From positions 1-61,545 of the IMG/VR virus record IMGVR_UViG_3300009514_000363: a DNA stretch of 61,545 nt, one strand, 5' to 3'. A model generated the notes under the pieces. That model had not been told where the DNA came from, did no database searches, and was given only the letters and a program-made list of their open reading frames with translations. Positions 1 through 61,545 of this stretch are shown in pieces (within the stretch, counting starts at the first letter, position 1; each line of letters opens with the position of its first letter). The translations under genes were made by a program, and so were the position numbers. Origin of the DNA: a virus. Taxonomy: Duplodnaviria; Caudoviricetes.

Positions 1-68
1 CGCTAAAAAGAAAAACAGTACTAAGGTTATCGCGCGGCTATAATCTATTCCTTCAATGATCATATCGT

Positions 69-1712
69 TTACCCAACAAAGACAATTGATGCGAATCTAG
101 CATCAACATTTACTTGCTTGTATGGTTCATACAATTTTACTTGACAAGATGTAGTAGACATACCAAACAACCCAGAAGTCTCGTTAGCAAAGGTGGGAAC
201 AATCAATCTTGAATTTGAATCAATAGTAGAAGATCCCATTACAGCATAGTTAGCAGTTGGTAGTGCTGGTGAAAAATGAATAGTAAAATTTCCAACACCA
301 TTGTCGGTGATAGTGGATGTTACATTGGCGCTTTTGGCTATTATTATTGGGGTACCACTGGAAGCATTAAAGGTAACCCAAGCCAAGATTCGGCCAGCGC
401 CGCTTGCAGCACTAACTGCATTATCAACATATGTTTTAGTTGTGGCATCAGAACCCAAAGTTGGTTCTGCCATGGCTGTAATCTTGTTATTAGCCATGTT
501 TAGGTATTTCTGGCCTGCATATTCTGTGAATGATCCTATCGTTGAGGTTGTTGCCCCGACTTTTGAAACCATTGCTATATCGTTTTGACTGGAAGATGGA
601 GTTCGCAGCTGTATATAGGCATTGCCTGTCCCAGCTTTAATATATACAGGATCTGTGTTACCACTGCCTTTTAACCATAGTGTATCAGCTGCAAATTTGC
701 TATTGCTTGACCAGAAGGTGCCAGATGTCGCGACACTTGCTGTAAAATTGGCAACACCCGAAATGTTTTTATTATTAAAAACCATATTGACTTGTGGTTC
801 AATTGCCGATCCCTTGATTTTTAACGTTTCAGTTACCAAGCCACCATTATCTGACATGAACGAAATATAATCTTGGCTCGCACCATTATCTCCCATATAA
901 AGAACAAGACGCGATGATTCAGTACCACCATAACCCTCAACATAAATTCTTGCAAGATCTGTATTTCCTGTCCAGCGAATACCATTAGATTCCGCAACTG
1001 GAGAAGGAATAGTAAAAGACAAATCCGCAGCCAATGCACCACCGACTGCCAATTGCATATATCTACTATCGGCATAACTAAGATTTAAAGCATCGCCTGT
1101 ATCAATAGGATTGGCAACCCCAGCAATTCTATTAGAACCCATATTTAGAATGCCAGACATAGTATCGCCGAACGTATTTACATATGTAGTGTTGGCATAT
1201 CCGAGAGTTACAAGATCGAAGACGCCAATTGGGTTTGCCGCTGTGACCGTGCCGGTAACAACAAGATCACCTGTAATTGCGCCACCCTCGCCGGCCGATG
1301 ACCATTCCAAAGGACTTCCACTATATGTGTACATTAAATTGTTGGTGGTATTGAACCAATTTTGTCCAAGAAACGCGATAGTTATACCATTTCCAGTCCC
1401 TAAGTCGTATTCATCTTTAGGTAAAAGTGGATCAGTTGCCGGATTGTAATCGTAATTTCCTGTGGCTGGATTGTAATCGTTCAACTCTTTTGCTGGACAG
1501 GCATTATTTTCCAAAATTCTGAGAATGTTCTGGTTAATGCCTTCCCCCCACTTGGGTGCACCGAATCCATATAACTTTAAATCTGTGTCGCGCGCGACAC
1601 CACCTGGACCATTAAGTTCGCCCGGACCAATAACGAATGAATTCTCTTCTCTTGCGGCTATATCGCCTCTATCACTGAATGCGGTTCTTTTGATTAAGAA
1701 TGTTTCTGACAT
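69..1712 (-). CDS. tail fibre / baseplate-attached virion protein
   Basis: 547 aa. N-terminal LKLYGFG..WGEGINQNILRILEN resembles jumbo-phage baseplate/fibre starts; DATTKTYVD fibre repeats; C-terminal AWVTFN...DNGVGNFTIHF domain common at fibre tips. Confidence 0.7.
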   Translation of the reverse strand: MSETFLIKRTAFSDRGDIAAREENSFVIGPGELNGPGGVARDTDLKLYGFGAPKWGEGINQNILRILENNACPAKELNDYNPATGNYDYNPATDPLLPKDEYDLGTGNGITIAFLGQNWFNTTNNLMYTYSGSPLEWSSAGEGGAITGDLVVTGTVTAANPIGVFDLVTLGYANTTYVNTFGDTMSGILNMGSNRIAGVANPIDTGDALNLSYADSRYMQLAVGGALAADLSFTIPSPVAESNGIRWTGNTDLARIYVEGYGGTESSRLVLYMGDNGASQDYISFMSDNGGLVTETLKIKGSAIEPQVNMVFNNKNISGVANFTASVATSGTFWSSNSKFAADTLWLKGSGNTDPVYIKAGTGNAYIQLRTPSSSQNDIAMVSKVGATTSTIGSFTEYAGQKYLNMANNKITAMAEPTLGSDATTKTYVDNAVSAASGAGRILAWVTFNASSGTPIIIAKSANVTSTITDNGVGNFTIHFSPALPTANYAVMGSSTIDSNSRLIVPTFANETSGLFGMSTTSCQVKLYEPYKQVNVDARFASIVFVG

Positions 1713-1766
1713 GTTATATCCATCAAATGATTAATTATAAGACTATTTATCATGTGCATATAATCG

Positions 1767-2453
1767 TCATAATCCCAATTCAGCTATATATTGCTTCACC
1801 ATTTCCACGTCGTTAGGTTGTTTTTTGAATCTGCGTGTCCAATAATCGGGATTTACAATAGTTTCCATCACTATCTTTTCTTCTGTAGTCGTTCCATTTA
1901 TGTAAAAATAAGCAAATTTCTTACTATTTAACAATATCCATGGGGATAACCGCCGCTGATGTAAGAGTTGTATTACTTCATTTGGTGTTAAAATGGTGAA
2001 CACATCACCAACATCCACCTCGGCAGCGTCTGCAATATCAAACAACGTCTTTATTGTTATTTTGGCTAATTCTTTCGTGGAAAGCTTCCGTGTGACATAT
2101 TCAAGATACTTTCTGTAGGCGGCATCACTTGACCAATAGTTAGGATCTATGCCCGTTCTTACCATTAAGTCTATGAAAACTTTAACATCCGGCATCTGGG
2201 TCTTTTTTACAAATTTTGTGAAATTGTAGAATGTGTTAAAATATTTAGATTTTTTGAAGGCATTGGCAGATGAAACTACGCTCTTATGCTTTAACTTCAT
2301 CCAAGACTTATAATGGTTCCATGCGGACTGTCCAGCAGGAGATTTAAATTCTTCCTCCCGTATCATGTCTTTGCATTTGTGTTTAATAAATCTTACTTCG
2401 GATGTGAACGTTTGACCACAAAAATCACATCTGTGTAGAATTTCTCTTGCCAT
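1767..2453 (-). CDS. hypothetical protein with N-terminal Zn-finger
   Basis: 228 aa; CDFC...HKC; directly downstream of the clamp-loader small subunit. Confidence 0.6.
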   Translation of the reverse strand: MAREILHRCDFCGQTFTSEVRFIKHKCKDMIREEEFKSPAGQSAWNHYKSWMKLKHKSVVSSANAFKKSKYFNTFYNFTKFVKKTQMPDVKVFIDLMVRTGIDPNYWSSDAAYRKYLEYVTRKLSTKELAKITIKTLFDIADAAEVDVGDVFTILTPNEVIQLLHQRRLSPWILLNSKKFAYFYINGTTTEEKIVMETIVNPDYWTRRFKKQPNDVEMVKQYIAELGL

Positions 2454-2454
2454 T

Positions 2455-2931
2455 TCATACCAACCTCGTCTTTAATTCCTTTTTGATCGCAGCAATTTCA
2501 GGCGGCTGTCTACCAAGTTGTTCTGCAAAAGAAAGTATATCATCATTTGAAATCATTGGTAAAACTTCCATGGCATCGACGGTATTGTAATCAAAAAAAT
2601 TTTTAATAACCTCAACAACTTTCGGTGTTTTAGATGTTTTCTTGCTTTTTGCTTTAATGAACTTATAACGTTGATCATGACCAGAACCACACAGTGTCAT
2701 AAGGTCAACCAATAGTTCCTTGTGCTTAGATAGCGTAAAAACAAATGGATTTACAAGTTCATTCAGAAAATAAATTTGCCGTGCATCATTAGTGCCAGAT
2801 AACCAGCGCATTGTGATAAGCGGACTTATTTCTTTGATTTCTTCCTCTGAAAGTGTCTTATAAAACTTTTCGTTCTTTCTACTTACGTTACTTAGGAAGT
2901 TGAATAAATCTAATTTGTATTGTTTAGCCAT
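2455..2931 (-). CDS. gp62: clamp loader small subunit (T4 gp62-like)
   Basis: 158 aa; LDLFNFL..., PLITMRWLS, ELVN pattern; near the gp44 homologue. Confidence 0.6.
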   Translation of the reverse strand: MAKQYKLDLFNFLSNVSRKNEKFYKTLSEEEIKEISPLITMRWLSGTNDARQIYFLNELVNPFVFTLSKHKELLVDLMTLCGSGHDQRYKFIKAKSKKTSKTPKVVEVIKNFFDYNTVDAMEVLPMISNDDILSFAEQLGRQPPEIAAIKKELKTRLV

Positions 2932-3259
2932 TAGGTACTTTAATACGACGATTACAGAATTTACATTCTACGTAACCATCCTTCTGAATCAAATGTTCAA
3001 AAGGATGGACACAATCCTTAACCATTTCTTGCCGCAACGCTTGTATCTGATCAAGAATTGGTTGTTTTTCATTTTTGATAATACCAAGAATTTTTTCCTC
3101 AACTGGTCTCAATTCTTCAATTAACCTTTCCATATTAACAAGTTTCCGCTTCCATGCGGTCTTTTCACTGCGATCAGCGTGATTTGATATTGTTTCAAAT
3201 AAGAGTCTTTCTTCTGCTTGTTCAGGGGTTTCGTTTTCGGGTTTCTTTCTTCTTGCCAT
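2924..3259 (-). CDS. hypothetical protein (coiled coil plus C-terminal CxH..CxxC)
   Basis: 111 aa, overlaps neighbouring genes in the operon; DCVHP...ECKFC. Confidence 0.6.
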   Translation of the reverse strand: MARRKKPENETPEQAEERLLFETISNHADRSEKTAWKRKLVNMERLIEELRPVEEKILGIIKNEKQPILDQIQALRQEMVKDCVHPFEHLIQKDGYVECKFCNRRIKVPNG

Positions 3260-4365
3260 TATTTTACTAACTCCATCGCGTCATCAAAGGCCGATTTTTT
3301 AGGCACTGTATCGGCTTCTTTTTCAAGCGCCTTTGCTATTTCTTTCGGTAATATCATACCACCAAGATCCTTCTTGTCAATTACAAATGATGATGCAAGT
3401 GAAAGTTGTGCTTTCGCCAGTTCGGTTTGGCGCATTGCTTTCATCATATCAGACGGAATCGCCACACTTTTAGCAACCTTGCGTTGAAAGTATTCAAGAT
3501 TTTCTAATGCACTAAGTGCGGTTCGGGGTCTTGTGGCTTCAAAATCAAACGCAATTTGATTTTTGCAACTTTCTTCCGATTTTTCTACTTCATAATATTG
3601 AAGTCTTGCTTTAAGGTCTGCTATAACATTTTTTTGATCTGCAGCCACAGATTCTAAGAATGTATTAACAGACGTGAGTTCCTTAACTTCTTCTTCAAGA
3701 TGTTCTATAGTACCTTTATTTTCAGGTGCACGATAACTAATAGCATCCCAAAACTTACATGAAATTTCGTCCATTTCAACATCACCAGAAATTGTAACAG
3801 TGCCATCAGATTTGACTTCAACCGATGAACCGTTATCGCCTATTATTTGGATCGAGGGTGGGATTGGGTTCGCAGCAGTGAAATATACACCACTATGCAT
3901 GTCCGCCTCGGCAGCCAAACTGTTATAATTATGATTGTAGTTTATATGATTATTGTCTATCACATCATACGCTAAATTATGTCCCACACTTAGTGATTGC
4001 GATGCAGTAGCGCATATACTGTCTATAAGTTGCTTGTCGATTTCATCCCGTATTTGAGTCGCCATTTCATCTGCAATAATATCTTCCATGTTTACTTGAT
4101 AATTATATGTGGGTGTTAGGGACAGGCTGATTGGTTTATCAAGCAAAGCCGTAGCATCGTCTAAATCTTTTTTGGTCATTGTAGATGCAGGGATATTGCT
4201 TGCATTCGAAGTCATAGCGGGTACACTATTAATCATATTTGCGAATGAACATGCAAGGTTTGTCATGCCGAATGGCATGGTAATACTTTCGTGTTCTTCT
4301 TCGGCTTTATTAATTACAGGCAAGAACTTATCAAATTCATCTAAGAAATCTTGGTTTATTGTCAT
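3259..4365 (-). CDS. hypothetical mosaic protein with short capsid-like and portal-like peptides
   Basis: 368 aa in the operon; contains EDIIADEMATQIRDEIDKQLIDSI and LENLEYFQRKVAKSVAIP (see findings). Confidence 0.6.
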   Translation of the reverse strand: MTINQDFLDEFDKFLPVINKAEEEHESITMPFGMTNLACSFANMINSVPAMTSNASNIPASTMTKKDLDDATALLDKPISLSLTPTYNYQVNMEDIIADEMATQIRDEIDKQLIDSICATASQSLSVGHNLAYDVIDNNHINYNHNYNSLAAEADMHSGVYFTAANPIPPSIQIIGDNGSSVEVKSDGTVTISGDVEMDEISCKFWDAISYRAPENKGTIEHLEEEVKELTSVNTFLESVAADQKNVIADLKARLQYYEVEKSEESCKNQIAFDFEATRPRTALSALENLEYFQRKVAKSVAIPSDMMKAMRQTELAKAQLSLASSFVIDKKDLGGMILPKEIAKALEKEADTVPKKSAFDDAMELVK

Positions 4366-4376
4366 TATTATTTCCT

Positions 4377-5309
4377 TTATACTTGTGAAAGTCGTATGAA
4401 CATTGCTGCAGCATTTATTTCTTGGTCTGCAATAACGGCATTTTTATAAAGATGATCGGTGATGATAACAATACCCGCTTCCCAATTATCTTTTTTACTG
4501 AACTTCTTTGATTTATTAAGGTTCTCATATAAGAATCTATATAAATCTTCCCATTCTTCGGTTGCTACATTTGCACAGGTTAAACTTCTTGCAGTTGACC
4601 ATTCATCGCAACTAATTAAATCAAGCAATTTGAATTTATAGTCGCCTGCCTCTGATTCTGCGGCAAGTGATTGGAGTATGCCGTCGATTGAATTTTGTTG
4701 TAATAGATTAATAATCTTTCTAATATCTGGATAACCCACAGCAATATACTTATCCAATAAATCAATATTGAATTTTACTTTTTCTGTCAGGAGTATTTTG
4801 GCTGCAAATTCTGTAATTTCGTCGCGATCAGCGGACTTAAATCTAAATTGTTGGCTGCGTGATTTAATTGCAGGCAAAATTTTGTTTTCATAATTACACG
4901 TAAGGATAAATCTCGCCGGACAATTAGGATCTTCCATGTATTTACGCATAACTGCTTGTGCATTATGTGTAAGGTAGTCTGCTTCTTCTAATTGAATGAT
5001 CTTAAATTCACCAATCGCAAAAGTAGTTATGAAACTTTTAATTTTATCGCGCATAACATCAACAGAGTTTTCATCGCTTGCATTAATAACAAGAACGTCT
5101 GTTGGATCAACACCAAGTTCTTTTATTAGAATCTGTGCAATTGTGGTTTTACCACTGCCTTGCACACCAGATAATAGTAAATGTGGAATGGTTTTATCTG
5201 CAACCATTTGTTGAAAAGATTTCTTATGGGCTTCATTATGAAAAATATATTCATCAAGAGATGCGGGTCTGTATTTTTCAACCCATAATACGTGTTTATC
5301 AGCTTTCAT
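4377..5309 (-). CDS. gp44: clamp loader ATPase subunit (T4 gp44 / RFC-small family)
   Basis: WVEKYRP, Walker A GVQGSGKTT, INASD, EEADYL, FILTCN, SR motif. Confidence 0.95.
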   Translation of the reverse strand: MKADKHVLWVEKYRPASLDEYIFHNEAHKKSFQQMVADKTIPHLLLSGVQGSGKTTIAQILIKELGVDPTDVLVINASDENSVDVMRDKIKSFITTFAIGEFKIIQLEEADYLTHNAQAVMRKYMEDPNCPARFILTCNYENKILPAIKSRSQQFRFKSADRDEITEFAAKILLTEKVKFNIDLLDKYIAVGYPDIRKIINLLQQNSIDGILQSLAAESEAGDYKFKLLDLISCDEWSTARSLTCANVATEEWEDLYRFLYENLNKSKKFSKKDNWEAGIVIITDHLYKNAVIADQEINAAAMFIRLSQV

Positions 5310-5364
5310 TATAATTATTATTCTCCGTATTATCAGTGAATAATACTACAATGATCCACCGATG

Positions 5365-6339
5365 TCAACTATTTTTCTTTGGATTCCTAATTCTTTCTGT
5401 AACCAATTTTCTTTCAAGCATTTCTTCTAACATGCCCTTTTGTGCCATTTCTGATGTAGTCAATTCTTTATTTTGCATTTCTGCCAATGCTGCTTTCAAT
5501 TCATCTGTAGTAATATTAGCAGTAGGAGGTATTAAATTAGGTTTATTGTTTTCTTCGTCCGATAATATATGTTCCACTATTTCAAGGCCGTGTTCCACCT
5601 GTCCTAATTTTTTCTTGCGTTGTAATATAGCATGGTTTACACCTAATGTAAGAGCAACAGCCAGTGGGTCAAATGCAAACATAATTAATATTATCATCCA
5701 TTTGGTAGCATCATCTGTTTCTGCTGCCATTGCCTTTGCGATAAAAATAATCGGACCAGTATGAACTTCGCTGACTAATTTTTTTTGTTTAAGTTCAGAA
5801 ATCTTTATCGTTTTTTCACCAATTTGTCTGGTGTACAATTCTATATCATTGCGCAACTGTTCCAATTCAGGACCATAGGACTTCATAAGTCGTTGTCTGC
5901 CCGTGATATAATTATTGGGCAATGCTGCAATATCTGCGTCTATTTGTTTTCTTCGTGTAAGCCGTTCTTTCTTGAATACTTCTAATTCTGCTTGCTCTGA
6001 TTGTAATAATATTATTTGTTGTTCCTGTTGTTTCAATGGTAACGTATCTTGTTGATAACCCATCGAGAGGAACCCAAATATACCAGCAGATGTGATTAAC
6101 ATCAATACCACTATCGCAGAAATGAGATATATCTTCATTGCTTTGGAAATACTATCACGGAACCGATAGACATAGGAAGCGGCCACCAATTTACCGGCTT
6201 CTAAAGATGAACCCATTAAAACAACTGGCCAGAATATGCCAGAAAATATCGCCGCAAGACCATAAATACTAAAGAAGGCGGCGCAGCCTGCGATTGCGAG
6301 TGTTGTTAATATAAGAATAATGATAAAACCCATAGACAT
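5365..6339 (-). CDS. multi-pass membrane protein with coiled coil
   Basis: 324 aa; three N-terminal hydrophobic helices, LEAGKLV, TSAGIFGFLS, coiled coil, then FDPLAVAL helix. Confidence 0.7.
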   Translation of the reverse strand: MSMGFIIILILTTLAIAGCAAFFSIYGLAAIFSGIFWPVVLMGSSLEAGKLVAASYVYRFRDSISKAMKIYLISAIVVLMLITSAGIFGFLSMGYQQDTLPLKQQEQQIILLQSEQAELEVFKKERLTRRKQIDADIAALPNNYITGRQRLMKSYGPELEQLRNDIELYTRQIGEKTIKISELKQKKLVSEVHTGPIIFIAKAMAAETDDATKWMIILIMFAFDPLAVALTLGVNHAILQRKKKLGQVEHGLEIVEHILSDEENNKPNLIPPTANITTDELKAALAEMQNKELTTSEMAQKGMLEEMLERKLVTERIRNPKKNS

Positions 6340-6379
6340 TCTCCAATGTACGAGTATATATTTATGGGTTTAAAACTGG

Positions 6380-6709
6380 TTAAAGTTGAAAATCTTCATC
6401 AATTGCCATAATTTTTTGATCATCTGTACGCCAATACTCTACGCCTTCTATTTCAATAGCGTCCGTCCATTGAAGCGGTTCTATCAATATTCTTGAACCT
6501 ACTTGGATATCTGATATAACTTCATGACCAACCGAAATGACAATTCCCCACCTTGGAGATTTTGTTCCTTCGTCGTAATTAGACATTTCAAAACCCCAAT
6601 CGGTTTTTTCACTAAACTGTGAACGGCGCTTGCCCTGATTAGTCTTTTTTACAATTTCATTTTCAAATTGAAAAATGATATGATTTCTAATAGCTTTTAT
6701 ACTAGCCAT
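6380..6709 (-). CDS. groES: co-chaperonin GroES/gp31-like
   Basis: IKAIRNHII..., PRWGIVISVG, DIQVGSRIL, final IMAI strand; 109 aa. Confidence 0.75.
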   Translation of the reverse strand: MASIKAIRNHIIFQFENEIVKKTNQGKRRSQFSEKTDWGFEMSNYDEGTKSPRWGIVISVGHEVISDIQVGSRILIEPLQWTDAIEIEGVEYWRTDDQKIMAIDEDFQL

Positions 6710-6710
6710 G

Positions 6711-7037
6711 TTATTCCTTATTTTCTGTTTTTTTAGTTGTGGTTGTTTTTCTTCTTGCCTTTTGTTTCGTAGTCGTCTGTGTTTCTTCTACAACAGGTGC
6801 AGTTTCTTCTTTAACGGAAACTTCAGTAGCAGGCTCTGGAAGTGTTGGTTCAACTTCAACAGACGATGATTCAACAACAGGAACCTTCTTTTTAAGTCTA
6901 CGTTTCAAACGATTTTCTATGAAGTTTTGACGATTTTTCACTTCCATTGGTGTTGGAGCAGACGCGAGCTGTTCTTTGATTTTCAAGTAATCAAAATCGA
7001 CTAGTTCTCCTTTAGCGCTTTTAACCTTCTTTCCCAT
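6711..7037 (-). CDS. hypothetical protein
   Basis: 108 aa; starts VKSAKGELVDFD; low-complexity T/E/K tail; AGGAG RBS. Confidence 0.65.
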   Translation of the reverse strand: MGKKVKSAKGELVDFDYLKIKEQLASAPTPMEVKNRQNFIENRLKRRLKKKVPVVESSSVEVEPTLPEPATEVSVKEETAPVVEETQTTTKQKARRKTTTTKKTENKE

Positions 7038-7049
7038 TATATTCTCCTA

Positions 7050-7616
7050 TTATTTCATTTGGGTTCGTAAAAAGTCTTCTATATTTAGGTCATAGAGAAA
7101 ACTGTCAACATCATGAACGCCGATAACATATAAAACGTATGAAGATACACTGCTTCCACGTCCTACTCCCCAAACAATATTCTTTTCTATCAACGTATTT
7201 ATAATATATATTAAGGTTCTGAGAGTGTCAAAAAGCCCCATTTTCTTATAAATCACAAGTTCTTCTGCGCACCTTTGCTCACGAAGTTCAATATCGTCTA
7301 CTGAATCCGATTGCTGCGCTAATTTATCAGCCACGTATGAAATAACATTCAATGTTTTATATTCTTCCGGTATGTTCCAATCAAAGGATAAATTGTTAAA
7401 TTTTGATTTAACCGAAATCTTTTCTGACTTAGGTACTAATCTATTATATTGTATAATTTCATCTGTTAGTTCTTCAACAAACAACGAATCAACAATATTA
7501 CCTTTAGTAATGTTGTTGATTATATATTTTGCATCGACTGTAGAATCGCCATCAAACCACAGCATTCTATCTTTTAATTTGACGCTATTATGCGAATGGG
7601 CTTGTAATGTTTCCAT
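7050..7616 (-). CDS. stand-alone fragment of DNA polymerase III alpha (DnaE) palm region
   Basis: EEL..., GVGRGSSVSSYVLYVIGVHDVD..YDL.IEDFL matches DnaE GPGRGSAAGSLVAY.LGIT.VDP..Y.L.FERFL; ends before the PDID catalytic motif. Confidence 0.75.
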   Translation of the reverse strand: METLQAHSHNSVKLKDRMLWFDGDSTVDAKYIINNITKGNIVDSLFVEELTDEIIQYNRLVPKSEKISVKSKFNNLSFDWNIPEEYKTLNVISYVADKLAQQSDSVDDIELREQRCAEELVIYKKMGLFDTLRTLIYIINTLIEKNIVWGVGRGSSVSSYVLYVIGVHDVDSFLYDLNIEDFLRTQMK

Positions 7617-7986
7617 CTGACGTATCTACATCTGGTGTTTTCACTTTTCCACCATTAACAGCAGGATTTAATAACGCTTTTGCTGCCGGTGTCATTTCGA
7701 TCTCTGCTACTGGTATTCCACCAGTGGGAGGTGGTGGTGGAATCATTGGTGGAACTCCTTGTACGGGCACATTGGAAGATACCATAGGCTGTACATGCTG
7801 TGTAGTTTGTACAACCTTTTCAACAATCTGCTTTTCCTCCACGATACCATCAATCTTAGCACGAATTAGTTGCCACTGCTCACGGTTTGGCGACCAGTTA
7901 TCTGCCTGTAATTCTTCAACGCCCTGCAACCATGCCTTAAATTCTTTTAGAGTCTGTTTTTGTCTTCTTTTTCTTGTATTTGCCAT
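7588..7986 (-). CDS. hypothetical protein, Pro-rich
   Basis: 132 aa; TLKEFKAWLQGVEE...WSPNREQW. Confidence 0.6.
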   Translation of the reverse strand: MANTRKRRQKQTLKEFKAWLQGVEELQADNWSPNREQWQLIRAKIDGIVEEKQIVEKVVQTTQHVQPMVSSNVPVQGVPPMIPPPPPTGGIPVAEIEMTPAAKALLNPAVNGGKVKTPDVDTSDGNITSPFA

Positions 7987-8004
7987 TTGTTATAATTACC
8001 TTTA

Positions 8005-8490
8005 TTATATTATGTCACCCACTACCTTTTCTTTAAGATACTTGTTATAGGAGTCAGATGGTGCCACACTTACCCATGCATCTGGTGATATTGGGTGACA
8101 TAACATCTGATATTTATTCAAAGATGGACCAATATTTTGAAAGTTTGGAAAATAGTCATTTACAGCAATAGTTGCCAATTCAGCCATTGACATATTCATT
8201 CCATATATCATGGCCTTAAATTCTTTTCCAGCCAGTTCAGATATTTCCACTACATCTAATTGCAGAGTTTCTTCATCCGTAACCAAAATGTTCCAATTCG
8301 CGGGCAACTCAAAAGTAAATCCCCTAATTGTGACTGATATGGTTGGACAAATAACTTCTTCGAAGATTAGTAAGGGGGCAAGAGTATAATCCATCATTGT
8401 CAAATCAAGAACATACATATATTCTGATAGTGTTGGACCTTGAATATTATCAAGGAGTATCGCGTCATTGTTTTCGTTAAATATTAACAT
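8005..8490 (-). CDS. hypothetical protein
   Basis: 161 aa directly downstream of uvsW. Confidence 0.65.
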   Translation of the reverse strand: MLIFNENNDAILLDNIQGPTLSEYMYVLDLTMMDYTLAPLLIFEEVICPTISVTIRGFTFELPANWNILVTDEETLQLDVVEISELAGKEFKAMIYGMNMSMAELATIAVNDYFPNFQNIGPSLNKYQMLCHPISPDAWVSVAPSDSYNKYLKEKVVGDII

Positions 8491-8537
8491 AGTTATTCTT
8501 TTTATTGTGTTATTATATTATAATACACTAAAATGTA

Positions 8538-10043
8538 TTAATAGTCAACCTTTCTTTTCTTGTAAGGATATTTAGCATTTTTATAATATTTGATTCTTTT
8601 TGTCAAATGCTTTTTACTATATTTCAAATCTGAACATACGTCACTAATATTAACAAAATTTTTATCGTGTGCCTTTCTCAATCCGCGCCCAATAGCCTGT
8701 ATTACACGAATGAAGGACTTTCCAAGGTCTACTAAAACAAGGTTAAAGATTCGTTTAATATTTAATCCTGTTCCAGCGATATTTACTGTAGCAATGACAA
8801 TAAGGTTATCGTTGTCTTGAAAAGACTTGTATATTTCTTTTCTGACGTTTTTGTGGTCTTTGCCATGCAGGAACACTGCTCCAGGTATTGCTTTTGCCAG
8901 TTTTTTGCCAAATGGAACGCCATTGACAAGACATAGGACATTCCCCTTATCCAACAAGCCTTTTGACTTAATATACTCTGAAATCCATTCTAATCGCGCT
9001 TTTTCGGTATGTAAAAATGCCTTCTCTGCGGCGAAGTCAGGGAAATAGGCATCTTTGAACTTGGCATACGTCAAATGTGGAATATCTGGTTCATCCTTAG
9101 TATCTTCTAAAAATTGAGCATATTGTTCTTTTAGATTAACTTCAAGTTGGACAATATCTATTTCAAGATTAGATAGATGTCCCTTTTCGATTAACTCATG
9201 TGCAGGAATTTCATATTGCACTTCACCAACTGCCACTTTTACAGACATAGCATCGGTTTCGCCTTCTGGCAATGTACCAGTGCAACCGAATCTTAATGGG
9301 ATATTTTTACCGTGTTTAATTAACAGTTCGTTTAGTACTGGACCACGCAAACCTTGACACTCATCAACAATCACTATGTTAAACTGCGTAATAATAACGG
9401 GATTATTTTTTAATGTTTGCCAGGTTGATACAACATGTTTATGTTCAAGGTCTTTGGATGAACCACTATATTCACCCACATCTAAACCGAAAAATTCATA
9501 TTCTTCTTTTGTTTGATCGGTTAATGTAGTATCTGGAACGATAATAATAGAACGGAATCCTGCGGACTTTTCATAGGATAAAGCAAGAGCTGCACACATG
9601 CTTGTTTTGCCCGCACCAGTCCCTGCAATTCCGATGCCGCCCGCGTTTTCTATAAGGGCATTAACCATTTCTACTTGATAATCGCGAATTTCCCATGGTT
9701 TACCAGTATCCGGATCATTAACATAATGAAAGAAGTCTTTCGTTATGGGTTTCACTGTAATAGCAGGTGCTTTGCGGTGGTCGTCAATTTCTATTTTGTA
9801 GCCAAGTCTGGATACTTTAGGAATAATTTCATTAAGAAGATGAATAAATGTTTTTCCGTTTTTGTGAAAAAAACGAATCTTTCCATCCCATGTGCCTAAT
9901 TGAAATTTTGGATTAAAGAAATAATTATCTGTATGAATACCATATACTTCATAAAAATAAACAGCATGATCTGGATGTAATCCTACAAAAATACAGTTTA
10001 CTTCATCAAGTAATACTATTTTACATTTTTTATTCTTTATCAT
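8538..10043 (-). CDS. uvsW: UvsW-like SF2 DNA helicase
   Basis: WDGKIR, RDYQ, GTGAGKT, IVDEC, GCTGT, GTGLNIKRI, IQAIGRGLR. Confidence 0.92.
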   Translation of the reverse strand: MIKNKKCKIVLLDEVNCIFVGLHPDHAVYFYEVYGIHTDNYFFNPKFQLGTWDGKIRFFHKNGKTFIHLLNEIIPKVSRLGYKIEIDDHRKAPAITVKPITKDFFHYVNDPDTGKPWEIRDYQVEMVNALIENAGGIGIAGTGAGKTSMCAALALSYEKSAGFRSIIIVPDTTLTDQTKEEYEFFGLDVGEYSGSSKDLEHKHVVSTWQTLKNNPVIITQFNIVIVDECQGLRGPVLNELLIKHGKNIPLRFGCTGTLPEGETDAMSVKVAVGEVQYEIPAHELIEKGHLSNLEIDIVQLEVNLKEQYAQFLEDTKDEPDIPHLTYAKFKDAYFPDFAAEKAFLHTEKARLEWISEYIKSKGLLDKGNVLCLVNGVPFGKKLAKAIPGAVFLHGKDHKNVRKEIYKSFQDNDNLIVIATVNIAGTGLNIKRIFNLVLVDLGKSFIRVIQAIGRGLRKAHDKNFVNISDVCSDLKYSKKHLTKRIKYYKNAKYPYKKRKVDY

Positions 10044-10501
10044 TAAATTTCAACATATTCTAATTGGGCAACTCTGATTTTGGTAATATTTGATAGCGCA
10101 TAGTTACGCGATATAAAAGCATTTACCGTACTTTGATACTGTTCATATAATTCTTCAACTTCTAACAACAGCGAATGTACGTATATGTATGCGTCTTCAT
10201 TGTCAATGTATCTGTTGATTTCGCGTTCTCCCAATGCTCTTGAATAGTTTTCCTTGTACGATTTAAAAAGGCTTCCTCGTACACGTTCTTCTTCTGCTTG
10301 AAAGAATTTAACTAGTGTATGTAATTCAACTCGACGTTGATCATAGTAATGCAACCATGCAGAATTTTCACTATTCGCGATTTCTAATTTCTTGCCTTTT
10401 ATCTCTAATTGTGTTTTGGCGTTAGAAAGATTTTCTTCATACACGTCTAGTAACGCTGGCAAATTTTTATAATTTTTACCTAATTCTGCGATTTTGCTCA
10501 T
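10043..10501 (-). CDS. uvsY: UvsY-like recombination mediator
   Basis: 152 aa helical protein upstream of uvsW; YKENYSRAL..REINRYID. Confidence 0.65.
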   Translation of the reverse strand: MSKIAELGKNYKNLPALLDVYEENLSNAKTQLEIKGKKLEIANSENSAWLHYYDQRRVELHTLVKFFQAEEERVRGSLFKSYKENYSRALGEREINRYIDNEDAYIYVHSLLLEVEELYEQYQSTVNAFISRNYALSNITKIRVAQLEYVEI

Positions 10502-10522
10502 TTTGCTTATCTTTTATACTTA

Positions 10523-11032
10523 TTAGTTCTTTTCTTTTATATTGTAAAACATTAATGCGCGCCGCTGTTCATCTGTTAATTTTGTTAAGTCAAAATCTGT
10601 AGCAGTGGCTTCATTTGAAGCTCCGCCACTTTCTAAAGGTTCAGAAAAATCATTTGTTTTATTTTCTTGATGAATTTTATGTAGAAAATTTGTAATTGCA
10701 TCTTCATCAGAAGATGATACTAAATCGTAAGGAAGTGACATATGAACAACGCGCTGGAAATAATCAAGATTTTCTTCTGTGATTGAAATCATATTACCAT
10801 CAATTTCAATGGCAGTGCCTGGAGTATAATGCACCATTCCTATAATAACCACTAAGTCATCTATTAAGTTTGCATCTTCCCATGCAACGACGCCGGCGTT
10901 GAATATAGGATCAATATCATTGAGAAATTCTGTAACACAGACAAGACTAGTATGAATTATATCAAATATTTCAAGTGTTTTCTTTTCAAATGCAGAATCC
11001 CTTTCTTCAAAAACCTTTTTTAATTCTTCCAT
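10523..11032 (-). CDS. hypothetical acidic protein
   Basis: 169 aa between primase and uvsY. Confidence 0.6.
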   Translation of the reverse strand: MEELKKVFEERDSAFEKKTLEIFDIIHTSLVCVTEFLNDIDPIFNAGVVAWEDANLIDDLVVIIGMVHYTPGTAIEIDGNMISITEENLDYFQRVVHMSLPYDLVSSSDEDAITNFLHKIHQENKTNDFSEPLESGGASNEATATDFDLTKLTDEQRRALMFYNIKEKN

Positions 11033-11068
11033 TTTCTTACCTTATTATTGTTATTATTATTTATTCAT

Positions 11069-12085
11069 TTATGAATCACAATAATTCCCCAACTGTGTCA
11101 TCGCCTCAAATCCTGTTGCCTTATTTTCGATAATGCTTTTTATCACGAATATTTTGCCATATTTTTTAACGGCGTCGCTCATGTCCTTGGAACTAGAACC
11201 GATATCTGGTGTAGAAATGCTCCAACCAAATTCAAGCGCTTGTTCGCCTGCCTTTCTACCATCACCAAATTTGTCTGGGATATATATCTTTTCTCTGCGT
11301 GAACGATTCAACCATTGTGCTTGGTATGGTGTTATAATATTTCCTAAAGTTGCAACACCATCAATGGCGTATCCATCAAACCAACCTTCGGTTATTAATA
11401 ATGGCGCATCTGTATATTCAAACAATCTATCAAATCCATACAGTACACGTTCTTTGGGAGTCGCAGGTGTTTCATATTTTTTAGCAGCGTCATATAATGC
11501 TCTACCAATATAAAATATTAACTTATTATTTTTATATATCGGCATGATAACACGTCCAAGCCATTTGTGCAACTTGGGGTTTTCTGCTTTTCTTGATAAC
11601 ATAAAAGGGTAATCATTCGGATCAACGCCCCTTTCATTAATGAGATATTCTCTTGCAGCATCGGCAACATAATCATCTGGGGCAGCGTCTTTCAAGAAAT
11701 AAAAAATATCTGGCATTTTTATTTCTTTAGGCTCAATATTAGTTAATTCGGACTTGGTATTGTCGTGTTTCTTTGCGCCGTGCCGATATGCGGGACTTGA
11801 TAAAATAACCTGTTGCCATTCATCTGTGGGGATGCCAAAATCCTCTAAGGTTCTCACCATTTTTTTTGGCATATACTCATGCTCGTATGGATCATATATT
11901 GACATATGACCACAATTCCAACATTTGTATACTACTTTATCGTTATCGAATAAAAATGCACCACGAAGTCCTTTGCGTGTGTGGTCATTACAAACATGAC
12001 ATCTAACAGCCTGCCAGCCTTTATGGTTTGGTGGTTGAAGTTGAACATATTGTTTTATTATTTGTTCAAGTGTTACAGAATCCAT
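11069..12085 (-). CDS. gp61: DNA primase (T4 gp61-like)
   Basis: Zn ribbon CHVC...CWNC; TOPRIM ITEGWFDG, IPDKFGDG, KDMSD. Confidence 0.88.
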   Translation of the reverse strand: MDSVTLEQIIKQYVQLQPPNHKGWQAVRCHVCNDHTRKGLRGAFLFDNDKVVYKCWNCGHMSIYDPYEHEYMPKKMVRTLEDFGIPTDEWQQVILSSPAYRHGAKKHDNTKSELTNIEPKEIKMPDIFYFLKDAAPDDYVADAAREYLINERGVDPNDYPFMLSRKAENPKLHKWLGRVIMPIYKNNKLIFYIGRALYDAAKKYETPATPKERVLYGFDRLFEYTDAPLLITEGWFDGYAIDGVATLGNIITPYQAQWLNRSRREKIYIPDKFGDGRKAGEQALEFGWSISTPDIGSSSKDMSDAVKKYGKIFVIKSIIENKATGFEAMTQLGNYCDS

Positions 12086-12121
12086 TCAATTATAATATCA
12101 CAAAACAAATAAATTATCAAC

Positions 12122-12727
12122 TTACTTTTTGGTGTTTTGCGCTAAGTCTTTGCGTTCTTTCTGTTTAGCTTTTATCATTTTGTTAAGGCGCTTACGAATA
12201 TCATCTGCTTGTAACCATAAATCTTCACCTTTCAAAATACCTTTAAGTTCTTCTTCGGTTACAAATGGGATATAATAACTACGTGCCAAATTATTGAACC
12301 ATTTAAGGGTTGCTTCCAATTGTGATGCTTGTTCGTTTCCTTTGCCATATATTCCACCGCTGAAATTATGAACCATCATAATACTATTTTCATGGATAAG
12401 AAATTCGTCTGCCGCCAAAAAGATTAAAGAACCAAGTGAATACGCTTCGCCTTCTAAACTACAGATAACGTGTGCTGGCGAAGTTTGCATCGCATTAATT
12501 AGTTGAATACCAGTAGATAAATCACCGCCTTGTGTGTTTAAATGAATAAAGATTGTTTCATCTGCATTTGCGATATGAAATTTATGTATCATATTAACAT
12601 ATGCTGTAGGAACCTCAATCAAACCACTTAAATAAAAATGATGTACTTTTCGAACTAATGTTTGTTCGTAATATTCATATGGTTTTACTTCTGGTTCTAA
12701 ATCTTCATCATTAATTTCTGTTTTCAT
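12122..12727 (-). CDS. clpP: ClpP-family protease
   Basis: LNTQGGD, EAYSLGSLIFLAA (Ser nucleophile), MMVHN, EDLWL. Confidence 0.88.
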   Translation of the reverse strand: MKTEINDEDLEPEVKPYEYYEQTLVRKVHHFYLSGLIEVPTAYVNMIHKFHIANADETIFIHLNTQGGDLSTGIQLINAMQTSPAHVICSLEGEAYSLGSLIFLAADEFLIHENSIMMVHNFSGGIYGKGNEQASQLEATLKWFNNLARSYYIPFVTEEELKGILKGEDLWLQADDIRKRLNKMIKAKQKERKDLAQNTKK

Positions 12728-12762
12728 GCTACTCTTTTCGCCTTTGGTTGTTAGTATAATTC

Positions 12763-12770
12763 TATTTATA
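12763..12770 (-). promoter_or_regulatory. T4-type late promoter upstream of clpP
   Basis: TATAAATA on the minus strand about 35 nt before the clpP start; ATAAATA recurs before many genes in the window. Confidence 0.55.
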
Positions 12771-12774
12771 CAAT

Positions 12775-12801
12775 AAAAAGGGGGCCGAAGCCCCCTTTTT
12801 T
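12775..12801. terminator. bidirectional intrinsic terminator
   Basis: AAAAAGGGGGC-CGAA-GCCCCCTTTTTT. Confidence 0.8.
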
Positions 12802-12806
12802 GGTTA

Positions 12807-12932
12807 TTATTTATTTCGGAATCTTGCCCATTTAGTTAAAATCCATTCCTGAAAAAGTTTAGCATATGCTGGTTGTGGAAAGTTCCATCCAATAAACATG
12901 CCAATAATGATAAGAATTGCTGTGTCAAACAT
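12807..12932 (-). CDS. small membrane protein (41 aa)
   Basis: AGGAG RBS, ATG at 12932; MFDTAILIIIGMFIGWNFPQP... Confidence 0.6.
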   Translation of the reverse strand: MFDTAILIIIGMFIGWNFPQPAYAKLFQEWILTKWARFRNK

Positions 12933-12977
12933 TGCTGTTTCTCCTGATCTTGTTGATAATCTATTTATCCTTGACAA

Positions 12978-13000
12978 TAAAAAGGGGACCGAAGTCCCCC
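12978..13000 (-). terminator. intrinsic terminator closing the tmRNA gene
   Basis: Minus strand GGGGAC-TTCG-GTCCCC-TTTTT. Confidence 0.75.
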
Positions 13001-13300
13001 TGATTATTGGGTTACAAGGCATCACCCCCGGGCGGGTTTACGCAGCTAAGCGAAGATCCTCACCATAATATGCATCGTTTGCATTTACTTTATTTTCTTC
13101 GATATTTAACGTGCAGTTGCTTTCACGCACAGTCCTCTTATTGTCTATCCCCTGTCGAACCTATTTCATCCCCATATTCTTTATTATTTCAAAATACTCC
13201 TGTAAAATATCTTTGGAGTCTATCCTATCTAACAATTTGGTGGAGATGGGCGGCTCTGCCTCCGCCGTCCAAAGTTTATATCGTCAGTATCATACTGTGA
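13001..13300 (-). ncRNA. ssrA: circularly permuted (two-piece) tmRNA
   Basis: The acceptor piece ending GGCGG-AGGCAGAG-CCGCC-CATCTCC-A-CCA (CCA end at 13238) lies upstream of the 5' piece starting GGGGATG (13173). The 7-bp acceptor stem has G3:U70. Tag ORF 13082-13038 encodes ANDAYYGEDLRLAA*. Outer ends are approximate. Confidence 0.92.
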
Positions 13301-13305
13301 TAAAA

Positions 13306-13836
13306 TTATTTATCCTTTTCTGTATTATCTTTCGCCCAATCCAGATTTAATTCTTCTGCGTATTCTTTAACAACTTCAATGTCTTCTTCGAACTTAGGAA
13401 GATCCTTACATTGCATTTCGCCTACATCATAGGAAAATGTCACATGGGGTTTGTATTCATCGAAGTCATATGTCGCACCATGCTCTTTCATCAATTCTTT
13501 ATGTCTATCAATCAAGGCAGGACAATCATACCTCAATACTAAACACATTGCAACCTTTCCATCATCATCTGGCTGTGAAGGCCATTTTTCAAATTTAGTA
13601 GGCTTACCTATAAAGGATTCTTCAAATTCACCACGCGCTTTATAATCAGGTAGATATTTTTTACTATACAAAAGCGTAGTATGTAATTTTTCAGGCTTTA
13701 TTGAATTAGGAATATTATTATCTTTAATGAATTTTTCTATAGCAGCATTCGTCTTATTGCTAAATTTTACACCCGCGTAAGTTCCTTTGTTTTGTTTTGT
13801 TTCAATAATGTCTATCACTTTCATCTTTTTCTTCAT
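13306..13836 (-). CDS. acb1: 2H phosphodiesterase, Acb1 / T4 gp57B-like anti-CBASS nuclease
   Basis: GTYAGVKFS, two HxT motifs (LHTTLLYS, PHVTFSY), GATYDFDEY, C-terminal EELNLDW. Confidence 0.85.
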   Translation of the reverse strand: MKKKMKVIDIIETKQNKGTYAGVKFSNKTNAAIEKFIKDNNIPNSIKPEKLHTTLLYSKKYLPDYKARGEFEESFIGKPTKFEKWPSQPDDDGKVAMCLVLRYDCPALIDRHKELMKEHGATYDFDEYKPHVTFSYDVGEMQCKDLPKFEEDIEVVKEYAEELNLDWAKDNTEKDK

Positions 13837-14002
13837 CCGTTTTTATTATATTATTTACCCAATTTTCGGCTGTCTGCCACTTAAGAGTTTTCGTTTCGTA
13901 TGTTTTTGTAGGGGTTATTACTGTCGCACTATATTCAGTATCTTGTGGAAGTATTAAAAATTGAGCCAAACCAATCTTACCGGAGCTTACAATCTTGCCC
14001 AT
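13802..14002 (-). CDS. small hypothetical protein
   Basis: 66 aa filling the gap between DHFR and acb1; GAGGA RBS. Confidence 0.5.
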   Translation of the reverse strand: MGKIVSSGKIGLAQFLILPQDTEYSATVITPTKTYETKTLKWQTAENWVNNIIKTDEEKDESDRHY

Positions 14003-14008
14003 TACATT

Positions 14009-14548
14009 TTATCCTCTCTTGTATGTTACAAAATATAATTTTTCCGTTTTTTTACCATCTACTATTTTATAATGTTTATTTAGTATTTCTATTGGGAAAT
14101 GTTTATCACATTGATATCGTTCTCCTTTTATAATAGTTAAATAAATCGTGCTTGTCCAGGATAGCGCCTCGATGAACATTTTCACGCCGCCAAGTACAAA
14201 TATTTCGCGATTATCGGTTTCGTCAAGCGACTGAACGGCTTGTCTAATACTCTGAACTGCAACGGCACCCTGTGCTTTATAATCAGGATCGCTTGTTACA
14301 ATAAAAGATTCTCGCCCTGGAAGAATTTCTGTTATTTCTTCCTTAGATTTTTTTCTAGCCTTGGTCATATCAAGCATATTTTCATAAGTTTTTCTTCCCA
14401 TGATACAGACGCCACCAGCCGTAATTTCTTTGAAATGCGCCATATCCTCTGGAATGTTCCAAGGGATTTTCCCGTCTTTACCAAAGCCACCATCTTCATC
14501 AACGGCAACAATAATTGACAAGGATGGCATTATAGTTTTCATTGCCAT
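14009..14548 (-). CDS. folA: dihydrofolate reductase
   Basis: IIVAVD, GKIPWNIPEDMAHFK, IMGRKTY, LPGR, FVLGG, CDKHFP. Confidence 0.95.
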   Translation of the reverse strand: MAMKTIMPSLSIIVAVDEDGGFGKDGKIPWNIPEDMAHFKEITAGGVCIMGRKTYENMLDMTKARKKSKEEITEILPGRESFIVTSDPDYKAQGAVAVQSIRQAVQSLDETDNREIFVLGGVKMFIEALSWTSTIYLTIIKGERYQCDKHFPIEILNKHYKIVDGKKTEKLYFVTYKRG

Positions 14549-15027
14549 CTATTTTCTGCCCATAAAGATTCTTTTATTCTTTCATAGTTCTTATCATATG
14601 TTCGAGGTGTCAAATCTAATATAATTCTATCGTATCTAACGCCTCGCGTGAAAACCCTTTCCGCTGTCGTGAAGTTAAACGTAATCACTGGAGATCTTTT
14701 TATTTTACTGAAAAATGCCATTACTCTACCCATGATTGACGTTGGCAGTGGTGGCATTGGTAATTCAGCCTTATATGAAAGTTTATTTGGTGAATATTGG
14801 CAAAAGACACCACAATCCTGAAGCCAATAAAAAAAGATATGATAGATATCTTGAACATGTGCATAGTTTTCGCCGATAAACAAAAATTGTTTGCCATCGT
14901 TTTGTGGATGCACATAAGAAAGTAACGTCACCATTCTTTCTGTGGTTTTTCCACATCCACGGTTCCGTAACTTGCCATCACGAACATCTTTAATACGTTG
15001 AACATCTATTTCGCTTAATGGTATCAT
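14539..15027 (-). CDS. small degenerate P-loop protein resembling a terminase ATPase N-domain
   Basis: 162 aa; RGCGKTT Walker A-like and TRGVRYDRIILD Walker B-like without the catalytic Glu. Confidence 0.5.
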   Translation of the reverse strand: MIPLSEIDVQRIKDVRDGKLRNRGCGKTTERMVTLLSYVHPQNDGKQFLFIGENYAHVQDIYHIFFYWLQDCGVFCQYSPNKLSYKAELPMPPLPTSIMGRVMAFFSKIKRSPVITFNFTTAERVFTRGVRYDRIILDLTPRTYDKNYERIKESLWAENRWQ

Positions 15028-15356
15028 ACTTCTTGAATTAAGTAATGTAGTTCTGTAATATTAAAACAATTTCGTTGGCGATATGTTATATCAAGATGTG
15101 TCATCTTATTTTGTACATCACTTGGCTTATTATTTCGCCTGTCACATACTACATTCCACTGTTCAATTTTATTTTGTTCAACCATATCTTGTAAGTGTTC
15201 ATCTATTACTTCTAATATGGCATCGCGCTGCGAATCACTACTCCACATGATGCTAAAATTATTTATTATTTCATCAACGAAATCGGTTACATCTTTAAGT
15301 ATTCGCTTATTATTAACGTGCTTTGTTGTCAATTTATAATTTGGCATTTTAATCAC
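15024..15356 (-). CDS. stand-alone tail-sheath C-terminal-domain-like protein, copy 1
   Basis: 110 aa; IEQWNVVCDRRNNKPSDVQN..HLDITY..NITELHY parallels the T4 gp18 C-terminal YRVVCDTTNNTP.VID.N motif. Confidence 0.55.
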   Translation of the reverse strand: MIKMPNYKLTTKHVNNKRILKDVTDFVDEIINNFSIMWSSDSQRDAILEVIDEHLQDMVEQNKIEQWNVVCDRRNNKPSDVQNKMTHLDITYRQRNCFNITELHYLIQEV

Positions 15357-15658
15357 TTTTGTATTGTATAAGATAGATGTGTGATATTAAAACAGTTTTT
15401 ATGTCTATAGTATATGTCTATAACAAATTTTCCATTTTTAAGATCTGAAATTTTGTTATTTCTTGCATCACTAATAACATTTACCTGTTCCAATTTATAG
15501 TTTTCTGCTTCTTCTTCTAATAGCATTTCAAGTAATGGGACAACACTTTCAATATCTGACGATAAATCTATAAGCATAGTTATTGCTTTTACGTGTTTAT
15601 CTATTACGCTAAGTAACGTCTTACTATGAACATTCTTATGTGTTAATGTAACTTCCAT
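15353..15658 (-). CDS. stand-alone tail-sheath C-terminal-domain-like protein, copy 2 (paralogue)
   Basis: 101 aa; LEQVNVISDARNNKISDLKNGKFVIDIYYRHKNCFNITHLSY aligns with the neighbouring ORF. Confidence 0.55.
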   Translation of the reverse strand: MEVTLTHKNVHSKTLLSVIDKHVKAITMLIDLSSDIESVVPLLEMLLEEEAENYKLEQVNVISDARNNKISDLKNGKFVIDIYYRHKNCFNITHLSYTIQK

Positions 15659-15673
15659 TGCTGATCCTTTTAA

Positions 15674-16525
15674 TTATACACTGAATGCATACTTAATTGC
15701 AGGATGATGTTTATAGCCTTCAAGTTCAAAATCTTCTAATGTTACCCACGTTTCTAAATCTTCAAGAGTTTTAATATTTGGATTAATTTTTAATGTTGGT
15801 AACGATAGTGGTTCTCTTTTAAGTTGAACATTTTTCATTAAATCAAGCTGATCTTCATAGATATGTGCATTTACGATTTTATGAAATGCTTTCGCTGGTT
15901 TAAGTCCTGTAATCTGAGCCATAATCATAAGCAACCATGCCACTTGTACTTGATTGAATCCGTGTCCAAGTGGCAAGTCATCACTGCGTTGATAGCTAGT
16001 AAGATATAGTTCATCGCCCAAAATACTAAACGTATGAGTATGCATACATGACGCTAAACAAGCACGATTAAGTTCAGCAGGATTCCAAAACGTTAGAATT
16101 TCCCTGCGGTCATCATAGCCTTTACTTAGATTATTTATAATTTTTTGAAGTTGATCGAAAGGCTGTCCGTCGCGATCCCTAAATCTACGACCCTGGGCAC
16201 CATAACAATCCCCCATATCATCTACGCCTTTACGGTAAGGATTAGCTAACCATGTAGCATTATCGTTGGCGTTAGCATTCCATGTGTTAGCACCTAACTC
16301 ACGAAATTGGGCAGCGCTAGTATAGCCACGCAAGTAACCCAACATTTCCGCGATTGCGGGTTTCCAGAAAAGTTTTTTGGTGGTCAGGACAGGCAATTTG
16401 CCTTCACTTACATCATAAGTAAGATTGGCATCTATAACAGTCAAACAGCGTTTGCCTGTACGTTCATTCGTTATCCATACTCCATCATCTACTACTCTTT
16501 GACACAAACTAAGATATTCTTTCAT
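15674..16525 (-). CDS. thyA: thymidylate synthase
   Basis: NERTG, LTTKK, catalytic Cys (LASCMH), [19 protein letters not shown]; 283-aa Vibrio/Pasteurella-like type. Confidence 0.97.
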
Positions 16526-16722
16526 TATTGTTCTTCTATTTCATATAAATCTGTTTTACGAACCCATTTTTTCCACGAGCCAAGTTCTTTTTCAGCAGGC
16601 GTCACTTCAAAGCGTTCGTCTATCCTATTGTTTTTTAATGTGCGCTTTGCTGTTCTCCCCGTAAAAACAACTTCAACGTCATCCAACAGATAAGTCTTCT
16701 GTTGCTCCGATGAGTCGGGCAT
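16525..16722 (-). CDS. small hypothetical protein (SH3-like)
   Basis: Likely start MPDSSEQ at 16722; [11 protein letters not shown]...WKKWVR. Confidence 0.55.
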
Positions 16723-17029
16723 ACTTTGTCCCCTTCTTCTTAATGGCTTCGTATAAATCGTTTGACAGTTCCCCTGGTGTTTTGTCGGGGTAATGCATAG
16801 CCAATATACCAATTAATACGTTAATAATATCCGCTGCTTCTTCAATTGGTGTATCTTTCCATTCTTTATTTTTATGGCGAAGGAACCCCATTTCATGTAA
16901 CATGATTTCACTAAATTCGCCAACTTCTTCTGCCAGTTTTATGGTCAATGCTTCTGGTGGTGTGGTTTCATATTTACTTATAATACTAAACAACCTGTCG
17001 ATTAATAAATCCCAGTTATTAGTAGTCAT
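16679..17029 (-). CDS. MazG-like nucleotide pyrophosphohydrolase
   Basis: KLAEEVGEFSE...EEAADII; likely start MTTNN at 17029. Confidence 0.8.
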   Translation of the reverse strand: MTTNNWDLLIDRLFSIISKYETTPPEALTIKLAEEVGEFSEIMLHEMGFLRHKNKEWKDTPIEEAADIINVLIGILAMHYPDKTPGELSNDLYEAIKKKGTKYARLIGATEDLSVG

Positions 17030-17144
17030 CGTCTTTTTCACCATCACCCTTTCTATATGTATAAAGCACATTTTCCAGCTCATACAACAAATCTATTCGT
17101 CGTTCATCATAGCAGCCAATATGTAAATCATCGGGATTCCGCAT
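17019..17144 (-). CDS. small hypothetical protein (41 aa, not in the ORF track)
   Basis: AGGGA RBS; MRNPDDLHIGCYDERRIDLLYELENVLYTYRKGDGEKDDDY*; fills the gap and overlaps both neighbours. Confidence 0.45.
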   Translation of the reverse strand: MRNPDDLHIGCYDERRIDLLYELENVLYTYRKGDGEKDDDY

Positions 17145-17424
17145 TTGTTCTATCCCTAAGTTTGCGCAATGCAACACTTATATCATGCCACCAATCTGCT
17201 TCTATATAAAACTCTAAAGAAATGCCATGTTCGTATGTTGAACCTTTCCCTTCCCCATAGTCATCATCAAGCTCAGCACAGAAGCGATCTCTGTAATAGT
17301 TATCAACCGCTTCCACTGCATCAAGCAATTCAACGATGGCAGATTTTTCTGGTGCTGCTTCCAGGTCTTTAATGGCGTGGACAATAAGATTTTGTGCCTT
17401 TTGTAAATCGTATTCTACAGTCAT
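17128..17424 (-). CDS. hypothetical protein
   Basis: 98 aa, ATGA-coupled to the Thg1-like gene. Confidence 0.6.
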   Translation of the reverse strand: MTVEYDLQKAQNLIVHAIKDLEAAPEKSAIVELLDAVEAVDNYYRDRFCAELDDDYGEGKGSTYEHGISLEFYIEADWWHDISVALRKLRDRTNAESR

Positions 17425-18131
17425 TCTTCTGACTCCAAATATTGTTCAATAAATTCCCTATTCTTTGTAAAGATAGGAATTTCTTTATCGTAACCATTCT
17501 TGGTTATACAGAAACCACGCTTCTTTCGTGTATCAATATCGTTCCAATTTTGCTGATACGATTCCATCAACATATCTTGAATCTGTGACACATTTTTACC
17601 GTGTAGCTGCTTATGCGAAAAGTAGAACTGACCAAGCATCTGGATACTGTTGCGCGTAGCGTCCTGTTGACGCCAGACAAAGTAATTGACCACTTCTTCC
17701 TTTGGGATGTTGAACACACGCGCATCAAATAATGCAGTACTTAGATTTGTATTTGCGTTGAATGCCGCTGTTGCCATTGAAGCAGATACAGACGCGATTT
17801 TTTGGATGCCACCATCGAACCATTGATCAGTATTCAGCTTTTTCCAATCATTTAACAAGATCGAAATTTCGTCCGATTGTGAATAGGCGAAGACTGCGTT
17901 CTGAATATTATTCATAAGATATATTACAGTATAGTGCATCAATTCGTGCATCATATTACCATATGGTTCGGCTTCTAATGATTTATCGACATCGCGTAGC
18001 TGGCGTGTCCATGTGTGAAAGGCTTTACCATCCAAACGGATAATAACAGGCATACGACGAAGTAGCTTTGATTTTGAAACTGACTCGTAGCCCTTCATTC
18101 TTGTTCCTAAGTTATCAGATTTGTGGCTCAT
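17421..18131 (-). CDS. tRNA-His guanylyltransferase Thg1-like protein (3'-5' polymerase)
   Basis: RMKGYE, IIRLDGKAFH, YSQSDEIS, FDARVF, WRQQDATRNSI. Confidence 0.93.
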   Translation of the reverse strand: MSHKSDNLGTRMKGYESVSKSKLLRRMPVIIRLDGKAFHTWTRQLRDVDKSLEAEPYGNMMHELMHYTVIYLMNNIQNAVFAYSQSDEISILLNDWKKLNTDQWFDGGIQKIASVSASMATAAFNANTNLSTALFDARVFNIPKEEVVNYFVWRQQDATRNSIQMLGQFYFSHKQLHGKNVSQIQDMLMESYQQNWNDIDTRKKRGFCITKNGYDKEIPIFTKNREFIEQYLESEE

Positions 18132-18154
18132 GGCTTCCCACCAAATGATGTTTG

Positions 18155-18364
18155 TTATAATTTGCCGTTAATGTGCATCCATCGTATTCCGATGAATAAT
18201 GCAAAATATGCCCAACCTAATAAGGATATGATAGCAGTATCTGAATTTATCAATAACAAACCCACAATAGTTAAACTTACTAACGGCCAAAACCGCGCGG
18301 CTTCACCTTGCTTATCATACCATTGGTTATATTTCTTTAAATTTGTTTTAAGGAATTGCCACAT
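18155..18364 (-). CDS. small membrane protein
   Basis: Likely start MWQFLK at 18364; two hydrophobic helices. Confidence 0.5.
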   Translation of the reverse strand: MWQFLKTNLKKYNQWYDKQGEAARFWPLVSLTIVGLLLINSDTAIISLLGWAYFALFIGIRWMHINGKL

Positions 18365-18626
18365 AATCTTTCTTCTCGAAACAGAAGGCTGAACCCTTAT
18401 TAGTACCGGCAATGAAAATACATTGCATGTATGGTGCAGTCTGTGGCGTAAATTCATACAACCGCATATCACCGCCCGCTGCTGCAAGACGTGTTACCTT
18501 GTCAGCGTTGATTGTGGCAGTTGTTAACACAGAGCCATCATCAAACCATTGTTTCTTTACATAATAAAGAAATGAAAGAGCTGCGATAAGCGCGACGACT
18601 AGAATACCCATTGTAAATTTGTTCAT
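18348..18626 (-). CDS. hypothetical protein with N-terminal membrane anchor
   Basis: 92 aa; RLYEFTP...MQCIF..CF. Confidence 0.55.
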   Translation of the reverse strand: MNKFTMGILVVALIAALSFLYYVKKQWFDDGSVLTTATINADKVTRLAAAGGDMRLYEFTPQTAPYMQCIFIAGTNKGSAFCFEKKDYVAIP

Positions 18627-19123
18627 TTTGCTAACCCGAATGTGTTAAGTTTACCCATTAATTTTGCTTCATATCTCGTATACTCTTGTCTCCGCTCTTC
18701 ATCGGTACCGTAAAAAAGACAAAGGCTGCCTTCTTCCATTAGAAGTTGTGGAGCAACAAGACTAGAACGAAGAACAGAAGCGCCCTCGTAAATCTTTTCA
18801 GGGAGAATGATACCGACATCAGTCAGCGCGCCATCGAGGGCATCTTTGCCTTCGTGGAAATCTGCCCATGGGTATGGGTTTTCAATATCATCAAAAAGTT
18901 GAATTAGGTTACGAATTGTTTCAGCATAACCACCATTTAACAGAACTATTGTCTTATGATTCTGTGCCCAGTCCCAAAGCATGATTCGCTTAGGATCAGC
19001 AGTAATTTCATAATCTTCTGAAATAGTTACATATTTCATGAACATATTTGAAATAACATGAGCAGCCTGAATACCCTGCTGAATGCTGGATAAGTACATA
19101 TTTCCGAAAAAGTAAGCTCGCAC
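18623..19123 (-). CDS. peptidyl-tRNA hydrolase type 2-like protein
   Basis: YLSSIQQGIQAAH, W..NHKTIVLL, FHE..ALDGALT pattern of the PTH2 fold; GTG start with AGGAG RBS and its own sigma70 promoter. Confidence 0.6.
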   Translation of the reverse strand: MRAYFFGNMYLSSIQQGIQAAHVISNMFMKYVTISEDYEITADPKRIMLWDWAQNHKTIVLLNGGYAETIRNLIQLFDDIENPYPWADFHEGKDALDGALTDVGIILPEKIYEGASVLRSSLVAPQLLMEEGSLCLFYGTDEERRQEYTRYEAKLMGKLNTFGLAK

Positions 19124-19190
19124 GGGATTCTCCTGTAGATTTATTGGGATATTCTACAATAAAGAATTGAAACTGTCAAGGCATGTGTGG

Positions 19191-19550
19191 TTATTTGTGA
19201 AGATGTAATAAAGTACCAACGGCGGAATTCCGCTTTTGTACTAAAATCTTACATGGAGTATTCCATGGAGTAAATGTTATTCTTGTTAAAAAAATACCAT
19301 ACCAAATTTCTAAGAATAGAATAGTTGACATATGGAAAGCTGCGAATGACGTAAAGAAAAATAATAGGGATGCAAGCATTAAAGTAGTTATGGCAATACA
19401 ACCTATACACCATTTTTGTGCAGATTTTATTTCACCTGTAGATTCTTCAATGATAGTAGATAGCCTATACATCACGAATATTCCCCATGATATTAAGATA
19501 CCGCTCAAAAAACTAAAAATTGTTGGCAAAAATAAAAGCAGTGTTTCCAT
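19191..19550 (-). CDS. membrane protein
   Basis: 119 aa, three hydrophobic segments; GGAG RBS. Confidence 0.55.
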   Translation of the reverse strand: METLLLFLPTIFSFLSGILISWGIFVMYRLSTIIEESTGEIKSAQKWCIGCIAITTLMLASLLFFFTSFAAFHMSTILFLEIWYGIFLTRITFTPWNTPCKILVQKRNSAVGTLLHLHK

Positions 19551-19561
19551 TATATTCTCCC

Positions 19562-29357: not shown

Positions 29358-29435
29358 TGGTGCCTGCGGCGGGATTCGAACCCGCGCGGACAGGAATTTA
29401 GAGTTCCCCGCTCTGACCAGCTGAGCTACGCAAGC
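29358..29435 (-). tRNA. amber suppressor tRNA (anticodon CUA)
   Basis: GCTTGCG/CGCAGGC acceptor, A73, CCA; GCTC/GAGC D stem; GGGAA-CT-CTA-AA-TTCCT; GCGGG-TTCGAAT-CCCGC. Confidence 0.93.
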
Positions 29436-29472
29436 GTTGTTCTATAAATTCTGCCATTAACGGCACAATGAA

Positions 29473-29501
29473 ACTATAACATTAAAATTTTTATTTGTCA
29501 A
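29473..29501 (-). promoter_or_regulatory. sigma70 promoter of the suppressor-tRNA/leader cassette
   Basis: TTGACA-17 nt-TATAGT on the minus strand. Confidence 0.7.
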
Positions 29502-30118
29502 TTTTTCATTTTATTTAATATTTGACACGCACTACAGATTCCACATGGAGATGGTTTTCCATTATACCATATTGGGGTACGACAAGACCATGTTAAATTT
29601 CGTAATTCTGCGGGAAAAATATCACATACTTCCTGTTTTGTCAATTCAATTAACGGCGAGTCCCACACTACTGTAATTTCGTTTGGATAAAGTGCAGCGG
29701 CAAAAATTTTTTGAACTCGTTCTCTGCGGATATGAATATTTTGCCCAAACACCATATCCGTTTTCGTCTGTCCTGATACTATTTTTGTAATAGATGGATC
29801 ACCAATACACATATTCGCAACAAGAACCGCAGCCACATCTAAATCAAACAAAAACCTAGTAAACTTAGGTGGCCGCAAAAATGTTGTTTCTATTACACTT
29901 TCAGTAAATTCAAATTCCCTAAGATTTCTTTCTTCAAAAAAATTAAAGATTTTGTCAATTGCAAGTTTTTCCGCCTGCGCTCTGCGCTCAACATTACGTA
30001 AATGCATATGATGCGCATGAATATTATAATCTGCGTATTTCTCATTCGTAAGCAACATATACAATAGTGCAGTAGAATCTATTCCACCAGAAACCAGACA
30101 AAGAATAGTTTCTTTCAT
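29498..30118 (-). CDS. queC: QueC-like PP-loop ATPase (7-cyano-7-deazaguanine synthase family)
   Basis: LVSGGIDS, PLIELTK, TWSC..P, PCGICSAC Zn motif; divergent, so the substrate is uncertain. Confidence 0.65.
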   Translation of the reverse strand: MKETILCLVSGGIDSTALLYMLLTNEKYADYNIHAHHMHLRNVERRAQAEKLAIDKIFNFFEERNLREFEFTESVIETTFLRPPKFTRFLFDLDVAAVLVANMCIGDPSITKIVSGQTKTDMVFGQNIHIRRERVQKIFAAALYPNEITVVWDSPLIELTKQEVCDIFPAELRNLTWSCRTPIWYNGKPSPCGICSACQILNKMKN

Positions 30119-30122
30119 TGTT

Positions 30123-30344
30123 TTATCTGGTTCGTTGAGAAGTAGGAAGCTCAGACATTAAACGTTGTTTTTCTGCACGCTTTATTGCTGCCGCTTTTGC
30201 GCGCTTGCGTTTTGAAGAAGGCTTTTCATAAAATTCATTTTTACGAATGTCTTTTATAATGTCATCTTTATCTACTGCTTTCTTAAATCTGTGTAATAAA
30301 GATTCAAATGATTCTTTCGGATGTTTTAGTTTTACTTTTGCCAT
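30123..30344 (-). CDS. rpsU: 30S ribosomal protein bS21
   Basis: ESFESLLHRFKK, EFYEKPS.KRKRAKAAAIKR. Confidence 0.93.
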   Translation of the reverse strand: MAKVKLKHPKESFESLLHRFKKAVDKDDIIKDIRKNEFYEKPSSKRKRAKAAAIKRAEKQRLMSELPTSQRTR

Positions 30345-30379
30345 GATTTATTTAGTCGAAAAGAAATGTGATGGTCATT

Positions 30380-31263
30380 AAAATGTAAGGCTGAGATTAC
30401 ACCATTACGACTTGTACCTTCGAGCCATTATCCCATCCCCTGCGACAGTTAGGGTTCTGCTCTTATCCACACCCTCATGGGCGTCTACAAGCATGACTGC
30501 CTTTTTTAAAGTGTGGCGATTCACTTATCATGTAAAGCTATTCAAAGTTTCATCTACCGTCAATCCTATCGGACTACAAAGGGTTCGACCCCACCGTGCG
30601 ACTCCGCTTTAACATCATCCGCCTTGCGGGTTTCAGATGACTACATTCACCGAAGTGTGTAGTATTAAGCCATTTTCACTTTACACTGGACGCGTCTTTG
30701 CGTTTTTATTTAAAAGATAGTTGGAATCGAACCAACAGTCTTCTGCTTTAGAGGCAGATGCCGTTACCGTTTGGCTATATCTAACTAGCAATGATGTGCG
30801 CGCCCAGTAGGTTTGTAATCTTTTGAATTACAAAATGCTACACACCACGTATCTTTCTCCTGCCGGATACTCGACCGTCTTTCAAGATCATTGGGTAGCT
30901 TTTAATATACTACCCGACAACCTATCAAACTGGAATAGCGCCCTTAGTTGCAGCTTCGGACTATCTATTCCTACCCTTTATCCCTCGTGGTTCGCACTAT
31001 TGGTTGTCGTTTGGAGATGGCTACCAACCATTCTTCACTGACTCGTGTTCCCTGTGCACCCGAAGGTGAACACAGGCACTTAAACCAGCATTCTTTCCCA
31101 AACTAGCGCTTCGCCATTACGTCCAGCGCTCTTATCACTGAACGACCCTTACGGGCAGGATGAGGCTTGCATTAGCGTACCTGCGAGCAGGCGATGGTTA
31201 AGCTAGATCCCCATCTTTCCCCTTGTTACCAAGGCTTATGACCTAATGCGTCAATTCTTAAAG
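30380..31263 (-). ncRNA. giant structured ncRNA, GOLLD-like, with embedded tRNA-like domain
   Basis: About 880 nt without a credible ORF, more GC-rich than its flanks, with many UUCG/GNRA-capped helices on the minus strand (CACC-TTCG-GGTG, CAC-TTCG-GTG, CCC-GTAA-GGG, CC-GCAA-GG), tandem promoters upstream and an internal tRNA. Family assignment rests on size and context; ends are approximate. Confidence 0.65.
30713..30784 (-). tRNA. tRNA-like domain with CUA anticodon inside the giant RNA
   Basis: GCC-AAACGGTAAC-GGC D arm (Gln-like), TCTGC-CT-CTA-AA-GCAGA, GTTGG-TTCGATT-CCAAC; only 5-bp acceptor AGATA/TATCT and no CCA. Confidence 0.75.
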
Positions 31264-31270
31264 TCCGTGT

Positions 31271-31383
31271 ATTATACTGATAAATCAGCCAATGTCAAGG
31301 ACTTTTTGATACTTTTTAGAAATCTTTCAAGAAGATTCCTAAGCAAGTGGGACGTATTATACACAGATTATTTCTGCTGTCAA
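31271..31383 (-). promoter_or_regulatory. tandem consensus sigma70 promoters driving the giant RNA
   Basis: TTGACA-16-TATAAT at 31383-31356 and again at 31298-31271, each preceded by an A tract. Confidence 0.85.
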
Positions 31384-31390
31384 CACTTTT

Positions 31391-31738
31391 TTAATCTTTT
31401 TTCGCTTTTCTGAAAAATTCTTCTGATTCAGCATCAAGTCGATTAACCAGTTCAGTGAATTCACACTTTACATAGTCGTCGCTATCATCATTATCATAGA
31501 TTCTGTGGAAATGTCTTTTGAACCAAGGCCCAGGATTATCTGGATTCGGATCATACATTTCTGCGATGTAATCAGTTATAAAAAGAATAATAGTTATAAT
31601 CAATGAAGCTTGATCGCTTATAATATCCAGCAACCACAGTGTGGTTGAAATTAAAAAGACGATAGCGATCATATGATAAAATGTGGCTCTTACATGATGT
31701 CGCCCAAGTATCTTCATTCTATATCTATTATTCTCCAA
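31391..31738 (-). CDS. membrane protein
   Basis: 115 aa, two TM helices; the start may be the downstream MKILG. Confidence 0.55.
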   Translation of the reverse strand: MENNRYRMKILGRHHVRATFYHMIAIVFLISTTLWLLDIISDQASLIITIILFITDYIAEMYDPNPDNPGPWFKRHFHRIYDNDDSDDYVKCEFTELVNRLDAESEEFFRKAKKD

Positions 31739-31739
31739 A

Positions 31740-31940
31740 AATAAATGCTGCCAACTTAACTAAGCGTTGGCAACGGCTCTATAAAATTTTTACATCTTAG
31801 TATGCACTTGCATTAGCCAGTGGCAAGACAACGCCCTACGATCATCGAATCAATGGGACAAGTCCCTCCTCTACGCATCACACGGGATATTAACACGTCA
31901 CGAATAGGAAAGTGTGCGTCCCCTATCGTCCAATCGTGTA
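31740..31940 (-). ncRNA. candidate ~200-nt structured small RNA
   Basis: Own TTGACA-17-TATAAT promoter (31974-31946), nested hairpin with possible pseudoknot, terminal hairpin GTTGCCAAC/GTTGGCAGC plus U tract. Confidence 0.45.
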
Positions 31941-31988
31941 ACACTATTATATAGTTATTGTAATGTAATGTCAATGCCTTATAACGAG

Positions 31989-32010
31989 AAACCCGCCGAA
32001 GCGGGTTTTT
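31989..32010. terminator. intrinsic terminator after the hfa-like operon
   Basis: AAACCCGC-CGAA-GCGGGTTTTT. Confidence 0.75.
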
Positions 32011-32043
32011 CAAGTTTGCCACAATATTAATTAAAAATTAATA

Positions 32044-32799
32044 TTATAGTCCGCCAGTAGAAACACTGAGGTTGTTACCAACAGCAGCAGCGTTAATAGT
32101 CAAAGGACCAGCAAGGCCATAGTTCTTGTTGAAAGAAACAGCGGCTACTTGTGGTGATTTGAAGTTAACCTGACCAGTCAAAGAACCAACGATACCAGTA
32201 CCATTGATGTTGTTACCAACGGCAGTAGCGTCAATTGTTGGATCGATGTTGAATGCATTACTGATGATATCAGCAGTAGCGGTTTGACCACTAAATGCAT
32301 TAACCTGTAATGCAGCTAAATGGTTAGCATGACCACAAGTACCAGTGATACAACCACCACGAAGTTCAACAGTATCGAGTTCAACAGTAAGGTTATTACC
32401 AACGGCAGTAACGTCAACATCCAAATCACCAATTGGGTTGTTAATAACGGTTACTGATGCAGTTTGACCACTGAACACGTTGCCCTGTGCGACAGCTACG
32501 GTATCATAGTTACCAACAACAGATGCGTTATTACCAACAGCAGTGGCTTCAAGCGTTACTTCACCAATCTGTACTTGAAAAGCAGGATTGTTGTTAAGCA
32601 CTTCAATAGTTGCTGTTTGTGATGAACCAACGTTTAACTGAACAGAAATAACGTCATTCAGAACAATTGGTGCTGGATTACCACCATGATTACCACCATG
32701 ATTACCACCATGATTACCACCATGATTACCATTAGATGCTTGTACTGCACCTGCGAAAGCAAGTGCAACAATAGCAATAGCAATTACAATTTTCTTCAT
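32044..32799 (-). CDS. secreted curlin/HfaD-like beta-repeat protein
   Basis: Sec signal peptide; four repeats with Q.N..S.QTA and A(T/A)AVGNN; third gene of the hfaA-hfaB operon. Confidence 0.65.
   Translation of the reverse strand: MKKIVIAIAIVALAFAGAVQASNGNHGGNHGGNHGGNHGGNPAPIVLNDVISVQLNVGSSQTATIEVLNNNPAFQVQIGEVTLEATAVGNNASVVGNYDTVAVAQGNVFSGQTASVTVINNPIGDLDVDVTAVGNNLTVELDTVELRGGCITGTCGHANHLAALQVNAFSGQTATADIISNAFNIDPTIDATAVGNNINGTGIVGSLTGQVNFKSPQVAAVSFNKNYGLAGPLTINAAAVGNNLSVSTGGL
32676..32731. repeat. 12-bp tandem repeat encoding (GNHG)n
   Basis: GATTACCACCAT x4 plus a partial copy, just after the signal peptide. Confidence 0.9.
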
Positions 32800-32837
32800 T
32801 TTATAGCTCCTATAGGATAGTTTATTTTATTTGTGGA

Positions 32838-34247
32838 TTATTCCACGGTTTTACTACGGTTACGAACGTAACATTCGAGACCCCGCGCTTTGGCAGCGTT
32901 GCATAGTTCATTGGCTTCATTGAATGTAGCCTTTGGACCAACCAACAATGCTTTCATCGTGATATCTTGAATGCTGTCATCTTTTATGATGTATGTTTCA
33001 TCACCAAAAAGATCTTTATTCTTTCCTAACTCCAAACATATCCATTCTTCATGGACGGTAAATTCTTGTTGGAAAGTTGCCATCTGAACATAGTAACCAT
33101 TTTGTTCAGATGTAAGTGGTGGCTTTGCCTTGATGGTTAAGTCGCGGGCAGAAGCACTTTTTGCTGTACACGCACCGTTATATCCAGAAGACGGAACTTT
33201 ACCAATAACAGCTGCCTTTTTAGGTTCTGCGGGTTCTGGTACCACAACATGCTCTGGTTGTAAGTTAGGACAAACATATATTATTGCAAACTGTCGTGGA
33301 TTAACGATAGCAAGACGTGCACGCTCATTAAATTCTTTTACTTTTTCAGAATTTTCATCATCTTCCGTTGGTTCATTAGAAGCAAGCGTCAAGTCTTCGA
33401 CCTTGTTGAAATAAGATTCTGCATCGACGTTATATAGTGATCCAATTAACTCACCAACACCTTGTTCAATGATTGCACGAACACCAAGTTGAATCGGTTC
33501 ATCTACTTTATTGCCTGCATTTAAGTCAACGAGTTCAACACCAAAGAATTTAAACACGCCAGCTTTAGTTTCATAGCCTACGATTTGTTTTTGTAACGTT
33601 AATGTTTCAGCAATTTCCAAAGTGCGCGAATTTACAATTCTAAGATCCATTGCAATGTTCATTACATATTGACGCATTCCTGCATATGTACCACCAACAT
33701 CTAATTCGGCACCACCACTTCGGATATTGTAATTAATTTCAGTTACACCACCAGTGATGTAATAATCTGAGCCTGCTACTGAACCAGACTGAATTGGGCG
33801 ATAATTAATAGTTTTTCCATCGGCCAGGCGATAAATTATTTTATCGCCAAGAACTTTCTTATCAGCTAACTTAATTTCAAAATCAAAGATTTTAGTATCG
33901 CCACGTTCTACAATGGAAACAGATTTCATTTTACCCAAAGCACTGACTGCCATCATTGCTGCGCCTTGTGTAACTTTATAACCAGCGTCATTATCTGAGA
34001 ACTTACCAGTTAAGTCTGGAATGTCACCAACAGAAATACGAAGCTTGCGCGCTGGATGAATTGCCATATTGATATGTTCACCAACACACATTAAACCTGC
34101 TGTATACGGGGTATGATTACGTGTGATGCCCGGGCCAGACAATACATCAGTACTGCCTTTGCCTTGGTCGTAACTTCTCATGGAAGCACAGCCGGACGTT
34201 ATTGATAATACTACCCCAATGAGGATAGGTTTAATGGAAAAGTTCAT
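32838..34247 (-). CDS. hfaB: HfaB/CsgG-family outer-membrane secretion lipoprotein with C-terminal SPOR-like domain
   Basis: Lipobox ITSGC; TPYT..L.C, SVGDIPDLTGK, VTQGAAMMA.SAL, GSDYYITGGVTEINYNIRSG, YVMNIAMDLR, QKQIVG, EPIQLGVR; C-terminal YYVQMATF...LLVGP...ANELC..C. Confidence 0.88.
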   Translation of the reverse strand: MNFSIKPILIGVVLSITSGCASMRSYDQGKGSTDVLSGPGITRNHTPYTAGLMCVGEHINMAIHPARKLRISVGDIPDLTGKFSDNDAGYKVTQGAAMMAVSALGKMKSVSIVERGDTKIFDFEIKLADKKVLGDKIIYRLADGKTINYRPIQSGSVAGSDYYITGGVTEINYNIRSGGAELDVGGTYAGMRQYVMNIAMDLRIVNSRTLEIAETLTLQKQIVGYETKAGVFKFFGVELVDLNAGNKVDEPIQLGVRAIIEQGVGELIGSLYNVDAESYFNKVEDLTLASNEPTEDDENSEKVKEFNERARLAIVNPRQFAIIYVCPNLQPEHVVVPEPAEPKKAAVIGKVPSSGYNGACTAKSASARDLTIKAKPPLTSEQNGYYVQMATFQQEFTVHEEWICLELGKNKDLFGDETYIIKDDSIQDITMKALLVGPKATFNEANELCNAAKARGLECYVRNRSKTVE

Positions 34248-34276
34248 GTTCGTTGTTCCTCTTAATTTTGGGTTGT

Positions 34277-34786
34277 TTAGTCGCTGCCAGAAAATGGTGT
34301 ATCTTGTGAATGATATTGAACGTCAAAGGTTGATGTGCCAGAGCTGGTATTGTGACTATCAACAGTACCGCCATCATTAACATCACCATTTAGAACTTGG
34401 GTATTGCTGTCAATATCAAGTACGTTATCAGTTACATTTTGGTCAACTGTTTGGTCACTATCAGTGTTGGTTTGTGTTGTGTTAACTTGGTTATTACTAC
34501 CAGTGATAGTAACATTAGTTATATTACCGATAGCCGTTCCATTTGCAAGACCTTGACCACCACTACCACCACTACCACCAGCGCCACCTATAAATCCTTT
34601 TGGACAACTATCTGGATCTGTTTGACAACGAAGTACCAAACGCTGATTATCAATCAGTTTATCGCTTGGAGTCTTAAATTGCCAGCTTCGATCACCAAAC
34701 GACTGGTTGATTTCGTTGGCAAAAATAGGAGCCGTTGGAAGCATCAATAGCAAGAATAGCGCTATTAGCAGTTTTTGTGTTTTCAT
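34277..34786 (-). CDS. hfaA: HfaA-like curlin/holdfast anchor protein
   Basis: Signal peptide, Gly-rich linker, TAIGNITNVTITGSNNQVNTTQTN motif; directly upstream of hfaB. Confidence 0.65.
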   Translation of the reverse strand: MKTQKLLIALFLLLMLPTAPIFANEINQSFGDRSWQFKTPSDKLIDNQRLVLRCQTDPDSCPKGFIGGAGGSGGSGGQGLANGTAIGNITNVTITGSNNQVNTTQTNTDSDQTVDQNVTDNVLDIDSNTQVLNGDVNDGGTVDSHNTSSGTSTFDVQYHSQDTPFSGSD

Positions 34787-34829
34787 TGTTTCACCTTTGT
34801 GTTATGTGTATGTTTATAAGTTAAATATA

Positions 34830-36002
34830 TCAATTGAATTCGGTTGCGTTCTTTCGAAGAAGGTATTTTTCGCTTATACTCTTTAAAATTACACGACCTA
34901 ATTCAACAGCGCGCCGCTCTTCAACGGGTTTGATAACAACACCTTCGCGCATGTGTGCTTCTTTGCCAGATGCAGTTTCCTTACCATCAGTATAGTGCGC
35001 CACGACACCATCACTATATGCACCAACATATAATACAGGTACAGTCGCGATGCCAATCTTAGTGGCAGTAACCCCGAGTTCATATGCATTTAGATATGCA
35101 CCTTCACCAGGGTTTCCGACATAAATATCAAAGATTCTGAATTGTGGCTTTTCACCGCCATATGTTAAATCTTGTACGCCTGCCCCGAAAATTTCTCCAA
35201 GAATATAAAATGGTTCATCATAACCAACAATTTCATGCATACGATCAAGTACAGTACCACCCGTTCCATTGGGATGTGGAGCAGTTCCATCAAGCGCCCG
35301 AATATAAAGGTTATTTTGGTTTGCTTCATTAAGTTTAAAAGCGAGACCTTTTTCGCTGAGACCTTTTGATGTAATAATATGGGTATCAACTTCTGGATGA
35401 TAACCAAAACAACACCACGTACCATGAAGCTTTTCTGTTACAACAATTTCTTCTCCATATTGTAATACATTAGGAAATTTCTTCAAATTTTCAATATCAT
35501 ATTTCAATGTGTAACCAAAGGCATTAAACACTTCGCCTGCCATATGAACAGGAATGGGTGGTTCCCATTTTGTGATGCCAAGAAATTCTGTTACATCAGT
35601 ACCTTCTGGTGCAAACATAATTGTGTTTGCACCAATACCTTCTGGTCTACGTACACCAGGGGCCGTGCCTTTCGCATCATAGTCAACAAATTCATCAATA
35701 TGTGCGTGAAATGGATATTCAATCAATGGCACAATTAATCCTTGTGATAAAATACCACGCAGTTTAATCGCTTTAACGCGATTCTTTGCTTTGCCTGCAA
35801 GCTTGCCTTCCAAGCCAAGTTCAGCAATCAACCAATCAGGAACGATAGCAGCTTCTGGAATATAAACGCCAAGATCGCCAGTTTTGAACTGACCTTTTCT
35901 TACAATAGAACGATAATCACCAACCTTTGCCAGTTCAATAACATCAGCATTGGGATGATCTTCAATTTCTAAGCGATATACTTTTACTTCAAACGTTGCC
36001 AT
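34830..36002 (-). CDS. RNA ligase (Rnl2/DRB0094 family with N-terminal OB-like domain)
   Basis: HPNAD.IELA, IKLRGILSQG, motif I TEKLHGT, GEIFG.GVQ, FDIY, REGVV, LKSIS.KYL. Confidence 0.92.
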   Translation of the reverse strand: MATFEVKVYRLEIEDHPNADVIELAKVGDYRSIVRKGQFKTGDLGVYIPEAAIVPDWLIAELGLEGKLAGKAKNRVKAIKLRGILSQGLIVPLIEYPFHAHIDEFVDYDAKGTAPGVRRPEGIGANTIMFAPEGTDVTEFLGITKWEPPIPVHMAGEVFNAFGYTLKYDIENLKKFPNVLQYGEEIVVTEKLHGTWCCFGYHPEVDTHIITSKGLSEKGLAFKLNEANQNNLYIRALDGTAPHPNGTGGTVLDRMHEIVGYDEPFYILGEIFGAGVQDLTYGGEKPQFRIFDIYVGNPGEGAYLNAYELGVTATKIGIATVPVLYVGAYSDGVVAHYTDGKETASGKEAHMREGVVIKPVEERRAVELGRVILKSISEKYLLRKNATEFN

Positions 36003-36423
36003 ATTCAGTCTCTTTACATGTTAATTCAATCAATCTATTATATTCATCGTTGCGCTGTTCTGCATTTTCAAAATGCCAGTAATCAGCCGATGAATCCATA
36101 AATTTAAAGGTGATAGTATAAACTTTAAACCCGTTTATGTTTGGGAATTCTTCAATGGAAGGATGGAAAGTTTTTACGATTCCCATATTAATAGGGAAAT
36201 TTTCGAAACCTTGTCCTATCGACTTCGATTGAAATTGGAGGCGCGGACCTTCAACCGCAACAGTACCAATATGAAAGCGCACAACCGTTGATGGAAATAC
36301 AAACATACTATTAACCTTTATTTTATCGCTAGTATATTCTAAATTGTGAAATGTGTCAACTTTTTCTGGATCTTTTTTTAGGTAGGGCAAAATTATCTGA
36401 AACCATACGAATGGAACATTCAA
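35989..36423 (-). CDS. hypothetical protein
   Basis: 144 aa overlapping the RNA ligase start; true start uncertain. Confidence 0.5.
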   Translation of the reverse strand: MNVPFVWFQIILPYLKKDPEKVDTFHNLEYTSDKIKVNSMFVFPSTVVRFHIGTVAVEGPRLQFQSKSIGQGFENFPINMGIVKTFHPSIEEFPNINGFKVYTITFKFMDSSADYWHFENAEQRNDEYNRLIELTCKETEYGNV

Positions 36424-36574
36424 TCAGCACCGGATTCAGACGCGGATCAGTGCCCGTTTTCTTCAAAACCATCATATCAACATCATCTATAGAAACATAA
36501 TTAGGTTGAACTGTTTCAAAAACGATTCTATTTTGTCTGGTATTTGTATAAATGTAGTGCTTAGCCATTGTCAT
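36356..36574 (-). CDS. small hypothetical protein
   Basis: 72 aa with AGGGA RBS. Confidence 0.5.
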   Translation of the reverse strand: MTMAKHYIYTNTRQNRIVFETVQPNYVSIDDVDMMVLKKTGTDPRLNPVLIECSIRMVSDNFALPKKRSRKS

Positions 36575-36661
36575 ATCCCTATATGGTTGATTTTAGTTAT
36601 AATAAATACTATAATATGACGGTATATATGTCATCTGACCTACAAAAAGCAAGGTACTTAT

Positions 36662-37327
36662 ATGTTTACCCATGTTCAAATCTCTGAATTGCCACAGATT
36701 ATACAAAAGAATAAAGCAAATGGCAAGCGCTATTACATTACACCCGATGGTAACGAATATCCATCCGTAACAACGGTCTTGGGTGCTAAGGAAAAGCCTT
36801 GGCTTGAGGATTGGAGAAAGATGCTTGGTGATAAAAAAGCAGCCAAGGAAACCCAACGCTGTGCTGACCGTGGAACCGCAATCCATTCATTAGCTGAAAA
36901 GTACCTTAATAACGAAGAAATTATCACAAAAGGCGTAAGGCCAGAATATATTAGTGATTTCAATAAGTTAAAGTTAGGACTTAATAAAATTAATAATATT
37001 CGGGCGCAAGAAGTTGGTTTATATAGTGATCGTATGAGAATCGCTGGAACGGTAGACTGCGTGGCTGAATATAATAATGTGCTGTCTATTATTGATTTCA
37101 AGACTTCAACTAATAACAAAACCAAAGATATGATCGACGATTACTTTAAACAATGTACCGCCTATGCGATTGCATGGCATGAACGCACAGGTGAAGCTAT
37201 TGAAAACATTACTGTCATCATAGCTGTGGAACGTTCCATGATGCCCTTAATTTTCCAAGAAAAGATAGAAAATTGGATTTCTCCACTGCTTAAAGATATC
37301 GCTGATTTCAATGCTGAGAATAAATAA
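36662..37327 (+). CDS. PD-(D/E)XK exonuclease (Cas4/lambda-exo-like)
   Basis: YPSVTTVL, RGTAIH, AGTVDC, IIDFKTS, YFKQ..AYA. Confidence 0.88.
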   Translation: MFTHVQISELPQIIQKNKANGKRYYITPDGNEYPSVTTVLGAKEKPWLEDWRKMLGDKKAAKETQRCADRGTAIHSLAEKYLNNEEIITKGVRPEYISDFNKLKLGLNKINNIRAQEVGLYSDRMRIAGTVDCVAEYNNVLSIIDFKTSTNNKTKDMIDDYFKQCTAYAIAWHERTGEAIENITVIIAVERSMMPLIFQEKIENWISPLLKDIADFNAENK

Positions 37328-37352
37328 AAGAAACGTTCTATAGGGGAAATAC

Positions 37353-38237
37353 ATGGAATTTCAAAATTTAGATGAATTAAAACAACTTTTTCTTGGAGGT
37401 GGCTTCCCTTTCCCCGATGAAATGCTGGTTAATGGTATCAAATATAAAGTCAATAAATCGTCCGATTATACAATGGCAGAAATGATTAAAAAAGGATATA
37501 AGGCAATGTGGATATACTTTACGCCTTATCGTGAACAATCGCAAGCCGCTGGTTTAAATCATGCTATTGTATTCCTTTGGGGATTTATTCCCAACAAACT
37601 TGCCATGGTACCGTATGATGTTCGTGCTACATCAAAAGCGCGGCTTTCGGGTCCAATTACTGAAAAAACTGATAATGGTAACAGTGTTAATATTGCAAAA
37701 GAAAAAATCATTGGTGATTGTGTGGATGTGATAATTACTAGCATACCAAACAGTTCTCCAATGAAAGGTAAAGTAGATACTGGTGCTGACGTTTCTTCGA
37801 TTCACGCAGAAGAATGGAGCGTCGATAATGGACAAGTAACTTTTATCTGTCCTGAATTATCAGAAAATAAAATTACCCTTCCTGTCCTTGAAAAACAGGC
37901 AATTAAATCATCAAATGGTGATATGGAATATCGTCCTGTTATTGAATTAAATATTAAGATTAATAATCAACAATTAACTAATGTTATGTTTAATTTAAAT
38001 GATCGTGGTACGATGTCATATCCTATTCTGGTCGGACAGAATATCCTTGAATGTGGTGGATTTATGATTGATCCTACCATTGATGATCCAGACAATTTAG
38101 ACGAAGATATTGAAATTGATTGGGAAGCATTACAAGAAGAATTCAAAGATGATGTTGTTCTGGATATTATAGCAGAAGATAGATCGGCTTACATGACCAA
38201 AATAATTGACTTCATAAAAACAGAAATAGAAAAATGA
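37353..38237 (+). CDS. retropepsin-like protease (RimK-associated putative Zn-protease family) with N-terminal extension
   Basis: GKVDTGADVSSIHA, EYRPVI, LNDR..MSYPILVGQN. Confidence 0.75.
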   Translation: MEFQNLDELKQLFLGGGFPFPDEMLVNGIKYKVNKSSDYTMAEMIKKGYKAMWIYFTPYREQSQAAGLNHAIVFLWGFIPNKLAMVPYDVRATSKARLSGPITEKTDNGNSVNIAKEKIIGDCVDVIITSIPNSSPMKGKVDTGADVSSIHAEEWSVDNGQVTFICPELSENKITLPVLEKQAIKSSNGDMEYRPVIELNIKINNQQLTNVMFNLNDRGTMSYPILVGQNILECGGFMIDPTIDDPDNLDEDIEIDWEALQEEFKDDVVLDIIAEDRSAYMTKIIDFIKTEIEK

Positions 38238-38716
38238 AAGTTCAAGATATACTTATAGAAGTATGGGATGACGAAAATGAAAGGGAATTTGAAAATCCTA
38301 TCCCACACGATTCCAGTAAAATGGAAGATGCTTTTGAGTATATGGATGAAGTCGATGGTGATTTGGTAACATTGTATAAACAAGAACGTGGGATAAAAGA
38401 GTTTCCAAGTGGTGCAGAGTATGGTAAAGCATTACAAGTGCAAAGAAACAAGTTTGGTGAAATTACAAATATACCACTTAATAAAATCTTAGCAAGCGAA
38501 ACGCATCTTCATAAAGACCACATTGACAAAATAATTAAAGATGGAGATATAACGGCTTCAAGTAAACTTCCAATACTTTACAAAATGGGAGCAGTTTATT
38601 TTGTAGGTGATGGCAATCATCGCATTGCTGCAGAGATGATACGTGGTAAAAAAAGCGTTGAAGCGCTCGTCCTTGATGCCGATAGAATTCTAAATCAAAT
38701 AAAAAATAAAGGATAA
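38234..38716 (+). CDS. ParB/Srx-like domain protein
   Basis: LPILYK...YFVGDGNHRIAA. Confidence 0.7.
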   Translation: MKVQDILIEVWDDENEREFENPIPHDSSKMEDAFEYMDEVDGDLVTLYKQERGIKEFPSGAEYGKALQVQRNKFGEITNIPLNKILASETHLHKDHIDKIIKDGDITASSKLPILYKMGAVYFVGDGNHRIAAEMIRGKKSVEALVLDADRILNQIKNKG

Positions 38717-38720
38717 ACAT

Positions 38721-39344
38721 ATGGCAGTTCCAAAGTCGCCCTTCTACGTGGTACAAGATTTCCTTACCCCAAAACAATGTGAAATAATTGTTGATAATTT
38801 GGGATATTATTCGCCTGATCTTAACAAAGAAGGCAAGCCAATAAAAATGATGCGACACCATGCAGACTCTGAAAAAATTATTTATAATAAATTCAAATCA
38901 CTAATACCGGATTTTGAAAAATATTACAATTTTGAACATAGAGGTACTGAACCAGTAACGTTTGAATTCATTGCAGAGGGAGTTGAACCAGAAGCTATTT
39001 GTGATAGTTCTAAATGGATTAAGAAGAAATGGGTTAGAACTAAGGACAGAGATTTTAGTGCTGTATTATTTCTAAGCGATTATCAGGAAGATTTACCATT
39101 CGATTCAGATTATGAAGTGTATGGTGGAAAGTTGGAATTCCTGCAACACAAATTTGGATTTAATCCCGAGCGCGGAACGCTTATCGTATATCCAAGCAGT
39201 CCTCATTTTATCAATGCAATATCCCAAATTATTGCAGGTGATTTATTTTTGGCACGTTGGTACATGGCAGGAAAGATGCCATATCTGTACCAGCCGGCTG
39301 ATTTTCCTGGGAATTATCTTAGCTGGTTCTCCGATTTAACATAA
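38721..39344 (+). CDS. 2OG-Fe(II) oxygenase (prolyl-hydroxylase-like) fold protein, possibly degenerate
   Basis: DFLTPKQCE, RDFSAVLFLSD, YGGKLEF, PERGTLIVYPS; no clear HxD iron ligands. Confidence 0.65.
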   Translation: MAVPKSPFYVVQDFLTPKQCEIIVDNLGYYSPDLNKEGKPIKMMRHHADSEKIIYNKFKSLIPDFEKYYNFEHRGTEPVTFEFIAEGVEPEAICDSSKWIKKKWVRTKDRDFSAVLFLSDYQEDLPFDSDYEVYGGKLEFLQHKFGFNPERGTLIVYPSSPHFINAISQIIAGDLFLARWYMAGKMPYLYQPADFPGNYLSWFSDLT

Positions 39345-39353
39345 AAATAATCC

Positions 39354-39382
39354 TTGACATATATCAAAAATTGGGTTATAAT
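39354..39382 (+). promoter_or_regulatory. consensus sigma70 promoter
   Basis: TTGACA-17-TATAAT. Confidence 0.8.
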
Positions 39383-39418
39383 TCTGACGATTTTAAAACA
39401 TAAAACAGGAATAAGCAT

Positions 39419-40456
39419 ATGAAAATTTTGTATATAGCCAAAAGCAAGGCTATGGAGATATTTAATATGGAAAATATGAAGAATTTTTTTAAGCATTTCA
39501 CAGATACTTATCATTATGTGAGCGAAAAATGGGTAATTTTTAATCATCATATCGGTTCGGGTTCTACTAATTCATTGATAAGCATGTTTATTATTGCAAT
39601 TACTATTTTGGCGATAACTATTGGTACTGCAAATGTCAATGTTATGTTAGCAAATAAAGAAGTAGAATTGGCTAAGATACAAGCTGAAATTGCAAAAGAA
39701 AAAACGCAGCGTGATATTGAAATTGCAAAAGTACGTGCTGACGCTATGATTGATGTGGCAGAATATCAAGCACGGCAAGAAGAGGCGCGAGCTGCTACTA
39801 ATCCTTATATGGCTGCTGCATATCATGGTACATCAACGCCGGTTAATGTATTCATTGATGCTAATGATTCGAAGTATGTGATTGAAACATCAGATGGTGC
39901 TACTGAAATCGCAATAAGTACGATTACTGTAAAAGGTACTAAATATACACCTTCACAGCGTAAACTAATGGAAATGGCTTTTCATATTGGTAAAGAAATA
40001 GGATTCCCCGAAACTGTTCAATCGTTCTTATTACAAGAAACACTTGCCGGTGCATATGGTGATAGAATTGGTGATACTAATCTTCCAATTGGAAAACGAA
40101 GTTATGGTGTTATGCAAATGAAAGTTGCTACCGCGCTCAAAGTATTAAAATCATATCCGATGCTGGTAACTAAATATTTTCCATCTCGCAAAAAACTTAA
40201 ACGTATTCGTGATGAAGAACTCATTATTAAGTTAATTCAAGATGATGAGTTTAATATTCGTTTGGCTTCTTTGAATTTCCTAATACATCGGAAAGCGTCA
40301 AAAAGTTGGGCACAATCTGTTGTTGCATATAATACTGGACAAGGCGCAGCTAATCAGATTTCTGAACCCAAAAAACATAAGTACTATGGGCGCATTCTTA
40401 AAAGATTGATATCAGAAGTGCGGCCATTTAATAAGAAAGCAAATTTATCTATATAA
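39419..40456 (+). CDS. membrane-anchored lytic transglycosylase / lysozyme-like protein
   Basis: TM helix, coiled coil, then LLQET (catalytic Glu), SYGVMQM and AYNTG motifs; start may be a downstream Met. Confidence 0.75.
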   Translation: MKILYIAKSKAMEIFNMENMKNFFKHFTDTYHYVSEKWVIFNHHIGSGSTNSLISMFIIAITILAITIGTANVNVMLANKEVELAKIQAEIAKEKTQRDIEIAKVRADAMIDVAEYQARQEEARAATNPYMAAAYHGTSTPVNVFIDANDSKYVIETSDGATEIAISTITVKGTKYTPSQRKLMEMAFHIGKEIGFPETVQSFLLQETLAGAYGDRIGDTNLPIGKRSYGVMQMKVATALKVLKSYPMLVTKYFPSRKKLKRIRDEELIIKLIQDDEFNIRLASLNFLIHRKASKSWAQSVVAYNTGQGAANQISEPKKHKYYGRILKRLISEVRPFNKKANLSI

Positions 40457-40525
40457 CCTATTGTATTTTTATTCTTCTTGTGTTATAGTACCAAAATATT
40501 ATAACAACAACCATGGAGAATAATA

Positions 40526-40798
40526 ATGACAATAGTGGTAAATGAAGCAGACCGCAAAGCTTTAAAAACAATGATTGTAGAAATGACACATTGTTTAGAA
40601 CGTATCGACGGTGAAAAGGAACAAATGAAAGACATCGCCGACGCGGCAGAAGAAAAGTTTGAAATCAAAAAGAAGTATATCAACAAAATGGCCAGAACTA
40701 TGTATAAGCATAACTATGCTGATCTACAACAAGAATCTGAACATTTTGAATACTTGTATGAAGCGGTAATTGAAGGCAATGAAATTCCAGAAGATTAA
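40526..40798 (+). CDS. small dsDNA-binding protein (T4 DsbA/GapR-like)
   Basis: 90 aa; RIDGEKEQMKDI...EKFEI.KKYINKMARTMYK.NY. Confidence 0.6.
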   Translation: MTIVVNEADRKALKTMIVEMTHCLERIDGEKEQMKDIADAAEEKFEIKKKYINKMARTMYKHNYADLQQESEHFEYLYEAVIEGNEIPED

Positions 40799-40799
40799 T

Positions 40800-40826
40800 A
40801 AAAAAGGGGCATTACGCCCCTTTTTT
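40800..40826. terminator. bidirectional intrinsic terminator between convergent genes
   Basis: AAAAAAGGGGC-ATTAC-GCCCCTTTTTT. Confidence 0.85.
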
Positions 40827-40847
40827 ATTTCTTAGGTTAAGTAGTTA

Positions 40848-43800
40848 TTATGCTACAGGTAAACCCGTTGTTACGTCAATCCATACTTCTGGACTTCCCG
40901 TGGTACGACCAAAACACATTGAACCAGTAGGTGCTGGTGAACCACTTGCTGTTGCATCAGTAACATAAATCATGCCGCCAGCGACAACTGCTGGTAAAGT
41001 ACCAAGTGTATATGCTGGTAACTGTGGAACACCAGTAAATACAGGACTTGCTTTTGGTGCCTTTTCAGTATCAAGTTCATTGATTGCGGCAGTAACATCA
41101 GTAGCAACAAGACTCGTTGGTGAGCCAGGTGCGAATGATACGTTATCACCATCCAATGTTGCATTTTGCCATTCGGCAGGCGATCCTTGATATACAAGGA
41201 CTTGGCCTGCGGTAGCACCAGCAATAGTAACATCAGTTAAATCATCTGCTGCATGTGTATGACCGGTTGCTGCCTTTTCACTATCAAGTTCAAGAAGTGC
41301 ATCTTGAACGTTGTTTGCTGCAATATTTTGTGGTGAACCGGCTGTAAATGTTATATCGGCAGCATCGTGTACATGACCAACAGCACTAATACCTGCTTCT
41401 GCTAATGTATTATTTTGCCATTCAGCAGGACTTCCTTGATAAACCAATACTTCACCTGAACCAACGGAAGCAATAGTCGTATCACTTAAACTATCAACCG
41501 TGTGTACATGACCAACAGCACTAATGCCTGCTTCTGCTAATGTATTATTTTGCCATTCAGCAGGACTTCCTTGATAAACCAATACTTCGCCTGAACCAAT
41601 AGAAGCAATTGTTGTGTTACTTAAATCATCAACTGCATGTGTATGACCAACAGCACTAATGCCTGCTTCTGCTAATGTTGCATTGACCCAACTAACAGGT
41701 GAGCCTGTAGAAAACATTACTTCGCCAGCATCAAGTGTAGTAATAGTAACATCAGTTAAATCATCTGCTGCATGTGTATGACCGGTTGCTGCCTTTTCAC
41801 TATCAAGTTCAAGAAGTGCATCTTGAACATTATTAGCCGCAATATTTTGTGGTGAACCAGCACTGAATGTTATAATAGCAGCATCATGTACATGACCAAC
41901 AGCACTAATGCCTGCTTCTGCAAGTGTGTTATTCTGCCATTCAGCTGGCGAACCTTGATAAACCAATACTTCACCTGAACCAACAGAAGCAATTGTTGTG
42001 TTACTTAAATCATCAACCGTGTGTACATGGCCAACAGCACTAATGCCTGCTTCTGCTAATGTTGCGTTTATCCATCCAAGTGGTGAACCACTTGACATCA
42101 ATACTTCGCCAACAGCAAGAGAAGTAACAGTAACATCTGTTGAATCGTCAAGAACATGTGTATGTGTTGCCGATGCTTTTTCTGAATCAAGTTCATCAAG
42201 AGCACCCTGTACAGTAACAGCGGAAATCCCTTCAGGACTTCCTGATGGGACATATGTGATTTCAGAAGCAAGATAATCACCAGCAGTAGCAACTACAGCA
42301 CCAGTACGACCTTCAAAAGAATTAACAACTTGCGCATTTGTCCAACCAGCTGGACTGCCTCCATATACTAATACGTCGTCAGCTACCGGCAATGGTGAAC
42401 CATAACTGACATCACTCAATGCAGTGATAACATTATTACCAAGCTCTGATGTTACTTCTGTTGCAAAAGAAGCAGTAACTGCATAGTTTGAAACATTGCC
42501 AATAAAGAAGTTTCCATTATCAAGATTTGGTGTATCGTTAGCACGACCAGCACCAACAACATGGATTACACCAGCGCTTATATTTTGTACTAAGACTTCA
42601 CCAACTTTTTGGATTAAGTTAGTTTCTGCAGCAGGAGCGGGTGTTGCTAAACCGCCACCTGCGGCCACATAAATTTCTATACCAGGTGACCAAGAACTTG
42701 TATCAAATCCTGAAACAATACCAGAAGTGACAACTTCGCCTGCTGTCGTATCTGTAACAGTTGTACCTACAACACCAGCAGCTGGCATATTTGCGGTTAT
42801 AGAAGCATCAGCTTGCTCTACTGTTACATAGGTTCCATCATGACCAACAATATAAACAGGTTCACCTACATTAATGGTACCTGCTGTACTTTTCTTGGCC
42901 ATAAAGAAATTTCTTATCGCACCATTTTGTGGTACCCAACCAGAACCATCATATCCTAATACATCATAGTTATCAAGAAGAGAAGGTGAACCAGGAACAT
43001 CAACATCAAATAAATTGTTTAATGTAGCAGCTCGAAATTCTAACGCTGTTTCCCCTGCATTAACCATTACAAATTGTGAAGCATCAGATGCATATGAAGC
43101 TGGCGCGTCAGTTAAACCAAGGAATGTAGTTACGCCGACAGGGTTAACAGTAGGAACCCAAGCAGAACCATTCCATGCAAGTACATCAGCAACTTGTGGT
43201 GTAGGTGAACCACCCAATGTAGTATCAACATCACTTAATGCATTAATACTATTATTGGCCAGTTCAGATGTTACTTGTGTAGCAAAACCTGTATTTGTCC
43301 AAGCTGTACCATTGAAACGTAAAATATCATCCAATGTTGGCTGCGGTGAACCTGTAAGTGTAACATCATTAATATCGCCAATAGTAAAGCTGTCAGCAAC
43401 GGCGGAAGGATCAATATCAATAGTAACGTTTTTGTTTGAAGCGTCGTTAGCCACAACAATACCACCAGTACCAGCTGGCAAAGCCGCTATACCTTTAAAT
43501 TCTAAATCATTGCCGTTAGTAGCATAAAATACATCAATACCGCCAATACTGACACCACTTCCTGTTAAGATAACAGTTCCTGGAATCCATTTTGAAGTCC
43601 CAGTATCATATGTTAGTGCTTGTCCATCGACAGATTCTGGTGAACCATCTACAACAACGTCCGTTAAATCATCAAGAATATGTGCATGTGTTGTATCAGA
43701 TTTTAATGCCAACTCTGTTAAGATTTTTGTTACTGACCATAAAGAAGTTGCATTATTTGCTGGACTACCGGTACCTGCATTATCATCAATTTGTCTGTGT

Positions 43801-44195
43801 AATGCATTGTTAGCTATGTGCGTATCAATGTCAGCATGTGAATTTGTTCCAATGTTTAGAATCGCTGTATGATCAATGCTTGTTTCGGTAAAGTGAATAT
43901 TTGCATTTCCAATATGTGTGTCTTGATTCGTACCATCCGTGGAAACATCTCGTCCATCTATTAGGCCAACATTGGTTATAGCATTGCCACCCATATTCAA
44001 ATCGGCTAACATACTATTTGTATCTTGAGGACTTCCAGCGCCGCGAAGAAGATAATCACCATCAAGTGTTGCTTTCGCGCCACTGTCTGTCGTGACACCA
44101 TCGGCGATATGACCTATTGCAGTCGCATTGTCCTTGATTTCGTTCGCGACATCTATGATATTAAGCTGTGAACCTAACGGTTTTTTCTGAGCCAT
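40848..44195 (-). CDS. long tail-fibre-like virion protein with GSP-containing repeats
   Basis: 1115 aa; LDDLTDV..GEVLVY..W, HTH/HVH, NVQDALLELDSEKA and VNSFEGRTGAV fibre motifs. Confidence 0.8.
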   Translation of the reverse strand: MAQKKPLGSQLNIIDVANEIKDNATAIGHIADGVTTDSGAKATLDGDYLLRGAGSPQDTNSMLADLNMGGNAITNVGLIDGRDVSTDGTNQDTHIGNANIHFTETSIDHTAILNIGTNSHADIDTHIANNALHRQIDDNAGTGSPANNATSLWSVTKILTELALKSDTTHAHILDDLTDVVVDGSPESVDGQALTYDTGTSKWIPGTVILTGSGVSIGGIDVFYATNGNDLEFKGIAALPAGTGGIVVANDASNKNVTIDIDPSAVADSFTIGDINDVTLTGSPQPTLDDILRFNGTAWTNTGFATQVTSELANNSINALSDVDTTLGGSPTPQVADVLAWNGSAWVPTVNPVGVTTFLGLTDAPASYASDASQFVMVNAGETALEFRAATLNNLFDVDVPGSPSLLDNYDVLGYDGSGWVPQNGAIRNFFMAKKSTAGTINVGEPVYIVGHDGTYVTVEQADASITANMPAAGVVGTTVTDTTAGEVVTSGIVSGFDTSSWSPGIEIYVAAGGGLATPAPAAETNLIQKVGEVLVQNISAGVIHVVGAGRANDTPNLDNGNFFIGNVSNYAVTASFATEVTSELGNNVITALSDVSYGSPLPVADDVLVYGGSPAGWTNAQVVNSFEGRTGAVVATAGDYLASEITYVPSGSPEGISAVTVQGALDELDSEKASATHTHVLDDSTDVTVTSLAVGEVLMSSGSPLGWINATLAEAGISAVGHVHTVDDLSNTTIASVGSGEVLVYQGSPAEWQNNTLAEAGISAVGHVHDAAIITFSAGSPQNIAANNVQDALLELDSEKAATGHTHAADDLTDVTITTLDAGEVMFSTGSPVSWVNATLAEAGISAVGHTHAVDDLSNTTIASIGSGEVLVYQGSPAEWQNNTLAEAGISAVGHVHTVDSLSDTTIASVGSGEVLVYQGSPAEWQNNTLAEAGISAVGHVHDAADITFTAGSPQNIAANNVQDALLELDSEKAATGHTHAADDLTDVTIAGATAGQVLVYQGSPAEWQNATLDGDNVSFAPGSPTSLVATDVTAAINELDTEKAPKASPVFTGVPQLPAYTLGTLPAVVAGGMIYVTDATASGSPAPTGSMCFGRTTGSPEVWIDVTTGLPVA
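41150..42200. repeat. intragenic tandem repeats of the fibre shaft
   Basis: Near-identical DNA blocks encoding GEVLVYQGSPAEWQNNTLAEAGISAVGHVH and AGSPQNIAANNVQDALLELDSEKAATGHTHAADDLTDVTI; boundaries approximate. Confidence 0.8.
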
Positions 44196-44207
44196 GTTTT
44201 AATCCCC

Positions 44208-47200
44208 TTATCCTATATAACCAAAGCCATAAAATTCTACATCGGTGCCTTCGGCAGGTTCACTACCAGCATTGAATGTAATAGTAATAGTACCAGTTCC
44301 ATATCCTGCAACAGTATACGCTTTGCCGGCACCTTCTGTTTGTTTAATACCATTAACAAATATTTGTATTGCTGCATGGTTTGCTGCTGGTGCTGGAATA
44401 TTCCATTCTGAACCAGTAAGCGTATACACAAGATCTGTTGTTGGACTACCGCCTTGGCCTGTTTGAATATCATATGCGGGCTGTGCAGGCGTAAGACCAA
44501 CTCTTGCAAGTTCTGTTTCAGAACCGTCAAGACCAGCCTTGAAGTTTTCAAGCGAATCATCCCAAATAAGGGTTGCGCCAAGCGAACTATCTGGTGAACC
44601 AACCGGCGAACCAGCTTCATCACGTACAACGTAAATACCTGCACCAGTACTACCAGATGTTGGACCATTGTAGCCCTTGTTAACAGTAATTTGTTTGTCT
44701 GTTACTTCTAAGTTAGTACTATCAATAAATGTTGTAGTACCAGCAACAGTCATATCAGCATTAACAATAACATTTGAACTAAATGTTATAATGTCTGTAA
44801 ATGTCTTAGTACCAGTAATAGATTCTGAAACGGAACCAGTTGCATGTACAAATTCATCTATATCTGTAGGTGTTATGTTAACCCAATTGGTACCATTGAA
44901 TTGCATAAAATCATTTGCGGATGCGGTACCACTAGGTGAACCAGTAAATACTACATCACTTAAATCAGAAAGAATTGCTGTACCAGTAAAGTAAGTATCA
45001 AGTGCAGCCGCCCAATCATCAATTGCTGTTGCTGCATTGGCATGTGTATGTCCTGCCGTTGCAAAGTCTGCTGCTTTTGAACCACTATCTGTTAAGTCGC
45101 CGGCGGCATCTAAGCCTGCAAAATTTCCTGCAACTGCAGCGGGACTTCCAACAACTTTGTTTGCTTTAGTAGTATCAACTTTATCAGCAGTCCAGAAGTT
45201 AGATGTTGTATTAGCAGTATCATCAACATAGTAAGTAGAATCTTGAATATCACCATTTATTGCAACGCTAACAAAAGTTTCAACATATGGGCTGCCTACT
45301 GGGCTACCTACATGATTTATAAAGTTAGCTTTAAGATCTAATTGATCTTGAACATTTGATGTTACATTACTAAGGAAATTAACATGGGCAGCCGTTAATG
45401 TTTCTGGACTACCCGTAATATTCAATCCATCCAAGAATGCATTTTGTTCTGGTGTCATATGATGTACAACTGGACTTCCAGTTTCATCAATGTGTGCCGT
45501 CAAAGCAACAGTTTGTGCAGTATCTAATGTATCAACATATTCTTTAGATGCTGCGCCAGTCGCTGATGGAGATGCTGGTAAACCAAGAACTTCGCCGCCG
45601 CCAGAGAATGTTAAACTAATGCCAGAATCCATGACAGATGTATCAAGTGGTGAACCAGTTTCACCAGCACGGTCAATCTTGCGTGCAACTTGTGTATCAA
45701 CATATTCTTTAGATGCTGCTGCTGTTGCAGAAGGCGATGCAGGCATACCGAGTACCTCGCCACCGCCAGAGAATTGTAAGCTAATACCCGCGTCCATAAC
45801 AGATCTGGCAAGCGGTGAATCAACTTCTCCGCTTCTACTAATCTTATCATCAAGTTGTGCTTGAACTGTTGTACTAGTATCAATACCAGATAAAGTATTA
45901 ACTTCACCACCCGCTAAGGTAGGGCTTCCTGTCATTACAGTATCCAAGAAAGCATTTTGATCTGCTGTCATATGCCATACAGTTGGGCTTCCCGTGTCTA
46001 TAGCATGTGCATGTAATGCAGCTTGTACAGCCGCAGCTTCAGTATCAACATAAAGTTTTGAAGCTGCCGCATCATCAACAGATGGAGTTGCAGGCAAACC
46101 AAGAACTTCACCATTGTTAAATGTTAAATCTGCGCCAAGATCCATAGTATCACCAGCAGAAAGAACTCTTTCGTCAAGGTGAGTTTGCATTGATTTGCTA
46201 GTATCAATACCGTCTAAAGTATTAATTTCATCTGCATCAGCAGAAATATCTGTTAAATCATCAATCGTGTGTTGGTGATTAGTATAACTAAATGGAGTTA
46301 TTATTAACGTTGGAGTTAACGGTGAACCCAAAAGTGCTGAACGGGAACCTTCCCATACGCCACTTGATTCATTCCATTGTATGAATGCGTCTTGTGGAAG
46401 TGAACCACGATCAACTGCAAAACCTGCCGTGCCTGATCCAAGATCAAGATTAACATGGTCACCATAGTTTATGGTTGTTACGTTGTCTTTAATTCTAACA
46501 TCAACAGAATTAAGAATTGTGGTTGTTTCTACTTGTGGTGAACCTGAAGTATTTTGACCAACAGTGAAGTCACCATTGATAATTAAGTTACCATTCTTAG
46601 TTTCGTTACCAGTTACATGAATGTAATCAGATTCACTAAAATCACTAATAATTGATTTAGTCGCATTGTGGTTAGACCAACCATCTACGGCTTCGTATAT
46701 TAACACTTGTCCTTCTGCTAAAGCAGGCGAACCATGATATTCAACGTCTGCCATTGTATTAAGATTGTTGGTAGTCAACTCATTAGTAACACTAGTAGCA
46801 AAATCTTTATTTTCCCAATAATTTTGTGTTCCATTATAAAGTAAATGTTGTTTATTACCTAAAGGTGGTGAACCATCATGATAAAAAACATCAGCCATTT
46901 TGTCTAACGTATTAAGACTTTCACCTAATTCTGCGGTAAACCAAGCAGAAAGGCCATTGATATCACCAGGGACATGGTTATGGTTCGCAGTAAGAACAGG
47001 TGCTGCTGAACCAACTACACCAAATTCCCATTGTCCTGCATTTTCATCCCATTGGAGAATAGCATCTGGAAGATCTGGACTACCAATACCACGATCAATG
47101 CGAATACCTGCGGTACCTGCACCGCCGCCAACGCCAGCTCCAGTTTCACCATAATTTAAAATTACATGATCATCTTTTACGTACAATTCTGTGGTTTCGA

Positions 47201-48509
47201 TGCTTGTATCATCACCAGTCACTGTTAAAGATTGTTCAACGACTATGCCTTCTTTAAAGGTTTTAACACCCCAAATATTTTGATCAGTACCTGATGGTGG
47301 CGAACCCATGTCACCGGCAACGTTAGTAACAAGAACAAATTCTGCGCCAGTAAAATCAGAAATGTCTAATTTAACAAGTGGACGCGACACAAAGCTGATA
47401 CCATTGTGCATTAAAGCGTCACCACTTGTTGGTACCTCTGATGTTGTATCAACATCAGAAAGATCGTCAGTAGTAAGGAATCTGTTTACGTAAATTGTTC
47501 CATTGTGAACTAATACATGTTTATTGCCAGCACCTGCACTAGTAACATCGAGTAAACTATTAGCATATAAATTAATATTGCCAGCAGTTGGTGGTAATGA
47601 GTTAATCGTTTGTACTTGTGGCGTAAAATCGGTAATATCTGCGATTTCGTGCGTATGTGAAAGCGGCGCAAAGTTAGCATCTGCTTCAGTTTCGGTGTAA
47701 TAACGACTATCTAATACACCTACGCCCACTGCGCCGCCAAATTCTGTTTGTGTGTAATATCTTGCGTCAAGTGCACCGCCATCAAGATTGGCTTTTGTAT
47801 AATAGTTACCACTTGATTCATCGAAACCAATTGGATTCCATGTTACACCATCGTTAGTGAATTCCCAACGAGCGGCTGGTTGCGTTGCTGGACTTCCTGT
47901 TGGGCTTCCTGTGCCAGGTATTTCATTAAAACGAATACCAACATCTGGACCCGAAAATCTATCAAACCAAAGTGCGCCAGTATTTGTAGAACCACCACCA
48001 ACATTAAGAGTAAAATCTGCACTATTAGTACCATCAGTATCGGCTTTAGTAGCAACACTGTTATCAACGTATGTGGTTGTAGCATAATCTGACAATTGGG
48101 ACTGACTTACACTATCTGGTTGAATTTGCCACATAGGACGAAGGTCATAAATCATGTCATTCGTAATAGCAGTTGTAGTATCACCAACGAAAATAGCAGC
48201 CAACGGAAGCTTGTCCGCATATAAGCTTGCGGCTGGCAAATCAGGGTTAGCACCTGCAGTACCATTAATAAGGCTAACTTGTCCATTTGCAGTTACTGTA
48301 ACTAAAACCCATTTCGCGTTTGAGCTAGGTGCACTAATAGTTGGAGAAGTTCCACCAACATATTCTTTAAATTCTGTGTCAGCAGTCCAGAACGCGCCTT
48401 CGGCGATCTTAACTGTCATATTAGGCGTTGACTGAGCTTCAACTTTTAATGGCGTAAAATATGCGCCTAATTTTTTTGCTGTATCGCCTTTCGGTGGTAA
48501 GGATATCAC
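44208..48509 (-). CDS. large tail-fibre/virion structural protein
   Basis: 1433 aa, GTG start with GGAG RBS; AASKEYVD repeats, V.D..I.LN...GIRIDRG modules, C-terminal IQIFVNGIKQ domain. Confidence 0.8.
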   Translation of the reverse strand: MISLPPKGDTAKKLGAYFTPLKVEAQSTPNMTVKIAEGAFWTADTEFKEYVGGTSPTISAPSSNAKWVLVTVTANGQVSLINGTAGANPDLPAASLYADKLPLAAIFVGDTTTAITNDMIYDLRPMWQIQPDSVSQSQLSDYATTTYVDNSVATKADTDGTNSADFTLNVGGGSTNTGALWFDRFSGPDVGIRFNEIPGTGSPTGSPATQPAARWEFTNDGVTWNPIGFDESSGNYYTKANLDGGALDARYYTQTEFGGAVGVGVLDSRYYTETEADANFAPLSHTHEIADITDFTPQVQTINSLPPTAGNINLYANSLLDVTSAGAGNKHVLVHNGTIYVNRFLTTDDLSDVDTTSEVPTSGDALMHNGISFVSRPLVKLDISDFTGAEFVLVTNVAGDMGSPPSGTDQNIWGVKTFKEGIVVEQSLTVTGDDTSIETTELYVKDDHVILNYGETGAGVGGGAGTAGIRIDRGIGSPDLPDAILQWDENAGQWEFGVVGSAAPVLTANHNHVPGDINGLSAWFTAELGESLNTLDKMADVFYHDGSPPLGNKQHLLYNGTQNYWENKDFATSVTNELTTNNLNTMADVEYHGSPALAEGQVLIYEAVDGWSNHNATKSIISDFSESDYIHVTGNETKNGNLIINGDFTVGQNTSGSPQVETTTILNSVDVRIKDNVTTINYGDHVNLDLGSGTAGFAVDRGSLPQDAFIQWNESSGVWEGSRSALLGSPLTPTLIITPFSYTNHQHTIDDLTDISADADEINTLDGIDTSKSMQTHLDERVLSAGDTMDLGADLTFNNGEVLGLPATPSVDDAAASKLYVDTEAAAVQAALHAHAIDTGSPTVWHMTADQNAFLDTVMTGSPTLAGGEVNTLSGIDTSTTVQAQLDDKISRSGEVDSPLARSVMDAGISLQFSGGGEVLGMPASPSATAAASKEYVDTQVARKIDRAGETGSPLDTSVMDSGISLTFSGGGEVLGLPASPSATGAASKEYVDTLDTAQTVALTAHIDETGSPVVHHMTPEQNAFLDGLNITGSPETLTAAHVNFLSNVTSNVQDQLDLKANFINHVGSPVGSPYVETFVSVAINGDIQDSTYYVDDTANTTSNFWTADKVDTTKANKVVGSPAAVAGNFAGLDAAGDLTDSGSKAADFATAGHTHANAATAIDDWAAALDTYFTGTAILSDLSDVVFTGSPSGTASANDFMQFNGTNWVNITPTDIDEFVHATGSVSESITGTKTFTDIITFSSNVIVNADMTVAGTTTFIDSTNLEVTDKQITVNKGYNGPTSGSTGAGIYVVRDEAGSPVGSPDSSLGATLIWDDSLENFKAGLDGSETELARVGLTPAQPAYDIQTGQGGSPTTDLVYTLTGSEWNIPAPAANHAAIQIFVNGIKQTEGAGKAYTVAGYGTGTITITFNAGSEPAEGTDVEFYGFGYIG

Positions 48510-48554
48510 GGCTCTGCTCCCTTGATAAATACGTTTTTAATGAGGTAAAAATTT

Positions 48555-49484
48555 ATGTCTACTGATATTTATCAAAGGGGTAAAAAATTTATACGTAATT
48601 CAAAGAAGATACACAAGGACAAGTACGATTACAGCAAAGTTGATTACATAAATGCAAGAACCCCCGTCACAATTGTTTGTCCGATACATGGTGATTTTCA
48701 TCAATGGCCAGACAAACATCTTAATAGAAAGCACGGATGTCCAAGTTGTGGTGGAACTGAAAAATCAAATACGCCCAAGTTTATAGAAAAGGCAAAAAAA
48801 GTTCATGGTAATATTTATGAATATATGCTAGTCAACTACAAAGGCAATCGTGAACCAGTTCAAATTGTTTGTCATGAACATGGTGTTTTCAAACAAACAC
48901 CAAAAGATCATTTAGATGGATGTGGATGCCCAAAATGTGGCGGATTTGCCCGTTTGACGCAAAAAGACTTTGTAATGAGATCTATGAAAAAGCACAATAA
49001 CAAATATGATTATTCTTTAGCCAAATTTACTACAGATAGGAAAAAGATTACAATTATTTGCCCTGAACATGGTAAATTTACACAAACACCAAATGCACAT
49101 ATGAGAGGGCAAGGTTGCCCAAACTGTAAGTCAACCAAAGGATATTCAATAGGTGTGTTTGAAAACAATGAAAGTTTAAAATACGAACATGGAAGATTAT
49201 ATCTTTTACAATTTACTAATATTGACGATGGAACAGAATTCCTAAAAGTTGGAATTACAAAACGTACCATTAAATCAAGGTTCAGTTCTGGATATGGTGG
49301 TTACGATTATACCGTTTTGTTGGACAGAGAAATGAAATTATATGATGCTTTTGTTCTGGAACAGCACATATTGCGTACATTTGAAAATATTAAATTTGTA
49401 CCAGATTCACCATTTGGTGGACGCAATGAATGTTTCACCACAGATTATACGCACCAAATAATCAAAACCATATTAACGTCTTGA
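48555..49484 (+). mobile_element. free-standing homing-endonuclease-like gene
   Basis: Three repeats of H..KYDYS...I.CP.HG.F.Q.P..H..GCP.C followed by a GIY-YIG-like LYLL...LKVGIT..R..E domain; lies between a fibre gene and the DNA polymerase. Confidence 0.7.
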
Positions 49485-49509
49485 CAGGCAAATCCACCTG
49501 TCGTATAAT
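49481..49509 (+). promoter_or_regulatory. consensus sigma70 promoter of the DNA polymerase gene
   Basis: TTGACA-17-TATAAT. Confidence 0.8.
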
Positions 49510-49536
49510 AGCAAAAAATAATAATGAGGAAAATTA

Positions 49537-52176
49537 ATGGGATATATCAACGCCATAAAAAGAAATAACGATATTCTCGTATGGGAAAGAAATGATGGCA
49601 AGCGCGAAATAGCGAATTACAGAGCACCTTATTACTTTTACACAAAATCCAAAAATGGCACATATATTAGCATGTATGGCGATAAATTAGAACGCCATGA
49701 TTTTGCAACAGGTAAAGAATTTAATGAAGCGAGAGCTGGATATGCCGGAATGGGTGTCAAGATGTTTGAATCTGACATTCCACCAGAATTGAAGTTACTA
49801 TCCGAAAAATACTACAATAAACCAGCGCCTGCTCTTCACGTAACCTTTTTCGATATTGAAGTTGACTACGATAAAGAACGGGGATTCTCATCCATCGAAG
49901 ATCCCTATGCACCGATAAATTCTATCGCACTGTATAATAATTGGCAGAATAGGATGTTGGTAATTGCTGTTCCACCCGAAGATTATGACGGACCATTAGA
50001 CGAAGAAACCATCTTAAAGGAAATGCACGATATCGCTGCGTTGCCTGATGATTGTCGGATTGAAGTAAAATTATTTGAAAATGAACACGATATGCTGGAA
50101 TATTTTTTAGAAGAAATCCAAGACAGTGATGTTCTTTCTGGTTGGAACAGCGACTATTTTGACATTCCATATTTAGGTAAACGATTGAAATTAATGGGGA
50201 AACGATATCTTGGCCAATTATCATTTCCAGAAGGGAACCCACCCAAATTTCGCGAAGAAGAAACACAATACAGATTACAATGGGTATTAGATCTGTCAGG
50301 CAGAATTAGTGCTGATTACTTGCTTATTTTCAAAAAATATGAGGTGGTTGAAAGACCAAGTTACCGATTAGAATCAATTGCGGATGAAATCCTTATAAAC
50401 CCAAAAACTAAAGAACCCATTTTGCCAAAATTAGAATATGAAGGTTCGTTAGCCAGCCTATACAGAAATAACTTTATTTGGTTCATTCGATACAATCTCC
50501 GTGATACCGAAGTCTTGAAAGGATTCGAAGACCGTTTAGGATATGTGGAACTTGCGAATCAAATGTACCATCTATCCACTGGACTATTTAAACATGTTAC
50601 AGGAACTCTAAAACTGTCTGAACTTGCCACAATCAACTACTGTCACTATGAACTGGATGGTATGATTGTTAATGATGTCCATGTTCCAGATTCTGCTGAA
50701 AAGGCCAAAGGCGCTTTTGTGTTACTTCCACAAGTGGGGGAACATGACTGGATTGGGGCAATTGATATCAATTCGCTGTACCCGTCAGCCATCCGTTCAA
50801 ATAATATTAGCCCAGAGACCATTGTTGGTCAATTTGTTGAAAATGAACGAGCATTTGAAGAAATCAAAAATCGTTCCTTTAGACAATTAACCCTTGAAAT
50901 GGACAGTGGGGAAAGGTTGACTGCTGGAGCAGACGAGTGGCGTGAAGCACTATTGAATAAGAACTGGTCAATTTCTGGTTATGGAACGGTATTTTCCCAA
51001 GAAAAAGAAGGGATTATGCCATCTATCCTCAAATATTGGTATTCGACCAGAAAGAAATATCAAAAGTTAATGATAGAAGCAAAGGAAAGCGGAGATCAAA
51101 CAAAGGCAACATATTATGATAAATTACAGTATGTTTACAAGATTAAACTGAATAGTTATTATGGTTCATTGTTGAATGCCTATTTCAGGTTCTACGATAA
51201 ACGTCTTGGTGAAAGCACTACGGCCACAAGCCGTGCGATTCTTCTACACCAATGTGCAAAAGTGGCTGAACTTCTTGACGGTAAATATGCACCTACTGAT
51301 AGATTAGAACATGATAAACAAGGTAAGCCACATATTGGATATTCTGATAAATGGTCAGTGATATATGGTGATACCGATTCAACGTATTTTAAAACTCATG
51401 CTTCAAGCGAAGAAGATGCTGTTGCAATTGCTGATGCTGTTGGTGAACAAACCAGTGCATCCTTCCCTGAGTTCATGCGCGAAACATTCTTGTGTGGTGA
51501 AGGCTTCGATGATATCATTAAGACAGGTCGTGAAATCGTTTCTGACAAAGGTATCTTTGTTGATAAGAAACGTTACTTCTTACACATTGTCGATAATGAA
51601 GGATTCAAATGTGACAAGATTAAAGTCATGGGATTGGATACTAAAAAGACCACACTACCAAAAGAAGTATCAAAAGAACTGAATAGTTTCGTTGAACGAT
51701 ACCTGAAAGGTGAAGATTGGGATACTATTGCAACTGAAATTGTTGATTATAAAGATACGCTTTATAACACAAAAAATGTTATGTTTATTGGGTTACCAAA
51801 AGGTGTACAAAATGTAGAATCCTATACCCGCGAATATAAAAATGACAATAAGACACGTCTTCCAGGTCATGTGGCTGCCAGCATTTTTTATAATATGTGT
51901 CGTAAAGAATATGATGATAAAGAAAGCTTGGAAATCAAATCAGGAATGAAAATAAAGGTATTCTATCTGAATAAAACATATGGAAGATTTAAAAGTATCG
52001 CTATACCCGTTGATATTGAAAGGGTTCCTGAATGGTTTTTACAAGACTTTATTATTAACAGAGATATGCATATTGAGCGGCTTATAGACAATCCTATGAA
52101 TAATATCATCAAAGCAATTGGTAAAGAAACACCATCAAAACAAAGCTTATTAACGGATTCGTTGTTGGACTTTTAA
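49537..52176 (+). CDS. gp43: family B DNA polymerase (T4 gp43-like)
   Basis: Exo FFDIEV, GWNS..FDIPY, YN.RD; pol DINSLYPS, KIKLNSYYG, YGDTDS, KKRY. Confidence 0.97.
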   Translation: MGYINAIKRNNDILVWERNDGKREIANYRAPYYFYTKSKNGTYISMYGDKLERHDFATGKEFNEARAGYAGMGVKMFESDIPPELKLLSEKYYNKPAPALHVTFFDIEVDYDKERGFSSIEDPYAPINSIALYNNWQNRMLVIAVPPEDYDGPLDEETILKEMHDIAALPDDCRIEVKLFENEHDMLEYFLEEIQDSDVLSGWNSDYFDIPYLGKRLKLMGKRYLGQLSFPEGNPPKFREEETQYRLQWVLDLSGRISADYLLIFKKYEVVERPSYRLESIADEILINPKTKEPILPKLEYEGSLASLYRNNFIWFIRYNLRDTEVLKGFEDRLGYVELANQMYHLSTGLFKHVTGTLKLSELATINYCHYELDGMIVNDVHVPDSAEKAKGAFVLLPQVGEHDWIGAIDINSLYPSAIRSNNISPETIVGQFVENERAFEEIKNRSFRQLTLEMDSGERLTAGADEWREALLNKNWSISGYGTVFSQEKEGIMPSILKYWYSTRKKYQKLMIEAKESGDQTKATYYDKLQYVYKIKLNSYYGSLLNAYFRFYDKRLGESTTATSRAILLHQCAKVAELLDGKYAPTDRLEHDKQGKPHIGYSDKWSVIYGDTDSTYFKTHASSEEDAVAIADAVGEQTSASFPEFMRETFLCGEGFDDIIKTGREIVSDKGIFVDKKRYFLHIVDNEGFKCDKIKVMGLDTKKTTLPKEVSKELNSFVERYLKGEDWDTIATEIVDYKDTLYNTKNVMFIGLPKGVQNVESYTREYKNDNKTRLPGHVAASIFYNMCRKEYDDKESLEIKSGMKIKVFYLNKTYGRFKSIAIPVDIERVPEWFLQDFIINRDMHIERLIDNPMNNIIKAIGKETPSKQSLLTDSLLDF

Positions 52177-52177
52177 T

Positions 52178-52594
52178 ATGAAAAAACTTTTTACATCGAA
52201 TTATGCAAGACATGGTAATAATCCAAATGCTATTGCCATAAGCTTAATTGTTCCAGAATGGTATGAAGGCAAACGTCTTGAATATCTAGCACCAAGAAGC
52301 GACATGGTTGGGAAGATAAAAAAAGGTTCAGAAAATTATAATCAGCGGAAATATACAAGGGAATACATTGATTTACTTAAAGCGCGGAACGTGCAGCCAC
52401 AGAAACTGGTAGATTCTTTACCAGATGGTGCGATACTTTTATGTTACGAATCGCCAGGTGATTTTTGTCACAGAAGACTTCTTGCAGATTGGATTGAATG
52501 TCGTACAGGTGTCATGATTCCTGAATGGAAGAATGAAAAAGAAACTGAAGTGGAAAACCAGAACAAAGTTGTTGACAGCATACTTGACTTTTAG
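52178..52594 (+). CDS. DUF488-like protein with C-terminal clamp-binding-like peptide
   Basis: LAP, LLCYE...CHRRLLADW; ends VDSILDF with a TAG stop. Confidence 0.7.
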   Translation: MKKLFTSNYARHGNNPNAIAISLIVPEWYEGKRLEYLAPRSDMVGKIKKGSENYNQRKYTREYIDLLKARNVQPQKLVDSLPDGAILLCYESPGDFCHRRLLADWIECRTGVMIPEWKNEKETEVENQNKVVDSILDF

Positions 52595-52640
52595 TATACT
52601 GCGGAATGCAATATAAAATAACAATAATAGGATAATAAAA

Positions 52641-53342
52641 ATGAAACTTACACAAGATCTCATTGATTTCATAGAAACCGTAGTAAAAACGGGACAAAGC
52701 GTTAACATTGATAATGTTATCATTGAACCAGACATGGTTAGAGCTATTGACGATGCACGTACTGTAGTTCTGTATCAAGATTCAGATGTACCCGAAATGC
52801 CATTTGGTTCTATTGGGTTAAATCGTATCAGCGTATTCTTATCGCGCCTTGAAATTGCAAAAACACAAGACAACTTCACACTTGATGTAGTCGTTAATGA
52901 TGGTGAAGAATATGCGCGTTCTATCGCAATGAAAGGCACCGGATTAAAGGTCGATTATCGTTGCGCAAATCCTACAACTATTCAAGCTCCACGTCAGATC
53001 AATGATAATCTAGTATATCGCATTCAGTTAAATGCAGAAGCTGTTAGCTTACTTCAAAAAGGCCAAGTTGCTATGGGTTCAGAAACGGTAACTATTGTGA
53101 ACGACGACGGCGTTTCTTTCGAATTAACTGACGTAAATAGTGATGCATTCAAACATACATTTGCGCCAGATGTTGAATTATTAGACGAAGATGCGCCGGC
53201 CAGCTTCACACATCGTTACCCTGCCAAAACTTTACTTGCATTATTCAAACAGAATCCAGATGGTCATTTCGATATTGGTGAAAAGGGCATTCTTAATATT
53301 ACTGTTAACGGACTTGACATTTACGTATTACCACAGGTATAA
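52641..53342 (+). CDS. gp45: sliding clamp (T4 gp45-like)
   Basis: 233 aa acidic protein near the polymerase; GSIGLNRI..F and C-terminal GILNITVNGLDIYVLP pattern. Confidence 0.65.
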   Translation: MKLTQDLIDFIETVVKTGQSVNIDNVIIEPDMVRAIDDARTVVLYQDSDVPEMPFGSIGLNRISVFLSRLEIAKTQDNFTLDVVVNDGEEYARSIAMKGTGLKVDYRCANPTTIQAPRQINDNLVYRIQLNAEAVSLLQKGQVAMGSETVTIVNDDGVSFELTDVNSDAFKHTFAPDVELLDEDAPASFTHRYPAKTLLALFKQNPDGHFDIGEKGILNITVNGLDIYVLPQV

Positions 53343-53346
53343 GTAC

Positions 53347-53565
53347 GTGTCTGCTGTAATGCGAACCGTTGAGCGCCTTATGGGTAAGGATTGGCACGTT
53401 TGCCAAATGTCAGAGTTAAATAAAGGTGATATTTTTAGGTTACGTGAACCGACTGGGGAACTAGTAGGTGAACAAAACTGGATCGCAGCCAGCGAACCAC
53501 AAATAACAGTTGAAAATGACAAACCTATATGGGGCATTGTAGCTAAAGGAGAAGACGATGACTGA
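53347..53565 (+). CDS. small hypothetical protein
   Basis: About 72 aa (GTG 53347 or ATG 53359); MSELNKGDIFRL. Confidence 0.5.
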   Translation: MSAVMRTVERLMGKDWHVCQMSELNKGDIFRLREPTGELVGEQNWIAASEPQITVENDKPIWGIVAKGEDDD

Positions 53566-54016
53566 TGGCGATAAACCAATAATTGATATTGAAGAACCTA
53601 CACAACAGGAAGTTGTAGAACAACCAAAGAGTTCAATACTTTCTGGTGAAGAACTTGCTGCTATTAAAGAACAATTAAAAGCACAAGTCATAGATGAATT
53701 GAAAGATGAAAGAACTCGTAAGATGGAAGAAGCAAAATTCCGCCGTGAAGAAGAAGATGCTGAACAGCAGCGCTACATCACAAAGATGAAACAATCGCCC
53801 GATCCATGGGTTGATATCATTGGTTGGGTTCGTACTGATGAAGGCGTAAAGATTGAATTAGAATGGAATGATGCATTTGTTGATTTCCTTCGCGTAGAAG
53901 GTATCAAAGGTGCAGACGATGAACAAGTTGTTCAGAAGTGGGTGACATTGCTTTTGCGTGATATGGCTGACGAAATGGAAGAACGCTATCAGAGTGATAG
54001 TGATTACGCAGGGTAA
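53558..54016 (+). CDS. hypothetical protein
   Basis: 152 aa; PWV, ELEWNDAFV..L...G..G..DE.VV.KW; AGGAG RBS. Confidence 0.7.
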   Translation: MTDGDKPIIDIEEPTQQEVVEQPKSSILSGEELAAIKEQLKAQVIDELKDERTRKMEEAKFRREEEDAEQQRYITKMKQSPDPWVDIIGWVRTDEGVKIELEWNDAFVDFLRVEGIKGADDEQVVQKWVTLLLRDMADEMEERYQSDSDYAG

Positions 54017-54029
54017 AAAGAATAATAAT

Positions 54030-54941
54030 ATGAAATACTTAGTCTTAGATATAAGCAACCTTTTATATCGTTCCTTTTATGCGAATAAAAGCGAAGATGA
54101 TATAACAATAGCGGGTTTGGCACATCATCAAGCTCTTCTTACCTTAAACAAATATTATAGGGCACATAAACCAGATAAAGTTATAATGTGTTTTGATCGT
54201 TATACATGGCGAAAAGAATACACGAAATCTGATGAATGTGTTTCTGGCAAGTTATACAAGGGCAATCGTCGCCAAGATATGACAGCAAAAGAACGCGAAA
54301 AATATGAATTATTCTTGAGTCATTTGAAAGAATTTGAAGAATTGATGAAAGTACATACGAGCGTTGTATGTCTTGCTGCGGATGGTTTAGAAGCAGATGA
54401 TTTGGCAGCAGGATTTGTTCAAATGCATTCAGGTAAAGGTAATGAAATCGTTGTTATTAGCACCGATAAAGACTACATCCAACTTCTCGGCTTTCCGAAC
54501 ACCCAACTTATCAACCCGGCGGATGACAAACCGCGCTCTCTTAATGAGTGGAACGGTGATGTGGAATTATTCATGTTTGAAAAATGTATTCGTGGTGATG
54601 CAGGAGATAATGTTCAATCTGCTTATCCGCGCGTCAGAAAAACAAGAATTTTAAAAGCTTGGAAAGATCCACTAGAACGTGTCAATATGATGCACGAAAC
54701 ATGGACTAATCACGAAGGCAAAGAAATGATGGTTAAGAGTGTTTTCAAAGAAAATGAAATGTTAATGGATCTCAGAAAACAACCAGAAAAATGGCGCAAT
54801 ATAATGGAAAAAACCATTTCCGAAGAAATGGAAAACCCAGGTCAGTATTCATATTTTCATTTTATGAGATTCTTAGGAAAATACAAAATGGAGAAATTGG
54901 CAGCTCAAGCCGAACAATTTGCCCATATGTTAAGCAGGTAA
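54030..54941 (+). CDS. rnh: T4 RNase H-like 5'-3' exonuclease / flap nuclease
   Basis: LVLDISN, YKGNR, LEADDL, ISTDKDYIQL, IRGDAGDNV; start MKYLVL at 54030. Confidence 0.9.
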   Translation: MKYLVLDISNLLYRSFYANKSEDDITIAGLAHHQALLTLNKYYRAHKPDKVIMCFDRYTWRKEYTKSDECVSGKLYKGNRRQDMTAKEREKYELFLSHLKEFEELMKVHTSVVCLAADGLEADDLAAGFVQMHSGKGNEIVVISTDKDYIQLLGFPNTQLINPADDKPRSLNEWNGDVELFMFEKCIRGDAGDNVQSAYPRVRKTRILKAWKDPLERVNMMHETWTNHEGKEMMVKSVFKENEMLMDLRKQPEKWRNIMEKTISEEMENPGQYSYFHFMRFLGKYKMEKLAAQAEQFAHMLSR

Positions 54942-55292
54942 TTATTCTCCTGTTTCGCCATCCTTTGATTTTTCTTCGGGTTTCTTCTTCCAAAAAGTAA
55001 AGCCATTCCACTTCTTACCAGTAGAAGTATATAGTCCAAATACTGCAGCTGAAATACCCACAACTGCCGTAACTAATGCGGCATGTTGGGTTGTTGGAGC
55101 CTGGGCGATGCAGTCTAATGCGTTTGATGAAACACATTTTTCAATGACATATGGCGCTAAATCCATATACCAGTTAACAATCTTATATAACATATAACAA
55201 TATAGTGCCACCAAAGCACGGGGAACGACACGCCATGCATCCAATCCTTCCGCCATTGACAGGTGAATTTGTCTAAATTTATCAATATCCAT
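54942..55292 (-). CDS. two-TM membrane protein (holin candidate)
   Basis: 116 aa; LDAWRVVPR, WYM.L, PTTQHAALV, FGLY; late promoter upstream. Confidence 0.55.
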   Translation of the reverse strand: MDIDKFRQIHLSMAEGLDAWRVVPRALVALYCYMLYKIVNWYMDLAPYVIEKCVSSNALDCIAQAPTTQHAALVTAVVGISAAVFGLYTSTGKKWNGFTFWKKKPEEKSKDGETGE

Positions 55293-55313
55293 AGCTACGC
55301 TCCTTGTAATCTA

Positions 55314-55327
55314 TATAAATATTTATA
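55314..55327. promoter_or_regulatory. back-to-back T4-type late promoters
   Basis: The palindrome TATAAATATTTATA gives TATAAATA on both strands, between divergent genes. Confidence 0.7.
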
Positions 55328-55352
55328 CAGATTAGGTTAAAAATAGGAAAAT

Positions 55353-55646
55353 ATGATGGGTGACGTAGCAGCAAGAATTGGAGATCCAATTGATTGTGGG
55401 GATGTTATAGCACAAGGAAGTGGTAATGTATTCGTCAACAATATACCCGTATCTCGTTTGGGAGATAATACAGCTGGTCATTGTTTTCCTGCTGTTCCTC
55501 TTATACCCCCGGTTGCAACAACAGTAATGGCAAATGGTATTCCTATTGCACATATTGGTACTGGAATACCTACCCATTGTTGTGGTATTCCTTGCCATGC
55601 GGGTTCTGTTGCTGCAGGATCACCAGATGTTTTTGTTGAAGCTTAA
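55353..55646 (+). CDS. PAAR spike-tip protein (T4 gp5.4-like)
   Basis: VAARIGD..CG, GSGNVFVNNIPVSRLGD, GSPDVF. Confidence 0.9.
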   Translation: MMGDVAARIGDPIDCGDVIAQGSGNVFVNNIPVSRLGDNTAGHCFPAVPLIPPVATTVMANGIPIAHIGTGIPTHCCGIPCHAGSVAAGSPDVFVEA

Positions 55647-55657
55647 AGGTTAGTGTT

Positions 55658-56455
55658 ATGGCTAGTTGTCTACCAAAATTTCACAAAGCAATCTGCGATG
55701 AATTTACACCAGATTTCATCCCAAGCGGTACAGATTGTATAATGCCAGGTTATGATATTTTTCGTGCATACACATTTGCAGGTGGCACATTTTTTAGGGC
55801 TATTGAGCTTGGTGCATCTGGTGAAACTATACAAGTTAAATGTGAATGGCTTACAAGCACGGGTGTAGTAACTACAAATGAACTTTCATGCAAGTCAGTT
55901 AGACTTACAGTTAGTAAAGTTGGTTATCCTACCGAAGTATATAATACTCCACAAGAAATTGACAATGCTGCTTCGCCGACAACATGGTTACCATTATCGG
56001 ATGGTGGAATAAGTGATTTGCGCAATCAAATAAATATTAATAGTAATTTAATCACTATGCCACCTCAACATTTTCGGGCGAATTGGGGAACTGGATCGGG
56101 TTCGCCGCCTTTATTTGACGATAACCATATAGGGTATTTTACATCATCATTAAGTGATGCGGGTGATGATGCACCATCTGGGCCAGCAGGAATTCGTACA
56201 GGCCCAACGTATAGTTTATTTCTCAAAAGAATTTCTGAAACTAAAGATGATCCAAGTCTTCAACCAGACAGCAGAGGTGAAGAACCCATAGTAGGAACAA
56301 AAGCAGCAGATGGTATAGATGCAGGTTATGAATCAGAAGTCATGATAGTTTCCGCATGGGATGGAACACGATGGATTGGCTTTGACCAACATGGAAGTCC
56401 TATTCAGCCGTCTTGTTACGATCCAAACGACATACCACATGGATTATGTACTTGA
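55658..56455 (+). CDS. hypothetical protein, probably virion-associated
   Basis: 265 aa downstream of PAAR; contains two GSP motifs. Confidence 0.6.
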   Translation: MASCLPKFHKAICDEFTPDFIPSGTDCIMPGYDIFRAYTFAGGTFFRAIELGASGETIQVKCEWLTSTGVVTTNELSCKSVRLTVSKVGYPTEVYNTPQEIDNAASPTTWLPLSDGGISDLRNQININSNLITMPPQHFRANWGTGSGSPPLFDDNHIGYFTSSLSDAGDDAPSGPAGIRTGPTYSLFLKRISETKDDPSLQPDSRGEEPIVGTKAADGIDAGYESEVMIVSAWDGTRWIGFDQHGSPIQPSCYDPNDIPHGLCT

Positions 56456-56529
56456 TTGGTAACTCTCCAAATTTTAATGGTAAATAATAGTAGAATTTTT
56501 GTTTACACATGGATTAAGGAGATTATATA

Positions 56530-57009
56530 ATGGCTATAACAAAAAGAAAAGGTAACTTTCCACACGTATCGTGGATTGATTTAAAAGGAAATGGTGTATT
56601 AACTGAATGTGCCATTTTAAAGGAAGATGGATTTGGGAATACCTATTATATCGAAATTCCAAAACTTGATGCAATTGATAAGAATCGCTTAGCACGAATC
56701 GTAAAAAATCGTAATGCACCCAATTTTGAATTGTGGGATTTAATGAGTCAGGTAACACTTAATAATGGTATTAATGCTCTTGAGTATTTTCATCAATTAG
56801 TTAAAATCATTACCACTGATGGTGTAATCATGAATCCACGACAAGGTACTGTTGGTACTGGTGTAGTTAATACTGGTAGTGCTGCTGAAATGGCTTCTAT
56901 GAATATGAATGCACCGGTTGAAAGTGTTAAAGAAAGTGCGGAACTTACACCTGCAGAAAAACGTGCAGCTACTCTCGCAGCTAAGAAAACTGCTGCTGAA
57001 CAATCTTAG
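56530..57009 (+). CDS. hypothetical protein
   Basis: 159 aa; HVSWIDL..NG...ECAI, LDAIDKNRL, ELWDLMS..TL.NG.NALEYFHQLVK; AAGGAG RBS; TAG-TAA double stop. Confidence 0.7.
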   Translation: MAITKRKGNFPHVSWIDLKGNGVLTECAILKEDGFGNTYYIEIPKLDAIDKNRLARIVKNRNAPNFELWDLMSQVTLNNGINALEYFHQLVKIITTDGVIMNPRQGTVGTGVVNTGSAAEMASMNMNAPVESVKESAELTPAEKRAATLAAKKTAAEQS

Positions 57010-57034
57010 TAATAAGGTACTTTGTGTAAGCAAT

Positions 57035-57061
57035 AAAAAACCCGCCGCTGGCGGGTTTTTT
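57035..57061. terminator. bidirectional intrinsic terminator
   Basis: AAAAAACCCGCC-GCT-GGCGGGTTTTTT. Confidence 0.85.
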
Positions 57062-57079
57062 ATTTGTTATTGTTTAATC

Positions 57080-61545: not shown

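Follow-up and report, generated by a model that had tools for sequence, protein, structure and literature searches.

Why should a giant phage RNA carry within it a tRNA-like domain with a stop-codon anticodon, and end just short of a gene for ribosomal protein bS21? The question is raised by a 61,545-nt stretch of viral DNA (hereafter, the window), a virus record that is 18% complete and possesses T4-like replication genes. An earlier note, made from the letters alone, had placed here a GOLLD-like RNA of about 880 nt, and had suggested that its amber-anticodon domain is either displayed as a decoy or excised and repaired. GOLLD cages have been solved structurally only recently, and the structural papers themselves have raised the purpose of the covalently linked tRNAs. 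The locus, together with a comparison of embedded and free tRNAs, offers a concrete and testable answer, namely display or bait.

The region is a genuine full-length member of the GOLLD family, originating from a huge phage. The RNA and its two domains are arranged as follows:

30386..31264, minus strand: full-length GOLLD RNA, about 879 nt, from the Rfam match, 5'-domain covariation and the window of conservation; both ends are predicted
30388..30848, minus strand: conserved 3' domain of GOLLD, including the linker with the tRNA module (RF02032)
30849..31264, minus strand: variable 5' domain of GOLLD, 416 nt, outside the Rfam model, recognized by covariation and profile matches

The GOLLD-like RNA of the earlier note was borne out on the minus strand, beginning with the Rfam check that the note itself had proposed. 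The GOLLD covariance model, RF02032, matches at 30848-30388 with 210.6 bits (E = 3.9e-58) over model positions 1-416 of 416, above the gathering cut-off of 150 bits, with a mean posterior of 0.95 and a score that is unchanged in a local, permissive scan. For the 5' domain (31264-30849), Rfam offers nothing at E<=1 beyond a chance plus-strand match over the tRNA. Its fold was instead recovered from four aligned sequences, which share 124 consensus pairs with 97.8% of cells paired. Covariation, the second check proposed, was likewise found: 19 pairs are compensatory, versus 5.9±2.1 in shuffled alignments (0 of 500 shuffles reach 19) and merely 1-2 in slid-alignment controls. A profile of the 5' domain (nhmmer) also picks out the corresponding, collinear region of 14 other GOLLD loci, with E-values from 1e-14 to 3e-4. 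The region had been described as free of ORFs, and this holds for the minus strand, where none of at least 50 aa occurs between 30345 and 31390; the plus strand has four overlapping ORFs of 52-72 aa. Finally, public sequencing runs matched with shares of <=0.06, two of them metatranscriptomes, and the four examined for transcripts yielded only contigs of distant relatives (mostly <95% alike), which are of a kind that cannot show transcript ends, strand or level.

The RNA lies between promoter-like sites and a short run of genes on the same strand:

31356..31383, minus strand: upstream sigma-70-type promoter match P1, TTGACA-16-TATAAT (12/12 hexamer match; predicted from the consensus only)
31271..31298, minus strand: proximal sigma-70-type promoter match P2, TTGACA-16-TATAAT (12/12 hexamer match)
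30345..30385, minus strand: A/U-rich, non-conserved spacer from GOLLD to rpsU (39-49% identity among relatives)
30123..30344, minus strand: phage rpsU, encoding bS21 of 73 aa (Pfam Ribosomal_S21, 7.3e-16; TIGR00030, 55.3 bits versus a cut-off of 28.95)
29498..30118, minus strand: divergent PP-loop ATPase ORF, 206 aa (weak QueC, TilS-N and ThiI matches, far under curated cut-offs)

P2 predicts a transcript start near 31264. The start of rpsU lies 43 nt past the Rfam 3' end of GOLLD and 35 nt past the end assigned in the earlier note, whose description of an rpsU gene following without an obvious terminator was confirmed by the S21 match and by a spacer that holds no promoter-like or terminator-like site on the GOLLD strand. 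No Shine-Dalgarno sequence is obvious by eye in this spacer. The PP-loop ATPase ORF begins 4 nt past the rpsU stop and is specific to the window, with no homologue in the complete relative described below.

Relatives were sought by pattern. Two scans of viral contigs yielded, besides unrelated loci, only one complete relative phage of 363.5 kb (G001, with its locus L122), and a scan of metagenomes added two further loci (L158 and L160). The metagenome pattern fixed the anticodon stem and left the anticodon free; every match still carried CUA. All four members of this clade, the window included, keep the order promoter-GOLLD[tRNA-CUA]-rpsU, with rpsU 43-60 nt after GOLLD, and the GOLLD RNAs of the relatives score 186-199 bits against RF02032. 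Both P2 hexamers are kept in 4/4 members (82-93% identity), a tandem upstream promoter resembling P1 is visible by inspection in L122, and conservation across the four begins at the -35 hexamer and ends at the 3' end of GOLLD. The covariance model, the covariation and a synteny kept in three relatives thus identify a GOLLD RNA with an internal amber module ahead of rpsU. From the promoter matches, the 43-nt spacer free of terminator and promoter matches, and the conserved synteny, we infer that GOLLD and rpsU are co-transcribed. This linkage is specific to the clade while the RNA family is widespread, since rpsU adjoins none of 120 other GOLLD loci (tblastn) and GOLLD is missing from a more distant phage bS21 locus (L123, 70% identity); among the four phage bS21 loci examined, GOLLD occurs only at L122.

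The tRNA-like module occupies the variable linker between the two GOLLD domains:

30712..30784, minus strand: embedded tRNA-like module with anticodon CUA (Rfam tRNA, 57.7 bits versus a cut-off of 29; ARAGORN anticodon CTA)

Rfam, ARAGORN and a parse of the acceptor agree with the earlier description of an internal tRNA-like domain with a CUA anticodon, five acceptor pairs and no CCA. The cloverleaf has D, anticodon and T arms with the elbow residues, and the anticodon loop is a canonical 7 nt with U33 and A37. The acceptor falls short of seven pairs: in a seven-position frame (UUAGAUA/UAUCUUU), U1.U72 and U2.U71 are unpaired and five pairs follow. The discriminator is U73, and an A-rich run follows in place of an encoded CCA. 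The D arm had been called Gln-type, a label that does not hold, as the closest relatives of the module are GOLLD-embedded modules with UCU and UUA anticodons rather than tRNA-Gln.

Within the clade, the module scores 67.9 bits as a tRNA in the relatives, where the acceptor has a U3.U70 mismatch. The 3' strand of the acceptor, UAUCUUU, is invariant, and the 5' strand changes from UUAGAUA in the window to AAUGAUA in the relatives. Overall, the module is 88% identical across the clade, with an anticodon arm identical at 17 of 17 positions and one compensatory change in the T stem (U-A to C-G); the GOLLD 3' domain is 85% identical, the 5' domain 69-75% and the spacer 39-49%. This highest conservation, together with the compensatory changes in its stems, indicates that the module is under selection rather than neutral.

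A wider comparison drew on at least 24 embedded modules (20 distinct sequences) from exact-motif scans, so that the counts are not independent, and on the free tRNAs flanking them. Among the matches listed, an encoded CCA occurs in 1 of 24 embedded modules versus 127 of 142 flanking tRNAs at the same loci, and a non-pair in acceptor positions 1-3 occurs in 20 of 24 versus 13 of 142. Positions 4-7 are a different matter, with pairs kept in 23 of the 24 listed modules and a non-pair in just one. By position, 19 of the listed modules show 7, 8 and 11 mismatches at positions 1, 2 and 3, and 0-1 at each of positions 4-7. Likewise, G at position 1 is found in 4 of the 24 listed modules (106 of 175 flanking tRNAs) and U at position -1 in 11 of the 24 listed (128 of 175). 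The same holds within single genomes. For example, 40 of the 44 free tRNAs in G001 encode CCA and the embedded one does not, and the 5'-mismatch signature is seen in 0 to 1 of those 44. Free tRNAs with CCA number 27/27 in G022, 28/28 in G023 and 23/26 in G009, and the embedded module is without CCA in all three. A defective acceptor top and a missing CCA are therefore typical of embedded modules and exceptional among free tRNAs.

Other features also set the embedded modules apart. Their discriminators differ from those of free tRNAs that share the anticodon (Trp, Asn, Gln, Arg and CUA), modules that would be classed as Ser GCU and Leu UAG have no long variable arm, one module has an 8-nt anticodon loop, and others have a non-canonical position 33 or 37. 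A free twin tRNA with the anticodon of the embedded module is present in G001, G023 and G009 and absent from G022; for sense anticodons such twins are uninformative because these phages have near-complete tRNA sets. The module has a fixed place in the RNA, ending 306-329 nt before the 3' motif (18 of the 80 flanked loci sampled), and its D and anticodon stems covary across the modules of other GOLLDs. Of the 20 module bodies compared among the matches listed, 13 are closest to another embedded module, with about 13% expected. For the most part, then, the embedded modules appear to form a lineage of their own despite changing anticodons.

Taken as a whole, these observations are best explained if the GOLLD RNA with its CUA module is a permanently tethered, non-chargeable tRNA mimic held in an RNA cage, rather than a suppressor awaiting release, a reading to which we assign a probability of roughly 0.6. 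The host RNA polymerase would transcribe GOLLD-rpsU, and in the window probably the PP-loop ATPase ORF as well, from one or two consensus sigma-70 promoters. The RNA of about 879 nt would fold into the GOLLD 5' and 3' domains, a fold backed by the covariance model and by covariation, and, by analogy with the solved GOLLD structures, would multimerize into a cage with its linkers facing inward. The CUA module is expected to fold as an L-shaped tRNA body that would be neither matured nor aminoacylated. Remaining covalently tethered, it would provide about a dozen amber-anticodon mimics per cage, as bait for a tRNA-recognizing partner. Display or bait is preferred to tRNA supply because the modules seem built against maturation and form a lineage in which the anticodon changes, and on these sequence grounds "displayed, not charged" is favoured over excised and repaired.

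As to the partner, the ribosome or translation factors are a possible but doubtful choice, and a tRNA-targeting or tRNA-modifying enzyme is somewhat less likely still; the remaining share falls to a purely architectural or cargo role, or to something else. A ribosome-directed device is hinted at by two features of the locus, as the bait has the same anticodon as the suppressor encoded by the phage and may share one transcript with the phage bS21. The decoy proposed in the earlier note, aimed at anticodon nucleases, fits the CUA anticodon poorly, because host tRNA sets, to our knowledge, normally have no CUA tRNA for such a nuclease to target. It is tempting to go further and suggest, tentatively, that embedded modules make up a class of their own, non-chargeable mimics passed on by vertical descent, and that each cage points some 10-14 anticodon arms toward the translation apparatus or toward host factors that target tRNAs, in this clade in a ribosome-directed form. 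Such a class would be marked by an open acceptor top, off-rule discriminators and the lack of both CCA and an RNase-P-type -1/+1 context, with anticodons that change freely and include the stop anticodons CUA and UUA. Docking of the anticodon loop on a complementary loop in its own GOLLD was also considered and rejected: reverse-complement 6-mers occur in 5 of 21 modules for their own RNA versus 39% of 404 mismatched pairings.

Among the alternatives, the one that survives best holds that the module is the precursor of a suppressor tRNA, which would be released by RNase P together with RNase Z or RNase E, rebuilt at its 5' end by a Thg1-like enzyme, completed by CCA addition and used to read UAG. 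The cage, on this account, would be a store that delays release of the tRNA. We consider it unlikely. Three genes outside the RNA itself bear on it:

29358..29435, minus strand: free-standing canonical tRNA-CUA of the amber suppressor type (Rfam tRNA, 61.3 bits; ARAGORN)
17421..18131, minus strand: Thg1-like protein gene, a possible 5'-end tRNA repair enzyme (Pfam Thg1, 2.8e-25)
34830..36002, minus strand: ATP-dependent RNA ligase gene (Pfam RNA_ligase, 2.9e-21; TIGR02306, 248.6 bits versus a cut-off of 151)

The Thg1-like gene invoked by the earlier note does exist, and its homologue in G001 is 80% identical. G001 also encodes an ORF of the PolyA_pol/CCA-adding nucleotidyltransferase type, and there the RNA ligase gene lies directly upstream of the GOLLD promoter. 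With the Thg1-like protein and, in G001, the CCA-adding-type enzyme both encoded, an excised and repaired module is possible in this clade, whose two activities match the two defects of the module. Mitochondrial substrates of 5' tRNA editing have mismatches in the first acceptor positions, and those of the embedded modules are nearly confined to positions 1-3. Templated 5' repair also predicts an invariant 3' strand opposite a variable 5' strand, as found here, and because UAUCUUU never changes, repair would give an identical product across the clade. Neither the tRNA body nor the anticodon loop is damaged, which a decoding tRNA would need as well, and the embedded anticodon is the same as that of the free suppressor, so both could serve suppression. 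CCA-less precursors are natural substrates of endonucleolytic RNase Z, and release from a long structured RNA requires an endonuclease; the missing CCA is therefore ambiguous. Finally, inhibited storage of embedded tRNAs has been proposed in a review (PMC12990946).

Against this, a search for PF04446 (Thg1) gave no match in any of 45 other GOLLD-bearing virus records. As most of these are fragments, the absence is weak evidence, with one exception: G022, a complete phage of 214 kb, is without a Thg1-like gene and still has an embedded module with a position-3 mismatch. Repair at the 5' end thus cannot explain the mismatches generally, and the Thg1-like gene is rejected as a general partner of tRNA-bearing GOLLDs. 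In G001, no other substrates for the enzyme are obvious among the free tRNAs, which do not carry the 5'-mismatch signature, and the embedded discriminators break identity rules that the free twins keep. In the GOLLD of Mycobacterium aubagnense, no mature embedded tRNA was detected (PMC6582537). In addition, the phage already possesses a canonical tRNA-CUA with a seven-pair acceptor, A73, an encoded CCA and its own promoter match (29501-29473, 11/12). This gene lies about 1 kb downstream, is unrelated in sequence to the embedded module, and also follows rpsU in L122 and L158; nearest-neighbour comparison gave no clear assignment of its amino-acid identity. Amber suppression, if the phage uses it, would stem from this separate gene.

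Stop-codon usage bears on the same point. Stop-free ORF statistics, compared under four codes, show that table 11 leaves long ORFs unbroken in both the window and G001. With a floor of 100 aa, TAG is the stop of 3 of 63 ORFs in the window and of 39 of 370 in G001; with a floor of 80 aa, it is the stop of 50 of 456 in G001. Long in-frame stretches past TAG have an ATG within 2-3 codons and represent the next genes, as do those past TAA. Recoding of TAG as sense was accordingly rejected, as ORF statistics, stop usage and extensions all follow the standard code; these phages use TAG as a normal stop, if a rare one, and nothing points to recoding. Were 5' editing of the module by the Thg1-like protein nonetheless to prove true, we would know of no earlier example of 5' tRNA editing from a phage.

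Quite improbable is a second alternative, in which GOLLD acts mainly in cis, as a giant structured 5' leader governing how stable the rpsU message is or how it is translated, and the module is incidental. The unbroken spacing to rpsU in 4/4 clade members, the lack of a promoter or terminator match in between, and a spacer without an obvious Shine-Dalgarno sequence would all suit such a leader. However, the 120 other GOLLD loci without rpsU and the bS21 locus L123 without GOLLD show a linkage confined to the clade in a widespread RNA family, no segment is less conserved than the spacer, where a regulatory junction would lead one to expect otherwise, and the GOLLDs solved to date act as free multimers. 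Least of all is it probable that the module is a decaying tRNA pseudogene carried neutrally in the linker, as its degenerate acceptor top, missing CCA and occasional abnormal anticodon loops might suggest, along with the "pseudo tRNA" label given to the M. aubagnense copy (PMC6582537), since it is the most conserved segment of the clade, has compensatory changes in D, anticodon and T stems across lineages, keeps acceptor pairs 4-7 in all but one of the 24 modules listed, and holds a fixed position in GOLLD.

The tethered mimic is not without precedent in its placement. In the structural work, the GOLLD linker lies in the cage interior and sometimes includes tRNAs (Kretsch et al., bioRxiv 10.1101/2024.12.08.627333), and a mycobacterial tRNA has been placed in the single-stranded GOLLD linker in two further reports (PMC12990946, PMC6582537). 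tRNAs in the linker are thus already in print, and the feature is less novel than the earlier note assumed. Literature searches combining GOLLD with amber, rpsU or bS21 gave no report uniting them among the matches listed, and a search with suppressor gave none on the RNA among the matches listed, most of these being, to judge by topic, probably matches to an unrelated word.

Self-assembly into cages is known for the env-38 GOLLD (14-mer) and the Streptococcus agalactiae GOLLD (12-mer). The window RNA resembles both in its full covariance-model match, its variable 5' and conserved 3' domains with a variable linker, its length above 800 nt, its phage origin and its nearby tRNA genes (a tmRNA and four tRNA genes are present in the window, and three of these tRNA genes lie within 4 kb). 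It differs in that its linker holds a stop-codon (CUA) tRNA-like module, and its multimer is predicted by homology. It also differs from other GOLLDs in being followed directly by rpsU rather than a tRNA; in 12 sampled loci, a tRNA-Met lies 25-33 nt past the motif. The mycobacterial GOLLDs share the tRNA in the linker, and the M. aubagnense copy was judged a pseudo-tRNA, with no expression of it as a separate transcript on a northern blot (PMC6582537). Unlike the window RNA, they lie in bacterial tRNA arrays and have a sense anticodon (tRNA-Phe, Mycolicibacterium), whereas the window RNA belongs to a huge lytic-type phage and has an amber anticodon and a canonical twin downstream.

Mitochondrial 5' tRNA editing by Thg1-like proteins, found in amoebozoa and chytrids, offers a different comparison. 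Mismatches in the first three acceptor pairs, an intact 3' template strand and a Thg1-like gene in the genome are common to both, but in the phage genome the pattern is confined to the single embedded module, and most phages with module-bearing GOLLDs have no Thg1-like gene in the DNA searched.

Another known system is the Xanthomonas jumbo phage XacN1 (AP018399.1), which has an unannotated GOLLD of 227.3 bits at 2404-2817 of locus L181 (about 38570-38983 of the record). This GOLLD sits beside a permuted tmRNA, a tRNA array and an annotated "tRNA-Sup", and the window has a similar translation-related set. In contrast, the XacN1 GOLLD is without an embedded tRNA, its match spanning 414 nt for 416 model positions, and the annotation shows no rpsU in the 2.5 kb to its left or right. 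Even without the module, cultured XacN1 provides a laboratory entry to the GOLLD family.

Finally, bS21 has been linked to OLE RNA, another giant ornate bacterial RNA, in two reports (PMC12054373; Kretsch et al.). OLE differs from the window RNA in RNA family and host group, yet in both cases a giant RNA is linked to bS21, here through gene order in one phage clade. Through the GOLLD-bS21 operon conserved in this clade of huge phages, GOLLD gains a genetic connection to the ribosome.

The RNA is a member of the GOLLD family. An Rfam scan of the whole window returned five matches above the gathering score (GOLLD, a permuted tmRNA and three tRNAs). GOLLD (RF02032) was matched at 30848-30388 on the minus strand with 210.6 bits against a cut-off of 150 (E 3.9e-58; model positions 1-416 of 416), and a tRNA match (30784-30712, 57.7 bits) lies inside it. 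Three relatives, which together with the window are referred to here as the clade, score 186-199 bits on Rfam GOLLD: locus L122, reached via its bS21 and carried by record G001 (363,531 bp, CheckV 100% complete), and the short metagenome contigs L158 and L160, obtained with a search pattern that left the anticodon free. Public sequencing reads yielded contigs of relatives only. Conservation in the four-way alignment starts at the -35 hexamer and stops at the GOLLD 3' end, with identities between window and relatives of 82-93% in the promoter, 69-75% in the 5' domain, 88% in the tRNA module, 84-85% in the 3' domain outside the module and 39-49% in the spacer to rpsU; on account of these limits, the RNA is predicted to be about 879 nt long (31264-30386, minus strand).

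Features of the GOLLD locus in the window
31383-31356, minus strand: sigma-70 promoter match, 12/12 to consensus
31298-31271, minus strand: sigma-70 promoter match, 12/12 to consensus
30344-30123, minus strand: rpsU, a clear bS21 gene, starting 43 nt past the GOLLD end
29498-30118, minus strand: divergent PP-loop ATPase ORF, starting 4 nt past the rpsU stop
29435-29358, minus strand: canonical, free-standing tRNA-CUA of amber-suppressor type, with a 7-pair acceptor, A73 and encoded CCA

The Rfam model covers the 3' domain only, and the remaining 5' half (31264-30849) gave no Rfam family match even at E<=1. Structure is conserved there nonetheless. RNAalifold predicted 124 pairs with 97.8% of cells paired and both-sided changes in 19 pairs, compared with 5.9±2.1 in column shuffles (19 being reached in 0 of 500) and 1-2 with slid partners, the structure having been derived from the same four sequences as were tested. 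A sequence profile of the 5' domain found collinear matches in 14 other GOLLD loci (E 1e-14 to 3e-4), lying 830 to 447 nt ahead of the 3' motif, so that both halves of the RNA are GOLLD. The covariance-model search and covariation analysis proposed in the earlier note thus both favor the GOLLD-like giant RNA that it described.

Promoter-like sites are frequent in the region (15, relative to 7.6±2.8 in shuffles). Terminator-like sites number only two, which is not above chance, and both fall in the linker (30736-30720 and 30688-30705); none was found between the GOLLD end and rpsU, in agreement with the earlier observation that the RNA ends just before bS21 with no obvious terminator. Transcription would therefore be expected to run from the sigma-70 promoters on through rpsU. 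The GOLLD-rpsU order is conserved in all four clade members; it was found in none of the 120 other GOLLD loci listed, nor at L123, a more distant phage bS21 locus. The PP-loop ATPase gene, placed between rpsU and the canonical tRNA-CUA, shows weak likeness to the QueC C-terminus and the TilS N-terminus, far under family cut-offs, and a tRNA-modifying role is conceivable. It is missing from G001, as are the window's CsgG-like, orf251 and orf115 genes from that locus, where the GOLLD promoter is immediately preceded by an RNA ligase gene, with orf177 and an HNH endonuclease gene on the downstream side. At other GOLLD loci (L021, L024, L042, L045, L057, L058, L072, L079, L085, L089, L111 and L118), the place occupied by rpsU in the window is taken by a tRNA-Met (CAT) starting 25-33 nt past the 3' motif, and because of this spacing RNase P could set the GOLLD 3' end there.

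The IMG/VR record is estimated to be 18% complete, and the window is therefore a fragment of a huge phage. Its genes include those for a clamp loader, a UvsW-like helicase, a family-B polymerase, ClpP, Acb1, thymidylate synthase, DHFR, peptide deformylase, RNA ligase and a Thg1-like protein, the last as the earlier note had supposed. The gene for the Acb1 anti-CBASS homologue (1.7e-38) is at 13306-13836 and that for a CsgG-like protein (4.7e-21) at 32838-34247, both on the minus strand.

Other features of the window
13299-13038, minus strand: permuted (two-piece type) tmRNA, Rfam, 94 bits
17421-18131, minus strand: Thg1-like 3'-5' polymerase gene, 80% identical to G001 238520-239227
21278-26101, minus strand: complete PrkA/DUF444/SpoVR triad, very strong Pfam matches

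A permuted tmRNA is also present in G001 and in the cultured jumbo phage XacN1 of Xanthomonas (AP018399.1). The latter carries an unannotated GOLLD (227.3 bits; L181 2404-2817, about 38570-38983 of the record) with no embedded tRNA, in a 2.5-kb featureless gap adjoining the permuted tmRNA and tRNA genes.

The Rfam alignment places the window's tRNA module in the variable linker that separates the first 3'-domain hairpin from the pseudoknotted core. The module has regular D, anticodon and T arms, with the anticodon loop C-U-CUA-A-A. The acceptor is defective and, in a 7-position frame, reads UUAGAUA/UAUCUUU, leaving U1.U72 and U2.U71 unpaired above five pairs, and a discriminator U is followed by an A-rich run in place of CCA. 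Rfam, ARAGORN and the acceptor parse thus agree with the internal CUA domain of five acceptor pairs and no CCA described in the earlier note. A single module sequence is common to the three relatives; its 3' acceptor strand equals the window's, its 5' strand (AAUGAUA) creates a U3.U70 mismatch, and its T stem shows a compensatory change from U-A to C-G. The module is under selection and has non-canonical ends, and covariation across modules extends to the D and anticodon stems.

Viral contigs were scanned for the exact GOLLD 3'-end motif, giving at least 120 stretches, 80 of them with 2-kb flanks. At least 18 of the 80 carry a same-strand tRNA ending 306-329 nt before the motif, as in the window, a lower bound since some loci are cut short upstream. 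Once the four clade members and two loci of another scan are added, the set comprises at least 24 modules (20 distinct).

Embedded modules, among the matches listed, and free tRNAs (tRNA genes outside GOLLD linkers)
Non-pair at acceptor positions 1-3: embedded 20/24; free 13/142, same loci
Non-pair at acceptor positions 4-7: embedded 1/24; free 14/142, same loci, in part parse errors on long-arm tRNAs
CCA after discriminator: embedded 1/24; free 127/142, same loci
G at position 1: embedded 4/24; free 106/175, all loci
U at position -1: embedded 11/24; free 128/175, all loci

Within single records, free tRNAs mostly encode CCA (G001 40/44, G022 27/27, G023 28/28, G009 23/26), whereas the embedded module of each does not. 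Among the matches listed, embedded modules and free tRNAs that share an anticodon differ in their discriminators for Trp, Asn, Gln, Arg and CUA and agree for Lys and Ile. Embedded anticodons in these matches comprise UUU, UCU, GUU, UUG, CCA, UAU, UAG, AUU and GCU, together with UUA (L035, in record G022), CUA (the window's clade) and one 8-nt loop, and several misfit the tRNA class ("Ser GCU" and "Leu UAG" without a long variable arm). In comparisons that mask the acceptor and anticodon, 13 of 20 modules among the matches listed have another embedded module as nearest neighbor (~13% expected by chance), the closest to the window's being a UCU (84%) and a UUA module (80%). These contrasts and the module-to-module kinship show that the modules are inherited within a GOLLD subfamily, and that they keep the tRNA body, not processing or charging features, while anticodons drift or switch. 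The sole listed module followed by CCA is the AUU module of L155, a locus that also has a weak tRNA (601-670, 37.9 bits, anticodon CTA) immediately ahead of the GOLLD 5' domain.

ARAGORN finds four tRNAs in the window, two with a CTA anticodon (30785-30711 and 29435-29358). The second, the canonical tRNA-CUA 1 kb downstream of the module, has its own 11/12 promoter match (29501-29473) and no sequence kinship with the module; such a gene follows rpsU in L122 and L158 too. Comparison with its nearest neighbors pointed to no particular amino acid for this tRNA. In G022, a complete 214-kb phage, the GOLLD module has the ochre anticodon UUA and a canonical tRNA-CUA with CCA lies elsewhere, in the tRNA array (coordinates noted, 15632-15705 and 10487-10561). 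TAG recoding was rejected for the window and G001, as table 11 leaves their long ORFs unbroken; TAG ends 3 of 63 and 39 of 370 ORFs, respectively (100-aa floor), although it makes up 19-20% of stop trinucleotides, and long in-frame stretches past TAG are merely the next genes.

The module is best read as a tethered tRNA mimic (probability about 0.6) that would remain within GOLLD. This agrees with the only pertinent experiment found, in which the embedded "pseudo tRNA" of Mycobacterium aubagnense gave no northern signal (PMC6582537). The main rival, that the module is instead excised and then repaired, seems unlikely, even though the clade encodes a Thg1-like protein and G001 also a CCA-adding-type enzyme, which correspond to the two defects of the module. 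Mismatches that stay within positions 1-3 opposite an invariant 3' strand likewise resemble 5'-editing substrates, and CCA-less precursors suit RNase Z. However, none of the 45 other GOLLD-bearing virus records searched, the complete G022 among them, yielded Thg1, and the free tRNAs of G001 have no such mismatches. A jumbo-phage review also describes Thg1 as only sporadic and CCA-adding enzymes as common, viewing both as general tRNA repair (PMC7824862). A decoy role against anticodon nucleases would suit the UUU, GUU and UCU modules well but is difficult to reconcile with CUA. A search for pairing of the anticodon loop with complementary sequence inside GOLLD was negative.

If it behaves like its homologues, the env-38 and S. 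agalactiae GOLLDs described by Kretsch et al. (bioRxiv 10.1101/2024.12.08.627333) and in a review (PMC12990946), the RNA would assemble into a cage with its linkers pointing inward. The observation holds, its naming as a GOLLD member is correct, and linker tRNAs have already been described; what is new is the amber anticodon in a linker module, the conserved operon of GOLLD with phage bS21, and systematic evidence for linker modules as tRNA mimics, not tRNA genes.

Follow-up and report, generated by a model that had tools for sequence, protein, structure and literature searches.

A strict Gly-Ser-Pro motif on the tail proteins of a clade of T4-like giant phages, most plausibly a recognition tag and putative modification site

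The tail, fibre, and baseplate proteins of a tailed phage known from IMG/VR record IMGVR_UViG_3300009514_000363 (positions 1 to 61,545; this whole 61,545-nucleotide stretch is referred to below as the window) carry the tripeptide Gly-Ser-Pro (GSP) in an excess that is extreme, strict, and clade-specific. GSP resembles a recognition tag, most plausibly a site of chemical modification. Our best reading, to which we assign a probability of roughly 0.4, is that GSP is a selected, Ser-centred linear motif on exposed tail loops and a probable modification sequon, with O-glycosylation the most likely modification. The proteins concerned, together with an endonuclease encoded beside two of them, are as follows.

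69..1712, minus strand: tail-fibre-like protein D, 547 aa, 1 GSP; PHROG tail-fibre families 11338, 2710, and 11355.
40848..44195, minus strand: fibre-like protein A, 1115 aa, 20 GSP; PTR-type tail-fibre repeats and HxH motifs.
44208..48509, minus strand: fibre-like protein B, 1433 aa, 20 GSP, including three GSPxGSP doublets.
48555..49484, plus strand: HNH/T5orf172 homing-type endonuclease, by family matches.
55353..55646, plus strand: PAAR-motif spike-tip protein, 97 aa, 1 GSP; PF05488 at 43 bits.
55658..56455, plus strand: protein E, 265 aa, 2 GSP; adjoins the PAAR spike tip.
58592..61545, minus strand: baseplate-module protein C, 983 aa in the window, with the N terminus cut by the window end; 11 GSP.

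Counts were made on the 61 open reading frames (ORFs) of at least 100 aa in the window (18,027 aa). The original prediction, made by eye, had put about 20 GSP each in proteins A and B, about 11 in C, and 1-2 each in D and E, and it was confirmed, the exact counts being 20, 20, 11, 1, and 2 for A, B, C, D, and E; its background of roughly one per protein was slightly high, the values computed from each protein's own composition being 0.2 to 0.5 (0.41 for A, 0.54 for B, 0.36 for C, 0.21 for D, and 0.20 for E). As had also been claimed, the replication enzymes have none, nor does any other of the remaining 56 ORFs, and the data support confinement of GSP to tail, fibre, and baseplate proteins. 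The list of five tagged ORFs needed one addition, the 97-aa PAAR protein. Across 70 non-overlapping ORFs the window holds 55 GSP versus 3.2 expected (z = 29), which makes GSP its most over-represented tripeptide; in 2,000 shuffles each of proteins A, B, and C, the maximum reached was 5, 4, and 4.

The motif is also strict. In the three large proteins, 51 of the 58 G-x-P tripeptides and 51 of the 60 x-S-P tripeptides are GSP; GTP, GAP, TSP, ASP, and SSP stand at expectation with no enrichment, and Thr, Ala, Asp, and Asn do not stand in for the serine of GSP. The doublets described earlier in B are present (GSPTGSP once and GSPVGSP twice). The claims that codons vary and that flanks are mostly unrelated, beyond what DNA duplication would produce, likewise held: the 51 sites use 24 distinct 9-mers and both serine codon boxes, and 54 sites gave 41 flank clusters after repeat collapse, for which an anchored flank comparison took the place of a BLAST self-comparison (the latter listed no internal repeats). 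Because the sites retain this diversity of flanks and 9-mers, the GSP excess is not a repeat artefact, and that source was ruled out. The enrichment thus survives collapse, and the codon variety supports the proposal that the motif acts at the protein level. Two further candidates were rejected. Gly-Cys-Pro is not a Cys twin of GSP, since all 14 GCP in G002 (the complete, syntenic, 363-kb relative of the window phage) belong to the zinc-finger GCPxC of homing endonucleases. Nor do the sites form collagen-like Gly-X-Y tracts, as the GSP units are solitary with unrelated flanks, and a spacing of 3 occurs in 1 of 280 neighbour pairs. A spacing of 4 is found in 7 of the 280.

Protein A appears to be built of repeats of the PTR (PF12789) fibre family, whose consensus (L-S-D-V-T-I-T ... 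G-E-x-L-x-W-N-G-x-x-W-x-N ... G-H-T-H) is recognisable in alignment; GSP sites are dense at about residues 690-1010 of A. Its PF12789 score, 25.5 bits, falls slightly short of the family cut-off of 27, the same family stands in the collection's precomputed annotation of A, and tblastn returns matches to annotated tail-fibre proteins. Relative to the PTR family, the Asn-Gly turn of the consensus is swapped in A for a longer loop that holds GSP. Protein B is distantly similar to A (24% over ~900 aa). Upstream of the DNA polymerase gene, A, B, and the homing endonuclease together occupy 8.7 kb that is missing from G002, where only 112 bp separate the genes on either side; in G003, another relative, a B-like gene stands at this position. 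Do homologues share GSP as a plain structural turn, an outcome that would have told against the original prediction? Most homologous fibres outside the clade do not. Among the proteins retrieved with A, 72 of 79 (A itself counted) have 0 to 2, and all 23 homologues of B at 44% identity or more carry 2 to 20, with 9 of the 12 more distant ones lacking the motif. The orthologue of C in G002 (67%) adjoins a 3702-aa virion protein and a baseplate wedge; the fold of C has no match in the PDB library at E <= 0.001, and a search of species genomes for the C family gave no matches. Protein E has a 259-aa orthologue in G002 with 7 GSP. The GSP-bearing proteins (C, E, the sheath, the adaptor, and the fibres) share no detectable similarity.

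In alignments of A, C, the sheath, the wedge, the giant protein, and the adaptor, GSP appears mostly as a small loop insertion relative to orthologues, in agreement with the earlier suggestion, and orthologues 46-65% identical fold without the GSP loops. Six sites of A are insertions of 2-5 aa; the GSPEVWIDV site of the same protein is invariant in 5 of 5 orthologues. The 14 orthologues of C hold 36 GSP site groups. The sites of C itself are conserved exactly in 77% of orthologue cells versus 24% for all tripeptides. In these orthologues the serine of GSP has an identity of 0.87 versus 0.52 for other serines (p = 5e-5), and the flanking positions range from 0.26 to 0.36; Gly and Pro are generally conserved in loops, and the difference for Gly at GSP is not significant. 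As judged from these alignments, GSP has been gained recurrently and independently, and purifying selection is centred on its serine. Predicted structures place the motif in loops, so the exposed-turn placement originally proposed stands where models exist. In the model of C, which is of moderate confidence (68.9), 8 of 11 sites are all-coil versus 37% expected (p = 0.017); in the model of A, a hint at most given its poor pLDDT of 49.3, 19 of the 20 sites fall in coil and 7 in hairpin turns.

Based on sequence comparison, the GSP trait is a property of one clade of T4-like giant phages. G002 has 86 GSP versus 14.5 expected (z = 18.8, the next tripeptide reaching 6.5). Enrichment is also seen in seven fragments, and G001 (which has in common with the window only the fibres and one endonuclease), G003, G004, G007, G008, and G013 are among the enriched records; of further metagenome loci with a C-like gene at least 44% identical, 7 of 7 are enriched. 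A 178-kb GSP-rich contig was assessed within its 23-kb locus. There is no excess in XacN1 (19 observed, 22.4 expected), the closest cultured relative with a DNA polymerase 45% identical, in RsoM2USA (16, 16.4), in CM1 (15, 16.6), or in G005 (14, 14.5), an uncultured, tag-free record whose distance to G002 equals that of the GSP-rich G007 and G008. A contrast of gene content between 8 GSP-rich records and 4 GSP-poor genomes returned only a DUF488 protein, a peptide deformylase, and some small proteins of unknown function, and for all of these candidates phylogeny and fragment coverage are confounders.

We posit that in one clade of T4-like giant phages GSP came, mostly via small insertions that keep the frame, to occupy exposed loops and hairpin turns in proteins that would form the business end of the virion (i.e., fibres, baseplate proteins, PAAR tip, sheath, and adaptor). 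An enzyme acting inside the infected cell would recognise the hydroxyl of the GSP serine ahead of assembly, with O-glycosylation as the most likely chemistry. The putative writer would be encoded outside the window; a candidate route in G002 would supply CMP-Kdo from phage KdsA and KdsB and transfer it by a Maf/MptE-like or GT8-like enzyme. The modified tail covering could then alter adsorption, stability, or recognition. We offer tentatively, as a possible and still doubtful extension, that GSP serves as acceptor tag in a tail modification system that is run by the phage and directed by the sequon, with a Ser-specific writer, possibly Maf-like or GT8-like and working with phage-made CMP-Kdo, that would recognise the tripeptide on whichever loop bears it. 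If so, a few codons gained or lost would be enough for selection to change which sites on fibres, baseplate, and sheath are modified, and tag-bearing fibre cassettes would be exchangeable between phages with a common writer.

Where might such a writer be encoded? The co-occurrence of glycosyltransferases with GSP-rich fibres, suggested originally as a check, was not found in the window: a Pfam scan of 48 window ORFs yielded no glycosyltransferase, hydroxylase, or Hanks kinase, and PF00535, PF00534, PF01973, and PF13844 were absent from six-frame searches of the window. Of the glycosylation proposal, what stands is a plausibility that comes only through genes of G002 and the published glycoproteins of XacN1 (see below); an enzyme in the window is the part that failed. 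G002 has CMP-Kdo genes, with equivalog matches to KdsA at 437 bits and to KdsB at 221 bits; the window does not extend to that region of the genome. Both are absent from XacN1, RsoM2USA, CM1, and G001 and from 18 other records, two of them near complete; they occur in the one complete GSP-rich genome and in 0 of 6 GSP-rich fragments, which may not reach these genes. A search for further phages with the KdsB of G002 recovered G002 alone. G002 also encodes two short MptE/Maf-like proteins (214 and 257 aa) and one GT8-like protein; for PF01973 it has one match above the cut-off (37.4 versus 34.6 bits) and one weak match. Homologues of the MptE-like and GT8-like proteins are found in XacN1 and CM1, both tag-free, and in G002 some 150 kb separate the GT8-like gene from the GSP-rich fibre genes closest to it (208-213 kb). 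The MptE-like proteins had no solved-structure match, and look-ups of the MptE-like, GT8-like, and 237-aa proteins among solved structures and in the Atlas returned no function. GT2, GT4 (PF00534), and GT41 are absent from G002, and no glycosyltransferase is among the 25 most recurrent of 48 families for 127 ORFs of three GSP-rich fragments. Since the multi-ORF scans give the 25 most recurrent of 78 and of 48 families, single-copy transferases may be hidden.

Does the motif need to be modified at all? GSP could be an unmodified structural device, the lineage's preferred builder of tight loops and hairpins (Gly for backbone freedom, Ser as a cap, Pro for stiffening), spread by copying existing loops. 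This we consider rather unlikely. It would suit the location of the sites in coil and hairpin turns, the replacement of the family's Asn-Gly consensus turn in fibre A, the invariance of GSPEVWIDV in a manner expected of a structural element, the good conservation of Gly and Pro elsewhere, and the failure to find a writer gene in 48 window ORFs or among the 25 most recurrent of 48 families in three fragments. However, a turn should accept Thr, Asp, Asn, or Ala at its middle position, yet the G-x-P tripeptides are overwhelmingly GSP, with GTP and GAP at expectation; the conservation that stands out most is that of the serine; orthologues at 46-65% identity fold without the loops; and the same motif recurs in the mutually dissimilar C, E, sheath, adaptor, and fibres, with enrichment only in virion proteins. 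It is very improbable that GSP is a DNA-level by-product, in which a short cassette is repeatedly inserted or converted and the peptide is unselected. The commonest 9-mer (GGTTCACCA, at 12 of 51 sites), the deviation of serine codons at the sites from background (TCT depleted, TCA and TCG enriched, p ~0.001 in four genomes), and the origin of some sites by tandem duplication (e.g., the sheath insert) point that way, but they must be set against the variety of 9-mers and serine codon boxes, the Gly and Pro codons mostly at background (6 of 8 tests non-significant across four genomes), the unrelated flanks, the retention of all three residues while neighbours drift, and the lack of excess in non-virion genes.

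Could the tag be bound rather than modified? Repeated weak docking sites, whether for a decoration or assembly protein, for a prolyl isomerase or chaperone, or for a host or environmental surface, would be expected to be exposed, numerous, and clustered, as GSP sites are (the spacing of 4 noted above), and to lie only on outer tail parts; a few small proteins of unknown function are also exclusive to GSP-rich records. We nonetheless judge docking unlikely: three residues with variable flanks provide little binding energy, the small proteins specific to the clade match no informative family and have a distribution confounded by phylogeny, and no decoration protein was identified. More doubtful still is a sequon for some other chemistry, be it Ser phosphorylation, Pro hydroxylation, or a radical-SAM reaction on Ser. 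Ser-only specificity is compatible with some enzymes of this kind, and candidates exist: the sole kinase-named gene of the window encodes a PrkA-type kinase (24149-26101), the window also carries DUF444 and SpoVR genes, and G002, among the 25 most recurrent of 78 families, has five radical-SAM proteins, one of them with a SPASM domain and adjoining the GT8/MptE cluster. Against this, the PrkA trio is also found in the tag-free RsoM2USA and is missing from XacN1 and CM1; the Pkinase domain (PF00069) is absent from G000, G002, G004, G007, and G008; G000 to G003 contain no 2OG-Fe(II) prolyl hydroxylase domain (PF13640); the radical-SAM/SPASM protein falls below every curated family cut-off; and the sulfatase-maturase motif is S-x-P, not S-P. 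Pro hydroxylation and proline-directed phosphorylation, both raised originally, thus gained no support, GTP and TSP being unenriched in the latter case.

For the preferred reading, that GSP is a modification sequon, known systems offer partial parallels. In mycobacteriophages, virion O-glycosylation places glycans at the C termini of capsid and tail-tube subunits (Freeman et al. 2023, as cited in PMC12619734, a moraphage paper concerned with another lineage). In both cases structural proteins are, or here would be, covalently modified in the host cell with a proposed surface benefit; the cases differ in that GSP is a strict tripeptide scattered over fibre, baseplate, sheath, and adaptor loops and the window is without a transferase. 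Maf (PF01973) flagellin O-glycosyltransferases use CMP-activated ulosonic acids, Kdo included, and can O-link Kdo to Ser/Thr; they have no known sequon and accept Thr (PMC11339370); Maf flagellin glycosylation is also treated in bioRxiv 10.1101/2020.06.03.131540. The proposed likeness lies in O-glycosylation that takes place in the cytoplasm, ahead of assembly, at a filament-protein Ser exposed on the surface, and in the candidate PF01973 protein, KdsA, and KdsB of G002. The candidate GSP acceptor is, in contrast, a strict Ser without a Thr equivalent, and the phage PF01973-like proteins are short and have homologues in tag-free relatives; none of the genes named lies in the window. XacN1, of the same giant-phage group as the window phage, has at least two virion glycoproteins according to the account in PMC5852040. 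Its glycosyltransferase genes (GT9, ORF328; ORF334) lie within the baseplate gene module. It differs in having no GSP excess and, instead, Thr-Pro repeats in fibre-like proteins (TPT 324 versus 25.3), and at the syntenic position the window is without a transferase. Animal-virus envelope proteins gain and lose N-glycosylation sequons; these resemble GSP as very short motifs forming conserved islands, with fast gain and loss on exposed loops and selection for number and place. The likeness is one of evolutionary behaviour only, as the motif, residue, enzyme system, and kind of virus all differ.

We found no published description of a Gly-Ser-Pro phage tag in the full-text literature, a coverage that leaves most subscription journals outside. 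Even if the tag is unmodified, a strict tripeptide repeatedly inserted in unrelated tail proteins is an unusual instance of sequence convergence and calls for an explanation in structural terms. If the modification is phage-run and sequon-directed, GSP would be the first defined sequon for bacteriophage virion modification. If the tag marks modification, it would offer a handle of three residues with which modified phage particles, or other proteins, could be engineered. It would also show the adsorption apparatus of large aquatic phages to have a surface that these phages edit by a simple, evolvable code, with a bearing on host range, particle stability, and the escape of the tail from recognition.

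The excess of the tripeptide Gly-Ser-Pro (GSP) is real and robust. The counts in the original prediction proved exact for the five proteins to which it had assigned the motif (61 ORFs of at least 100 aa), and the other 56 ORFs have none; one further GSP lies in a PAAR protein. These proteins and the other member of the baseplate module are as follows:

69-1712, minus strand: D, tail-fibre-like protein, 547 aa; 1 GSP
40848-44195, minus strand: A, fibre-like protein, 1115 aa; 20 GSP
44208-48509, minus strand: B, fibre-like protein, 1433 aa; 20 GSP
55353-55646: PAAR protein, baseplate module; 1 GSP
55658-56455, plus strand: E, baseplate module, 265 aa; 2 GSP
57080-58267: conserved 395-aa protein, baseplate module
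58592-61543, minus strand: C, baseplate module, 983 aa in the window, N-terminus cut by the window end; 11 GSP

Each protein's own composition predicts 0.2-0.5 GSP, and the whole window has 55 versus 3.2 expected (z = 29); GSP ranks first among tripeptides in each large protein and in the whole window, and 2000 shuffles gave a maximum of no more than 5. The motif is also strict: GSP accounts for 51 of the 58 G-x-P tripeptides and for 51 of the 60 x-S-P ones, and GTP, GAP, TSP, ASP and SSP show no enrichment in any GSP-rich genome.

The window, an entire IMG/VR-type record of 61.5 kb with an estimated completeness of 18%, represents part of the genome of a giant T4-like phage. Comparison of its family-B DNA polymerase gives 45% identity with Xanthomonas phage XacN1 and about 44% with Stenotrophomonas phages. 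The window is syntenic with an uncultured record of 363,531 bp and 100% completeness (IMGVR_UViG_3300021514_000002, here G002), in which 62 of 90 window ORFs are matched, mostly at 60-88% identity. T4-type capsid, portal, sheath, terminase and baseplate genes are present on related fragments. According to Pfam and PHROG scans, replication and nucleotide-metabolism genes fill most of the window, and the baseplate module forms its right end; in G002 the C orthologue adjoins a 3702-aa virion structural protein and a baseplate wedge. Other genes of the window include:

13306-13836: Acb1 anti-CBASS phosphodiesterase
17421-18131: Thg1-like tRNA-His guanylyltransferase
21278-26101: PrkA-DUF444-SpoVR trio of the yeaG-yeaH-ycgB type
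26843-26916 and 27236-27326: tRNA genes, Arg(CCT) and Ser(CGA)
29358-29435 and 30711-30785: two tRNA genes with anticodon CTA (amber-suppressor type; Pyl per ARAGORN)
29498-30118: QueC-like PP-loop protein
32838-34247: gene with a CsgG (curli secretion channel) domain and a weak SPOR match
52178-52594: 138-aa DUF488 protein, right after the polymerase gene

Of 63 window ORFs, only 3 terminate in TAG, and all three have a further stop 0-15 codons beyond it; this stop use gives no sign of recoding within the window. The CsgG-domain gene has no homologue in G002 or the cultured relatives. G002 itself matches Cas5fv and Csy4 (type I-F-variant CRISPR proteins) at several places in its genome, as well as Cpn60 chaperonin, RCC1 repeats, NadA and PRPP synthetase, and has five DNA methylases and five radical-SAM proteins.

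The GSP trait is a property of the clade, not of the fibre fold. Among 79 proteins retrieved with A (A counted), seven have at least four GSP, with a maximum of 29 in a 1946-aa fibre; the remaining 72 have 0-2, many of them sharing the same phage tail repeat-like repeat (PF12789). All 23 B homologues of at least 44% identity carry 2-20 GSP, and 9 of 12 more distant ones carry none. The 13 full-length C orthologues have 8-20 each, and GSP is likewise in excess at all seven additional metagenome loci where a C-like gene of 44% identity or more occurs.

GSP observed versus expected in uncultured records (G numbers) and cultured relatives
G002: 86 versus 14.5 (z = 18.8; next tripeptide 6.5)
G004: 75 versus 6.3
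G001: 51 versus 3.9
G007: 46 versus 9.9
G008: 23 versus 6.6
G003: 19 versus 3.3
G013: 16 versus 2.7
G005 (90% complete): 14 versus 14.5
XacN1: 19 versus 22.4
RsoM2USA: 16 versus 16.4
CM1: 15 versus 16.6

Over ten conserved proteins, G005 is as distant from G002 as are the GSP-rich G007 and G008, and thus gain or loss of the trait did not follow overall distance. In G002 the motif is carried by fibre-like and virion structural proteins and by the baseplate wedge, with 4 sites in the tail sheath and 2 in the head-tail adaptor; the Gp23-like capsid protein has at most one GSP, and non-virion genes are about at expectation. The DUF488 protein, found in 7/8 GSP-rich records and 0/4 GSP-poor genomes, is probably a clade marker unconnected to GSP.

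How did the sites arise? Their origin as a repeat product or from a single DNA cassette is ruled out by the flanks, which place 54 sites in 41 similarity clusters (99.9% null threshold), and by the codons, which vary as had been claimed (24 different 9-mers at 51 sites, both serine codon boxes in use). Compared with other serines of the same proteins, TCT is depleted at GSP sites and TCA and TCG are enriched, a skew that is reproducible in four genomes (the window, G001, G002 and G004; p about 0.0004-0.008). We regard a DNA-level by-product as highly improbable. A phage tRNA-Ser reads TCG, one of the favoured codons.

Sites are frequently gained by insertion. Six in A are insertions of 2-5 residues relative to orthologues, among which its C-terminal GSPEVWIDV is invariant. 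The 14 C orthologues yield 36 site groups, about ten of them retained in at least 10 of 14 and many private, often as seven-residue insertions (x-x-G-S-P-x-x); a site missing from an orthologue most often corresponds to a gap. In the sheath, wedge, giant protein and adaptor of G002, sites are mostly insertions absent from GSP-poor orthologues (46-65% identity), and the positions gained differ between GSP-rich lineages. Once present, C sites persist unchanged in 77% of orthologue cells, compared with 24% for tripeptides in general (permutation p < 5e-5), with identities of 0.83, 0.87 and 0.90 for G, S and P, 0.26-0.36 at neighbouring positions and 0.59 overall. Other Gly in C reach 0.71 (difference not significant), other Pro 0.67 (p = 0.006) and other Ser 0.52 (p = 5e-5); with control Ser so far below and Gly nearly equal, serine is the specially constrained residue. 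Around the motif, residue preferences are weak (Thr, Ser or Gly preceding, Leu or Ala after).

In an AlphaFold2 model of C (17 sequences, mean pLDDT 68.9), 8 of 11 sites are all coil (37% expected, p = 0.017) and 10 at least partly so; in the poor model of A (pLDDT 49.3), 19 of 20 are coil, seven of them in a turn between two strands. At this fibre-repeat turn the family consensus is W-N-G-x-x-W versus Y-Q-G-S-P-A-E-W in A. An unmodified structural loop device, a reading that such turns bring to mind, is possible if somewhat doubtful; the special constraint on serine counts against it. We tentatively favor a sequon at which serine is modified, most likely by glycosylation (probability about 0.4). 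A docking motif we consider unlikely, and a site of other chemistry quite improbable.

Which enzyme might write such a mark? Family searches of the window turned up neither a glycosyltransferase nor a prolyl hydroxylase or Hanks kinase, and no writer is obvious. PrkA is serine-kinase-like, and its trio is common to the window, G002 and the tag-free Ralstonia phage RsoM2USA and absent from XacN1 and CM1. At 44-51 kb, G002 has a cluster with a GT8-like protein (29.3 bits versus a cut-off of 24.3), two MptE/Maf-like proteins (one at 37.4 versus 34.6 bits, the other weak) and a radical-SAM/SPASM protein, and it encodes clear KdsA and KdsB equivalogs (CMP-Kdo synthesis), which are absent from XacN1, RsoM2USA, CM1, G005 and G014. 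Maf enzymes are described as O-linking Kdo from CMP-Kdo onto exposed flagellin Ser/Thr (PMC11339370). Homologues of the GT8-like and MptE-like proteins occur in XacN1 and CM1, both without the tag; none of these genes, nor KdsA/KdsB, was seen in six GSP-rich fragments, which centre on the baseplate and may not reach them, and the 25 most recurrent of 48 families (127 ORFs, three GSP-rich fragments) include no transferase family. The XacN1 baseplate module contains two glycosyltransferases, and its authors report at least two virion glycoproteins (PMC5852040), which makes virion glycosylation credible in this phage group. In XacN1 and CM1, Thr-Pro repeats take the place of GSP (TPT 324 versus 25.3 expected and 178 versus 18.9, respectively), filling large fibre-like proteins that include homologues of C and D. 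The tie between virion glycosylation and GSP is an inference.

In total, GSP acts like a short linear motif under selection, carried on loops that the adsorption apparatus exposes. A, B and a homing-type HNH/T5orf172 endonuclease form an 8.7-kb stretch (40848-49484) upstream of the polymerase gene that is absent from G002, where the flanking genes are 112 bp apart, and G003 has a B-like fibre gene at the same position; tagged fibre cassettes therefore appear to be mobile within the clade.
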